A stretch of 64,000 nt of DNA from Atractiella rhizophila (lineage: Eukaryota), in contig MU271182.1 in assembly GCA_021432655.1 (NCBI GenBank), positions 62,001 to 126,000 on the forward strand, written 5' to 3'. Position 1 is the first letter of the stretch; every line of letters begins with the position of its first letter. Of this stretch, positions 1 through 64,000 are shown piece by piece. A model generated the notes under the pieces. That model was given only the letters and a program-made list of their open reading frames with translations, ran no database searches and had not been told where the DNA came from. The translations under genes and the position numbers were made by a program.

Positions 1-2415
1 CTTTCAACACAACACACAAAAATCTCTAGCTGCTTTCCACTCGCTTCTTTCCACCGCCCACGCCATGTTCGATATTTTACTTCTTCAGGAACCATATGTT
101 ACTCCAGGCCCCTCTCTTCCTTTTTTACCCAGGCTGGCGCCGTTTCTCCACTTCGCCGTCCGCTCGCTCTGCCATTTTGATCAACTCCGAAACAATCCAC
201 AGCTCTTCTATCTCCCAAATCATTTCTCCTATTCCCGAAATTTCTGCCGTTAAAATTTCATGCCCGCCGTACACCCTCGTTTTGTTTAACGTTTATAACG
301 CCACCGACATCATGTCCGACATTTTAAAGGTCCTGTTTGACCTGATCCACCGACTTTTGATCGAGTTTAATTCTGACGATAACTTTTTACTTTACGTTGG
401 AGGCGATTTTAATTTGCACCACGACCTTTGGAACCAAGAAGGATATTTCAGATGGGACCCGAAGGCGGAAGAATTGCTAACAAGTCTAACCGAGGTGGGG
501 GTTGGTCCTCAGGTCGGAACAAGGAGTGGTCACCTGGGCAGCAAGGGAGTCTCAAAAGGTCATCGACCTCGTGTTTGTTAACGCTGCGGCAGATGATCTA
601 GTAGAGCGATGCATAACCTCCCATGCCCCAGAGTTGAACCACGGTTCTGACCACTTCCCATACTCACGGCTTTCAATCTGGAGAAGACTGATCCACCAGA
701 CTTGGAAAGATTCAATCTCGCCAAGGCAGATTGGGATAAGATGAGAGAGGATGTTGAAGCTCGTTTGAACGGTTATCCCTTTGACCGAGAGACTCCTTTG
801 AACCGTGAAGAGTACGTAGAACTTGCAGTTGAGTATCTCACTTCGTCCATCCATTCGGCGCTGGAGGTGTCCACAAAGAAAGTGAAGAATTCTAAGTTTT
901 CTAAGGGGTGGTGGGACGAGGATCTCACGGAGCTCTGTGCGAAAGCCAGCAGGCAAAGAAATAGATTCCAGAAGACAAAAAGTGCAGCGGACTATGCATT
1001 GTGGCATAGATCTCTTCAGGCTTTCCGTCATGCGGTTAAAGTGCGTAAGCGCTCATACTGGAACAATTTCTTAGCCAGCTTGGATGAACAGTCGCTCTGG
1101 ACTGCTTCGTCGCATGCCAAGCATGAGAGCCGAGAGAGACAGATCCCGCCCCTACAGAATCCTGATGGCTCCCTCACTTTCGAAAACGAGGGAAAGGCGA
1201 GGATGTTTCACGAAACCTTCAGCGCTTCCCACCCCAAACCCATGTTGAATGACTTATAACAGGAGAGAGCAGCTAGAGATGACTGGATCGACTTCGGTGA
1301 AATCGAAATCCAGGATTTGAATCGGTACATCGAGAATTTGAAAAGGAAGTCAGCCCTAAGGAACGATGGAATTTCAAACTGGGTCCTCAAAGAACTTTGG
1401 TCTAATATCAGGGAAGTCCTTTTCCACATCATTACTTCGTGTTATTCTATGTGTTATTATCCACAAACGTGGAAGTGTTTCTCTACGGCGATATTAAAGA
1501 AGCCCAAGAAACCGGACTATTCTGTTTCAAAGGCCTATCGCCCGATTGCTCTGTTGAAGTGCCTCGCTACAATTTCGATGGAGTTCTAGCCGCGAAACTC
1601 GCCTTTTTCTCCGAGAAGCACCTCCTCCTTCCTGACCAACACGTCGGAGGTCGTTCGGGCCGTAGGACGACGGGATGCTCACCTTTCGGTTGTAGAATTT
1701 ATTATGGAGGGGTGGAGGAAGGGACAAGTGACGGCCGCAGCGTTTCTCGACGTGAAAGGTGCCTTTCCCTCCATCATTCACTGCAGACTAGTCGACAACC
1801 TCCGGAAAGCGAAAGTGGGCCCCCACTTCTACAAGCTGGCTTCGTCTTGGCTGGAGGGCAGATCCACATCCTACTCTTTTGATGGCTTCAATTCGGCTCA
1901 ACTACCCATCGAAACCGGCCTGGTCCAAGGCTCCCCTCTCTCCCCAATCCTCTACCTTTTCTACAACGCCTCCCTGCTCCACATAGCCTCCCATCGGGAC
2001 TCTCAGTCAGCTGGCTTCATCGACGATGTTTCCTACTTATACAGGTCGTCGTCAGTGGTCGTCAGTGGTGCTAGCAATAAGGGGACTCGAGGGAATGCTT
2101 GACAAAGCGGAGGATTGGGGCAGTAGTCATGGAGCTCTCTTCGAGCGAGACAAATCTAAGTTTGTTCTCTTCACTCGCAATCGTCAAAGGATAACTACTG
2201 GTCTTAGACTCCAATTCGGCGGCGAAAGACTTCGAATGTCTGACAGCGCAACACTCCTGGGTGTCATACTCGACAAGGAACTCCACTGGAAACCTCAACT
2301 CTCTTCCACCGAGGAGATGAGGAGAAAGTGCCTGATGACGATCACCTCGCTGGCGAAGACAACTGAGGGCATCCCTCTCGCTCAGTTCCGTCGCCTCTAC
2401 ATCACCATAGTCTGC
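1..2415 (+). mobile_element. LINE (Tad1-like) non-LTR retrotransposon ORF2, endonuclease + reverse transcriptase, frameshifted and 3'-truncated
   Basis: APE-type endonuclease motifs DILLLQEP, GGDFNLHHDLW, IDLVF, GSDHFP. RT motifs KPKKPDYS..KAYRPIALL, FLDVKGAF, GLVQGSPLSPILYLFY, FIDDV, LLGVILDKELHWK. They are spread over successive frames and similarity stops near 2415. Confidence 0.93.
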
Positions 2416-4990
2416 GCCGCCCCCGGTTGTGCGCCCACTGAGTCGAAATCACTATCTTCCTCCCCTAGTGCTGACCCAACGGGTACCTGGGGCGGAGGGG
2501 AAACCCCAGGATTTTTTCTGCCTTCGAAGGTTGTCCTTCAAGCTGGCTGTCAAGCTTTGGAGCGGCAAGTTGGTCCTTCTACCAGGATGTATAGGAGGGT
2601 TTAGCATTGTGGTGGCGTGAATAGTAAGGATCATGCTCCTGGCAAAAAGCGTGCAGTCTTTTTCAATGGCTGGGCTAGCCACCGCTCCCTCCCCTTGGGC
2701 TTGCCCATCGAATCGGTGCACTCTGCGTCCCCTAGCGCCGATCCAACGGGCACCTGGGCGGGGAGGGTAGTCCAGGATTTTTCGTATCGTTCTAGTGCGG
2801 ATATTTCATCATCTATCTCCGGGGAATTGATGAGTTGGAATCGGGATGAATCGTTGTCGTCTGTAAGAATGTTGAAGTGAAATATGATTCCGGAGGTGAT
2901 GAGTCTGGCCATTTCGAGCAGGTTTGTTGGGAGGTTTTTGGGGGGTTTCTTTCATCCTATCGTCTCATTCCTGTAGCACTGCCATGACCTGCTGCTGTTT
3001 GTCGGGGCAAAACATATGATGTCCCAATTATAAAAGTGACTTACTTCCATTTCTTCTTTCCATTTCTGGCCGAGTAGTATGTCAAAAGCGCGACCTGCAT
3101 CTAACACCCCAAATTCCGTTTCCCTGAGTTATGGTCCATTAATCACTGCTGAAACGGTGACCATCTTTCCTATTGGGATCTCGACTGAGCCATTGCCAAT
3201 GATCAGCGAACTATCTGAAGGGATAGGGGGGAGATCATTTTGATACTTCAGGTAGAAGTCCTTGCTCATCAAATTTCTTTTTGCTCCTTCATCGATAATC
3301 GCTCTAGACGTGATGAACCCTTCTAGGGCCTCTGTTCTTTTTGTTCCTACTTCTACGGTGATCTAGATCAACTTTCCTTTTGTCCACTTCTTTAGTGCCC
3401 CTTCCTGCGGTGATGTTGTCGCCAACCGATTCCCTTTCCTTAGTAGCTCATATCCTCGCACCAGCTGTGTCTGTTCTTCGGTTATCATGGGTACTCCTTT
3501 GTCTTAATGTATCGCTCTATCTGAAGCTGCAGACAGGGAGGGAGGACGAGATGGTGGTTGAGCAAATCGTGCCTGTTGTCCCGTCGAAACTCGTCGCGGG
3601 CCCTCATTCAATTCGCAGCTGGATTCCCCATCAGTTGAAGTCGCCGTTGGGACTCCCTCTGTAGATTCTGATGCTGGTGGGGCAGCATGTGCTTGTGTTG
3701 TTCGTTGACTGACGATTAAAGGCACTCTGACCGTTATGTCAATGTCAGGTCTCCCAGTTGGTGTTTCTGATTGTGGTCTCTGTCTGGGAGGGGGTGTCTG
3801 TGTGTCTAAAGGTGCTTGAGGGGGGGATATGTCTCGATCCAATTCATTTGAGGTGATTGAGGTTGTGTTTTCTTTATCAGCATCTCGTTCTAAAAGTACT
3901 GGTGTGGTTTGGGGGGGCGTGCTCTTGCAAGACTTAGTCAAGAGCCTGCACCCTCCACCCAGTCATTGCCCGTCGGAACTTCGCTTGGATCCTTGACGGG
4001 ACCTGAGTCGCTAGAGGGACTGACTCCAGGAATTTCCTTACTCCTTTCCTTTCCAACTTTTCTATAACTTCTCTCAGCCAGTCCAGGAATGAGCCAGGAA
4101 TTTTTGTAAATGAAGATGATTTGTTGAATTTATCCGCACTGGTAACAACAGGCATTTCCATATCTCTGTCTGGTTCTTGATCGACTTCGTAGCATCAAGA
4201 TAGGTTCTCGTGTAGAGTGTGGCATCGTTTCGGATGACATCGGCAGTTGCATTGGACAAGTGTGTTGCTCTGATGACAGTATTATCGATTTCATCGAAGA
4301 CGAGTTGATGTAGCACCTGGACTGGATCGAGGATATTGTTCTGAGCGCCGGTACGTGTTGAGGCTGCTGCTTGTCTGCATTCCCAAAAGATCCCAAGGTA
4401 ATCGGCATCTTCCTTGCTGATAATCGGCCGGTATGGTTTCACTGGCTTTTTGATCCAATCTTCTGCCGAAATCCCAGTGCCTGTTTCCGTAGCCATCGCT
4501 GCCATGCCTCCCATGGGCTGTTTCAACATCGAATCCGCAGGTGGAAGAACCTTTTTGGCTTTGTCAATGTCCAGCCTCAATCGATCCACCTCCTCATCCT
4601 TCTCCTTGTAAAACTTCTTCCACTTATCTTTGTCCATCAGTTCCCTCTCCAAAGAGCTCTCCAGCTCAAATACCTTCAACTCGAGTTGCTGCACATAAGG
4701 ATTTGATGAAAGATCGCACTGAGTAGCAATTTGGACATGGATAGAAAAGGACGCATCTTCTTGCGACATATTCAAGTTGCTTGTGGGAGAAGACTGAAAA
4801 TATTAAGAGAAATGAGATAGAGGTATGGGCGCGTAGCTGGCGTGGAGGGCTGGATAACAGAAAACGGTCGTCGTTGTCTAATTTTGCCAACGAAATTGCA
4901 TTGTCTGAACTTAGTGTGCATACCTGCATAAGAACAAGTGACTGTATTAGAATCCTTTCCTTAAATATTCCCAGCACAGAGACTCACATG
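2416..4990 (-). mobile_element. Ty3/Gypsy LTR retrotransposon 5' part (gag-like ORF + aspartic protease), degenerate
   Basis: Reverse strand 3000-3330 reads RAIIDEGAKRNLMSKDFYLKY...FGVLDAGRAFDILLGQKW (retropepsin-like). Upstream are gag-like ORFs 4074-4775 and 3504-4161. A possible LTR end (..CAGACA) lies near 4892. Confidence 0.72.
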
Positions 4991-5029
4991 TAAACAGCAA
5001 AATCAAACACCGTTGGCATCTGATTTCAG

Positions 5030-8000
5030 CATTATCTGCTCGACACAATCAACTTCTGTCCTCCTGAGAATGAGGTTGATCGAGGATCCAGATCTAGATC
5101 CGGTCGAGAGGAAGGTGACCTAGAGATGGCAGATGGTGGAGATTGGTCTGGAGAGCTGAGGCAAGATGACGTACAGCATCTTGTGGCTGCTCCTGAAGAT
5201 GAGGAGGAGGCGTACCACAATCCAAATCCCGACCATGCCGCTCGTCCTGCTGGAGGTGGCAAGCTCACACCTGCAACACCACTATCGTAAGTAATCTAAC
5301 TGCAGAAAGGAGATATGCTGATGCTGGTACATTGGATTACAGTGAGGTTCGTGATATCCTGATGCCACTCTTCGATGATGGTTCTGATGACCTTCCAAGT
5401 CTTCCTCCAACTTATCACGATGAGATCCCTGTGCTTAGCGGCAAACAGCAGCTTACCTTGGACGAATTCCGAGTCTCGCACCGAGGCAATGAGAAGGAAG
5501 CAAGCTATGAAGGTCACTATCAGAATTGGACTTTACGTGATCACGACATGCATACCCTTCCGGAGGCAAAGAAGATGCTTGCTGAACTCAGTGGGCTGGA
5601 TGGAGAGTGGTTGCGATGTGTGGAGCTTCTTGCAGCTCCTACCTCGGGAAGTATGAGGGGTTGGAGCGGTAAGATTGTTGTCGTTGGCGGATGAATTACT
5701 TGAAGAGCTCACATAAGTTGTAGATGCCCTCATTCTCGCAAGATCAATGGACTGGTCGTACCCTGCAATAGGCCACGCTATTCCCTTTCCTTTGGACGCT
5801 CTGGGATCCCAGGACACTCATCGATAGTGAAAAGAAAGACTAAAAGAGCTTTCTCGTTTGTAACCCGATCCATCGAATCAAGGCAATGTTCCGAGCACCA
5901 CAAACGGCTGGCATGATGGGATATTTCGGGAGGAAGCTGGGAGAGACTCTGGCAAAAACTGAGTATCTTATAGACAAGCTGAAGAGCGGCTAAGCATACA
6001 ACGACTTCCATCACGGTATCGCAGTCCAAGCGCTAGCTGAGGACAACATTGGCTTCATGGAGGACGAACGAGAATCTGTTTTCATTGCGTCGACGGACGG
6101 TGTAGCTATCCACGCTACCCGCGACTCCAACGTGTGGTTTGTCGTTCTCTCGTTCCTTGGCTTCAACATGCAAGTCAGAGCAAAGCGCCGTCATACCTTC
6201 TTTACACTAGGCATCCCCGGTCCCAACAATCCAGTCGACATTCAAGCATTCTTCCTCCCGTTCTATAAGGCGATGGCGAAGCTGAGTGGAGGGTTGTGGA
6301 TGTGGGATGTGGCGTCTCGGAAGTGGTTTGTTTGGAAGGGATGGCTTATGAACAAGCTGGGTAAGTTATCTCACGCTTTCTTCATAATGTATTAATATTA
6401 ATACAGGCGATATGCTCGGTTCTGCAAAGGCCAACGGCTGCACAGGTCATCAAGGAAAGTGTGGCTGCCGCTTTTGCAAGATTATCGGTCAACTCCTAGG
6501 TCAGCATTACTACTATCCATGTATATCACTTCCCCAAGACGACAGTACTCTCCCCAGCTATCGCCCAGCTGCATATGACCCGCTCAATCTTCCAATTCAC
6601 ACCACGACTGAGTACACCGAAACAGCGAAGGATCTTGCACTCGCAACGACGCAAAGAGCGCGAGCAGAGATAGCGGGAGATAATGGTGTCATTTCCATCA
6701 CGCCAATTTCTGGATTCAAGACTTTCCGTGATCCATGACTGTCTTTGCTGGGGACCTGGCTCACCTCCACTGGAAGAACAACGCTGAGCTCATTTTCGAC
6801 TCTACCATGGGGATCAATAAGTAAGAATCACTTCTTGAGCCATGGCACCCAACATAGCAAGTACGAGAGGAGTTTGGGAACATGGTCGAGCGCTCTAAGG
6901 CCGACATTCCCTACGACTTCTCTCAAGCAGCTCCTCGGAACACACACTGATTCCGAAACATCCAGTATAAGATGCATGAGTGGTGGGACGTTTTTGATTG
7001 GTTCCTTATTCCCTGTCTGTTCCTTCTAGGATTCCCGTTCGACATCATACACCTTCTTGACTCGTTTATCTGCGGCTGCCGACTGGCGTGACAACATGAG
7101 ATTACTGAACAGGATCGCATGAAGATTCGGGAACATTTTGGTTCTTTCGTTATGGGCTGGAAGAAGCTATACGTCCATGGAGATCGCAACCGTCTTCGTC
7201 GTATGCCAATGTGCATCCACCACCTCTTGCACATTGCCGACTGGATCCTCTGGTGGGGCCGGGGATCCTCTACTCACAGTTCCCGATGGAGGGAATGATC
7301 GGATTCCTCAAGAAACGAATCAATCAGGACAACAAATACCAAGAGAACCTGCTTAACCAAGCCCTGTTGCTGGAGCAAATGAACATCATGGATATTCTAT
7401 ACCCAGCCCCAAATGTGATCCATGGAAACGCTGGCTCTCGATATCGGCGTTTCTCTCCCGCTCACTCACGCAACTCTGTTTATTCCCCTCGCTGGGCATC
7501 GATTCCTCTTACAAAGCTTGCAAAGCTTCAAGGTACCGAATACAGCATCGAATGGATGCATGAACTTGCTTTGATTCAAGTTCACTGCTTTGCTCGCAGG
7601 AAGAATCTCGAGGGGTTGGACTTGGAGAAAGTCGTGGCGAAGTGGGAGCATTGGGGACGGTGTGCCTTGGCTAATGGGGATATCATTCGGTCTCGGAAGC
7701 TGGAGGTCATGGAAATTCGATGCACGGAAAGCATGCAGGTATGAGGTAAGTTGCGGGTTAATGTGTCTTGCTATCTCTTCTAATGACGGAAACAGGGCAT
7801 TGACGACAAAGGAGATATCTTCTATGGCAAGACAGTGGTCTACATTCGGGTCCCAGAGTCTTTCTTTGACCCAGAAACAGACCCAGCCACTGACAAGCTC
7901 TTCGTACTCACTCAGCTCTTCACCAAATGCCAAAACCTTTTCAGGAGCGAAATACTTTGCCAATGGAGCAACGAATTCCGACTGGTGCCGCTCAATCAGA

Positions 8001-8185
8001 TGAAGCGCTTGATCAGGATCTTTCAAGCAGAAGACGGCGAGGGAAGAACCTTCATCTGGATTCTTCACCGTCATCACTCTGATGCACTTATATGCCCAGT
8101 CCCTGAGCCGGAGGCAGACAAGGCTCTTATCGAAGAAGATGCGGATCAGAGTGACGAGATGTATCTCCCAGACCCAGTGTATTAG
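5030..8185 (+). pseudogene. CACTA/EnSpm (Tnp2/Transposase_21-type) transposase, spliced, with frameshifts and stops
   Basis: Motifs CPHSRKINGLVVPCNRPRY, ASTDG, IPGPNNPVDIQAFFLP, GDMLGSAKANGCTGHQGKCGCRFC, GDLAHLHWKN, MPMCIHHLLHIADWI, YSQFPMEGMIG, WGRCALANGDIIRS. GT-AG introns, e.g. ~6361-6406. Confidence 0.88.
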
Positions 8186-8670
8186 CATTACAATAACTTG
8201 TTTTGGTGACTGTTTTATCGCTTCAATGCAGCAGTATTCTTCGTCTAGCAAACTATATTACTTCAGTTTGTCATTTTAATTCCCCAATGCGGATTTCATA
8301 ATGGTAGATATATACAGTCTGACTGAGATTCTGCAAGCTATTCACCAAAATTATACACAGAGTGCTCGAAGACTCGTCCTTCCCTCGCTGAATCAACCCT
8401 CCATACGGAATTCTATCTCTCCACCATTCTTTCCATAGAAGTGGTGCTCGGGTCAAGTGTCCCCCTATGTACTTGTCAATATTTCAATGGCCCCTCGACA
8501 ATGCTCGAGCAAATTGACAGCACTGGATGACTCTAGCACACTGGACTAACCGACCACTAAGTACACTAACCCTTCCCTACCCCAGCACTAACTCCACCTT
8601 GCAAGTTTCCAGGGGGTGATCGATCATCCCAACCATACCTCGCTTCCACAAATGATGTGAATGTCCAGCG

Positions 8671-9120
8671 ATGATCGCAATGCCAGAATTCATAGAGCAT
8701 TACTACGATCAATTGACTCTTAGCCGAAGGAAATATGCTCCAAAACCAAGTGCTGGACTAAAGGAAGATATGGAGGTCCTCAAGATGGAATATGAAAGCA
8801 AAAGAGTTAATTCTCATGTCAATCTTGGTTTGGCAAATGTGGCATGGGGGAAAGAAACCAAAGGGATAGAAGAATTGAAGAATCATTTTCAGAAATGGCC
8901 ACCCTTCGCTCCAGCACTCCTACAATGTTCCATCATGCTAGCCCAAAAGTCAAATTCAACAAGCTCAAACCTTTTGATGGAACTTGCGCTAACACTGTGC
9001 ATTTCCTTAGTCAATTATATCTCTACTTCAAGGCTCTTCAATCAGAATTTCCAGTGGATCCATCAAAGATTCTCTTTGTCCCACATGACCAATCACTTTG
9101 GTGTAAAGAGACGTAAAATG
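8671..9120 (+). mobile_element. Ty3/Gypsy gag fragment
   Basis: KFNKLKPFDGTCANTVHFLSQLYLYFKALQSEFPVDPSKILF fits the P..FDG...FL.Q...YF...F..D..KI.F pattern of fungal Ty3 gag. Confidence 0.65.
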
Positions 9121-9448
9121 ACACATGGTATCCTACTTTACATGAGCGAGACATTGAGGCCATAGGACAAAGAAGAATAAACAAGAGAGGACAGATCCAA
9201 GTTAGGCGGGAACAGAAGAACTCTTAATTGGGAAATGGAACATTACGACATTAGAACCAAAGTTTAAGGAGAGTATGGAAACATCAATAACCCACCATCA
9301 TATCAGATAGAAAAGCAATTCAGGACAAACCCGTTCTATTGTACAAATTGCTGTCCTTTCACCTTGAGGAGGAAGGTAAAGCAAACCATCACTTGTCGCT
9401 CGCACTGCTCCCTTCCTCTTCCCAACGTCCCCCTCTCAACTCATGTGT

Positions 9449-10270
9449 TTATGCACTCGTCCCCACTCCATTTGTATGATTCATGTTGTTTGAGCTTGAC
9501 ATCGGACGCGGACCGGTCTCGAGATCATCTTCATCGCCCGAATTCTCGAAGTGCGTCGATTTGTGGAGGATGAGCTTCATGCCTTGTCTGGCGAGTGCCT
9601 GTCCAGTTAAAAACACTACCAAGTCAGTGATCGGCTTCTAAAAAGTAATGGAGGAAAGGAGTGTAGGTACCTTGGTTAACGGAGTGTTGGTCTGCATGCC
9701 TGGGAAGGATTTGGGAGAGTAGACGTGGAAGGTGTGAGAGAATTCTCTTGCGAGAGGAGGAAAGACGGGTGAATCCATCTTTGAGTCGAGATCAAGAACC
9801 GTGAAGCGGAGGGTAAAGGTGCCTTCTGTTCTCACAACGAGATCATTGCTGTGGTCACATATCCATAGATCAGCTTACTATCATGAAGAGAAGCAGCAGA
9901 GAGACGCACAATATGAACAGAACGCTAGGGTTACCCGACTGATCCTTCAACCTCCAGCCTGGGATTGTGAGAGTGCCAAGTAAGTTCCTAACGACCTTCC
10001 TCTCCCTCCAAACATGATTCATCTGCTCCCTTTCTTTTCCCTCTTCCGCCTGCCACAACTCAGCGTGACATACCGTCGTCACGCTCTCAAACTCAGAGTC
10101 TCTGACAAGGATTGATGATGGTAGAAGAACTTGCACGTCGCCTTGCCGCGAGGTTCGTTATTGCGAGCTCTCTGAGTCACTTGTCAGGGTGAACAAGGAA
10201 GTAGCTAAGCATCAGGTATGCACCTTTCTCCGGGATTCTGAACCGAACCCCATTTGCTGCTCGTCATCAT
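9449..10270 (-). CDS. Velvet-domain protein (VeA/VelB/VosA family-like), C-terminal exons; N-terminal part of the domain possibly disrupted
   Basis: Splicing GT-AG introns 9849-9909 and 9599-9670 gives VCHAELW...RNLLGTLTIPGWRLKDQSGNPSVLFIFNDLVVRTEGTFTLRFTVLDL...AREFSHTFHVYSPKSFPGMQTNTPLTKALARQGMKLILHK, with the stop at 9449-9451. QMGFGSESRRKV near 10220-10255 resembles the velvet N-terminal CGFG..DRRP motif. Confidence 0.85.
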
Positions 10271-10329
10271 CAGTTGTTTCCTATTGCAACTTGCTATTAG
10301 TCGGACGGTCAAAAAAGAATGGTTGACAC

Positions 10330-11480
10330 CTACTCGCACCGCTCCCGGCACCTTTCATTTCTTCTTCTTTTTCTGCTCCTTCTTCTTCTGGGCTCTTGTC
10401 TTTCCCTTCTGGGTTCCATCTTCCTTTCTTCTCTCCTTCATCGCATCCGCCGTTGCTTGATTCATCTCTCTGCCGTCTTCTTCTTCCTCCATAGCTCCAG
10501 CTCCAACTCCATCTTCCTCTTCCTCCTCGGGCACAAAGTCCAGGTCCCGGTTATCCTCTTCATATTCCTCCAGCTCGCCCACTTCAATCAGGATCGTTAC
10601 AATAGTTGCCCCAACTTTATTGAGGTAGCGTAACCGTTCGACCATCAGTGAAGGGAATGCCTCGTGTTGCTTTCTGGTCTCGAACCAAAGCTTGACGAAG
10701 ACGAGATACCGGCCCCGCCGCCAATCCCCGCTGTGTTGAGCTGTTGAGCTGAGAATTGGACGAACTCGTCATCCTCGTCCAGTGGACATTACAGGGAGAG
10801 AAGGTGGAGGGAACTCAGAGCCAACGTCGAGTTGGTGTCCTAGAATGGAATGCATGAGGAAACCATTCATACGAGAGCAATGAAACATCTCGGAATAAAA
10901 GACTAACCGAAATGTCATTTAGACTCTTGATCAGGGACTGGCTTTCGGAAATTAAGTATCTTATCATTGTCGCATCATAGCCACTCTGGTTCGCATCTGA
11001 CATGAGCCTGCAAGTGAATATTAATCTATCAACAAATGTTGATGCCAAAAAAAGAGGACAAACATTTCATGTAGCTGTTTCTTCTGCGCTCTTTCCGACA
11101 GCGATGTTCCATCTTCGTTGTTCTTTCGAGCTAGGTCGACTGGCTTTTTAACTCTGTTACTCTTTCTACCAGAAGGCTGAAATTGAAGTTTCAGTTGATC
11201 CATGACTGTACAGTGATGGCTCTTGGAGCAGAAGTATACCCAGTGGCAGCTTTTAAAGGATTGCACCCACTTTGCAAGGTCCGGGAGTACTACATCACAC
11301 GGGACCATGTACACGCCGACTTGTGAAAAGAAAACGAGTAATACTCATCAGAAATTCCCTGAAACACATCATAACATGTCCATGACCTGCCGATGCAGCA
11401 TCATCCTTCTCTTCCACCCTCCTTCCTCCATTTCCACCGCCACCCTTCACTTCTTGGTGCACCTCCATGCTAAGATCCAT
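10330..11480 (-). pseudogene. Degenerate same-strand coding segments upstream of the velvet exons (acidic/basic tract, Cys/His-containing segment)
   Basis: ORF pieces 10355-10645 (acidic tract followed by a lysine-rich run), 10815-11048, 11021-11314 and 11295-11480. No family recognised with certainty. Confidence 0.4.
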
Positions 11481-11649
11481 TGCTTTGGTAGAGCTCGAGA
11501 ACCTGCGAGCATTGACAGAAGCAAAATTTCGAAATGAGGAAAGGAAGGAAGGGGGTACGTGATGACGGCCGGGTCATCCTCAGAGTACCTATTCCTGACT
11601 CTATCCTCAGCCGCAGCAAGTCATCTGCAGCAAGACACATACCTCAGCC

Positions 11650-11845
11650 AGCCGTTGATACCCCATGCACCCGCCCGTGTCACGCGTTCTTTCCAATCGC
11701 ACGGTGATGATACGGGTCAAACCCGTGAGGTGAAACCGTCCATAGACAAAAAACAGCAAGCCACAATGGGGTCGGGTCGGGGTAGCCTTTCGGTACCGTG
11801 TGCCGTAGCCGTCAGCCGTTTTCCAACGGTCGGTGTCGAGCCCTA
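11650..11845. mobile_element. hAT-like transposon terminus with subterminal CCG/CGG repeats
   Basis: Dense ACCCG/CCGT/ACGG motifs end abruptly at GTGTCGAGCCCTA (reverse complement TAGGGCTCGACAC), similar to the TAG-starting hAT termini at 25623, 37330 and 39223. No partner end was found. Confidence 0.55.
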
Positions 11846-14069
11846 GTTTCAAGGTTCCCGACTCATGTTATCGTAAGCCGATTGTTCCTCCACGAAGCTA
11901 ACTGCCATGCCTTCTAGGCTGTATGCCTTTCTCCTTCTCAGGGAGTGCTCATCCCTGTTACCATTATCCTACCTTGCTCAACTTCGTGATTATATCCTGA
12001 ATCCAAGCGTGCGGGGTAATAATACCTTACCGTTCTGCCATTAAGGTATTGTCAACGTTCTGCCACAGCGACTTTTTTGTTCTGCCATTGTTGTGCCAGG
12101 CAGGCGGCCACATCAGTTAGCTGCCATGCTGTTTTGGGAGCTTAATTTGAGCTTAACTTTGAATTCTTTTGAGGTGCTCTATTTTTATTGTAATTGTTTT
12201 GTCTTGTGTTGTTCTTTTCGAATCGACCCCATTATGAGAATGCCAAAACAAGATTATCCACTCACAACGAAGAGCCCTTCTCAAGGAGCGAAGGAGGGTC
12301 ATCTTCCGTGGCACGCATTCCTGCAGCTTTCTGATGGTTCGAAGAGCAGAAGATTCAGGATCAGATGTCGCGAGCAAGCGTGCCCGTCTCAATCGACCAT
12401 TTGAGCCATGGGAATCCCTTTATTATATGCTTCTTTGAAATAAATGATATTGCCTAACTGCTAGATATGCCTACAATCCTCTGAAACTGCAATTTAGCGT
12501 TCTGCCCTTCCGCCATTCGCCATGGCAATACCTTATGTTCTGCCATGCCCCAAAATCGTATTGCCCCTAAGGCTACTGAATCCTCTCCTTTTCCCCATCC
12601 TGCATTCCTTCTGCCCCTTGCCCTTCAAAGGTGCCTGGAAGCTCTATTTTTGTCCAGATCAGCCCCTTCCTCGAGTCCGTGTTCCCGCTTACCAAGAAAA
12701 TGTTCAACGCCTCCCTTGTCTTCATTCCAACCTCTTTAGCAAGCATCAAACCTATCCTTGTCCTCCTAACACCGTCGTATGCGAGTCTAGCACTTTCGAT
12801 CGCTTGCCCATTATCGCCACGTCATCACCCGTCGCTTATCGAGGGATAACAGTAGTCCTACACTGTTCTTTTACCTTTCCAGCCCTGCTCATGTTCTGAA
12901 TTCAGCAGCTTGAATCCCCTAATCCAACCAATGCCTCGAAACCTGATTTCGCGGCCAATCCGCTGTTCTTCACCAGACCCTCTAACCTTCCTTCGAGTCG
13001 AAGTGTATGCGAAGTCAGTTTGTTCGTCATGTACTTCCAATCCTTCCTCTCCAGCTGAAACCATTCGCCTGTTATATCATCCTTGCTATGATTCGCAAAA
13101 AATCACTAACCTCTGGCCGAACGTCTTTCACTGCTTGCAAGGCCCCAGCACTAATCTCCATCATTCCTACTTGCAAAGTCCTGACAGCATCACCTTAGTC
13201 TTTGAACTTGGAAGCCAGCCTAGTGTCGTGTTTAGTCACAATTTGGAGGGTTGTGCTGAGGAGGTAGATCTCTGATGCCTCAATCGCTTCCACCCACCTG
13301 AAGAAGGAGAAGATGGAGAGGAGATATTGCGTACGGTGGTGAGGAGAAAATTGGTCGACTCCACCAGATCGAGAAGCTTGGAGAGTCTCAAACGTGTGAC
13401 GGAGGCAGAAGGGTTAGAAGGAAAGAGCGTTAGAAGCAGCAACAAGAGGAGCAACGCCGGAATTGTAATCTCCTTCCACTGTACATTCTTTTGCCTGTCG
13501 TTCCCCATTGATACCTTGATCTACTATCTCTTGTGCTAGGCGATGGGGGAGGATTAGTTTGTTGATGCCTTTACTCGTCTCTTGCGTTCTCAGGTGCTGA
13601 GTTGTGTTATGAGCTCATTGACTCACAACATGTTGTTATCGTAGGATGGGATTGTTACTACTGTGCTATTTACACACTTTATATACGTATGAAATGAGGA
13701 TTCTAGAATAGTCGTAACAAAGTGAAAACACTTGAACAAGGAGCAGATCAACAATCAGGATGAACAATAACAACAACACAAAGATAGTTCGAGAACAACT
13801 ACCACTCCAGCAAGGTGGCAGGATGAATGCTTAACCATAAACCATATCTCCATAGATTAAGGTATAATAAGAAGGGATGATTTCATTCCTGCCAGTTCGA
13901 GGTGTTGTCTTGCCGAAGGAAGAAACTGTACCCTTGACCGTATCTGGTGCAATGCCGCGGGAAGCAAAGAACGGTTGTTGCAACGCCACTTCCTTTGTAA
14001 TCGGGTAAATTTTGTTCACGAAATTGAGTTTTGTTAGAGCCTGTTTGGCAACTTCCACGTTTGAAATTT

Positions 14070-14181
14070 TGGCTGGGGTGAATTGGACGTGAATTGGACC
14101 CTAATCAGGCAATTCATGGTACTGTTTGGCAGCTGAAAAATTGCAATTCACAAATGTGCGAATTGCAATTCACCCCAGCCA
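14070..14181. repeat. 112-bp foldback/MITE-like element with 16-bp perfect inverted repeat
   Basis: TGGCTGGGGTGAATTG (14070-14085) pairs with CAATTCACCCCAGCCA (14166-14181). Internal hairpin AATTGCAATTC..GAATTGCAATT. No TSD seen. Confidence 0.75.
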
Positions 14182-14479
14182 GGATTCGAAAATCGAAATC
14201 GAGCCTTGGAGCTGTATTTCGATCCCAAATTTGTGATTTCGTTGCCGCGAGAACAACCGGACATGTTTCGGACTGCCTGATGATCAGCACTGTCTCCAAC
14301 CAAACAGCTTCCCCTCTGCTTTCTGACAATCATTGCAAGTCTCACCGGTAGGATGCTGTCCTGTCATAGAGACCATGTCTCTCTTCAGTCTCCCTCCAAC
14401 CTATAAAGCAGCCTCCTCAACATCCGTTCCCAATTTGTGCAGCAAACCAAACATTGCTTAGATAATGCGAAACAAACAT

Positions 14480-14988
14480 TGGGTGAAGGAAGCACTGACC
14501 AGCGGACATCTGCCCTTTTTATACCGCCGGACAATGTATGGCATCTTCGCCTCCACCTTGGCCAATGAATCTACATCTCCGTACTGTTCAAGTGCTCTCC
14601 AAATGGCGCTCCTTATGTCGGATTTCAAGCTTCACAAATGCATGGTAAACAGGTTGAGCCTTCACCGACTCGTCTTCTTCTCCGTAGAACTCCATTGCCA
14701 TGTGAAAGATTTCCCTCGCTCGATCCAATATCCCATGCACCTCCTCAAACTTTGGCCATTTAATACATATCCTTGTTCCCGGATGACAATTGACAACCTC
14801 TCAGCCACATTACTTGCACGGTCCAGTTACCCATACCTTACCTCCGTTTTGACATATGCGCTCCAAGCCTTTCATCTGGCTCCCATCCAGCGCTTGAATA
14901 TCTGCGAGCGCCGCTCGCATTCCCCAAGAGTTCATCAAGGAATACGTATTTGTACCAGAGCTGGTCCAGATGGGGGAGAAGGGTGAAA
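14480..14988 (-). pseudogene. CLF1: CLF1/crooked-neck (CRNKL1) splicing factor pseudogene, 3' piece with large internal deletion
   Basis: Reverse strand reads FTLLPHLDQLWYKYVFLDELLGNASGAR, WSAYVKTE, EFYGEEDESVKAQPVYHAFVKLEIRHKE, then jumps to C-terminal-like LEQYGDVDSLAKVEAKMP. Frameshifts and stops present. Confidence 0.88.
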
Positions 14989-15564
14989 CTCTATGAAAAC
15001 AGGGTTCGGTAAGAATTCTGTCAGTTCCGTCAAAAGCCAGTTACTGCGCGGGCGAAGTTCAGTCTGCCAAAAGTGACTGAATGTTCGACAGTCCGATGTC
15101 AGCAGTTTTTCAGCTCCGTTTCGGTGTGGTGCTTGTATCAATGCCGTCCGTCGTCTGTCGACAAGGTTCTCAGCTCATATTGTACTTCTTGTTCTAGCGC
15201 GCCAGTACCAGTAGTAGGCATTAGAAAGTCAGAAGGTATCGTCCCACTGTCACGTTTGTGTATTGTGTAAACTGATAGATATTGTCTTTCGCAGGTGGGT
15301 TCCCTTCACTACTTCCGACGACGCCTCTCCCCTCCACCTTCCTCCCGTTCCCCGACAACTGGGATCTGTTTTTCGCACCGTATCTGTAATGGAATGGAGA
15401 GTGACGGAGAGGGATTTAATGATTGTAGTTGTTGCATGGCTTTCATCGATGAGCTTTTTGTCGGTATGTCAGTCTTTGGTGTTGAATTTTCAAACAGAGG
15501 CTGCACACCGCATATCAAATAGATTCTGTATCTCAGATCTTGCTGTCTTTAAGATAATATTATA

Positions 15565-18500
15565 TTACTCTGTATCCTCCTCCAAGCGGCTGTCTACATC
15601 GTAGGTCCAAGGATTCTTCTTGAGAACATAAACTTTGGACGGAGAGGTGGCCGGTTGAAAGATGCCAATCAACTCTTTGACTGTGCTGCCCTGCTTCGTC
15701 CCACCTTCCCAAAAGAGTCTCTCCTGGGAGAGTTTGTGCAACAGAAATACAACGGCTGACAACAATGTGTGTTGCGCTGGAAACCGCTAGATTGGCGGGC
15801 AATCTTATGTATATTATTGCCTCGGCATATCCTTCCCTCCCGCCATATTCATACTTTCCATAAATCAGTCAAGCTATGAGAGAAAATAGATCACATGACT
15901 TACAACGATGCAACGTGCTCGCCTTACAGCATTACATTGCCGACTTTCATTTTCCAATGAGCGAACCACTGTTCCGTCTGCAAGGTGCATTTTGCCTGAC
16001 TTCTCTGATTGAGAATATATCCTAGCAACGTCTTCGCTTTCATATTCAGTTCCCATAATGGACGTAAGGTAAGACTGAAGTGCGGTTAAGATGCCGCTTT
16101 CAAGAGCAGAATCAAACGTCCTAGACCATGATTTGGTGGAAAAAGTGTTTGTTCTTTTTGTAGGTTTAGGAGAGGTGTCAATGCGAGGAATGTAGAGCTT
16201 GAGAATATTCAGTTGTTCGCGCCGGATCAAGTTATTCGCTAGTTCGGCATATGGCAGTCTTCGTGAACCCAGCTTGTCTTTCTCAGTTCCTAGATTTCGC
16301 TCCAAAGGAAGTTGTGTGAAGTTCATTAGGCTTCCTAGAATCTTGCTCAAGGGAACAATATGCAGAAGCTGATGCAGGCTCATTGGAACACGGCGAACCA
16401 GAGCAGGGATGTTCCGCACGTAGAGCTCCTCAAATCCAGTGCAAAAGCCGCTCATGAAGGAACCTGCACTTTGAAGTTGTGATAAAGAGGCGGCATGGAT
16501 GTTTGTGATGATTTTGACTGCAGAGACAAAGTTCGTCCAATGTTGTATGAGCTCGATGTGGAAGCCAACTTCCAGCAATATGGGAATGGAATGCCAATGC
16601 ACCCATCCAAGCCACTCATATATTGAATATCGCGTATTGCGGAACTTGTCTAGATTGCGAATGCGGTTTGAGAAGCGTGCTGGCAAATCAATTACCGCGT
16701 TGTCCATAAGCTCACCAACAAGGATTTTCTGATCTGTAGAAAGAAGGTGTCGGTCTCCTTCAACAGGCTCCACCTTTCCGCTCCATAAGTCCCATAGATG
16801 GGGAGTTACATTCTCATAGAGAAGGTGGGCAAGATCCGGTGGAAAGAAGAAAGTTGGGAAGAAAGTCGCAAGCCTGGACCAGATTACACACTTTACAATT
16901 CCAAACTCAGTTCGTAGCTTTTCTCTTCGTGTCTGATTTGGTGCATTTTCGATTTGTTCAAGATATTCGAAATAGGACTCGTTTGTTCGAAGAGGGAGAG
17001 CATCTGGATTACAAGTGTCCGGTCGATTTGCGTTAAGGTTCGTAAAGGGAGACAGCTGGTCATAACCCTGAAGCGAGGTGTCGTCAGAGGAAAGTAGTTG
17101 GTACTGACATTTGGTGCAGGCCGACATCCTCTCAATAGACAAACCTGCACCCACGAACCCCCTGGTGTCCTGTCATTCCATTCATCTTCTGGGAACCAGG
17201 CATATCGGCACAACATGCGCAAAGGTATCCTTTCCATAGGAAGGGGCGTTCTTCTACGCTATCCACATCCACACTCCTAGAGATGCTTGTGCAAAATCTT
17301 CCACAAATGGATAGAAAAAACTCTCGATATTGACAGGAGGGTTTGGCCCAGGAATGGCAGCAATTGGCAGCTCGATTGTGTCCTGCATCCTGCCTCTCTT
17401 CTGTAGGAACATTAAAGATTTGAAGCATAATCATCCAAACCTCTCCTTTCTTCTTCATGCTAAGCTGAGCACCATCAGTGGACAGGGAGAAAAACCCAGT
17501 ACGAGGATCATCAGAGAGGTTCAGACATTGTTGTAACGTTTGAAGAAGTTCACCATCTGCCAAATCCTTATATACTCGATCCGCTTCGTTTGCCAAAGCG
17601 AGACCTTGCATCAGAGTTCTGTAGTTGCTCCGCATCAATGCCGCCATTCTTCGATCACAAAGTAGGCACGGACTCGATTGAGAAAGTCCAGAGTAAGGTA
17701 TTCGTGTTGCGGTTTAGGATGTTCTCTGCCTTCCCTAGGGCAATAACGAGGTGCGTTACACTTGACTACCTTGCCATCGATATTCCGCACACAGGGACAA
17801 AACTTCAAATGATCATATGGCCCAATAAATGCCATGCAAGAGTTCACACACATGTCGTGCCGGCGAGGAGACACTCTGGTGAGTTGCTCGATATGTTTGG
17901 TCGTTTCGTAAAGTGACAGAATTTTGTTGCCTTGTGCACGCAGATTATTTGCATATCGATTGTAATGCTCAACTCTTCCATTGGTTTTGGCCCAAGCATA
18001 CCAGTGACAAAGGCTTGGAAGTAGCTCTTCGTCATCAGGAGAAACTGATGGCGGGAAAGTGGGTAGATCTGGTGGAGTATTGTCGGGAGGTAGAAGGTGA
18101 GGAAATTCTTGCTTGAGTTCCTCATACCGACGTCGGAAACTCTGTGCAGTCCACTTGTCCGGATCGATGCCGCCTTGATCATGTCCCTCACTACCACTCT
18201 CAGGATTGGCCATCCCCTCACCGCCATCTTCAATGTGTGATCCCTCTAATCCTGCCGAATTCTCCACGCCTTCTTCTTCGGATTCTCCTGCCATGTACGA
18301 TCCCATCTGCACGTCTGCAAAATGATATTGCCCATCTAGATGCAGGTGCAGTTCATCGTCCGACTCTTGATCTTCATTATCCTCTGTTATGGCTTGATGG
18401 AGAGGAGAAGGAGAAAGGGTTGAGAGTGTGGAGAGGTCGTGATGTACATCAGTTGGAGTATTTTTCGAGCTGCAAGGCAATTAGCGGATTGTCAGGTGAA

Positions 18501-18839
18501 TGAATATAAGTGCGTACCTTCCTAAGCTTGATGCCATTATATCCAGCATGAGTTCTGCATGTTGTTCTTCTGCAGTCTCGTCTCCATCATCTCTCTGATT
18601 TTCAAGTGCTTGCTGTCTTCTTAAGGCAGATATGGCCGTAGCGGTACTTGGTTGAAGAAATCCAGAGCCACCTGCAACTCTGACATAATAGGGAGACCCT
18701 GTGAGTGCAAAAGTTGTGCGAGAGTGAGATCTTTGATGTGATGCTCTCGAATAGTTCTGGGATCAAGCCAAACCGGCTGTCCATTCCGCTTTTCACAACA
18801 CTTTTTGGAATAGCAGAGACATGGCTCTTTGGCTCGCAT
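15565..18839 (-). pseudogene. CACTA/Tnp2-type transposase of the 6.8-kb element, spliced, several frameshifts
   Basis: N-terminal CLC..C..TIREH segment, then HDMCVNSCMAF..CPC..CNAPRY, SLSTDG, CADMPGSQKMNGMTGHQGVRGCRF, PDLAHLLYEN, MSLHQLLH, QLPLERNLG, GKMHLADGTVVRS. Intron ~18471-18518. Confidence 0.9.
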
Positions 18840-19029
18840 TCTGATGCCAATTCTGCCGTGGCATAAAGCTATTGGTAAAGAAGAGTTTTGAAGAGATTGC
18901 TTCTGATTTATTTGCAGATAAATGACTAGCAGGCACCTTGTAGAATCACGTGCAGCTACAGTGCAAAAAAATATTTTTTTTACTTTCCAAAACAGCCACT
19001 GACCTTCTCAACTTCAGACTCAACACCAC

Positions 19030-21480
19030 ATGCTACACGGTCTAACAGCGACTTGTCAGCACTTTTAGGATCATCTCCTGGCCTTATGGCCAAGGAACCT
19101 ATTCAACCGCTCTCTCATTCAATGCCCTTGCACAGGAAGCTCGACCAACCCCAAATCTCTCCTCCAACAACCTTCAACTCCTCCTTAGTTCGTTCCTTGA
19201 AAATCAAGACAATTTCAAGGCTCGTATTGCTGAGGCAGACCAGGACAGAATGTATCAACGAAGTCGAATTGTGGACTGGGAGGCAAAGAATCAGGAACTG
19301 CAACTAAAGAACTGCGAACTGGACTCGCTCACAAAATGTGTGTCTTTCTTGTTCTACTTTCATTTCAATGACAGCGTGATGGAGTGTTTACAACACCACA
19401 ACCAATGCATCGCCCACCTGAATATCCAATCGAAGTGTTGTGGGATGAGAAAGATGCAAAGGATGTGCCTGATGCAGAGTGGAAGGCAAAAAATCCAACC
19501 CGCTTTGCTAATAGCCATCTGCTGCGTAACCCAGATGGGTCAAAATATTCATCAGATGAAGTCAGGCAGGTAGAGGATGAGTTTCTACCTGTTGCGATCG
19601 CTGTCATGTTGCAGAAAATCCCGGTGGACTCTTTTCCAGATAAAAAACTATCTTTTCAGTTTCTTAAAGGGCATCCGCATGTCATCCAGCTTGGTTGTCA
19701 ATCTCTAGTCAGCTCAGATTCCAGAAGTGGCCTATGTTATAATAACTGGAAGGCAAAGAAGCTCATTCAAAACTATATTGCGAATCGGAATGACGCTCGG
19801 AGAAAGAAGGAGAGAAAAGGCTTGTCAAGAGCAAGAAATCAAGCAGACAGGACAAACACTTTGGTGTGTATTGCTTTTGAACATTCTTTGCTGAGTAACG
19901 AACCTGGTTTGTTATTCGATAGCCTGAAGTAGAAATTATTTCAAACTTGCATACACAGGTAAGCTTAGTTCCATCCTCAATGTGAACCTTTCTTGATTGG
20001 AGCTGGTGCAGGGAAACATCCAAAAATTTCTGGAAACAACCACAAGAAACTGGCCCCATGTTTGTCTCTTTCTTTGTTGATTGATTGGTATTGATTACAG
20101 CTGCTAGGGAGCACTTCATCAGATTAGCACCCAAACTTCCCTCCCCAGTCAACCGTTCAAAGTGCAGTCAAGAGCAAACGTATGTGCTTTATCCACATTG
20201 GCCAGATTCTAACCAGTTTGGTAGCCTCAGTTCAAAATGTCAGTAGAATCCGAAACAACCACTGGTTTGTCAGCGCTTGCCAACGTAGCGATTGAAATTG
20301 ATCTGTCTCCCACTGGTACGCCCTTTCTCCGCCAGCTGTCCTGCTTATAACGCTGCAGGACTCTTTTCCACTCGCCTTCCATCCGTTCCTCGTGTAACGG
20401 AGTTGCTTCAACTTATCAGAGAGCTGGAGGATCTCAATTTCCCATCTCAACCTGCTCATCCCGCTCTGGAACATATTATCCGGCAGCTTTCTACGGCCCA
20501 GGATAATCCTGACGATGAAGACCATGGCGACTTTATGTTTTTACATGATGTTCTGAGCTTGAATTGGAGGACTCACACAAAGATCTATGATTCTTTAGGT
20601 TCTCTGACCAACATTTTACGCTTTTGCAGGTCTGGGACGCTCGATTATTATTTCACGCACATCCTCTCTACAGATATCGAAAACGCCGGAAGCAACTCAG
20701 GTTCAAAAAGAGAACGGGGGGAAATCCCTCTTGGACGCATATGCACCACAAGTTGTCGAGATGCTGCTCACTACTCTCTATGAAGAACATGCAAAGAGGG
20801 TCCTGGGCAAGAAACTCGTGAGTACCTCAATTCTGCTTCCCCATTAGCGTTGATTAGCAGGATGCAACAGAAGACACGCACGGCAATGTCTAACGTCAGT
20901 GGCAGCAATGTCAATACCTTTGAAAAGAAAGCGTCAGGTATGTTCCAACTTAAACAAAGAACTTCACTGATGAAGGGTAATACTACAGGACATAGAAACA
21001 AGCGTAACCACCCAAGAGGGCTCTACCACCGCTGTTTTGATGGAATCCAAACAAGACAGGGTTGTTGAGCCTGAAGGAAAGAAGAAATGGGTAATTAAAC
21101 TGAAAGTGCCTCCGTCCGATGGCAGTAACCCCCTCTCGAAGGCAAGTTGTTCACTCCTCTCTGCATTTTTTCCAATAAATTTCCTCTTACAGTGAACGAG
21201 ATCAAAAAGAGTAACCGGCGCCTCAAGTAACGGCAGTGGTGAAGCCGAAGTATAATCACAGGTACACATCTAATTTTCATCATAAGAACAGCAAGCTGAC
21301 ATGACGTTGGACAGGATTCTCCTTTTTTGTAGCCGAACCAAGGTGAGTCCCTTGTGCTGCATCTGCTGAAACAAACCAAATAGTGATTACAGATACTCGT
21401 CGGCCCGGAGTCTCCCACCACAGTGCTGTCTGGCACATTCCTCATGCAACGTTCCGGATCCTTCTCAGTCTGACATTGGA
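19030..21480 (+). pseudogene. Accessory multi-exon gene of unknown function inside the 6.8-kb element, divergent from the transposase
   Basis: ORF pieces 19250-19340 (coiled-coil-like), 19384-19932 (LWDEKD...GLCYNNWKAKKLIQNY) and 20292-20783, separated by GT-AG intron-like segments and frameshifts. The 3' limit is uncertain. Confidence 0.6.
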
Positions 21481-21819
21481 TCGTTTCTTCATACAGATCA
21501 ATCAAAGTCTAACCACTTTATACTTATATAGTTGAGGTATAATGAATTGCAAATGCATAGTATTGAATATCCAACGATGATGACGGCCAGGAAATTAACT
21601 GAGGCGTGTTGAATTTCAACTGAATATGAGTGAAAACCAACTGACTAAGGCTAGTGAGTTCCGTGCCGAGCGTACTGAATATTCACTGCAGCACACTGAG
21701 TTAAAAGTCGTTTCGATTGGCACAAACTGAAGTCTGGTCAGTCAAAATTCGGTCACAACTCAAGCATTGACTTCGCGCTGACATCCAACTGACAAACGAC
21801 GGAATCCGTTTTCATAGAG

Positions 21820-22230
21820 GGTGAAAGCTCGATCGAAGACGTTGCGCCTGTTGAATGTCACGCGCTGTGAGCTCCATCTCCGTATGTGACATCTACACCT
21901 TTATTTCAGCCGGAGAGACGTCGAGGGCCTTCTCGTAGACCGACCTCGAGCGATCGTACTCTCCTTTGAGACTTCCCATGAAGCATATTTCACCATGGTT
22001 TCATCCACATTCAAGAGAATCATGGACTTTACACCGTGTCCCATGTTGCTCAAGAACAAAGGGATCGTGAACAGTGATACGAGTCCTCCTAATCGTTTCC
22101 TCAAACTCCTTCCTCTTTCCCGCCGAGTACGCACTGAGCTCTTCGAAATCCTCAATTCGTTGGCAGGGAGCAATATCTTTGGGTTCTTGCAGTTCCTGCG
22201 CTTCACGAAGATATTTATCTATGGTTGATT
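21820..22230 (-). pseudogene. CLF1: CLF1/crooked-neck pseudogene, 5' piece
   Basis: Reverse strand reads LREAQELQEP..APCQRIEDFEELSAYSAGKRKEFEETIRRTR, VKYASWE, RSVYEKALDVSP, TEMELTARD, FDRAFT, the N-terminal HAT-repeat region of crooked neck. Confidence 0.9.
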
Positions 22231-23519
22231 GAAGCACCAGACAAGATATAAATGGACCAAAGTTAGCTTCAATTTGAGAAAAGACGTAGAAAAACTTCAT
22301 CAACACAGGCTTGGAGTCCAAAAACTTGGATTCTCCACGAACTTACTTGGTTCGTCCTTCTCTGCTCCTGGTGAAAATGGAAGTTGGGGAGCTGACGATG
22401 AAGAAAACACAACCCGTGGCAGCAAGCACAATCCCGGTGAGAGAAAACCCTTGCCTGGTGAGATGAGGAATGCCGGCATGTGAGGCAATCGAAGCTGGGA
22501 TGGCTGCTAAAAGGCGATGCAAAGTGCTGAGCAGCATTTGAGGGAGTAGAGACTTCCCAGGAAATTTGAGCGGACAACAAATGACGATGGTGGCGGGGCA
22601 GTGACCTCAAGAATAAGTCTTATCATTCTCCCCTCCTGTCAAGGCGACGCCTGTCACGTAGAGAACACAAGAGATAGAGGAGATCCAACCCGGTGATAGC
22701 AAAGCCGCTCCTGGCCTCTACGGAAGGGAAGATTCGCAGCGATGGGAGCAGCGAGAGCGGATAAAGCTATCGAAGGATTTAAAGCCCTCCTCACCTCTCG
22801 GAGTCTGGCAGAATAACTCATTTTCAGATATGCATCGTAACGACTTGAAGTGTTGTCAATTGTGTTGGATTTGATACGCAGACGATGCGCCAGCAGATCT
22901 GGTCGGCGGTTAGTTGTGAAAGTGAGAGAACGATGTACTAGATAAAACCTTCCTGCTGGCTCGTGATCCGGGTGAAAGTCTGATACATCCCCTCTTGCAG
23001 CCATATGCTGTTGACTGGGCTTCACAGACAGCCAGAAATGACGACCTAATATGAAGGCTATAGCCGTCCGGCTTGGTGGAAAGGATGGTGAGCTCAAAAC
23101 GTACAAGAGGATACGAGACTTCGTGGTATATCCATGAGAATCCATGAGTTAACGAAGTTTCTCTTCTGTACTGGGGGAAACTGATAGACCACACTGACTC
23201 CAGATGTTTTTGAGTGAGGAATTGGCTTAGAACACTTCACAACGCGGAGCTCACACAGGGTGTCTCATGCGATGTCCTCTGGTTTCAGGAAAACACAAGG
23301 TGATTGAGTAGTGCTTATCGAGACTGTTGAACCAGGGGCTCCCTCATGAGGATTCTTGGGGTTATCCACTGTGAAGTCTCGCCGACATGGGGACATGTTG
23401 GTGGTGAAACAAGGGAGGGACATCCGTGTCAAATGAGGTGAAAGTTCAACCTATCAAAGGAGACCCAACAAGAACATTGAACATTGGTTCATCAACAATT
23501 CACCTCCTGAGCTCATCTA

Positions 23520-23895
23520 GCTTGTTGGCACTCTAGGTTCCCTCATCTCACCTCTCCAGCGGACGGCTTCTCTCATGGACAGGATTCTCCTTATTCCTGA
23601 TGATGCCTTGCGGAGGCTTATCATCAAGTGGAGGGTGGGACGTTTCGGGTTCAACCACCCTTGCTCTTGTGGTCTCCCTTCTTCTCGCGGTCATGTTAGC
23701 TGTTTGATTTCATCCTTAGGTTTCTTTTCTTCTGCTAATTCTCCCTTCATGGATCTCTCTTTCTTTTCCAAAGTGCCTCTTCCCTCTATTCCCAACTCCT
23801 CTCTCTTAGATGCTATCATTGGTCATAGAAATAGTGCTTTCTCCTCTATAGCCTATCAGACACTTCTTGTTTGGTCTGATTTCTTACACAGATAA
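23520..23895 (+). mobile_element. Probable LINE ORF2 C-terminal fragment (Cys/His region)
   Basis: RRLIIKWRVGRFGFNHPCSCGLPSSRGHVSC resembles the C-terminal CxC..H..C region of fungal non-LTR ORF2 proteins. No RT is adjacent. Confidence 0.4.
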
Positions 23896-25361
23896 CTTGT
23901 AGTCATAGTCGTACTCATCTCCTGCCAATCCATTCTTAAACCCCCCCCCCACCCCCCAGAGGAGAGAAGGAAGCGTCCAACAAAGGAACCGCAGGAGACA
24001 CGGAAACACTCGCTTTGCCCTAAGTTACATTGTCCCCAGTCATTCAATCGGGCAACTAGTCTGGTCCTGGACGACCTGGATTCAGATCCAGGGTCATCAC
24101 CCACTGACCCCCTTGCCCCATCCTCCCTGTCGCTTCTTTCATCAGGCAAGCAACGGATGACACAAGCGAACGAAACTCCAGAAAATGTAAGGTAAATTGG
24201 GGGTGTGTCTGTCACCATCCAATGGATCTGCTTTCACAGACGATACCTTGCAGACGCTGCAGCCCCAAGTGAGCAATCCTTCCTAGACCATCCACACGCT
24301 GAGTTAGCTTCAAGGAGGGTTGGTGCAAGTAGCGGGAAGCAAGCAAGGATTCCCCCCTGCTTCCTCCCTCGCAGGAGTTGACCTCCAATCCGAACCAAGG
24401 TCAGACAAGCTCGAGATCCCAGAACCACGGCCCGATGCCCCAGTCATCCAATACAAGAGAAGAGTTCCCTACATTCCCCGTCTCCCCTATGGTGCCAGCA
24501 ATCACAAAATCCCCCCAGAGGCGGTTATCAAGGATCGATCCCGTTCTCCTAATCATGCTCTGCCACCTCAGGCAAGTGGATTGGTCCAATCAAGAAAGGA
24601 GGTGAAGCGTAAAGTCATCAGGCCGATTGGGCGAACATCGACGATGGGAAGACAGTGGGTGTGTGGGAGAGGGGATGGAGGAGGGCCTGCATGTTTAGGG
24701 GTCTGACTGTACTTTACAGTTGTTAATTGCAATAGAAGACATCTCTACACAGACATGGAGGTTTGCTACGTTTAGAGGAGTTGGAAATTGTCTGTAGACC
24801 GCTAACCAAGTGTCCAAGATGTATAACAGAATCGTAACAAAACTTGCACTTTTTAAGAGAGAATAAATAACAAGCTTCTTTCATGAGCTAGAGAACGTTT
24901 TGGAGGGTCAGACCATGTTTTTGAGAAGATGATAATGTCATCACATAGACTTTGCACCACTGTCCTGCCAGCAGTCCTTTAAAACCATGCTCTTTCCCTG
25001 TTGAAATCCTGTCGGTGCATTTTCAGCCCGAATGGCCTCCTTGTGAATTCATATAGTCCATCATATTTACAGAACGCTGTTTTATGAATATCATCAGGGT
25101 GTGTGGGATTTGATGGAAACCTTTATTTGCATCAAGCACTGTTATGAACTTTGCACCACTAGGGGCTGAAATTTGTTCATCCACCATTGGCATGGGGTAC
25201 AAATCACTTTTTGTGATTGCATTTTGTACTCTGTAGTCAATACACATTCAAGGATCTGAACCTTGTCGATAAACCATCAACACTGGCACTTGGCAAGCTG
25301 ACGCTTCAGAATCTCATACTACACCTAGTTCCTTCAGTTTTTCAACTGCCTCTTGCATATC

Positions 25362-25567
25362 TGTTGGAAATCAATGGGCTTGAGGAGCGGAGCTAAGTAT
25401 GACTTGGTTACGTTTGGCTGAGCTATTGCAAATGCATGAGCACCAGGAAATGGAATTCTATGTGTTTATATAGCTTACAGCAGAGGCAACTAGAAAATAG
25501 TAGAACATTCCAGAAACTAAAGAACTTTGCCACCGAGTGGCACGAAACTAGACTGCAAAATCCAACA
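25362..25567. mobile_element. Solo LTR (206 bp, Copia-like termini), 5-bp TSD ATATC
   Basis: TGTTGGA...TCCAACA termini. ATATC at 25357-25361 and 25568-25572. Near-identical inverted copy at 44714-44919. Confidence 0.93.
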
Positions 25568-25622
25568 ATATCCTTTCGTGCGCCAGGGCGAGTAGGGTAC
25601 GGGCGCTTGCAGATGTTGGGAG

Positions 25623-28600
25623 TAGGGACTCGTGTGAATGTGAGTAATTCATGAACAGTCACCGTATCATTCACCAAAAAGTCATGAATAAGGCGTTCAT
25701 GAACTGGTGAACTGGTGACTGTGACTGTGACATGAACTGTGAGCGTCAGGCCTGAGAAATTCTTGAGTCATGACTAGTCATGAATAAGTCACCGGGCACA
25801 ACTCATGTCGGCCGAAGTTACAGCCATCGTGATTCCCACGAGCCTCATCTTTGCTTCATGATCGACATTCTCGGATTCGGCTTCGGCCCTTGCTGGACCG
25901 GCTGAGGTTTTTGAGGTAGGCTTTTCCTATCAACCAGCGAGAAGAGGCTGAAAGACTGCTCTGATTTGCTCAGGAGGGCACTGATGCTGGTCACCCAATC
26001 ACAATTGATGAGGCTCTGACCAGCAAGCAGTCCATCTCTGGTAAGCTTTTTCTGCTGTATTTCCAACTTTCTCATACAACAACAGAACCTGTCATTGCTC
26101 CGAAGCAAAAGAGACTCTGTGTCAAGAAGGATAAGTCGCATTTGGACGAAGAGGCACGCTTGTAAGTACCTTGACTCTCCATTTGCTTCTCTGAACATAG
26201 ATCAGGGAAGCCAATATCAAATCTTGGAAATCCTCTGTCTATGCCGATTACGATGCTCCGACGATTGTCAAGAAGGAAGTGGAGAGAAGCGAAAAGAAGG
26301 TGGTTATTTATTATCGGGTTACTTGTAAGGTGTTTAAAGATCATGAAGTCGACCGGAAAAGGGTGGGTTTACAAGTGGGGCTGCACCGACATCACAACTT
26401 TTGGCAGGTGTTAAGGCATGTGAGGCAAAGCATGTGAAGTCCAGTGAGCGTTCAACAACACTGAATGAATTGGGTATGCCTTCGGGGATAAGAGTGATGG
26501 AAAGAAGGATTCTGGAGATGGAAACAAGGGCGGCATTCCGTGCTTCCCTTAATCCCCTCAACACTTCCGATTCTGGCTCGCTCTTCTCTGTGCTCGACGT
26601 AAACGGCCGTTCAATATTGTCGAGGATTACGAGCTCGGTGTCATCTTCAAGATGCTTCGACCTGATATGCACCTTGTTAGCGCTGACCAAGTCTCGAAGG
26701 ATCTCTGCAACATCTATACTTGAGCTGCCCAGATTATTAAGGATGTTTATTTGAAGGTAGAAGTTTCTCCACATTTCACATCTCACTTTCCGATAGTTGT
26801 GGGACAGGACATTGACCGGTTTCATGTTTCTACTAATGCTTGGACCTCAAGGAACCACATGGCTTGGCTTGACTTGCCGTGCTGGTTCATTATTGGTCAG
26901 GAACTGAGGTAAAAGAGATCATTTTAGAGTTTGTTCGGTACAGAGTTAGAACCATGCTGTGTCCTGTATGCTGATCTTCCTCACAGGCTGAGTGATTCGC
27001 ACAGGGGGAGATATTTGGCCGGAGAGATTGCGAATGTGTTGGAGCGGTATGGTATTGATGCAAAGGTCAGTCTTGCTTGTCCTTTGCCGTGTCCATCGAA
27101 TTGAACATGGAACTTAGTTGATGGGACAGGTGAGCGATACTGCGTCAAACAATGACACAATGGTTTCAGAACTCAAGCTCTTGCTCCTCTCCTTTAAGGG
27201 GCAAGAATACCACATCCGGTGCCTCAATCATGTCCTCAACCTGGTTGCAAAGGTATGTTCCTTAGCTTCTAATCACGTTTCTTACCTGACATCCTTTAGG
27301 CTCTGATCTTGCCCTTCATGAAAAGAGAAGAAAAGAAGGAAGAAGGGCAAAGAAACTGAGAGATTTGAAGATGACGGAGCTGTAAATATCAGCAAGGAAG
27401 AGGCTGCCATAATCGATAAGATAGTGGCAAGCCATGATGCAGTATAGGAAGCTATGGATGATGAGATTATTAAAGAGATATCCGATGAAGTGTTGAAGGA
27501 ACTGGAACAGGAAAATCCATTGAGAGCTGATGACAAGAGACTGAACATCAAGTTCAGTACAGAGGAGCACCAAGCTGTTTGTGGATGTGTTCAAAAGGTC
27601 CGTATAGCTTGATCATGTATTCTTTGCTTAAGACATTGCAGATTCGGGAACTGTCTCACAAGATCGTTAATGGCAGCTCGATGAACACGGAATTTCAGCG
27701 TGTTGTGGAGCGATTTTACAAGAACCTTACAGATGCATGACTTCCAATCCAGGATGTTGTCACCCGATAGAACAGTCTCTTCCTCTGCCTCGAACGAGCC
27801 CTCCTGCTCCGACAAGCTTTCGATGGTCATACAGAACAGAGCTCATTCAAACTTAAGAAGTATGAAGTGATGGAACCCGAATGGAAAGTCTTAGGTGAAT
27901 TGCAGGATGTTCTCAAGGTTTATCAATTGCTTCGATTTAATCTGTGTAAGATCTGAGCCTGGTCTGCAGCCTTTCTATCGAGCCACGGTCAAGCTATCTA
28001 CCAAGGTACGGGTGCTCCTTAGCGCCGTAATCCCTTATCTCGATAAGTTTGACCATAACCTTCGCAACATCAAGCTTAACCGAAATGCGAATCCGTTTAT
28101 TCAGTTGGGTGCTTGTCTTGCGATTGCAGTTCTTAATAAATATTATTCAAAAGCTTGTCAGGAGACAAGCATGTATAAGTTGGCAATCGGTTCATCTCTC
28201 TTGGTTATTATTACTGAGCTGATGTGAACTTCTAGTACTCCACCCTTTTTACAAACTTAAGTACTATGAACATGCAGGGTGGCTCACCTCCTGGATTCAA
28301 GAAATTCGGACATTGCTACGCGAGGAGTTCAAGACCTACCTTCCTACTCCTTCCGCAGAGAACATAGTTGTGACTGATCTGCCGGATGAGGAGGACTCTG
28401 ATGCAGAGGAACAGTTTCCATATCGAAAAGATTACCAGCAGACGGTTGAGAAGGAATATGATGAGATCAGGCAGTACTTAGAAGATGACCTGGAGAAGAC
28501 ATACAAGGACTTCGATGTACTGGCTTGGTGGAATGGGGAACGGCAAGGAAGCCGGCATCTTAATCTTGCAAAGCTAGCAATAGCTGTGCTCTCCTGCCCT

Positions 28601-29034
28601 GGTGTGTGCCATTTCCTTACTCCTTGCCTTCTGGTGACCCTTCCTTAGTGACCAGTACCGATGCGGAACGTGCTTTCAGTGTGGGAGGACTTCAGATCAC
28701 TGGCCTCCGGCACAATCTATCACAAGATTCATTCCATGCTGCTATGGCTTTAGGCTCCTGGTATGATGCTGGATTGCTTTCTGGGACAGACAAAGAGCTT
28801 TTTGATTACTTTAAGACAAAATAGACATATACACACATACAAACCCATCAGAACTACTCTTTCCCGCCGTGCTTCGTGACTGAATCATGAAGTGTCATGA
28901 ATAATCACCTGAGAATCATGACTTGTCATGAATATAATGTATGATCTGTGACATGCCGATGAATTGAAATTTTGGTTGAAAAAGTCATGACTAGCCGTCA
29001 TGAACTTATCATGAACTTGTCACGCGAGTCCCTA
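25623..29034 (+). mobile_element. Full-length hAT DNA transposon (3412 bp), 8-bp TSD GTTGGGAG, transposase inactivated
   Basis: TIR TAGGGACTCGTGTGA / TCACGCGAGTCCCTA. TSD at 25615-25622 and 29035-29042. Many TCATGA subterminal palindromes. Transposase motifs TNAWTS, SDTASNNDTM, HIRCLNHVLNLVAK, DVVTR*NS (premature stop), DVLAWW, ERAFSVGGLQITGLRHNLS. Confidence 0.95.
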
Positions 29035-29459
29035 GTTGGGAGGCAGCTTGTCCTCTTCCATCGTAAGTTCAATATGCATTTCCGTTCGGGGCAACTCTCC
29101 GAAAAAGCGGGGAAAAGACGAAGCCAGAGGACGATTTCCATATGCAAGGCAAAGAACTTGCTCTCCTTCATTTCTTTGACAAATTCAACTGAAACGGTAT
29201 TTGACGAAACATACGACTCCTTCACATTCAATGAATTTTTTGTTTGGGTCCAGCGATTTCCGCTAACTGGTAATACTTGCACAGTCGAAATGTGAATATG
29301 CTCTGCCTCCCTCTGCCATGTACTCGCAGGTAAACAAGTCGCAGTTGCACAATATTATCCCAAAAAGTCTGTAATACCTTTCACGTTACGAAACCCAGGC
29401 TGAAACTGAAATGAGGTTGAAAGCAGATCAGATTGAAGTGAGACGAGGAAATGTTGTGT

Positions 29460-31720
29460 GCTTGCAGTCCTTAAGATGCTTGCAGAAGTGCTAAAAGCAC
29501 CTTCATGGCTTTTGACGGAACAGTGTTATTGCTCGGAGCATTGGTGTGTTGTACCACGACACCCAATTCCGCCGTTCGCGTCTCGAGCTCTCGACGGATC
29601 ACCGCTGCTTCTTCGCTCGAAGGGGTACACTGAAGATCGCACACGAGGCACAGCAGCCCGCTGCAGAAAGACATTGGTCAGCCCTCTGTCAATGAACACG
29701 CAACGGGCTCACGTCAAATGTATGAAGAGGAGCTGGAACGCCGGTAAGGGTGGTCTGTTGTTCATGATCTGAGCCAGTTTCACTATAACTTGTTTAGAGG
29801 ATGCTCTTGTGAAATGAAACAAAGCGAACTGGCATTCGAGATGGCTACAAAACGATGCCAATCCAAGTTGATCCCATCGACCTCGTTCCGCTGCATGGTG
29901 AGGAAGGGACGATGCAACAGGACATAACCAAACGCAAGGAGGACCTTGAGGGCATAAACTTGATTAGGAGACTTCGGAGTTCCTGCCGTCTCAAAATTGC
30001 TTATATCGGTGGAGATGTCCTCAAGGCTCTTATTCAACTCCTTGATATTGTCGTACGTGACTGAATCACGAGCTGTGAGGTGTTGAATCCGCGCAAAGGT
30101 GACGACGAGAGTGTGCTGGATCGCTCGCATCGCTAGAACAGATCCCCCCAAAGACTCATCGAGCGTTCCCGGGTCGGTCTTGGCTGTGTAAGATGGTATT
30201 CGTGTCCAATGATGGCCACATTCGCCCTCGATAGATGGGCAGCCAACTTCTCCAAGGTCAGCTAGAAAGGTTGGGAAGGTAGAGAGCTTACATATCGATG
30301 TAATAGAAGTGCCAGAAAAGACGCCTGCGATCTTCTACTTCGTCGTAAGACATCCCGGAAAGCAGATCGGCCGGACCTTTAAGCAGGTTTAGGGTCTGAA
30401 GAAGCTGGGGAGCACCAGTCCAGAAATTGTTAGCGGAGGGGATGTGTACCCCATCCGAGAAGGAGAGCCAGTAATGAAACATGAGCGCCAATGCACGAGC
30501 CGCATCCAATATTGGCTCTACCGTCCACCCAGCTACCAAGATAATTAAGGGACAAAGACGATGTTCAAGGAAAGAAAACTTACGTCCTACGTTCAGCATC
30601 TTGACACCAGCATCTACCCAGAAACGGGCGAGGAGTGCTGCTTCCTGTTTCGGAGGAAAGCCGGTCTCTCTCAGCTTCTGCTCGTCCATCACTGCCAATC
30701 CGATCGCGCAAACTAAGAGGTATTTTGACACCCAATGATGGTCGAGTCCTTCTGGGCGTCCAACCACAGACTTGTTATTGATGAAGAGGTAGTAGTTTTG
30801 GACATCTATTCTAAACTTCCCACGAGCGATGAGTGGACTGGGAGTGTAAGACGTGTTGAAGAAGGAATCGATTGCAAGACTTCCTTGAATTTCGGTCGGG
30901 AGAACGTCGGCATCTGGAAAATGCTGAATTGTTTGGGGGTAAGGCACAGGAGGACCGCCAAGGTTATTGACGGGGCTCTGAGGAGCGGAAGCAGGTTAGC
31001 AGGATACGGAGGAAAAGTAAGCGGGACCGGGCGAACATTTTGGAGGATCCGAATTTCATCGTCTCTGGGGAACAAGGACATGGACAGTTCTTGCGCCATG
31101 GTGTTGTTCTGCAAAGGCACCTTGATATCCCGGACGGTCGGAGGAGGCGCTTTTGCGGGCTGAGTTGAAGATGTTGTTTCTGCCGCTGCTGGGGCCTCTT
31201 GCGATGTCCTGCAAACAACCAAAAACTCTGAGAAGGACAGGAAAAGACGCAACTCAGGCTAACGTACTGCGGTCCATTGGTGAGGAGCGTGCAGACTTTA
31301 TCATCCCCCCTCGCTCTGCAATTGCTACACGGTCTTCCTTGATCACATCGTGTCCTCCGGGTCCTGCACTGCTCACTCCATGTCAACATAGCTCAGCCTT
31401 CGAAATAACGCTCAGAATCGCACCTGAATGCAAGCCGTTGCTGGTCGCCCTGAGAAGTGCAAATCAGTCTGGTTCCAGATAGCATTCAGTAAACTGCAGC
31501 TCGCCTCCGCCTCTCCCCCTTCCTACACCCTTCTGGCCCTTTGGACGAGGTGGTTTAACGGCCGCAGTGGTTGAGTTTCGCGATGCAGAACCAGAAAAGT
31601 TTGGTTCAGACTGTGCAGTTTCGGGAGGTTGTGCAGCTGAATGTGAGGAGTTGGATTCTGTTGAGAGCAGGAGGGGATTGAGCGTGAACTCCATTTTTAC
31701 TGCCTGCATCTGAGGAGCGT
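29460..31720 (-). CDS. Zn(II)2Cys6 fungal transcription factor with fungal-specific TF domain, multi-exon, possibly damaged
   Basis: EQCRTRRTRCDQGRPCSNCRARGDDKVC (31290-31375), EVEDRRRLFWHFYYID (30290-30340) and YVLLHRPFL. An apparent frameshift lies near 30950, and gene ends are approximate. Confidence 0.85.
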
Positions 31721-34700
31721 AAACTTGTAGAAGGGATGGATTGATGGTCCCCAACAATCTTGCCTAATAGGCCGACTCCTTCAGTATGGTATTTTGTTGT
31801 CTTGCCTTTCGTGCCGTTTGTTGGCTTCGCAGTCGCACTGGATGGCTCAACGCCGTTTCAGCCTCTTGCGGGATGGATTCTCGAATCGGGCGTGGTGGTG
31901 ATGCGAGAAGGAGTCCGGTGTGACTGCTGATGACCTGAGGTGGGATAACAAGAGCAAAGCTGAGAGGGTCGCGTCTTTAAATCTTGCGTGAGGGACGACC
32001 GCCAAACGACCGGGCTTACAGAGAGCTCGGTAGGAGTCCTAACATCGATAATCTCTTCCAAGTTCTAAGGCTGTCCAACCCAAACAGCACAGTCCTGCCC
32101 CATGAATTGGTCCGGAACTAAGATGGAACGTGAGAACTGAGAACAGGATTGACCAATGAAATGCGGCTCACTCCCTCGAAGTTCCCTCATATCGGGTTAA
32201 TTTGAACCGTCTCTAATTTCACTGAATTTGTATGGTGGGTTAGATTCCAGAAACATACTTTCAGGAAGGATTCCAAAAGATTCCAGCAGTGGGTCGAGAC
32301 AGATCGTAAGGGAGCTCCAACTGGATGTCCAGGACACAATGTGCTTCTACTGAGCCGACCGTGGGTAAGTGATGACCAGGAGCCAACTCTTTGTAAGAAG
32401 GTGGCCATCTCCTCTCAAACATCCGCGCACACTAGATCGGTTTCTATCACGACGTGCAACTGCATTCAGCTGGTGATATCCGAAATTAGGCTTTTGAACA
32501 CCTCCTGAGAGTACACACACCTATGCTCCTTTTGCTTGATTTGATTTGATGGTAAAGGACTCAGGGATACCATAGTAGATTGTTAGGAAGCATATTTGTG
32601 CTGAAAGAAACAGTTTCACTTGCATGAACATTTGCTCACTTTCCCTCATAGTTAGGAAACTATATCTTTTGGCGCACGATGCGAGAAATCAGAGAAAGCG
32701 CTGAAGAAATCGCGTGCAGGCACTTTGCAGCGCTGCACTTTTCGGGGGTGACAAAATGTGAGCCCACCCAGAATCGAACCCACATCAACATAACCGGTGC
32801 CCTGAATTTTGCCACATACCAACTGGACCATAGTACACCTTTTGTGTCGTATCAACTTACTTTCAGTAGGTAACCAAAGCTTTGCCCAAACGACCTGACT
32901 CAGTCAGGAAAACATTTTTATTTTCGTCTTTCAAACAGGCTTTGCTGTATGCGGTTCGAAGGGCGCCGACACGCGTATTCTGTCGGTATCTGATATAAGA
33001 GCTCAAAAGTACATGCGTGAGTCATGGTCAAACCCGTCGTGCTTTTTATATAAGGATGACGTAATGACCGCAATGAATGGTCGAGCTCGCTGTATCGGCT
33101 CTCCTCGACTGCATTCTCTGCTTCTTCTTCGTTCTCGCTGTCAATAAGCAGAAATTAGACAGCGTTTTGTCTGTAAGTGTCCTTTTCCTTTTCCCTCTGA
33201 TCTGCGTTGATGGAGCCACCAGACTAACAACGATACCATCATTCGTGTGGGTCTTTTCGGCCACGAGAAATCTGAGTCATACTCATAAGCCGCGACAGTT
33301 GATTTATTTCGCCATAGTGACGAGCGTTATCACCGCTTCACTTCGTCTGCTTGAACTCGTTCTCTTGCTCAGTTATCTAGGGTACCACATATCACATTGC
33401 GGGTACGTCCTCCATTCGTTATTCCTCGGCTTGTCGATTTATAAGGCACAGGTCTCGTCATCACTCCGAAGGTTTATGTCAACGGGTAAGCATCAAGCAC
33501 CCAATTTCAGTCGTGGATTTCTCATTGAACCGCCACAGCGTTCTTATCCTAATCAGCGGAGCCCGAGTTAATATGCCATCTTTCCAAACAACATCATCGG
33601 TGGGCATCCCTGATGAAATTAGGCTGGAAGTAAGGGCTCTCTTTGCATGTGAACCAGGCTTAACGGAGCACCACTCTAGACGCCTGCAGCCCGAGACATC
33701 AATCGGATTAGCCAAGCTGTGAAGTTTCATTTTGGCAGCACTAATAGCAACTGCAGCAACTTGGACCTTGATCAGTCTTGGCGAACAGCTTCATGGCCAC
33801 TAGCCGCAAAAAGCTCAATAATTGATCATAACAAGAAGAACAACCTTGAGCAATGTGCTTGGATGGAGCAGGCAATGATTCACGAATGCTACTCAAGCCC
33901 CTCTGACCACCACACCTGCGACAACGCACTTTCTGGGACTGTTTCCAATAGTGAATGCGCTTCAGTAATCAGAACTTAAGCCCAGTGTCTTTGATGTAAT
34001 TGATGAGGCATTCACCATCAAAACACAATCTCTTTGTCCCCTCTGCTCAAGTCTCTCTAATAAGAGGATTGAGAACTCAGGTTTACCTCATTGGACTTTG
34101 ATATCTTTATCAATAACCAAGCCGGGAAGATCAGTTCATTCGCAAAGGAGGGCGGACCGATTCCGTGTTCATGACAGCCACGGTTTGGGTATTAGGAATG
34201 AAGTAAATAATTAGTATTACAACTATTATTATAATATATTTACTTTGCGACAACTTTGTAATGTTCTATGTTCTACATTGCTCGCCCTCACCGCACCTCA
34301 AGCAAACATATTACCTGTTTCAAACAAGATGAGTGAAGATGAAGAGTTATAAAAGAGATACAACCTGAAATCATTGCCCCAAATCAAATGAATAAAGGTA
34401 GATTCGTAAAGGCAGTGGATGACCGTGGATCTTGTCCATTGCCAGTGCCAGATCCTCGACACTGCTGAGATAGACCAGGTTTGTGTATCCCAAATTTGTT
34501 TTCTCAGGGCCGAGAGATAGTTCCCCGCTCTCCATAGCCTGTACTTGAAATCTGGAGACGTTTTCATTCTGATTTTCGCCTTGGACTCGATGGATAGCAT
34601 CAAGGACCTGCCTCCAACACGAGATAATATTGCACAGCAGAAGGAGGAGCTTGGTATTAAGAAGGCAAGACGAAAACATAAACCATTTCTTAGAACTGCA

Positions 34701-37164
34701 ACTGACACCGTTATTTCGTTTGCAGGAAAACGCTCCCTTCGTCCTCTTTAATAAGTGTGACCTCACAATGGAATGAACTGACGGAGCAGAGGTTGAAGCC
34801 ACTCTTCGAGGTTTTACGGCGGAGTTGCGTATTATAAGACATCAACGTCGCTGCTGTTTTTGAGTGTATCGTCCGCCAAATCATGGATTCGGAGCTGGAT
34901 ATGAATCCACAGAGCAGGTTAAAGAAGCGGAAGGCCCGTTGCGTTTTCACTCGATCTTTTTGTATCTGACGTTTCGCTCCTCCGCTATTCAGCTTATGTT
35001 TTCAATTTTAAAACCATTCCTGCGAGTGCGAAGACTCATGCTTCTCTTCTTACAGCCCTCTGCACACTCGGAACTTTATCAATTAGTTCTCCAGCCGAAG
35101 ACCCCGCTAACCTCTCCCCTCTCAACTGAACATGTCAGGGGAACAATGAGGCGTCTGGCCTTATTTCTTGGGAAGACGGCAGATAAGTGAGATCGAACTG
35201 GATAATATGGGATTCCTCCATCATTTTGGAAGATGCGATGGATCAAACCAGATATTTTTATATTTTTGCATACCCAGATTAATCGCTCACCCTCATGAAC
35301 AGTCAGTCTTAATACGTACTCTGGATGAATGCCAGGTGCTCAAACTTTTTTTGATCAATGTCCTGCTGAATCAAACGCTAGTTTCTTGCCAATGGGTTGG
35401 ATGTCTGTGAACGTCACCGCTTTATTATAAGACTAACTCCCACCGACTGCAGGATACGGATGCTTGACAATCTCGGAAAGGCATCCACGTTTCTCTACAC
35501 TTCCTTACCACTCTGTTTCTTTGACTCCACTGGTGACACGCTTGCTAACGGTAAACAGATGGCGTCTATCCACACGCTTCCCATCGAACTCCTCCCGCAT
35601 GTCATCAGGTTGCTTAAACAAAGCACCGCAATAAAGGGTCGAAAGATAAGACCTCACCCACCCGACAAGGCGAGCGTGGTATTGTGACAGCTTTCTGACA
35701 TGGAAGCCTTTTTGCGCACATCCTTGGATGAAGCTAGCTAGACGAGCTAACGTTGCGTTTCTCTCCTGTAAATTCAGCATTGTGGAATCGAAGGCCTCTT
35801 CCTTCACTTGTTTCGCATTCCCATGTACATCCATACCTTCATATTGCTTAGGGGTATGCTGATGGTTCAGAGTGATTCGGAATTTAAGAACCCGTTTGAC
35901 CCGACTGCTGGCGTCTAATGAGACGATCACGCCCGCCCGTCAAAGCGGATGCAGCACACATAGAGTCCGTTGGGCAGTTTCTGCATATAGATAACGTTTA
36001 TGAGAATTTCTCCTCTCCAAAAGGTGCCCAGGTTTAAGGAGGGTGCGCCAGAGCATGTTGATGGCCGTTCCTTGAAGTACCATTTACAGATGAGTCGCTT
36101 CTTGCAAGCGCCTCAGACCGAGACATCACAAATTTGGGGACATTAAAATAGGAGCGTGGTATGCGCTTGGCCATTACACTCGGCTCCCTGCCCGGTTGGG
36201 CTGACGCGGTGCGACTTCGTCGAACCCGGTCGATGATGGTTCCAGCAACATCGATCAATGGCCCTTAGGTATGGCCGGCCCTCTGGAGCCCGCTGCTGAC
36301 GGCAGAGTCAGCGCTGCTCCTCATAACTGCGAACTTCTGTTTAAGGACCGCGTTTGGCCAGCATCTTCTATTACGCAGAGGCAAGGATTTCATTCCTCAT
36401 AAACGCCAACTTGACAATGGAAAATGACAGAGCAAACGCGCTGATAGCGCAAGTCTGTAGGCTTGTCTCACGGGTTACCCGTGATTCCGCGGGAAAAACC
36501 TCCCGATTATCTACCTCAAGTGCCATCCCCTCAACCGCCCCCGTCACCCGCACAGTTTTCACCGTCAGCCCGCGGTGTGGGTAGGTGGTTTATGGGCGGG
36601 TGGCAGTTACAGCGGGCCAACAGGTCATGAGTAGGTGAAGGGTTACAATGGGAAGAGTTTGTACCGATATTGTGAAATGTGTGCAACAAGAACAAGTCAG
36701 CGTGCGCGTGCTGGCTCGACTCAATGGTCTCGATGGCTGCGCTGCTGCACTGCTGCTTCTTGCTTCTTCTGCTGCTTCCTAGCAGCAACAGCCGCATCCT
36801 CCTTCTTCCTATCACTCTTTTTCAATGCCCTCAACAACACATTTACCGAACCCACTCGCCCCGTTCCCAAAGCTTCAAGATCATGGAGGCACGAAAGGTC
36901 GAATCAACCGGTAGCAGCGTTGTGGGTTATTATACTCTATGGACAAAGGTGTTTGAGCTCAAAAGGAGCCTGAGGACTTTCAAAGTGTTTTGACCAGAAA
37001 CAATAAACAATCTTCTCAGATATGGGATAACTTAGAAATGAGCATTGTCTAAGAACCACATCTAGCTCACTTATCTTGACGCCATTTGTCAACGTATGCA
37101 TCTCTTTGAGGTTAGCCTAGGACTTGTCAGCCAGTTCCCAATTCGAAGCAATGACAAAATCAAG

Positions 37165-37330
37165 GTGAGAACCGGCAGGTTCCCGCGGAATTTGTTGGGG
37201 AAGGATCCTAACCCGTCACCCTTCCCTTATCCCTCACGGGGTTTCCCCTGCACCCAGAGACAACCCGTACGGTGTACGGGTCAGGTGGGTTGGCGGTTTT
37301 GAAGGTTTCCAAAACCGTGTGACAAGCCTA
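37165..37330. mobile_element. hAT-like terminus fragment (reverse complement TAGGCTTGTCACACGG)
   Basis: ACCCG/CGGGT subterminal repeats end at GTGTGACAAGCCTA, which closely matches the terminus at 39223. Confidence 0.65.
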
Positions 37331-37499
37331 CAAGTCTGCCATGCAATAGATAACAGAAATTTGGGCACTGTCCCTTGCCCCAATCCGCAACCCTTACCTG
37401 AAGAGGAGACGCACCTCAGCTGCCGAAGTGGCTGTCCCTTGGCTCTTTCCTTCCTCCTTTGTAGAGACTTGAATTGGTCGCGAAGGGGCGAGTTGAGTC

Positions 37500-37620
37500 C
37501 ACTGGATGCTGAGAGCTGTAAAAACGAGGCCGGACGGCATGGCTAAAATTCAGAATGAGGAGGTAAATGAGGTTCAAAAACACCTTGCCATCCCCAAACA
37601 CTCTGTAAGACCTGTCGGAT
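37500..37620 (-). repeat. Dispersed repeat shared with 59685-59795, probably the LTR-end/internal junction of an LTR retrotransposon
   Basis: Shared GAGGTAAATGAGGTT..CACCTTGCCATCCCCAAACACTCTGTAAGACCTG. On the minus strand it reads ..GGTCTTACA followed by internal sequence. Confidence 0.65.
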
Positions 37621-38019
37621 CCAGCAAGGTGAAGACACAAAATCGGATTGCCTGAACCAGGGAAGACCGAAAAAATTTTTTGGACTCGTCTCGAAGGTTC
37701 CGACCAAATGCGGTCGGACATGGTCGATTGTTGTCATCATCGAAGACCTCATTCAACCATTCTCCTCACGTTATAGACAGAACATGGAGTGTTGGAGTTT
37801 GGTAGTCTCAAAGCCACTATTAACATTTCCAGTACTCTGACCTGATCATAGTGTACCATCCATCAGTGGCTTAACCAGCTAGAACACGGTAGAATAATTT
37901 GATTGCATTTATGTAGTAGTAATATTTTGATGCATTTGAAGTCGGTTTCCCTTGTCCTTCTCCTGCAGGCGAGATGCTGCCTGCCAGTGCACCTATTCTC
38001 TCCACCAATCCAGACTGTT

Positions 38020-39200
38020 TACCAAGCACACATCTTGTGAATGCTGCCCACTTAAGCTCAAAAATGGTGCGTGAAGAGAAGGAAGATGAAGGAGGCACTC
38101 AGAAAAGAAAGAAATAAAAAGGACAGACATCAAAGTAATGGCTGAGTCTGTGAAGAAGGCAGCAGGATTCCTCAAGGCTCTGGGAGGAAAGAACATCACA
38201 TAGAGGGAGGAGGAAAAGAAGGCATTGGAAGTAGCAACCGTGCTAGCCTCGAAAATCTTTACCCCCTTAAAATCCGGAGGACTCAAGCATTGGTGGATGA
38301 GAGTGGCAAACCCATCTCTGTCCAAAAGCCCATCAAGATCGAGATAAAGACAGCCAAACTATCGAAGGCAGAAGCTGGGGTGTACAAGGACATCATCGAT
38401 GCTGCAAAGAGCGCACCCTCAGGCAGAAAGGGAGATGGATTCTGGACCCAACATAGGACAATGCTCAATCACGTCTGCTTCCCAACCGACTGCCCGACGA
38501 CTCTACTGTTGCCTCCTTCTGAAGATTCCTCAGCATCCAAACAGAGAGAAGAAAACCAAACAGATCATTCAGAAGACCAGATGGAGGTAGGTGCAGTCGT
38601 ACAGCCTGAGCCCAGTTCGTCCTGCACCCAAGAGGACGACATGCAAGTCGACAACCAGCAGCCACCTGCCTCAGAGGCCTCTAACGTACCAGAGGACGAT
38701 TCCACGGGTCCATGGGGGCAAGCTAGCAAGGTGGACAAATCGACATGGATCCCATGTGAGGTACCAAAAGCGTGGATACCAGAGAGTCCAGCTGAGGATC
38801 CTTATCCATGGAGAAAGCTCATGTCCTTGTGTCACCTGCTCAGCGAACTGGTCACAGACAAGGATCGGAAGGGAAGGTCGCTGTGTATGTCTCCTGGCCG
38901 AGCAGGAAGCCAATAATCCAAAAGGCAAGTGAAATGCATTCCGATAACCAGGCTGACCATTTCTACAGTATATGGAGTGGTACAACATCCTAGCACTGTG
39001 GGTGGATGGCACCAGTATGAAGAATTCAGAAAATCACCACAAAGCGATGAGGGCGTTAAACATGGAGGCACCTCACTTAGTAGACAATGGCATCACTCCT
39101 TCAGAGGTTGTGGTCTTCTCGCCTGTAAGCAATGTTGGCGTAACCTTGCATGGATGTTCTCACTTGATCCTGGTGATGAGTTGTGGGCTGCTTAAGTCGT
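38020..39200 (+). pseudogene. SNF2-like helicase C-terminal fragment
   Basis: EIKTAKLSKAEAGVYKDII, GKVAVYVSW, LWVDG and VVVFSPVSNVGVTLHGCSHLILV resemble helicase C-terminal motifs IV-V. Frameshifted and cut by the hAT end at 39223. Confidence 0.5.
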
Positions 39201-39222
39201 AACAAAGCCAACACTGTCGATC

Positions 39223-39900
39223 TAGGCTTGGTACACGGGTTAACCGTCGTCCTGCGGGTTTTTCCGCAGGGGATTTGTGCCTTGAGAGCTGCCACGTGCC
39301 CATGCCCATACCTGCAAGGGATTCCCGTCATTGGAGGGAGTAACCCGCAGGATAGCTGGGACTGCACGGGAGTCAACGGGACAAAGGGTATATCTGGGAT
39401 ACGTGTCAAAAGTGTCAAAGAGCTGCAAGATTTAAAAGGACATGTAATTACGATAAGAATGAAATGAATATTGTTTTCTTGGCCTAACACTTTCTCTCAG
39501 TCAATCAACATGCCTACTGCCACCACGTTAGCCACCTCCTGCTCCTTTTTCTTCGCTGCTTCCGCAGCCTTCCTCTTCTGCTTGTCAATCTGTTTTACGG
39601 CCTGAAACAGCTCCTTTGTGATGGGTAGCAGTCCATCCTGCTCCCATAGATTGAGCAGCATTGCTGATCGAAAGACGGGGTCGGACAGTTGATGACGCAG
39701 GTAGGAAACTGTTGGAAAGGATGATGGAGACACGAAGCGTGTTTGCCGTATTTACCGTGCATTCTGATGCATCAGCAAACATGTGGCACTTCACCGCGAG
39801 AGGTGTTCAAAACCTTAATCCCTGATGGCAACGATTTGCAAAGGGCTGGCACCCTTGGCCGGGCCGACAGCCCAGCGCACAAGGGAATTTCACGGAGAAT
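39223..39900 (-). mobile_element. hAT element 3' end: terminus + transposase dimerization-domain remnant
   Basis: Terminus TAGGCTTGGTACACGGG with CGGG/CCCG repeats. Reverse ORF VSYLRHQLSDPVFRSAMLLNLW parallels ITGLRHNLSQDSFHAAMALGSW of the hAT at 28606-28824. Confidence 0.8.
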
Positions 39901-41299
39901 GGCAGAAAAGATGGCAAAAATCATGCAAATTCTAAGCAATTCTTCACCCTGCTTCGTCGCTTTCGCTTTACAAGTTCGACGGTGGTGAAGTAGACCTCAC
40001 GAGAACCTTCAGAATCCATCCTCAGACGCTTACGGTCAAGCAAGAATCAGTCTCTACAGCAATTTCTCCATCCCCTTTCCCAACTTCATCGGCTATTCTT
40101 ACACTACGTTACCCCCTGAACGCACACTCGTACTTTGTTCCAGGATACAACTCTAGGCGCCTCTTTCAACAGCTGGGAGTGAGCAGAGCGAGGGGGCTGT
40201 GGGAAGGACAGTGAATTAGGCACCTGGTGGAGGAGAAGGTCCAAGAGGACGGACGGAACTGGACCTGGAAAGAGCACCTAGTGAGAGAAGTGATGTGAGG
40301 GAAAGGAGATTATTACACGCATTTAGGTCCGAACCTGTGAGTGAATGTCTTGTCATACAAGGGGAGGTGTGCTGTTGTGATCCAGGAAACTGACTTCCTT
40401 ATGTGCGGTACAGAAATTTAACATGTCACTCGCAGCCAGCTTCTTATTATTCCTCCGTACTTCTTTATTATATCGTCCTTTGTTATCTGCTTTGCATCTC
40501 AGTATTTGGCCATGTTTCCGAGTTCTCACAATGCTGCTAAGCAGCGTAACCACTTCAGTTTCGGTAGCTTCGAGCAACAAATCAATTTGGTTGTCTCTTT
40601 TCGTGACAGTCCAGACTTGAATACTTCTACAGAACCTCAAAGCTTGGGTGAGAATTTGAACACCCTTAATAATGTTTCCAGCTCACCTTCATCGTCTACG
40701 TTGCCTATTCCAAGTCCTTTTACTGTGCTTCCTAGTACAAGACCGAATAACTTCTTATCTCTTTCTTATAATTCTGCCTTTCGAATGCACCGACATCTCC
40801 CTCAAAAAATCGGAAGAAGAGAAGAAGAAGCCTCAACAGAGAAGAGATCGACACGAACGAACGAACGGAAGGTCATTGCAGCGATGTTGCGTCCTCTCTT
40901 CCCTCGAGCCCCGTCTCTCATGCTCCCGAGCAACGTGTCAAACGAGCGCGAGTGTTGGACATTGCTTCGAAATCTCGTCTCAACCCTGATGTGCCTTCAG
41001 GGTCAGAGCACCCTCTCCCCTTTCAAGTTGTACGCCCACTTTTCAGTTTTCAGAATCACTCAGTGCTAATGAGCGGACCCAGCCTTCCGTTGGCCATGGA
41101 ACACACCTCCTCCCGGCGGCCTGCATAGACCCACCTTCCGTGACGAGCTTGTTGGTTTCGACCAGCCCATTCGTCAGGTCCTTTGAAATCCTGCGTCCGT
41201 CGCTCGCTGCTCCTCTCGGTCCCCTTCAGCCTTTTCCTCTTGTTAGTATTCATTCATATTCAGCCTATGTGTGAGAAGGAATAACTGCTGACAATGGGA

Positions 41300-42430
41300 A
41301 ATGTAGGTAGCTGAGGTAGATTATTGTTCCAAGTGCGGAACGACGGACCCTCCCAAGCTCAAGCAACTGGCCAACCATCAGGCCAGTAGTCTCTGCAAGC
41401 AGACGCACGCAAACTTAACGGCGCGTGGATGGCATCCAGAGACATGGTCGGCTGAAGAGCCACCTCCTCTACCTTCGGAATGTGTGTTGTTATATATCTG
41501 ATTGCATAATTCTGTACTAATGCTGGATAGGCTTCAATCTTCACGAAAGACTCGCGAGCAAGTCATTTTGTCATGGTATCCTGATCTCCCCTCCCGACTC
41601 TCGGTACACCTCTGGATCCATCCCCACCATAAGTACAGCCTCAGACGCAGAGGACCCGTTCACCTACGTGCTCAATAGGAACCACGACACTCTAATCTCC
41701 ACCAAATGTGTCGAAAAACTGACACCGTACGATATCTCAATCGGTGAAACACGATGCCACAAGTGCCGCCAGCTTCTCCTTGACCCATCCGTGAAGAAAA
41801 TCCAGAAGAGGAAGAACCGTCCCGTAGAAAAAGCGCTCCTTATCTGTCAAAACGCCATATATCTGGTGGATCATTCCAGGAAGGTCATAAAGAGGGTGAG
41901 GTCGGAAAAACTGAAGGTTCGTACTTTAGCTGGTCATCCCCTGTCATGTCGCATTGAGAAACTGCCGTTAGGGCTTGAACCAGTGTCGCGATCACGAACA
42001 GACACGCAAACGAGTGCAGATTCTCCAAGCGCTTGTCATCGCCATCGAACAGAGCAACTGCTCACGCATTCCAGAAATTGTTCGACGCTGCCGCCTTCGG
42101 AAGATGAGGATTCAAAGCATTACTGATCTCGTCATTCGTGCTACGGATGGGTCTTATCGAATGCGCTCCTATAGCGAGAAAATTATCAAGGTAGCGACAA
42201 TTGTGAAAGCTTACGGTGGACGGATTCCCCTCGAAGTGCTCCGAAAGCAGTTCGGCGAGCATCTGCCCTCTCGCACCACAATCTGGCGACACGATGCTAA
42301 CGCTCGTATCCGTCTCTCTCACGACTATCCTACGCGCTCCGAGATGCGATATAACCTCGACATCTTCTTCCCAATGTCGAGTATCCGACAGACTGGACAA
42401 TGTTTTGGAGAAGATGACATGGCGGCAAGG
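41300..42430 (+). pseudogene. Putative P-element-like DNA transposase, N-terminal fragment
   Basis: CHKC segment and coiled-coil, then SYSEKIIKVATIVKAYGGRIPLEVLRKQFGEHLPSRTTIWRH (LPS..TI motif preceding the catalytic core in P/THAP9-type transposases). Truncated before the DDE region. Confidence 0.5.
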
Positions 42431-42860
42431 ATCCTGGCCGGATTACATGCGGACATTTGGGGCCAGTTTGCGGAATTCTGGTATGCTGCTTTCTATCTCA
42501 GCTTTGTAATACAGGTTGATCATTGTGATGGGCAGATTCATTGCAGGATCTGTGATTTTTTTCTATCATCATGCTTGCCCGACATCTGCCTTTTTGCAGC
42601 TTTTCGCCTGTTGTTGTGCAAATGCTCAAATATTGTCCAATGTACTCCCAAGTTTGAAACCTAATTGTGGACGTCGGAAATTTTCGACATCCACACTAAG
42701 GAAGGGGTACCCCCCCCCTTGAAGTCCGTAGGATATCCGAAATTACACTTTTGAACACCTCTCGTTCACCGCAAGTCTGGTACTATAAGGGAGCGCCTGC
42801 GAAATTCTCTTCTTTTTCCCCAATCACTTTATTATCCATTTTGATCGTGCTCACACTTTC

Positions 42861-44970
42861 GTGATTGGGGACAAGTTAGCCCAAGCCAAAATCTCATTTG
42901 GTAGCGAGAGAGCTCGATTACGGTCCGCGAATATCATCACATCAAAGATTCCTACGGAAGGAAGCACCACGCCAACAGGAGTTACGTCAGGAAGGAGAGA
43001 TCCATTTACGACAGGAGCCTCAACCCCAGGGACAGAGGAAACACCTTTATTCACGACCTCGACTGTCCCATACTCCGTTTCATCTTCCGCGAAAATTGCG
43101 TCCGAAATAAACCTCCCAACGGGATCAGTGCAAACCATTGTTGCAAACGAGAAGATTCCTCCCCTCACTCTCCAAAATTCCACCAGGTTCTTCCGCTCTC
43201 TGAAATCCATCCTCGACGCGAACAATGTGGGGATTCTGCTGGATGGCATCGTGACGGAACCAGTCAGCCCTATGTCTGAGGAAGGGTTGACGGTGACGCA
43301 GATGCAAGAGATGATGTCCAAGGGTCAAACTCCGAAGATAAAGAGCCCAACGGATGAGGAGAATACTGCGTTCATCAAGGCTTTGTCGAACTGGAGACGC
43401 ATGGCAGCCATTGCGATGATGGTCTTGAAGCAATCTGTGGAAGACACAGCGAGGGTGTTCATCGAAGACCAGGTGGATCCGGTAAAGGCCATAAAGATTC
43501 TGAAGGACAAATACGAGACCAAGGAATTTGCTGACACGGCACACCTTTTGCGCCAATTTACGAACTTTACCCACGAGTCGAGTAATCTCAGCCTTATCGA
43601 ATGGATCGCGAAATTGCACGAGCGAAGAAGAATATTCAATGAGTCCCAGGACGAGTTGACGATTAGCGATACCCCCCCTTCCAAAAACCCCAGCAAAGGC
43701 CTGCCAAAAAAAAACCCAAAGGGGCCAACCCCAAAAAGGGTCAACCAAGCTGACCTCGCATCTGTTGTAAACCGACTGACAGCGGAAGAGATGGCTTTGA
43801 GGAATAGGGAGGAGGTCAGATCAGGAGATAAGGACATCGCACTCGTCTCTAGGATCTCCCCTCAGCAGACCACGTCCTCGAACATGGGAAAGAAGAGAGA
43901 GGGCAACGATGGCCGTCCACAACGTCCATAGATCAACAGGATTGCGCCGAATGCCAGAGCGATCAAAAATTGGGGAAATTGGCCCCATGGGACAACCGAG
44001 AGGGGACAATTTCGACTGGGAACGCGTCAGTGTTATCACTGCGGGAAGGACGGTCATTATGGACGCAACTGCAATCTTAACAGAAAACAACAGGCGGCCT
44101 CCCTCCTTGCTGTTTTCAAGCAATATGACATCGAAGTCCCCCGAAATGAGCTACACGTTCTCATTGCTACTGTTGCAGACGAACAACATGCAAATCCGAT
44201 ACGTGCGACGGATAACGATCCTTCGACGGGAAAACCGTATTACGAACAGTTGGGCGTGGTGTCGGACTCTGATGGGTCAACGGGAGCGTATCTGGCGGAA
44301 GTTGACGACGAGGATGGATTAGAAACGGTCGACTTTGGTGCCTACATCACATCGTTTGACCTTGACACCGTGAACCCGTCAGAAATTGCCAGCCTCAATT
44401 CAGAAGGCGAAGGATTTGCACTGATGGCTGGAATAAGCGACGGAGAGCAGATCGAAGGCACGATACGCCCCTTCCACCTTGATAGCGCTGCCTCGATTCA
44501 TCTGACCGTCTGCCCATGGCTACTGCATGATCTCAGGGAGCTTGAGAAACCCATTGGCATCAAGGGTGCTTGGGGTTCAAAGGGATTTGCCACGGCGATT
44601 GGTAACCTGAAAGCGGCATTCGTCCTCGACGATGGGACGACAACAGTTGGAATGATACGGAAGGTGTACTATGCGCCAGGGTTGGGAGTGAATCTCATTT
44701 CGTCCAAGATTCTTGTTGGATTTTGCAGTCTAGTTTCGTGCCACTCAGTGGCAAAGTCGTTTAGTTTTCTGGAATGTTCTACTATTTTCTAGTTGCCTCT
44801 GCTGTAAGCTATATAAACTCATAGAATTCCATTTCCTGGTGCTCATGCGTTTGCAAGAGCTCAGCCAAACGTAACCAAGTCGTACTTAGCTCCGCTCCTC
44901 AGCCCGTCGATTTCCAACAATTCTGATGGAAGCTGGGGTGGTATTCAACAATGACACGAAGAGTGTTTAC
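42861..44970 (+). mobile_element. Ty1/Copia gag-protease fragment, frameshifted, interrupted by a solo LTR
   Basis: Gag LKQSVEDTARVFIEDQVDPVKAIKILKDKYE, zinc knuckle CYHCGKDGHYGRNC (~44030-44072), protease FHLDSAASIHLT...VYYAPGLGVNLISSKIL continuing as MEAGVVF after the LTR. Confidence 0.9.
44714..44919. mobile_element. Solo LTR (206 bp), 5-bp TSD ATTCT, inverted copy of 25362-25567
   Basis: TGTTGGA...TCCAACA termini. ATTCT at 44709-44713 and 44920-44924. Confidence 0.93.
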
Positions 44971-46749
44971 CTGCATGGGAAGGATGGGAAATTGTTCGGA
45001 ATAGCTTCCATTGGCCGAACGCTCATTACCTTGAGAATACATTTCATGGTTACTTAAGAGAAATAACTTTACCTGCAAATGCGAGCCACAAAAACGATGG
45101 GACTCGCACTGCAGGGGTCTTGCATATTTGTGAGAAAATATCACCGTAGCCCGTCGCCGTTCCTTGAGCCAATTATCAAGCAATAGAAGAAGAAGAAAGG
45201 GGAAAGAGAAAAAGTCACGACCACAAGGCATGTAGCTGGCTATATTTCCATCACAACAACAAGTCAGTCTTTCACTTTTTTGGTGACATGAGGTCGTAGT
45301 TTGCAGAAAGACAAGTGGATACCCTCAGTGATTCCTATGATTCCTAGTGAGTGTTCAATGTTGAACTGTTTAATGAATGATGCAATGAGCGCATTTAAGG
45401 CGCTCCGATCGAACTTGCAGTATCGGTTCTACTTGACTGCATTCGTGTTTTTTCTTTGTTCTCGCTCTCAAGAAGTACTGTTTGGTGAGAGATGACAGCA
45501 ATTTGTCTGTAAGCCACCACTTCTCTATGATCTGCATTGAGCGATCTGCCAGACCAACAACACACCCATCTTTCGTGTACGTCTTTTTACTCGCTGGAAA
45601 TTGGCATGACTCTCACACTCTCCACAGTTGATCTACTTTGCCATCATGACAAACATTTTCATCACTTCCCTTCATCTTCTAGAACTCATTCTCGTGCTCT
45701 CTTTTCCAGAAACCACATACCACATCACAGGCAAATCCTACAATCGGTATTCCCTCATTTATTGATTGTTGGGACTTAGTTCTCCTTATCACCCAAGCAT
45801 TTACTTATATGGGTAAGTGACTTTCTATCATCTGTCTACATGTTTCATCGAATGCACAGCATTGTTACCCTCATTGTCGGAGCCCAACTTAATCAGCCAT
45901 CTTCCCAAGAAGTATTGCCAGTGGGTATCCCCTACACAATTAGGCTGAACATAAGGATGATTTTCTAGCATGGAGTAGACTAATCGAGCGCCATTCTAGA
46001 GGCAGCCTGCACAAGGCATCAAACAGACGGACAAAAATGCGGAGGATGATTTAGCAGAACGACAGCAACTTAGACCCAGAGCAATGCGCCTGATGGGGGA
46101 TTTATGAATGTTCCACCTTGTTTGTGGCGATGCGAAATATATTGTTTGTTTCAGTAACCGAAAGTTGAGCCCTATTTCTTTGATGAAATTGATCAACCTC
46201 AAGCTCCAATTCTGTCGACTAAAGGATTGAAAGCTCAGCGTTTACTGAAATTAAAAGTGGCGCTAGAGACAACGTTGAAGGTAGGATGGAGTTGGTCATG
46301 TCACGTATTATGCACTTTCATGGAGACAACTCCCTTAGAAATTATGTCGCTTGATAGATAATTATTAAGCGAACAGTGAGTCCTCACTAGCTTGGCTAAC
46401 CCTTCTTAAAACACAACCACAGGATGCTTCCATACTTACACGTCCAAATTGCAAGCAATGGATGGAATTTTCTTACAATCACAGCATTGGCACATCAGCA
46501 AAACCCCCACCCTATGAATAACTATGATAGGGTCCTTCGTGGGGCAGAGTATGGGCCTGTGAAAAGCTTTCTAGTACTATGATAGATCACAAGCACTTAT
46601 ATTTTTTTACTTAATAATACTAAACTCAAGGATCCACAGCATGATAGCCTCCCCTTGACTAAGGCATTCCAGCGGAATTCGGATCCAGAACCAAAGCACG
46701 AGCAGGTGATCTGTAATACCGGTGGAGCAGCAGAAACGGGAGATGGATA

Positions 46750-47120
46750 CATGAGAGAGTGATATTTTATGTTCCTGCTGATCCGCATGTCCTCGTTGCG
46801 TCGTTCAAGCTCCTTCCACTTGGTTCGTACTACCTCACCATGAGGTAGCTGCAAATGAGCCCACTTTACAAATTACCATCCCACTGAGCATTTGGAGCCC
46901 AGCGTAAAAGGTATGCTTCAAATGACTTTCGTTGGATTGGACCAGTCTAACTTTGCACGAAGGAAGTGAAAGGAATTCCCAAGCTGCAAAGAGCCTCGTG
47001 GGAGAGACCGTTGACATTGCCAGTCGACTTGCGAATGGCCAAATGGACATGTATGTGCTCCATGTGCTCTACATGATGTCTCAAGCACTCCATAACCATT
47101 GAATCGATGCAACAGGTCGC
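46750..47120 (-). pseudogene. Third CACTA/Tnp2-type transposase remnant (C-terminal part)
   Basis: LQLPHGEVVRTKWKELERRNEDMRISRNIKY parallels ALANGDIIRS and HLADGTVVRS..RRARCI in the other two copies. Confidence 0.6.
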
Positions 47121-47291
47121 AGTAGGATGCTTGGAAGCAGGACCATGAAGAATTTCTCGTTCGAGCTCAACCTTCGTGTTGTTATTGTAGAACGGGAATG
47201 ATATCCTTCAGTGTTTTACAGGCTTTATATACTTTGTAAGACATTATTCTAGAATCTTCAAGAAACGTAAGATATAGAAAAAGCGAGAACT

Positions 47292-47492
47292 TGTGGCAAA
47301 AGGGAACATTCTAGAATTGCCACTCAAATGAGATGGCAGGATGAATCATGAATGACAACACTTCGACAAATTTTCACGCGTACTAAGAACGACGCAACGC
47401 CACATATTCGAGGGGATTCTATTTCATTCTCGCTTCTTCTTGCTTACTGATTTCTTACGCGTTGGTGTACTTTCTAGAATTTGTTTGCCACA
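47292..47492. mobile_element. 201-bp MITE-like element, TGTGGCAAA termini, possible 2-bp TSD CT
   Basis: TGTGGCAAA..ATTCTAGAA (left) pairs with TTCTAGAAT..TTTGCCACA (right). CT at 47290-47291 and 47493-47494. Confidence 0.55.
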
Positions 47493-48059
47493 CTTTTCTC
47501 AGATGAAGTCAGTCGAAGAGAGTTGAAAGGAGAGCTCTGAGAGAGCTTGGGAGAGCGGTTGGTTGATGATTGTTGGTGATCATGGCGCGACTCAGTGACT
47601 TACGTGCATTGGACTAGGACCAGAATTTTGGTTTCTGGGCTTTTATCGATATTTGCTGACAAATATCCCTTTCTGGAAACCACGGGTCACGAACACCTGC
47701 CACTGTACAGTACATACACTCTCATCTGACATATCTGAGCCATATTTACAAAGCTCAGCATCAGTTTTTTTGCAGTCAGGCAGATGGTTCGCCCTCTCTT
47801 TAGCTCTTACTAAAGTCGTGAGTCCAAATTCCAGTCCTACTTCTTGAGTTGCCTGATGGTTCTGTTCTGCCAACGTTGTATTACGGTACCTCTTTAGCTT
47901 ATCTTCATTCCCTGGGGCTGAGAGACGGTTCTCAGTTTCCACTTTCTTCACTAACAATGGCTTGCCTTGGAATCTTGTAGAAGTAATGGTGCAGAGGGTT
48001 TCTATTGGCAGCAGTTAGCTTGGGAGACATTTTTGGCAAATTGTTTGCACAAGGGGAAA

Positions 48060-48560
48060 ACTCTTCTACCTTACAATAGAGATAGGGAATGATCAGAGTG
48101 GTCCCATGGATGGGTATACGATTGCAAGAGCAATCATTGATGATGCAGCATACGAAATTTGATGAGCAAAGACTTCTACTTTGAAACATCAGAATTATCT
48201 CCCCCTCTCACACCGTCAGATAGCTCACTAATCATTGGGCATGGGTCAGTCATGATCCCTATTGGAAGAATATCGACATGGTCAGCAGTTCGATACCGTC
48301 CTTGCCTCAAGAACACAGAGTTTGAGATCTTAGACACTGGACAGGCCTTCAATATCCTCCTCAGCAAAGGGTGGAAAGAGCAAATGGAAGTTATCCATTT
48401 TACAAATGGGATGTCATTTGTTTTACGCCTGGACCAAACAACAAAATATGGAAATGCTATCGAAACGAGACAGTAGTATCAACACAACCTCCTGATGACC
48501 TCCCCCGTCATCGACACCTCATCCGAAATCGAAGATGAGCCCGGTTAAGAAATGTGCCAC
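48060..48560 (+). mobile_element. Ty3/Gypsy protease fragment, same family as 2416-4990
   Basis: ARAIIDD, MSKDFY, PSDSSLIIGHGSVMIPIG and TEFEILDTGQAFNILL align with the reverse-strand protease at 3000-3330. Confidence 0.75.
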
Positions 48561-49109
48561 ATTCCCTCGATCATCACCCTCCTTCTCAAACATTCCACGA
48601 AGGCAAGCTCTTGAGTCTTCCTCTTCCAATCAACCTTGAACAACAACTTTACTCAACACACCCCCACCGTCGTACCCTTTGCTAGCATCAGCACCATGGA
48701 ACGCAACCAAAGCAGTGTCGTAGCGAGGGTAGAGATCCGTAGAATCGTCTCGATAAGATTTGTCTTCTTTGGGTCTCCAATTCGGATTGGCTCGCAAAAC
48801 CTCCTTCAGGTGTGGGACAGATCCATCCGGTCGAGGAGGAGGGAGATGTGGGAGTGGGAAAAGGCAGGTCAGGGAACGGTATATGGTAATATCTTCAGTA
48901 TCGACATAAAATGGAGCAAGCTGTACTGCGTCGCAGCGTCGATTGCAGGGAGTTTCAGGAAAAGCTTGAGTGTAGAGAAATTTTGCAAGCTGAAACGGAA
49001 GTTGGATAAGGTCTTGCCTGTCGTTCAGTTCGTTCAGAAAATAGCTGCCATGAGCCGCTATGACGGTGTGAAATGAGCAACAGGAAGCATTTCAGATAGA
49101 GATATGATG

Positions 49110-51900
49110 CTAACATTTTGAAGGAAAGAGTGTACGAACCCCTCTTACAAAAGCATCGTGAATTGATGACCGTGTCTTGACCCCTTTCTTCCTCCACTTC
49201 CTTGCACTCCTTTCAGATAGGCTGGGATGGTCATAAGACGATAACCAGAGCGAATGAGAATTCATTCGATAAGCTCGATCAGACATGGCACAAATTTGAC
49301 GCTCGACATCTTGACGGTTGGTCCTTCTGTAAGGGATTTTGACGAAAACAATGTGAAGATACTCCGACAAGTCAGTAGATAAACCGACAAGATTGCCTAG
49401 TGAGCAGATAAAGTCTGACCAATGTTCTCGTGTGTGTTTGAGGGGTAGCTTGTAACCGAGAAATTTCCCTTTGTCGCTTACTCTCACCGTATCAAACCCC
49501 TTTCGAAATCGATAGTAACTGTCAAGGTTCTCTCTTAATTCTTGCAGAGACTGTTCATCATGTCGCCTGAACTGGATAAGTAGACCAATGTTGGCCTCAA
49601 TTCGATGCATGTTTAAAATGTCATCAGGAAGTCCTAGATTGTAGAGGATGGCCATGATTATCTGCGAGTAAAAGCCAAACCAGTGAATATTCGTGAGCAC
49701 TAGGAAGTTGGAAGTCACAAACCTTTCTCAGCTGACGTGCATCCAAGCCTATCCACTGATTGAAGTCCAGACCATTGCCAAAGTAACGACCTCCTAAGAA
49801 AGGAGGAACAAGCTTCAGCCTTTCCAAATTGTAAAGGTTAATAATTGTAAACATGTTTTGCTGAAGAAATAGACGAACCGTCTTTCCATCTCGTCCTTGA
49901 CCTTCTTCGATCCCCGATTTCGAGCGTCCACAGCTGAGATGAAATCCATTGTCCACGTTACAACATGGTCAAGGTACGGCTTGTCGTTCTGGTACAATCA
50001 GTCCGGAGTAAGCATGCGATGTGGATCACCCAGAATCTCCAATCCAGAAAGGAAGTTCTATATTTCATACTCATGAATTCAATTCAAGTGTAAGAAATCA
50101 GAACAAGAAGAACGTACGAAACCTGGATGCAACCTGATTTTGCAAGATCCATTTCGCTTAGAGTTGTTCTTAGCATGTTCGAATGCCGTCCGGTACGAAA
50201 TGGGCCAGTGCCAGGAAGCTCCAGCGAGTTGTGGTCCCGAGAGCAGACAGCACAATGACCGTAAATAATCCCGGCAAGGAGAATCTGATCAAGATAATCC
50301 ACCATCCATGAGGGAAGACCCAAGACAACCTTTCTTGTCCATCCATCAGGTCCGAGCAACAATCTTCCCGTCACTGAATCTTGCAGAAGCCTCCAGAAAG
50401 GAAACCTCACGCATTCGTGAAAACTTCACGCAAAAATTGCCGATAAAGAGGAGTCGTCTTTTCAGAAGAAGTAGCTAGCAAATAGGTATGAAGAGCGTAG
50501 TACTGCGAGCAAAATCACTTACCTTTGGGAATTGGTATCAAACCAACAAGCTGGTTTGCACCCCATGATGTTTCCAGGCGCAACTCCGTTGAATGGTCGA
50601 GAAGACGCAGCCCTAGCGGCCACAGTTGCCGAGTACCCTTTTGCACACTGACAACTGTCTTGTCCGACGAGAAGCACAACTTCATAATAGTCAGTCCAGC
50701 AGCAATTTGAGCCTAGATTGTGGTTCAGCACTTGATCATCATTTCAGGTCAAGTGGCAGACTTGTTTTTCCCACCACCATATTCCAGTGAACGGTTCTGA
50801 AAAAATCTGGTTCCCATTATGATCCAGCTCAATTACTGGGGCATGGGCCATATGGTTCATGAATGCGGGGTTTCCATACAAAGCTTGAACAATGTCGATA
50901 ACATCACGGAACTGAAAGTCCAAGTCTTTCTTCCATGATGGAAGGACCTTTGGGGCAGTGAGAAGCTTCTCGATTGAGATGGATGTTTTATGCCATGGGA
51001 TAGGAGGAGCTACAGTTGACGAAATTTTTCGATAGATTTGCTCTCTGTTGACGAAAGAAGACACGAAATTGGGGACAAGGTCGAATATTTGAAGAAGCCA
51101 TTTGGTATTCTCTTTACTAAGCCCAATTTCATGAACAAAGTAACTTAGCTCGAACTCTAGCCGGTTTGCAAATGGTGTATAGGGATTGGAGAACCATAAT
51201 TTGTCTTGGACTTCTTTAGAATGAAGGAGATGAGAGGGAGTTGTATATGTTGCACCTAAAATGCTATCATAAGTTGTCAAAGTAAACACCAAGTATGCAC
51301 AGGACAAACCGGCTTCTGGAAAATGTATTCGCCGTGCCCAAGCTTGGGTCACAGGAGGCACTGTAGCAACATGGTCTACTACCCCCTTTGCTTGATGAAC
51401 CTCAAATAACTGTAGTGGAATCAACAGAAGAGAGTCTGATGCAACAGATATACAATCATAACCAAAACCCATCAATCGGACCGATTCAGGCTCACCTTGT
51501 ATATCCACAATACCTTCTAAGCCAGTGGCCACTTCCTCCTATATTCTGGCCACCCTATCCTCCCTCTGTTCTAACCGATGGATTGTTTCACCCACATGTT
51601 CAGCCTTATAATGACGGAGGAGGCCAGCTTCTGTTCAAATAGGTTTGTGATGACATCCAGGAATTTGCATAGATATTGTGGGCTTTTTTGTCGCATATCT
51701 GCTGTCCTTCTGTAATTTGGAGTTGCGGTGGGGTATTTGGCTGATGCTGTCCAAAGGAGGCGACGCGTCAAGCAAAAACAACATCATGCTGATCATGATG
51801 TCATGTTCAAGCAACATCTAACAACACTCGGAAGGAGGAGGTGTCTGCCTTAGAAAAGAGTTGGAGGAAGGAGACTTGGAGGGTATTGGTTTGCATATTA
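49110..51900 (-). pseudogene. Plavaka-family transposase, spliced and degenerate
   Basis: FRDVIDIVQALYGNPAF..IFSEPFTGIWWWEKQ, SSDKT, WMVDYLDQILLAGI..HCAVC, VPPFLGGRYFGNGL..QWIG, LVGLSTDLSEYLHIVFVKIPYRRTNR. Confidence 0.88.
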
Positions 51901-54900
51901 TCACAACCACAATTCGGTGTTCTCAGTAGCTGGGTGGGATTGTAGAGTTCAGGAAAAGGTGAAGGAAGTGTACCGTGATGGCTTCATTGTTGTCGAGTCA
52001 AATTCTAGTCTATTTTCTCACTTCTCAATCTAGTGCTAGTAAATATCTGCTGAGCTGATGTCATCTCTTGAGATTACTCGAAATCAATGCATTTCAAAGC
52101 ACCCGACAACAAAGAAAGCGAGTACGTAACGCGACGCCCTCATTCACTGGAGGACACTGGAGGCTTTGAGCCAGCAAATAGAGCCACTGGAGTTCCTGCC
52201 ACATGGCACAGAACTCTAGCAGTCCTCTATGCTCCAGAGTGATCTGGTGGCTCCCACGGTTATCGCTCCTCCAGAGGTAAGCTCTCCCTCTTGGTGTAGG
52301 CGCCGTTTTGCTGCTGTGTATGTTCCTTCTCGCCTTCCTTCGGCTCTTCCAGCACCGTCACCATCACCTTGACCTCGTCAAACCCATGTCGGACATGGAA
52401 GATCATGGACCTGAATGAGTCTGCGTCTCAATTTAATTTTTCACGTCACGATGTCGTGTCATATGACATCAAAGAGATCAAAGAGTCACGGAGTGTTCAA
52501 GTTGCTTGAATTTCACTCACATTAACCCTTCTCCCCTCTTCGCCCCAGTGCTTCACTTTGGCTCTCTGTCTCGAAAACTTGACCCAACCTGATCAGGATT
52601 AGGGTATTATGATGTTCGAAAATCCACAGCCTTTCTTAACCGAAGACTCGTTCGCCGCTCCTCTCCTTCTCGCGCGACTCTCCCTCTCGCGCGACTATAA
52701 AGTTTTAGTTGAAACATGAGTCATTTGAACTTCACTGCATAAAAAAAAGAAGTAGTCTTAGTCTTTTGTTGCAACAACATGCAAGTTATTCAGTTCTTTG
52801 TTTCTTTTGGTGGTGCACGCTGGGCGATTCTACAATGTCCACTATGATGTGGGACCACCAAGGCAACTTTCCTACTGTTTTTCAATAAACAGTGAAAGCT
52901 GCAGAGCTGAATGGTTGACTATACTGTTAGGAACATGCTGAGAGATGATCAGTGATTGAGTACTCATAACAATTCTTTATAAACTACATTATCTGTTTGC
53001 CTGTTTCTTCTCCTGGATCAAAATCCTAAATCCACGTTCGGTCACAATTCAGAACAAAATCCTGAACCCTAATTCTTATTACAAACCACGTTACACTGAA
53101 ACCGTCCATCCCTTGGATCCGCCGAGACACAATCAATCCTAATCACTTCTCCTCCCTCCGATTTTACGGACGTTCCTCTATCGCGACATGACCAACTTCC
53201 ACTTTCCCGCTTGAGACCTGATAAGCGGCTGCGACAGCGGGAGCTACAGAGGGACGACAACTACGGCCACGACGTTAGGCAGGCAGATGGAGGGCTGATT
53301 AGGAAGGGGCGGAGGGCCGGTGGAGAAAGAAGTGTAGGCGTCGTGTAGCGACAGGGACTTACTCGAGTGCATACGAGATGTTTTAGCAAGAAACACTCGA
53401 CTGACGACGGGTGCACAAGCGCAGCATTTGTAGGGGGCTGATTTCAGTCACTGAAGTAAGAATGAGATTGCACCAACCCAACACCAGTCATAATCATATT
53501 CTATTCCCACAAAAGCACTCGGAGACACTGAACAGGGGCGAGAAGCACACACTGTCGACTGCCTCGTTATGTGCATGAGAATGAGCATGATAATGGATAG
53601 GGGATCCGTTGAGGGAACAAAGCGAGATGCAACGCTTGAACGCCGAAAGAAACGTCCCCCCCAAACAACAAAAGAATAGCCATTTGAAGAAAGACGAATG
53701 GAATACGTACTCCTCTTCCTCTCTACACATCCCTTCAGCTATTTGTATTGCCATTCCCAATCCGGTCACGCAACCGCTCGTTCCTCCACTTCCACACTTC
53801 CATTCCCCACGCCAGTCCCCACTCGAAGATCCACACTTCTCCGCCTCTCACTCGAAGAGAGCAAGGGGACTTCATATCTACGCTCAAACGACGGGGGTGC
53901 GAGGTTAAGGGTGGGGAAGGGGAGGAAGCGACGGAGAGGGACTGAAGGTTGAAGCCTTTGAATCCCAGTCCCGGTCCCTTCGGTGGAGAACTTTGCGGTT
54001 CAGTCGTTCTGACTGCGGTTGCCTGCGATGATGGAAATGAAGCGCGAGCGTCAAGAAACGAAGGATTGACAATGATCGGCGTTTCATGGGTCTCTTCGAC
54101 TTCCCACTTCCATCTTCCAATTCTCGAACGACTCATTCACAGTCCCTTATTCCCACGCCCCTTCAGAAACGAATTGATACTCAGCCTCTTTCTCGCTGCC
54201 GCCGCTGGTTCTTCTTCCGCAACCCCCTTCCTTCGACCTTCGATCCCCACATATGCGTGCCCACCCAGATCCTACGTTTCGCGTAGATGTCTGCAAGAGT
54301 GCATCTCCTAACTTAATTCAAGTGAGCCAACCATTTTCGATATCGCCGATCAATATGTTGGCGCCGAGTTGATTAACTAGGGGAAGGGGAGAGACCAGAG
54401 CAGTCCAAATGAAGGGTGACGCTCGAAAGAAAGTCAGTTATGTTTGGCTGCGGGCGGTGCGAAAGAAGGAGAGGGTAGGATGAATTTCGCTTGAAAGGCG
54501 AAGAAGGTTGCTTGGCTTGAAGTTGTGGGAAGCGATGAGAAGCGATGAGAAGTCGGAGAGGATGCGGTGGGCTAGGGGGCGGGAAACGGCGTGCTGCCAG
54601 TGAGAGGACATCCCTTTCCCGTCAAACTACAAGCCTCGAACGGAAGGGGTGAATAGAAAAAAGAAATGCGAGCGTGTCGTGACTCCCCCCGCAAAAACAT
54701 GACTCCCATACGGAAGCAAAACATTTATCCGATTGGGAGTCATGGCGAGTCATCACTCCGCCTTCACTTTTCTTTCACCACAAGGAAAACAAGAACATCC
54801 GTTGTTAAACTATGGGATTGACTTATGTAGAGCAAATAATATGGTAATTCTTACAGAACCTAAATTCTTTAAAGTACCCAATCTCACCCTTTGACCGCAG

Positions 54901-55999
54901 CGAGCTTGAAATGTGACGCCTCCGAGACCGCCTCCCTCCCTCTCTATCAGTAAAGGATTTATCAGCGTATTGCGAATGTCATAAGTTTAACTGGTCAAGG
55001 TGAGCTAAGTTGCAAATACCTGTTCAAAATCTGATTGACCCAGCTGGCCTGACCAAGCTGCGGCATGTTGAAGCAACGCCACTCAGTCCAGAGATATGCG
55101 CTGGCGGGAAACCCAACGAGTTTTGCGGCGTGGTAGCGAAACTTGAAGATGATCTGGCGGCGGGAGCCAGCGCGACGACATCGGAAGACGGAGGATCGAG
55201 GCGCAGGGAAAGCGGCACCGAATACAACGGCTTCCAAGGAGGAGACTCACTTTTGGCAATTTCTCCCTACGCTCGTGGGAGCGATGACGAGTCCAGACGC
55301 GCACAAGAGGAGCGTAACAACGGTGAAGAGGAGGAAAACTTTGCGAATGAGAGGGACGTCGACGAAGTGGCTCAGGGTGAAGACAACCACGACATGGATG
55401 TGGACACAGCGGAACCGTTGGGGGAAGCGCCCAGCTCGGGAGATTTATTGTTGTTGTCAGAAGAGGAGTGTGAAGGTGGTTCTGACGAAGAGGAAGGGAT
55501 TTGGGGGATCCGTAGCTGTGTAGATTTGTTGGAACGAACCGGACGTGAACGATGGATCTGGCGGTGAATGGACAACTCCTTGACAGATTCCATCAATTTG
55601 GGGGTGTTGATGGAGATTATGGCCTATCACATGTGTCACAAAGACTCATATTTTTCATCCGACTCTACTCACTGGCAACTGGCATGCCTGGACGCTCATT
55701 CGTTCTCCACGTTGTAGGATGCTATCCACCCGTTTTTATGTCTTGTAGGTTTGCTTGCAGGCATTGCTCAACTAGTGATTAGTGAGCTACTTGAGCTCAG
55801 TGGAGCCGACAATGCCACACTTAGAACAGTAGTGAAGGTCAGCAACCTGCGACACTAATGAGACTTCGCTTCACGTCCACAAGTAAAATATGCCGAAGAG
55901 TTTTGTGTATAAGGAGCCAGCATGGGACTGAAGGGAGGCAGACGGGTTCAGACCTAAGGACATGACAAGGCTAGGAGGAGACTAATTTTGATATTCAGT

Positions 56000-58900
56000 G
56001 CTAGTTAGATCCCCACAAAAAGTTTAGAGTCAAAGGGGAGCACAGGAACAGACTGATTGTCACAATATGATCCTTCTGACGTTCTTGTCTTGGCGTTATG
56101 CTCTCTTTGCGCAGCTTTGAGGCGATTGAGATACTGGACGTGCAGAGGAACGTGGGCCATTCTTGCAATGACGGACTTGTCCGGGTAGGATCGGTCTCCG
56201 GTTTTCGAGGGAGATGTCGAAGTAGAAGAAAGAGTACGTTGATAAGTATTAGACAAGAATCCAGAATGAGGTTGAAATTCGAATGGTAGGATGTGAAGTG
56301 ATTCAAGCAAATGGGTTATAATGATATAGTTCATCTTATTCTATTGTGCTTGGTGTAAGGGCTCAAAGTGTACCTTATGACTCATACCAAGCAACCCAAT
56401 GCTCTCAGAGGAAAGGAAAGCTTCTAAAGGAAAGCTATAATCATCGGAGCTACCTGAACAGGACACGTGTTTTGTTATTTGATGAATTGCTGGACTACCT
56501 GAGAGGAATCGTGAAATGTATAACGCCAACGCTGGCCAATCGATGGTTGACGACAACACAGACCATGGCGCTCCGCGTCGTGGAGTACGCCCTGCCCTGG
56601 CAGAAGCGCTGCGATGTTGAAGTGAGACTGTGAACTGGAGTGCGCAAGTGCGCAGGAAAGGAGCCATGTGAAATACCAATGACAGCAGTCGCCTGGCCCG
56701 ACGCACATTAGTAGGTGTGCAAGAAGCAGGTAAAAATAACTGACATGATCAAGCTTGATGGAGAGCTAGAACATCGCGAGACAGCGTAAATCTTGAAAGG
56801 GGGGGACAGTTGGTGCCATCGACTTCTGAGTGTCGGGACAGTAAAAGGAAGATGCATGATGAAGAGTCTCTCAATCTGAGGACGCGCTTGCAAGACTGCT
56901 TGCGCCAATTCCTGATCGCGAACAAGAAGTTGAAGAATGTCGTTCACGAGTCTATTGACGAGAGTAAGATTGGGAACTGTCGGGTCTTCAAAAACAGGAT
57001 TTTTCAATATGGACGTAATTAAAGAGGAGGAGTCGATGAGACTCCGAACGCTGACGCTTGTTGCTGTGGGGGTAGAGGTTGGACCAAGTTGGAGTGTTGT
57101 AGCCGAGGGGATTGGACTCGGAAGCGGAGGGTTTGATGAAGATGTCGAGGTGGTAGACAAGAACGAGGTTGCCTGTCGTTTGTTGCTCACGATCCGATTG
57201 GCCATGTTGTCGACCAGTTCCAAGGTGCCTTTGTGCCTGCTGCAGAACATAATCAGGATATGGTCATCTGCAAAGCGAAGTAGAGGCATGCAGGTAGAAA
57301 GAATCATACCGACTCCCTGGCCGACCCCCTCTTTCAGACGGCTTTGGGACCACAGTGGCCTTAGCCCAGTCAACATTTGCTACCTTCCCATCCTAATGAC
57401 AATGAACGGTATGCGTCTAAAAGGAAGCCAACTACCCACAATAAGTAGACCGCCAAGATTGTGAAAATGGTCTATTGCGGCTTCCGCTGTGTGCTGCTCT
57501 CGAACGGTGACGAAGAAATAACAACTCGTCGCTACCTTCCATCGGATCCATTCGATATACTTCGATCAAACTTGCACCACCAATCTCAGTGAGACGTTCT
57601 AATATGGCAGGACGTACGAGCCAAACGACGAAAAGATTTCCCGTACCGTCTCCCAGGTTGTGTTCTATGCGTTTGTCATGTTTCAGCATAAACGGGAATG
57701 CACCTAGCGAAGGCTGATAAACAACGTACAACATGAGTTCTGCCTACATAAACTTTGGATCCTCGAGGAGCGTTCATGATCAACGTGGAAGTTCTGACGG
57801 GTATCATACTAGTCCTAATATACAGGTGAGAGCGGTAGGAAAAAACTTGGAGTATGTACCAATGACTCATTTAATGTGGCTGATCATATCTCAGTGGTCT
57901 CTGATTGATGAACGACGTAGACAGTTCAGACTCACCTTGCTTCGCGAATGGAAGTTAATTCCAACAGTCCGCTCTGTAATGTTGATCGGTGTCTCTCTTA
58001 GCAAGAGGATGAGCCAAGCAGTAAATGGAAGGCTAACGAGAGAATAGCGAGTATTGGAACTAGTATTCGAAAGGTGAAGATGAGCAGATCTGGGTATATG
58101 CAGAAATGTGACCAGCCGAGAAGACTTGGGGGCGAAGTGTGTAGGTATTATGTTCTCTATGGAGACCATGTAACAGGAAAGATGAAGACAGTAGGCTTTT
58201 ATAGCTGCTTTTGACAGGTACCAGGTACAAGACAGAGCTGGACAAAGAGCTCTACTCCAAGCTTCTGGTCGGAGGTAAGTCCCTAGCAGTGTGAGCGGCA
58301 CATAACCAGCACTGGCGTAAAGGTTTACTGGAAGATGCAAGCAGTAGTGTCAATTGTTTGGGATTGATCGAGGGATTACACAAATCCTAAATCTGAGCCA
58401 GACCATGAACTTCGCTCGACCCAGAACTAGAGGTTGAGCAGGTCAAGAGTTGGATTCTGCCGGCAGGAGTTCTGGGATAGACATAAACACTTTCTGGAGC
58501 ACCAGAAATGGTGGCAGCGTCTTTGAGGATTTTATGAGCAAAGGATAGGTAGGAAGGAGGAGGTGCATACGTGACTGGGTGCAATCCTTTTTATGTTGAG
58601 ATGGCAGGAGAGGGTACTGAGACGAAAAGACAAGGTTGGCTGCTTAAAAGAGGGGGATTGGAGATGTAACTGCTGGGATGAAGGGATGTTGTTTGGAGTG
58701 AACGGGGAAGACGAACGAGAGGAATGTTGGTGGGGTGGGCTAAATCGGTAGGTAAGAAATTGTGGCAAGGATTGTGTCTGTCGGGGGTCTGCAGGGTAAG
58801 GACGGTTGATGTGAAACGGGGTTTGTGGATGGTGTAGGGTTGGTAAAAAGATCGAGGATCGGATTTTGATAGAGATGGATTGTGCAGGGATGGTAATAAG

Positions 58901-59634
58901 GTTGAGGATAAAGACGGGCGAGGAATGTTTGTCCTTCCAATTCTATCCACCAGAGGAGGAGCTGTGGAGTAAAGAACTGGAGTAAGTTCCAGCCTGCGAA
59001 GAGCAGGATGGACTTGAGGATAAAGTGGAGGATTCCTTCTCTGTTCCATCGCTGGAGCCTTCATGGGGAAGAAACCCTGCTCAGTTTCCTGTTTAACACC
59101 ATAGAAGAACTCCGAAGAAACAGGTCTAGGAGGCGGACGGTAGGCAGGGAATGGTCTGGGTCGATACTCTGGGCTGCCTTGAGGCTGGTACGTCGAATTC
59201 TTAGGGTATTCGAAGCGAGATGGAAAGTTCTGCGGCATTCCCGGAACTCGCTGTTGAAATTCCTGCGAGAAGACATCAGGCAAAGGTGTAGATGGCGTCC
59301 CAGACGAGGAGCACGGAGGCGAAATGGTGTGTCCAGATTCATTGGACCCCAAAGGAGAATGTTGAAACCGTTGATGCTCATAGGGAGGATAAGGTTGAGC
59401 TGGGGCTGCACCGAGGTCGTTAGGTCCCCGAAGGGGAGGCGAAGTAACTACGACAGAGGATGAGGTGAAGTGAGGACTTGGACTTGGCCCATCCTCTTCA
59501 TGGGCGAAAGACGACTCTGGAAGATTATCATGATGCGTCTTCACCCGTCGTCGTTGACCAAACATTGGCACGTGCTTGCTCTTCAAATGCTTCGTCAATG
59601 TACCCAAGGATCGCACCTTGGCTCCAACAGTCAA
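56000..59634 (-). other. Unknown multi-exon coding region(s), Pro/Ser-rich 5' exon with half zinc-finger-like motif
   Basis: 347-aa ORF 58591-59634 starting ..GTLTKHLKSKH, followed by same-strand ORF pieces 58387-58584, 57891-58340, 57432-57734 and 56708-57376. No family recognised. Confidence 0.4.
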
Positions 59635-59684
59635 CCTAGAGTAACCCTAGCTCTCTTTTTCCATCCTCTGTCGCCGAGGCTTGG

Positions 59685-59795
59685 TGATGCTGAGAGCTGT
59701 CAAGCATCGGATCTGACGGCGTGCCCAAAGTTCAAAATGAGGTAAATGAGGTTTAAAAGCACCTTGCCATCCCCAAACACTCTGTAAGACCTGCT
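59685..59795 (-). repeat. Second copy of the dispersed repeat at 37500-37620
   Basis: GATGCTGAGAGCTGT...CACCTTGCCATCCCCAAACACTCTGTAAGACCTG shared with 37500-37620. Confidence 0.65.
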
Positions 59796-60144
59796 TCGGC
59801 TTCATTTTGGTTACAATTCTACCCAACTGCTGCGGCAAATGACAATCTGTGGGCGAGGGACAATTGGACATACAGTTGGTTCAGTTCGTTAAATGTAATT
59901 TATCGAGCCAATACAGTGATTGGAAGGAAATGCGTTTGTTCTGTTCGTTTGGTTTGTTGGTTCTAATTCTGACTTTGGCACTGATTCCGATTGTCAAATG
60001 CAGCAAATGCGTTTGTTCTGTTCGTTTGGTTTGTTCTAATGGTCTCAGCTGGTTTGCGGAAAGAGCCCTATTTTGCTCCCAAAGTTTGCATAGTTATCCA
60101 GACCTGGGCTTTCCGAGGGTTTAAAAGTACGAAAGAAAAAGAAA

Positions 60145-60510
60145 CAGCAGACCCATCACCCAAGGGGTCGGAGTTGGTCGGCGATAAAACTGGTCGACCA
60201 GTTTTGACCTGCTTTTTGGCTGCAAATTTTCTCAAAATTGAAGCGCAAAACCATTTTTCGCTTGCGGCCTCCAGCCGCTTGCGCAAACCCCTGGGGGCGA
60301 CCAGTTTGCCGCAAAAAGCTCGTTAATGGATTTCATCATCATCATCATCATCATCAAATTTCATCGTCGTTTGCCGCAGCACTTCGCTAGAAGCCTAGAA
60401 CTGTGAGCCAAAATAGCAGACCCGTCGCCCCAGGGGTCGGAGACCGTCGGGGTTAAAACTGGTCGAAAACTGGTCGACCAGTTTGTGCTGCGGGGAAACT
60501 GGTCAATGTC
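60145..60510. repeat. Duplicated ~60-bp unit with palindrome AAACTGGTCGACCAGTTT, flanking a (CAT)n microsatellite
   Basis: CAGACCC..GGGGTCGGAG..AAAACTGGTCGACCAGTTT at ~60147-60205 and ~60416-60484. About 8 CAT/TCA units at ~60333-60356. Confidence 0.8.
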
Positions 60511-60786
60511 GGGCGCGCCGCGTGTCCGAGGCCACAAACACGGCCAAATCTTCCTTCGAAAGAAGAGAAGAGTTCTCAGAAGAAAGCGTGAATGGAATGA
60601 GGAAAAGAAGGAAGAAGGACGGACCCACAAACCCTAAGCAAAGGCGGAGGAAAGGACTGGTGTAGTTGTACAAGTCCTTTCCTCCTTCTTCCATCTACCC
60701 ATCCGCCACGCTTCCTTCCCCATCTTCTCATCCACCTAGCTTCCTCTGACATCCTCTATTCTCTGATCTGTGAGTGTGCTTCTGCA

Positions 60787-61440
60787 GGACAAAACACACA
60801 CCTCATATACATCAAAAAATGCAATTCCGCATTGCTTCGCCATTATCTATCGTATTTTAGACGTGAGTAGCGCAAATGGGAGGCCTAAGATGTAGCTTCA
60901 ACGACGTATAATGTATATTGGGAACGAGTGAACGTTAAAAAAAGCGGAGGACAAAATATGCACCTCATATCCATCAAAATACGCAACTCCTTATTGCTTC
61001 ACCATTATCCATCGTATTTTAGACGTGAGTAGCGCGAATGGGAGGCCTAAGATGTAGCTTCAACGACGTATAATGTATATTGGGAACGAGTGAACATTAA
61101 AAAAAGCGGAGGACGAAAACACGCACTTCATATACATCAAAAACACAATTCCTCATTGCTTCGCTATTATCCATTGTATTTTAGAAGAGCATGAGGGCGA
61201 GGAGCGATGGGCTTGGGGGGCTAGATATTACGACGTATAATGCGTAATAAGAGTGAGCAAACATCAAAAAAAGCGAAGGAAAAAATACACACCCTATATA
61301 TGTCAAACATATGATTCCATATTACTTCGCCATTATCCATCGTATCTCAGGCGTGAGTACATCGAATGCGAGGCCTGAGAGCTAGCTATCACGATGTATA
61401 AAGATTATTAGCATTGAGGGGATATTAACAAAGCAGAGCA
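60787..61440. repeat. Tandem array of four ~162-bp units
   Basis: Units start at 60787, 60949, 61111 and 61278 (GGAC/GGAA..CATATACATCAAAA..CATTATCCATCGTATTTTAG..ACGACGTATAATG..AAAAAAAGCGGA). Units 1-2 are most alike. Confidence 0.92.
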
Positions 61441-61666
61441 TCAACTCACATTATATTTACATTGTCTGACTCCGCAACAGTGCATTCAGTCCTCTTGCAA
61501 CTGCAGCTGTAATTGATCAGATAAAAGCTCAAAATTTGCCTTTGCTTTAGAATAGTTGACGTGATCTTTATAAAAATTTCAAAAGTGGAGGCTAGTACAT
61601 TATTTGTCCCAGACTGAAAATCGCAAAAGATATCCATTCGCATCTGACTACTCACTAAGTGAACCA

Positions 61667-64000
61667 CTACTTTCTTTTCCCTGCTTCAATATGCAACCTT
61701 TCTTTTGTCAAAACCCAGTCCATCTTTTCCTCTACCCATGTCATTGCCATAAAAACTCGCATGTTGACCATCTCCACCGATTGATCAACATCTGGCACTT
61801 TCCCATCCTTGATATCCGTGAAAAACTTCTTTACCGCATTCTCGTCTATGCTCCACTTCCCCAACATATTCTTGCAAAGTGGGACATTGCGTAGGTTGGT
61901 CTTGGGCAGTGGGTACGGAACTTTGGACCAATGCATAAAGTTGTCGTCACAGACATCGGGCTTGTGGTTGTTTGTATTCTTCTCACCATACCCATCCTTT
62001 TGCTTCTTGCATCGACCACAAGTCTTTACAGCTCCAAGGTTGCCCTTCTTTGTTGGCTTCATGTATGTCACTTTCACTGGTGGAGGGAGTGTCGTTTGAA
62101 GTTTCCAGAATGGCTTGATGGCTGCTCAACACTATTAGTAAATTCCTTTTCTTATCAATAAAAGCGTTCAAACTCACAGTCTCCTCTGGCTACTCTCTGA
62201 ATACGACTAGCAACCTCCTTCTCGATTGCAAATAATCCGTTTTTGAGCACCAAACCATCGCGAATGATTTTGTCTTTCGGAACACCCTTCTCTGCATTGT
62301 AATACGCAGGGTTCAAGATAAGCTGGGGGTTATTATAGTTCTCAGCAAACAACTTCAGCTGCATCTCCGTCATTGAAGAAGTAGCTTTGAACTGGAGTCG
62401 GCAGGCTGCAAGCTTCCAGAAGGCATCAGAGTACATTTGAATTGTACTCTTCTCCTGATAATCTGCAAACGAAGTGCCTGTTGCTGAAGTAAAGGTCTGT
62501 GACGTTCGAGATTGGGAGACATTCGTAGGCAGAGGAACTGGTGGTGGTTGTGCTTCCACATCCATACTTGTGGAAGATGGGGACTGGTTCGATTTTATAA
62601 AGTTCCAAAAAGAAGGTAGCGGAGGTGGCTTGATATCTGGCTCCAAAAGTTCTCGATTTAGATGAGGGCGTTTGGAGGAGATGGCGAGCATAGTAGTGGC
62701 ATCATCCTCACTATCCAATTGGGTTGCCGTGCGCTTTTCTGGCAAGCAAGATGAACTAATCGCAGAATGTTGTAAAGGAGTGTTCTCAGGTTTCTATAAC
62801 AGCTCAATATGAATATATTCTCATGTTAAGAAGACTGGGAAAGAGAAGACTTACAGCCTTCGGAAACACCTCCATTTCAACATCAGAGTCCACAGGAAGC
62901 TCACCATTCATGACAACCGTTCCATTCATAACAGCCATAACAATCACTTCGGGGTGTTCAATATCATCTGGTTTGAGAGTCTGGAGAAGCTCCTTTCGCT
63001 TCGCTTTATAGCGATCTAGGTCAACTCCTGTAAATCTAAACTCATGAAATATCAATAAATGTACTACTCCCAGTAGCATATACAGAAAACATACTGCTTT
63101 TCACGCTTGACCAATCCAAACTCGTGCTTCGAAAAAACGTCCAGCAGTTTAGGCTGGCTTGAAGAGTATAAGATTTCTTCCAGGCGAAGATTCCAATCCA
63201 CAAGAAAGATGTGGTGGGTACCAGCCTCAATAACCTTCTTCCGAAATGCTCGTGATGGTGAGTCAGCTGGCTGAGAGCAGTTCTTAATTTTGACAAGGAG
63301 GTTTTTACGTAAGAAGATATCGGGAAGGACACTCAGAACAGTTGTAAGAGAAGAAGCCGATCCACAAAATGGCTCGCCAGCTGCATTATGCCAGTTTTCA
63401 TTATTTGATGTTGTAAACGGGAGTTGCTGATGCTTTGGAATAAGGCATCCCTTCGCAATGTGGCCTTTTTGAAGCTCGAATGTGGCACAGCACTTGTTCC
63501 AAAGATCAGGATTCTTCTTGAACTTGTCTTCAACTTTCGTAAGCCGCTCCAAGCTTTCTTCAACTGAATAATACTCAGCAACCCCACCGTGCAAGTCTGC
63601 CTTCTTCTTCAAGATTGCGTCTCGAAATGCCACAACGAAATCTGCTCGTGCCGGATTGATATGAGGAATTGTTTCAAAGACACGCATTTCGAGATGAGCT
63701 AGATCCTGACCAATCCAGAGTTCGGGCACATAGAGAAGGATACTGTTCCTATGTTGACAGCAGAGGTCAACACATGCCTGCCCGCTACCTTCAAAGTCGA
63801 CTCCAAGGAGCCGTGCACGTTGAGCAAAATCTTGAAGTGGTGGACCCATCTCGAGCGGTGAGTTTCCAACAAGAAATTCCTGGATTGTTATCATTAGGCC
63901 TTGAATTTACAGATGACGGCAACCTTATAACTTACGTATCCCACAAGTTCTCGGTCCTCATTTACCATCGTCAACAATCCTCCACCAAAAATATTTGTAA
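61667..64000 (-). mobile_element. DDE transposase-like gene of the C/DxxH group (MULE/ISL3-like), runs off the window
   Basis: CVDLCC, GQDLAHLEMR (DxxH), HIAKGCL and TTSNNENWH (T.N..E..H), plus a C-terminal CGRC..H....CD zinc-finger-like motif. GT-AG introns near 62800-62850 and 63020-63090. Confidence 0.6.

Follow-up and report, generated by a model that had tools for sequence, protein, structure and literature searches.

A Tnp2-type transposon with CTC ends and a 7-bp target site duplication in Atractiella rhizophila

Can a transposon that encodes a Tnp2-type transposase end in CTC..GAG and duplicate 7 bp of its target? According to a 2025 survey by Kojima, the EnSpm/CACTA clade (CMCT) is characterized by duplications of 2 to 5 bp and CA..TG ends (PMC12730594, section 3.1.6). 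The question is raised by an insertion in contig MU271182.1 of Atractiella rhizophila, which we analyzed within a stretch of 64,000 nucleotides (termed the window; all positions refer to it). We conclude with high confidence that positions 14989-21819 correspond to one copy of a DDE cut-and-paste Tnp2 transposon (EnSpm/CACTA, CMC) and that this copy belongs to a large and widespread basidiomycete group with CTC ends and 7-bp duplications. Its boundaries, the duplication length, the transposase family, and the layout common to the group are demonstrated by the data described below.

Boundaries of the element and its target site

The element of ~6.8 kb (14989-21819) has CTC..GAG ends and 12-bp inverted termini without mismatch, namely, CTCTATGAAAAC on the plus strand at 14989..15000 and its reverse complement on the minus strand at 21808..21819. 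Each terminus adjoins a copy of GGTGAAA, located at 14982..14988 on the left and at 21820..21826 on the right. Motif counts in the subterminal regions revealed two TCAGT motifs on the left (15001..15340, plus strand) and seven, in inward orientation, on the right (21470..21807, minus strand). With up to one mismatch allowed, exactly two matches to the terminal 12-mer exist in the whole window of 64 kb, compared to 0.44 expected by chance. An end-pair scan, in which all left ends at 14000-15900 were combined with all right ends at 18900-22800, resulted in 80 candidate pairs, and 14989/21819 was the sole pair whose outermost 10 bases agree without mismatch and which is flanked by a direct repeat of more than 4 bp. 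The same scan identified no prominent nested CAC..GTG pair inside the element. With the ends fixed in this way, the two copies of the duplication agree at 7/7 positions, and a repeat of 2 to 5 bp is absent. A second copy at the DNA level was not found within the 64-kb window.

The site was also inspected in public read-derived contigs (Logan). In contigs of runs X1, X2, and X4, position 14986 is joined to 21844 and the element is missing; the sequence within these joins is a diverged version of the flank that contains a single 7-mer and has the length of one copy. In a contig of X2, position 14976 is followed directly by 21818; this is the near-identical empty site minus one A. Among the matches listed, seven X1 contigs continue into unlike sequence exactly behind 21819, indicating that the right boundary is fixed in other copies. 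Further read contigs contain internal-deletion joints, such as that of 16175 to 18740, and 331 and 494 contigs match at 85 to 100% likeness. That the family has been mobile is indicated by its further copies, by derivatives with internal deletions, and by the empty site, all of them from one sample; the family may be active at present. The duplication was examined at a single insertion (n = 1) in the genome of the window itself. Taken together, the end-pair scan and the empty-site contigs confirm the original prediction of inverted termini that each adjoin GGTGAAA and of a 7-bp target site duplication.

The insertion lies in an exon of a gene copy of the crooked-neck/CLF1 kind. The exon downstream of the insertion (14838..14981, minus strand) encodes a crooked-neck/CLF1/Cwf4-like HAT repeat that aligns to residues 132-173 of S. 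pombe Cwf4 (E = 3e-10), and the host is therefore a crooked-neck/CLF1-type gene (splicing factor). The exon piece upstream of the insertion (21827..21860, minus strand) is too short and gave no protein match; reading continues over the junction after removal of the element and one 7-mer. The in-frame repair of the host gene, which had been put forward as confirmation of the insertion site, is valid only locally, because the host copy contains further frameshifts elsewhere; it looks like a decayed gene copy. The region as a whole is repeat rich and shows many coding frameshifts, which may be assembly errors. As to the mechanism, the two element ends attacked the target strands at points separated by 7 bp, and gap repair then gave rise to the GGTGAAA duplication; excision may follow the hairpin-type chemistry of the clade.

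Transposase and second gene

A Tnp2-type transposase pseudogene was delimited at 15874..18839 on the minus strand by tblastn with homologues, alignments, and sequence reading. A possible start codon at 18837-18839 (minus strand) is followed by an N-terminal Cys cluster, and the alignment places the catalytic D residues of STDG and ADMPG at 17132-17713 and the C-R-F motif and the E of LER at 15874-17172, all on the minus strand. The sequence contains at least four frameshifts, for example at 17395, and one stop. Because of the broken reading frame and the loss of a conserved His from the H(3)H motif (HIVPL), the window copy is not self-mobile as assembled. The Pfam matches of the element's own ORFs were below threshold (DUF4218, 17.9 bits; DUF1258, 18.5 bits), and a protein search for longer relatives with the 432-amino-acid ORF found nothing. 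The predicted Tnp2 type is instead borne out by the relatives. PF02992 (cut-off of 28.6 bits) was matched by 21 of the 24 long homologues, 20 of them above the cut-off, and by all five intact transposase ORFs in CTC-ended elements (32.9 to 55.5 bits). Among the matches listed, it was also the only precomputed domain in 80/80 relatives of the protein of locus L002, which itself has weak Transpos_assoc and DUF4218 matches in the order known from plant Tnp2. No transposase family was detected in the remaining ORFs of five complete CTC-ended elements (0/16), and no hAT family was among the Pfam matches when the ORFs of the window element and of these five relatives were scanned.

In the alignment, the conserved columns D (STDG), D (GDMLGS), and E (SQATVER) are found across the group. 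P0003, the four Tilletia-type proteins, and the second Tnp2 element of the window have the C-R-F-C motif, and the window transposase has C-R-F, after which a frameshift cuts the motif short. In its place, D-R-F-S/T occurs in L002, L003, L055, L064, L044, P0004, and P0027; these proteins have the H(3)H motif. L064, L067, and L055 fall in the main subclade, which is marked by GDRFS/T and lacks the C(2)C motif that defines the clade. In a quick tree, the window copy was placed apart from the main metagenome clade, on a long branch. These two observations, like the subthreshold Pfam matches of the window ORFs, count against our conclusion.

The remnant of a second gene (ORF2), corresponding to its N-terminal domain, is located at 19372..19932 on the plus strand and points away from the transposase. 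It was detected by tblastn in both directions: ORF2 of the relatives matched the window at 19390-19857 (E = 5e-8 to 1e-4), and the reverse search resulted in 18 matches at E up to 1e-4, of which the best 8 were at 1.4e-10 to 8e-8. ORF2 is found upstream of the transposase and on the opposite strand in 29 loci as well as in the window, and the layout end - ORF2 - Tnp2 - end is kept among relatives that are 26 to 35% identical to the window ORF. This recurrence counts against a nested insertion; given also that no other transposase family is present inside, the transposase is not a guest in a foreign element, in agreement with the original prediction. For the predicted ORF2 model (mean pLDDT of 69.4), Foldseek gave nothing at E up to 0.001 and VIA-align nothing beyond generic helical bundles (Z up to 6.4), and ORF2 occurs in the Atlas in unnamed basidiomycete clusters only. 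It may serve as a DNA-binding helper.

The window contains two further transposase genes, namely, the second Tnp2 gene at 5200-7750, which carries C-R-F-C, and a Plavaka gene at about 50744-51538 (PF18759, E = 1.2e-15). A convincing end pair was found for neither of them.

Ends and duplications of related loci

An end of the type CTC[A/T]GT[A/G]AAAA that adjoins an nGT(G/C)ACn 7-mer was present at 39 of 80 related metagenome loci; approximately 1.6 matches to a stricter end pattern are expected by chance over all 80 loci. All 31 locus ends with the strict pattern have CTC..GAG, as do L064 and L067, so that the predicted noncanonical termini are confirmed in the window and in its relatives alike. 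Both ends were found in eight elements, including the window copy. The two copies of the duplication agree at 7/7 positions in the window, L064, and L067 and at 6/7 in L055, whereas the remaining two-ended elements are at the chance level given by the target preference (L044, 5/7; L057, 4/7; L002, 4/7; L003, 3/7). In the empirical null, 7/7 was reached in 5 of 474 cases, with a mean of 3.75 matches. We attribute the missing duplication in the latter four elements to two candidate causes, chimeric repeat assembly in the metagenome contigs or recombination between copies. Pairs of the same family with different flanks (L064/L067, L055/L057, L044/L049, and L027/L028) show that the element boundaries are fixed. 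Relaxed matching revealed no credible partner ends for 26 one-ended loci. The 7-bp duplications thus establish, together with the single 7-mer of the empty site, the duplication length and a stagger different from that usual for CACTA elements, as had been proposed; the different end chemistry proposed along with it is putative. The members of the group have in common CTC[A/T]GT[A/G]AAAA ends, duplications of 7 bp, and the palindrome nGT(G/C)ACn as their preferred target.

Alternative explanations and known systems

One alternative is that a Kyakuja (KDZ) element owns the ends and the 7-bp duplication and that the Tnp2 gene travels as a passenger or was inserted into that element, with a KDZ transposase acting from elsewhere. 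Kyakuja elements do give 7-bp duplications (PMC12730594, section 3.2.1), and they resemble the CTC group in being large basidiomycete elements with extra genes of no assigned role; in addition, non-autonomous families that start with CCCAGTGAAAA and have 7-bp duplications are placed in Kyakuja in the Marasmius oreades library (PMC8290104, Table S3). However, neither KDZ (PF18758) nor CxC was found in the window ORFs, the 24 homologues, the 21 ORFs of five complete elements, the scans of L002, L064, and L055, or the precomputed domains of the 80 listed relatives, and the transposase family therefore differs. Furthermore, the published consensus sequences of Kojima begin with CACATA and are said to be without inverted repeats, the layout is conserved at the low identities given above, and the window has no nested boundary pair. 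We consider this alternative largely refuted and very unlikely. It is still less probable that an ordinary CACTA element was misread, with CAC..GTG ends situated two bases outward, a 3-bp duplication, and a 7-mer that merely reflects a palindromic target. The ends of L044 are readable as CACTCAGT with the 3-bp duplication TCA, and 26 of 33 ends have C at position -2, but position -1 differs within a single family (C in L064 versus G in L067; T in L055 versus A in L057) and hence belongs to the flank and not to the element. Moreover, each of the four good pairs agrees at the outermost 7-mer positions, 1 and 7, the window flank is AAA and not CA, and the empty site contains one whole 7-mer. A chance match or an assembly artifact, for example a chimeric join, might be suspected from the repeats and the many, possibly erroneous, frameshifts of the region; we regard it as practically negligible, as the ends are perfect, the duplication is exact, the host gene is continuous over the site, empty sites and other copies exist in short-read contigs, and the same structure recurs in independent metagenome contigs.

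The reading as a Tnp2 transposon with CTC ends can be compared with several known systems. Like EnSpm/CACTA (CMC; CMCT clade), the group has the PF02992 domain, weak Transpos_assoc and DUF4218 matches that are ordered alike, conserved D, D, and E columns, and an H(3)H motif, which the window copy has lost; short inverted termini, subterminal repeats, and the presence of a second gene are further common features. It differs in its CTC..GAG ends (versus CAC..GTG), its 7-bp duplication (versus 2 to 5 bp stated clade-wide), its palindromic target, and the lack of the C(2)C motif in its main subclade. Plavaka elements are likewise CMCT-type transposons of basidiomycetes, but they have TGT..ACA or CATCA..TGATG ends and 2- to 3-bp duplications; their domain PF18759 was matched at E up to 10 by none of L002, L064, and L055 and was absent from the 24 long homologues, the ORFs of the five complete elements, and the precomputed domains of the 80 listed relatives, although the profile library used does detect it in the Plavaka gene of the window. 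A profile comparison of the CTC group with the Plavaka fragment of the window, which covers only the start of that domain, gave a probability of 2% and is uninformative for this reason. The terminal CTCAGT[A/G] resembles the Transib/RAG1 signal heptamer CACAGTG. Judged by description, Transib/RAG1 is set apart by a stagger of 5 bp versus 7 bp here; Transib/RAG1 and the EnSpm-type clade have C(2)C and H(3-4)H motifs in common (PMC12730594).

The original prediction had left undecided whether such elements are already cataloged. In Table S3 of PMC8290104, the M. oreades families MarorKyakuja-4/-6 and MarorDNAU-4/-16/-18 are listed with the starts CCCAGTGAAAA and CAGTAAA and with 7-bp duplications. 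By this table description, they are very similar to CTCAGT[A/G]AAAA ends. Near-identical ends with 7-bp duplications are thus on record, but the families are non-autonomous, and on the basis of their ends and duplications they were either placed in Kyakuja or given no class; their kinship with the CTC group is a lead and not a result. A literature search for 7-bp duplications together with EnSpm or CACTA retrieved PMC12730594 as the only relevant paper, searches for the terminal motifs gave only unrelated papers among the matches listed, and these motifs were not found in the accessible part of the PMC12730594 supplement.

These observations can be combined into a broader reading, which we consider plausible but not quite probable. 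The CTC group may be a deep CMC/EnSpm lineage that extends across the Basidiomycota (Agaricomycetes, Atractiella, and perhaps Tilletia) and has gone unrecognized in print. In this lineage, the stagger would have widened to 7 bp, CAC would have changed to CTC, and nGT(G/C)ACn would have become the target; the largest subclade would no longer have the C(2)C zinc motif, which is regarded as the defining feature of the EnSpm-Transib-RAG1 clade; and the "7-bp" Kyakuja or unclassified families in mushroom libraries would be deletion derivatives.

The classification of DNA transposons, above all of non-autonomous ones, is based mainly on duplication length and terminal bases. If a common basidiomycete branch of EnSpm/CACTA has CTC ends and 7-bp duplications, elements are being assigned to the wrong group, such as Kyakuja, or to none, and the stated range of the clade (2 to 5 bp, CA..TG) is too narrow. 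For the genome of A. rhizophila, the element adds a further insertion to a region rich in repeats, within a seemingly decayed gene copy. The group is a natural comparison for how EnSpm-Transib-RAG1-type transposases space their two cuts in the target and for the question of whether they can do without the C(2)C zinc site.

Element ends and the length of the target site duplication

The Tnp2-type element of the window begins with the terminal inverted repeat CTCTATGAAAAC (14989-15000) and ends with its reverse complement (21808-21819), and reading of the sequence places one GGTGAAA 7-mer directly outside each end (14982-14988 and 21820-21826), as the original prediction had described. With up to one mismatch allowed, the terminal 12-mer has only two sites in the 64-kb window, at a chance expectation of 0.44. 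A scan of all left ends in 14000-15900 against all right ends in 18900-22800 yielded 80 candidate pairs, and 14989/21819 was the sole pair that combined no mismatches in the first 10 bases with a flanking direct repeat of more than 4 bp. Past base 12, similarity between the two ends is scattered; seven copies of the motif TCAGT lie in the 220-bp right subterminal stretch and two on the left side.

Relatives were retrieved by scanning metagenome contigs with the family alignment, which gave 80 loci whose products are 26 to 35% identical to the window's ORF. The terminal motif CTC[A/T]GT[A/G]AAAA was at the expected place in 39 of them, and many of the remaining loci are on short contigs that stop before an end. 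By chance, a stricter end pattern would be matched about 1.6 times in the whole 573 kb. Four pairs of loci (L064/L067, L055/L057, L044/L049, and L027/L028) carry the same family in unrelated flanks, and in all four the match breaks off precisely at the C of CTC. The 7 bases outside 33 distinct ends form a palindrome, n-G-T-(G/C)-A-C-n, centered on the middle of the 7-mer, with T at -5 and A at -3 (30/33 each), C at -2 (26/33), G at -6 (18/33), and either G (17) or C (12) at -4. Beyond the 7-mer, the flanks are unrelated between loci. The same ends, from L002 to L072 and the window, also have a bias toward T, G/C, A, C, and C at positions -12 to -8; the data suggest that the target is a longer palindrome of about 17 bp.

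Both ends could be read on a single sequence for eight elements, including that of the window. Their two 7-mers agree at all seven positions in the window, L064, and L067 (the family of L064 at another site), at six in L055, five in L044, four in L057 and L002, and three in L003. Since the target is biased, the null was built from every possible pairing of a left with a right flank taken from two different loci (474 in total); it had a mean of 3.75 matches, with 7/7 in 5 pairings and at least 6 in 24. Three perfect pairs among eight are far above this null. The 7-mers of L044, L057, L002, and L003 are no different from unrelated flanks, possibly owing to chimeric assembly of these 7- to 11-kb metagenome repeats or to recombination between copies. 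Alternative boundaries were also considered. An 8-bp duplication fails in L064 and L055 when shifted to the left and in the window, L067, and L055 when shifted to the right. CAC ends with a 3-bp duplication were rejected, given that the base adjacent to CTC differs within one family and that the window flank is AAA. The proposed CTC ends and 7-bp duplication are borne out by the window, L064, L067, and L055 and by the empty-site contigs described below.

Insertion site and additional copies

Four public sequencing runs (X1 to X4) contain part of the stretch, and their read-derived contigs were all compared over 13900-22900. In one contig each of X1 and X2 (organism A, one sample) and of X4 (organism B), 14986 is linked to 21844 by 21 letters that match the flank in diverged form, and the length over the site is exactly one 7-mer. 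These contigs represent a diverged version of the locus without the element. Another X2 contig, in which only two letters separate 14976 from 21818, is a near-identical empty site minus one A at 14977. Among the rows listed, seven X1 contigs depart immediately behind 21819 into sequences unlike one another (agreement, 0.52), indicating that other copies end at the same base and supporting the right boundary. Contigs matching the stretch at 85 to 100% likeness number 331 in X1 and 494 in X2, and joints such as those from 16175 to 18740, 15125 to 16030, and 16978 to 17316 reveal copies with internal deletions. Jointly, the contigs show a multicopy family that includes deletion derivatives, and a site found both with and without the element. 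The sample appears to contain at least three versions of the host locus.

The left flank, read on the minus strand, aligns with residues 132 to 173 of Schizosaccharomyces pombe Cwf4 (E = 3e-10) and also matches crooked-neck and CLF1 chains from other species; the right-flank piece, too short a query, gave no match when searched alone. This crooked-neck/CLF1-like copy spans 14462-14988 and 21827-22342 on the minus strand, with several frame changes among its conserved stretches. Removal of the element plus one 7-mer gives an uninterrupted reading over the junction, so that the claimed in-frame repair of the host gene is right locally. It does not extend to the whole copy, in which adjoining conserved stretches lie in different frames and the sequence just upstream has two letters (GC) fewer than the diverged empty-site contig. 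The host copy is either a decayed duplicate or poorly assembled, with assembly indels.

Transposase family and the question of nesting

The transposase gene (about 18839 to 15874, minus strand) was delimited by homology to a large family, with 693 representatives at E values up to 0.001. As assembled, its frame has at least four breaks and one stop. One break is an extra base at 17395 that is missing from most X1 and X2 contigs covering the site and from the single X3 contig that covers it, and P0002, a 79% identical relative, reads straight through; this base may be an assembly error. The breaks as a whole are either real or assembly errors, and similar breakage is found in the LINE fragment, second Tnp2 gene, and host gene of the window. 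ORFs of the window element have only subthreshold Pfam matches, to DUF4218 and DUF1258, and the predicted assignment to Tnp2 is settled through relatives rather than through these ORFs. PF02992 (Transposase family tnp2) was matched by 21 of 24 long homologues (20 above the cutoff, 3 without a match) and exceeded the cutoff in all five intact ORFs of 842 to 1,023 amino acids within CTC-ended elements. It is also the only precomputed domain in each of the 80 relatives listed for the L002 protein, which itself has additional weak Transpos_assoc and DUF4218 matches in the order seen in plant Tnp2 proteins. None of the proteins scanned (ORFs of the window element, homologues, ORFs of CTC-ended elements, and L002 relatives) matched the Plavaka or KDZ models, while the same library detects a clear Plavaka domain (PF18759) in an ORF at 50744-51538 on the minus strand (E = 1.2e-15), an in-window control for the Plavaka model.

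Three catalytic columns are conserved in the alignments: the first D (STDG), second D (GDMLGS), and E (SQATVER). C-R-F-C is found in the homologous protein P0003, in Tilletia-type proteins, and in the second Tnp2 element of the window; a frameshift breaks it in the window copy, and D-R-F-S/T takes its place in the main metagenome subclade, which includes L064, L067, and L055, the relatives in which 7-bp duplications were verified. That subclade keeps H(3)H, but the window copy has lost it (HIVPL).

A nested insertion within an unrelated element owning the inverted repeats was also considered. In 29 loci, the transposase gene has a second gene, ORF2, on its upstream side and in the opposite orientation (best example, L055:1588-3165, 526 amino acids), and the N-terminal domain of ORF2 is recognizable at the same relative position in the window (19390-19857, plus strand), where its C-terminal domain was sought and not detected. 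No other transposase family was found within five complete relatives. The ends, ORF2, and the Tnp2 gene thus remain associated across the full depth of the group, which speaks against nesting; the end-pair scan (14000-15900 by 18900-22800) likewise contained no prominent inner CAC..GTG pair. The AlphaFold model of ORF2 has two confident helical domains (mean pLDDT, 69.4), and structural and family searches gave no informative match. By analogy with the two-gene En/Spm system, we propose that ORF2 may bind the subterminal repeats. An extra ORF in L044 (4046-5062, minus strand) and L002 (8902-9795, minus strand), with homologues in L022, L040, L042, and L049, varies in position within the element and has a weak cyclin-domain match (PF08613; E = 2e-4 to 8e-4); it may be captured host sequence.

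Repeats are abundant over the whole window. They include (i) the second, divergent Tnp2-type gene (5200-7750, plus strand; weak PF02992 match, E = 2.8e-4), which is about 25 to 30% identical to homologues of the first, has an intact C-R-F-C, and is split over several frames; (ii) a non-LTR retrotransposon fragment (30-2604, plus strand) with an endonuclease-reverse transcriptase match and an RVT_1 match (E = 3.6e-11), broken across several frames; and (iii) an LTR retrotransposon (42789-44792, plus strand), indicated by weak Copia-type gag matches and a Pol beta-barrel match. Neither the ends of the second Tnp2 element nor the boundaries of the Plavaka element were found in the window. An ORF at 30288-30995 (minus strand) weakly matches the fungal-specific transcription factor domain PF04082 (E = 8e-4).

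Carriers and relation to described families

Named carriers are Atractiella rhizophila (nearest to the window copy), Tilletia indica, Coprinellus aureogranulatus, and Athelia sp., and the nearest Atlas clusters of ORF2 are basidiomycete. In a quick, midpoint-rooted tree from an incomplete search, which carries long-branch warnings, the main 81-row clade excludes the window copy and P0002, which group with P0003 and L072 on a long branch. Tilletia-type proteins join between that branch and the main clade, and CTC ends are present on either side of the root.

In PMC12730594, the EnSpm/CACTA (CMCT) clade is described as having mostly CA..TG ends and 2- to 5-bp duplications (2 to 3 bp in Plavaka), and Kyakuja as having 7-bp duplications and CA..TG ends without inverted repeats, its consensus sequences beginning CACATA. 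A Cryptococcus preprint likewise defines KDZ elements through PF18758 plus CxC domains. Among the Marasmius oreades entries in Table S3 of PMC8290104, CMC families begin CACTGG with 3-bp duplications, nonautonomous "Kyakuja" families begin CCCAGTGAAAA with 7 bp, and unclassified families begin CAGTAAA with 7 bp; the 7-bp families appear to belong to the group described here and to have been classified by the length of their duplication. Literature searches by terminal motif (among the matches listed) or by 7-bp duplication with EnSpm/CACTA found no description of the group. Such families may well be present already in curated databases under a different name.

The observation itself is confirmed, and its interpretation as a distinct CACTA-like lineage is supported overall. 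As assembled, the window element is a defective Tnp2-type transposon. It represents a lineage, widespread in basidiomycetes, whose terminal bases, duplication length, and target preference differ from those of the superfamily to which it belongs. The finding is of use for repeat annotation and of moderate interest for transposon specialists.
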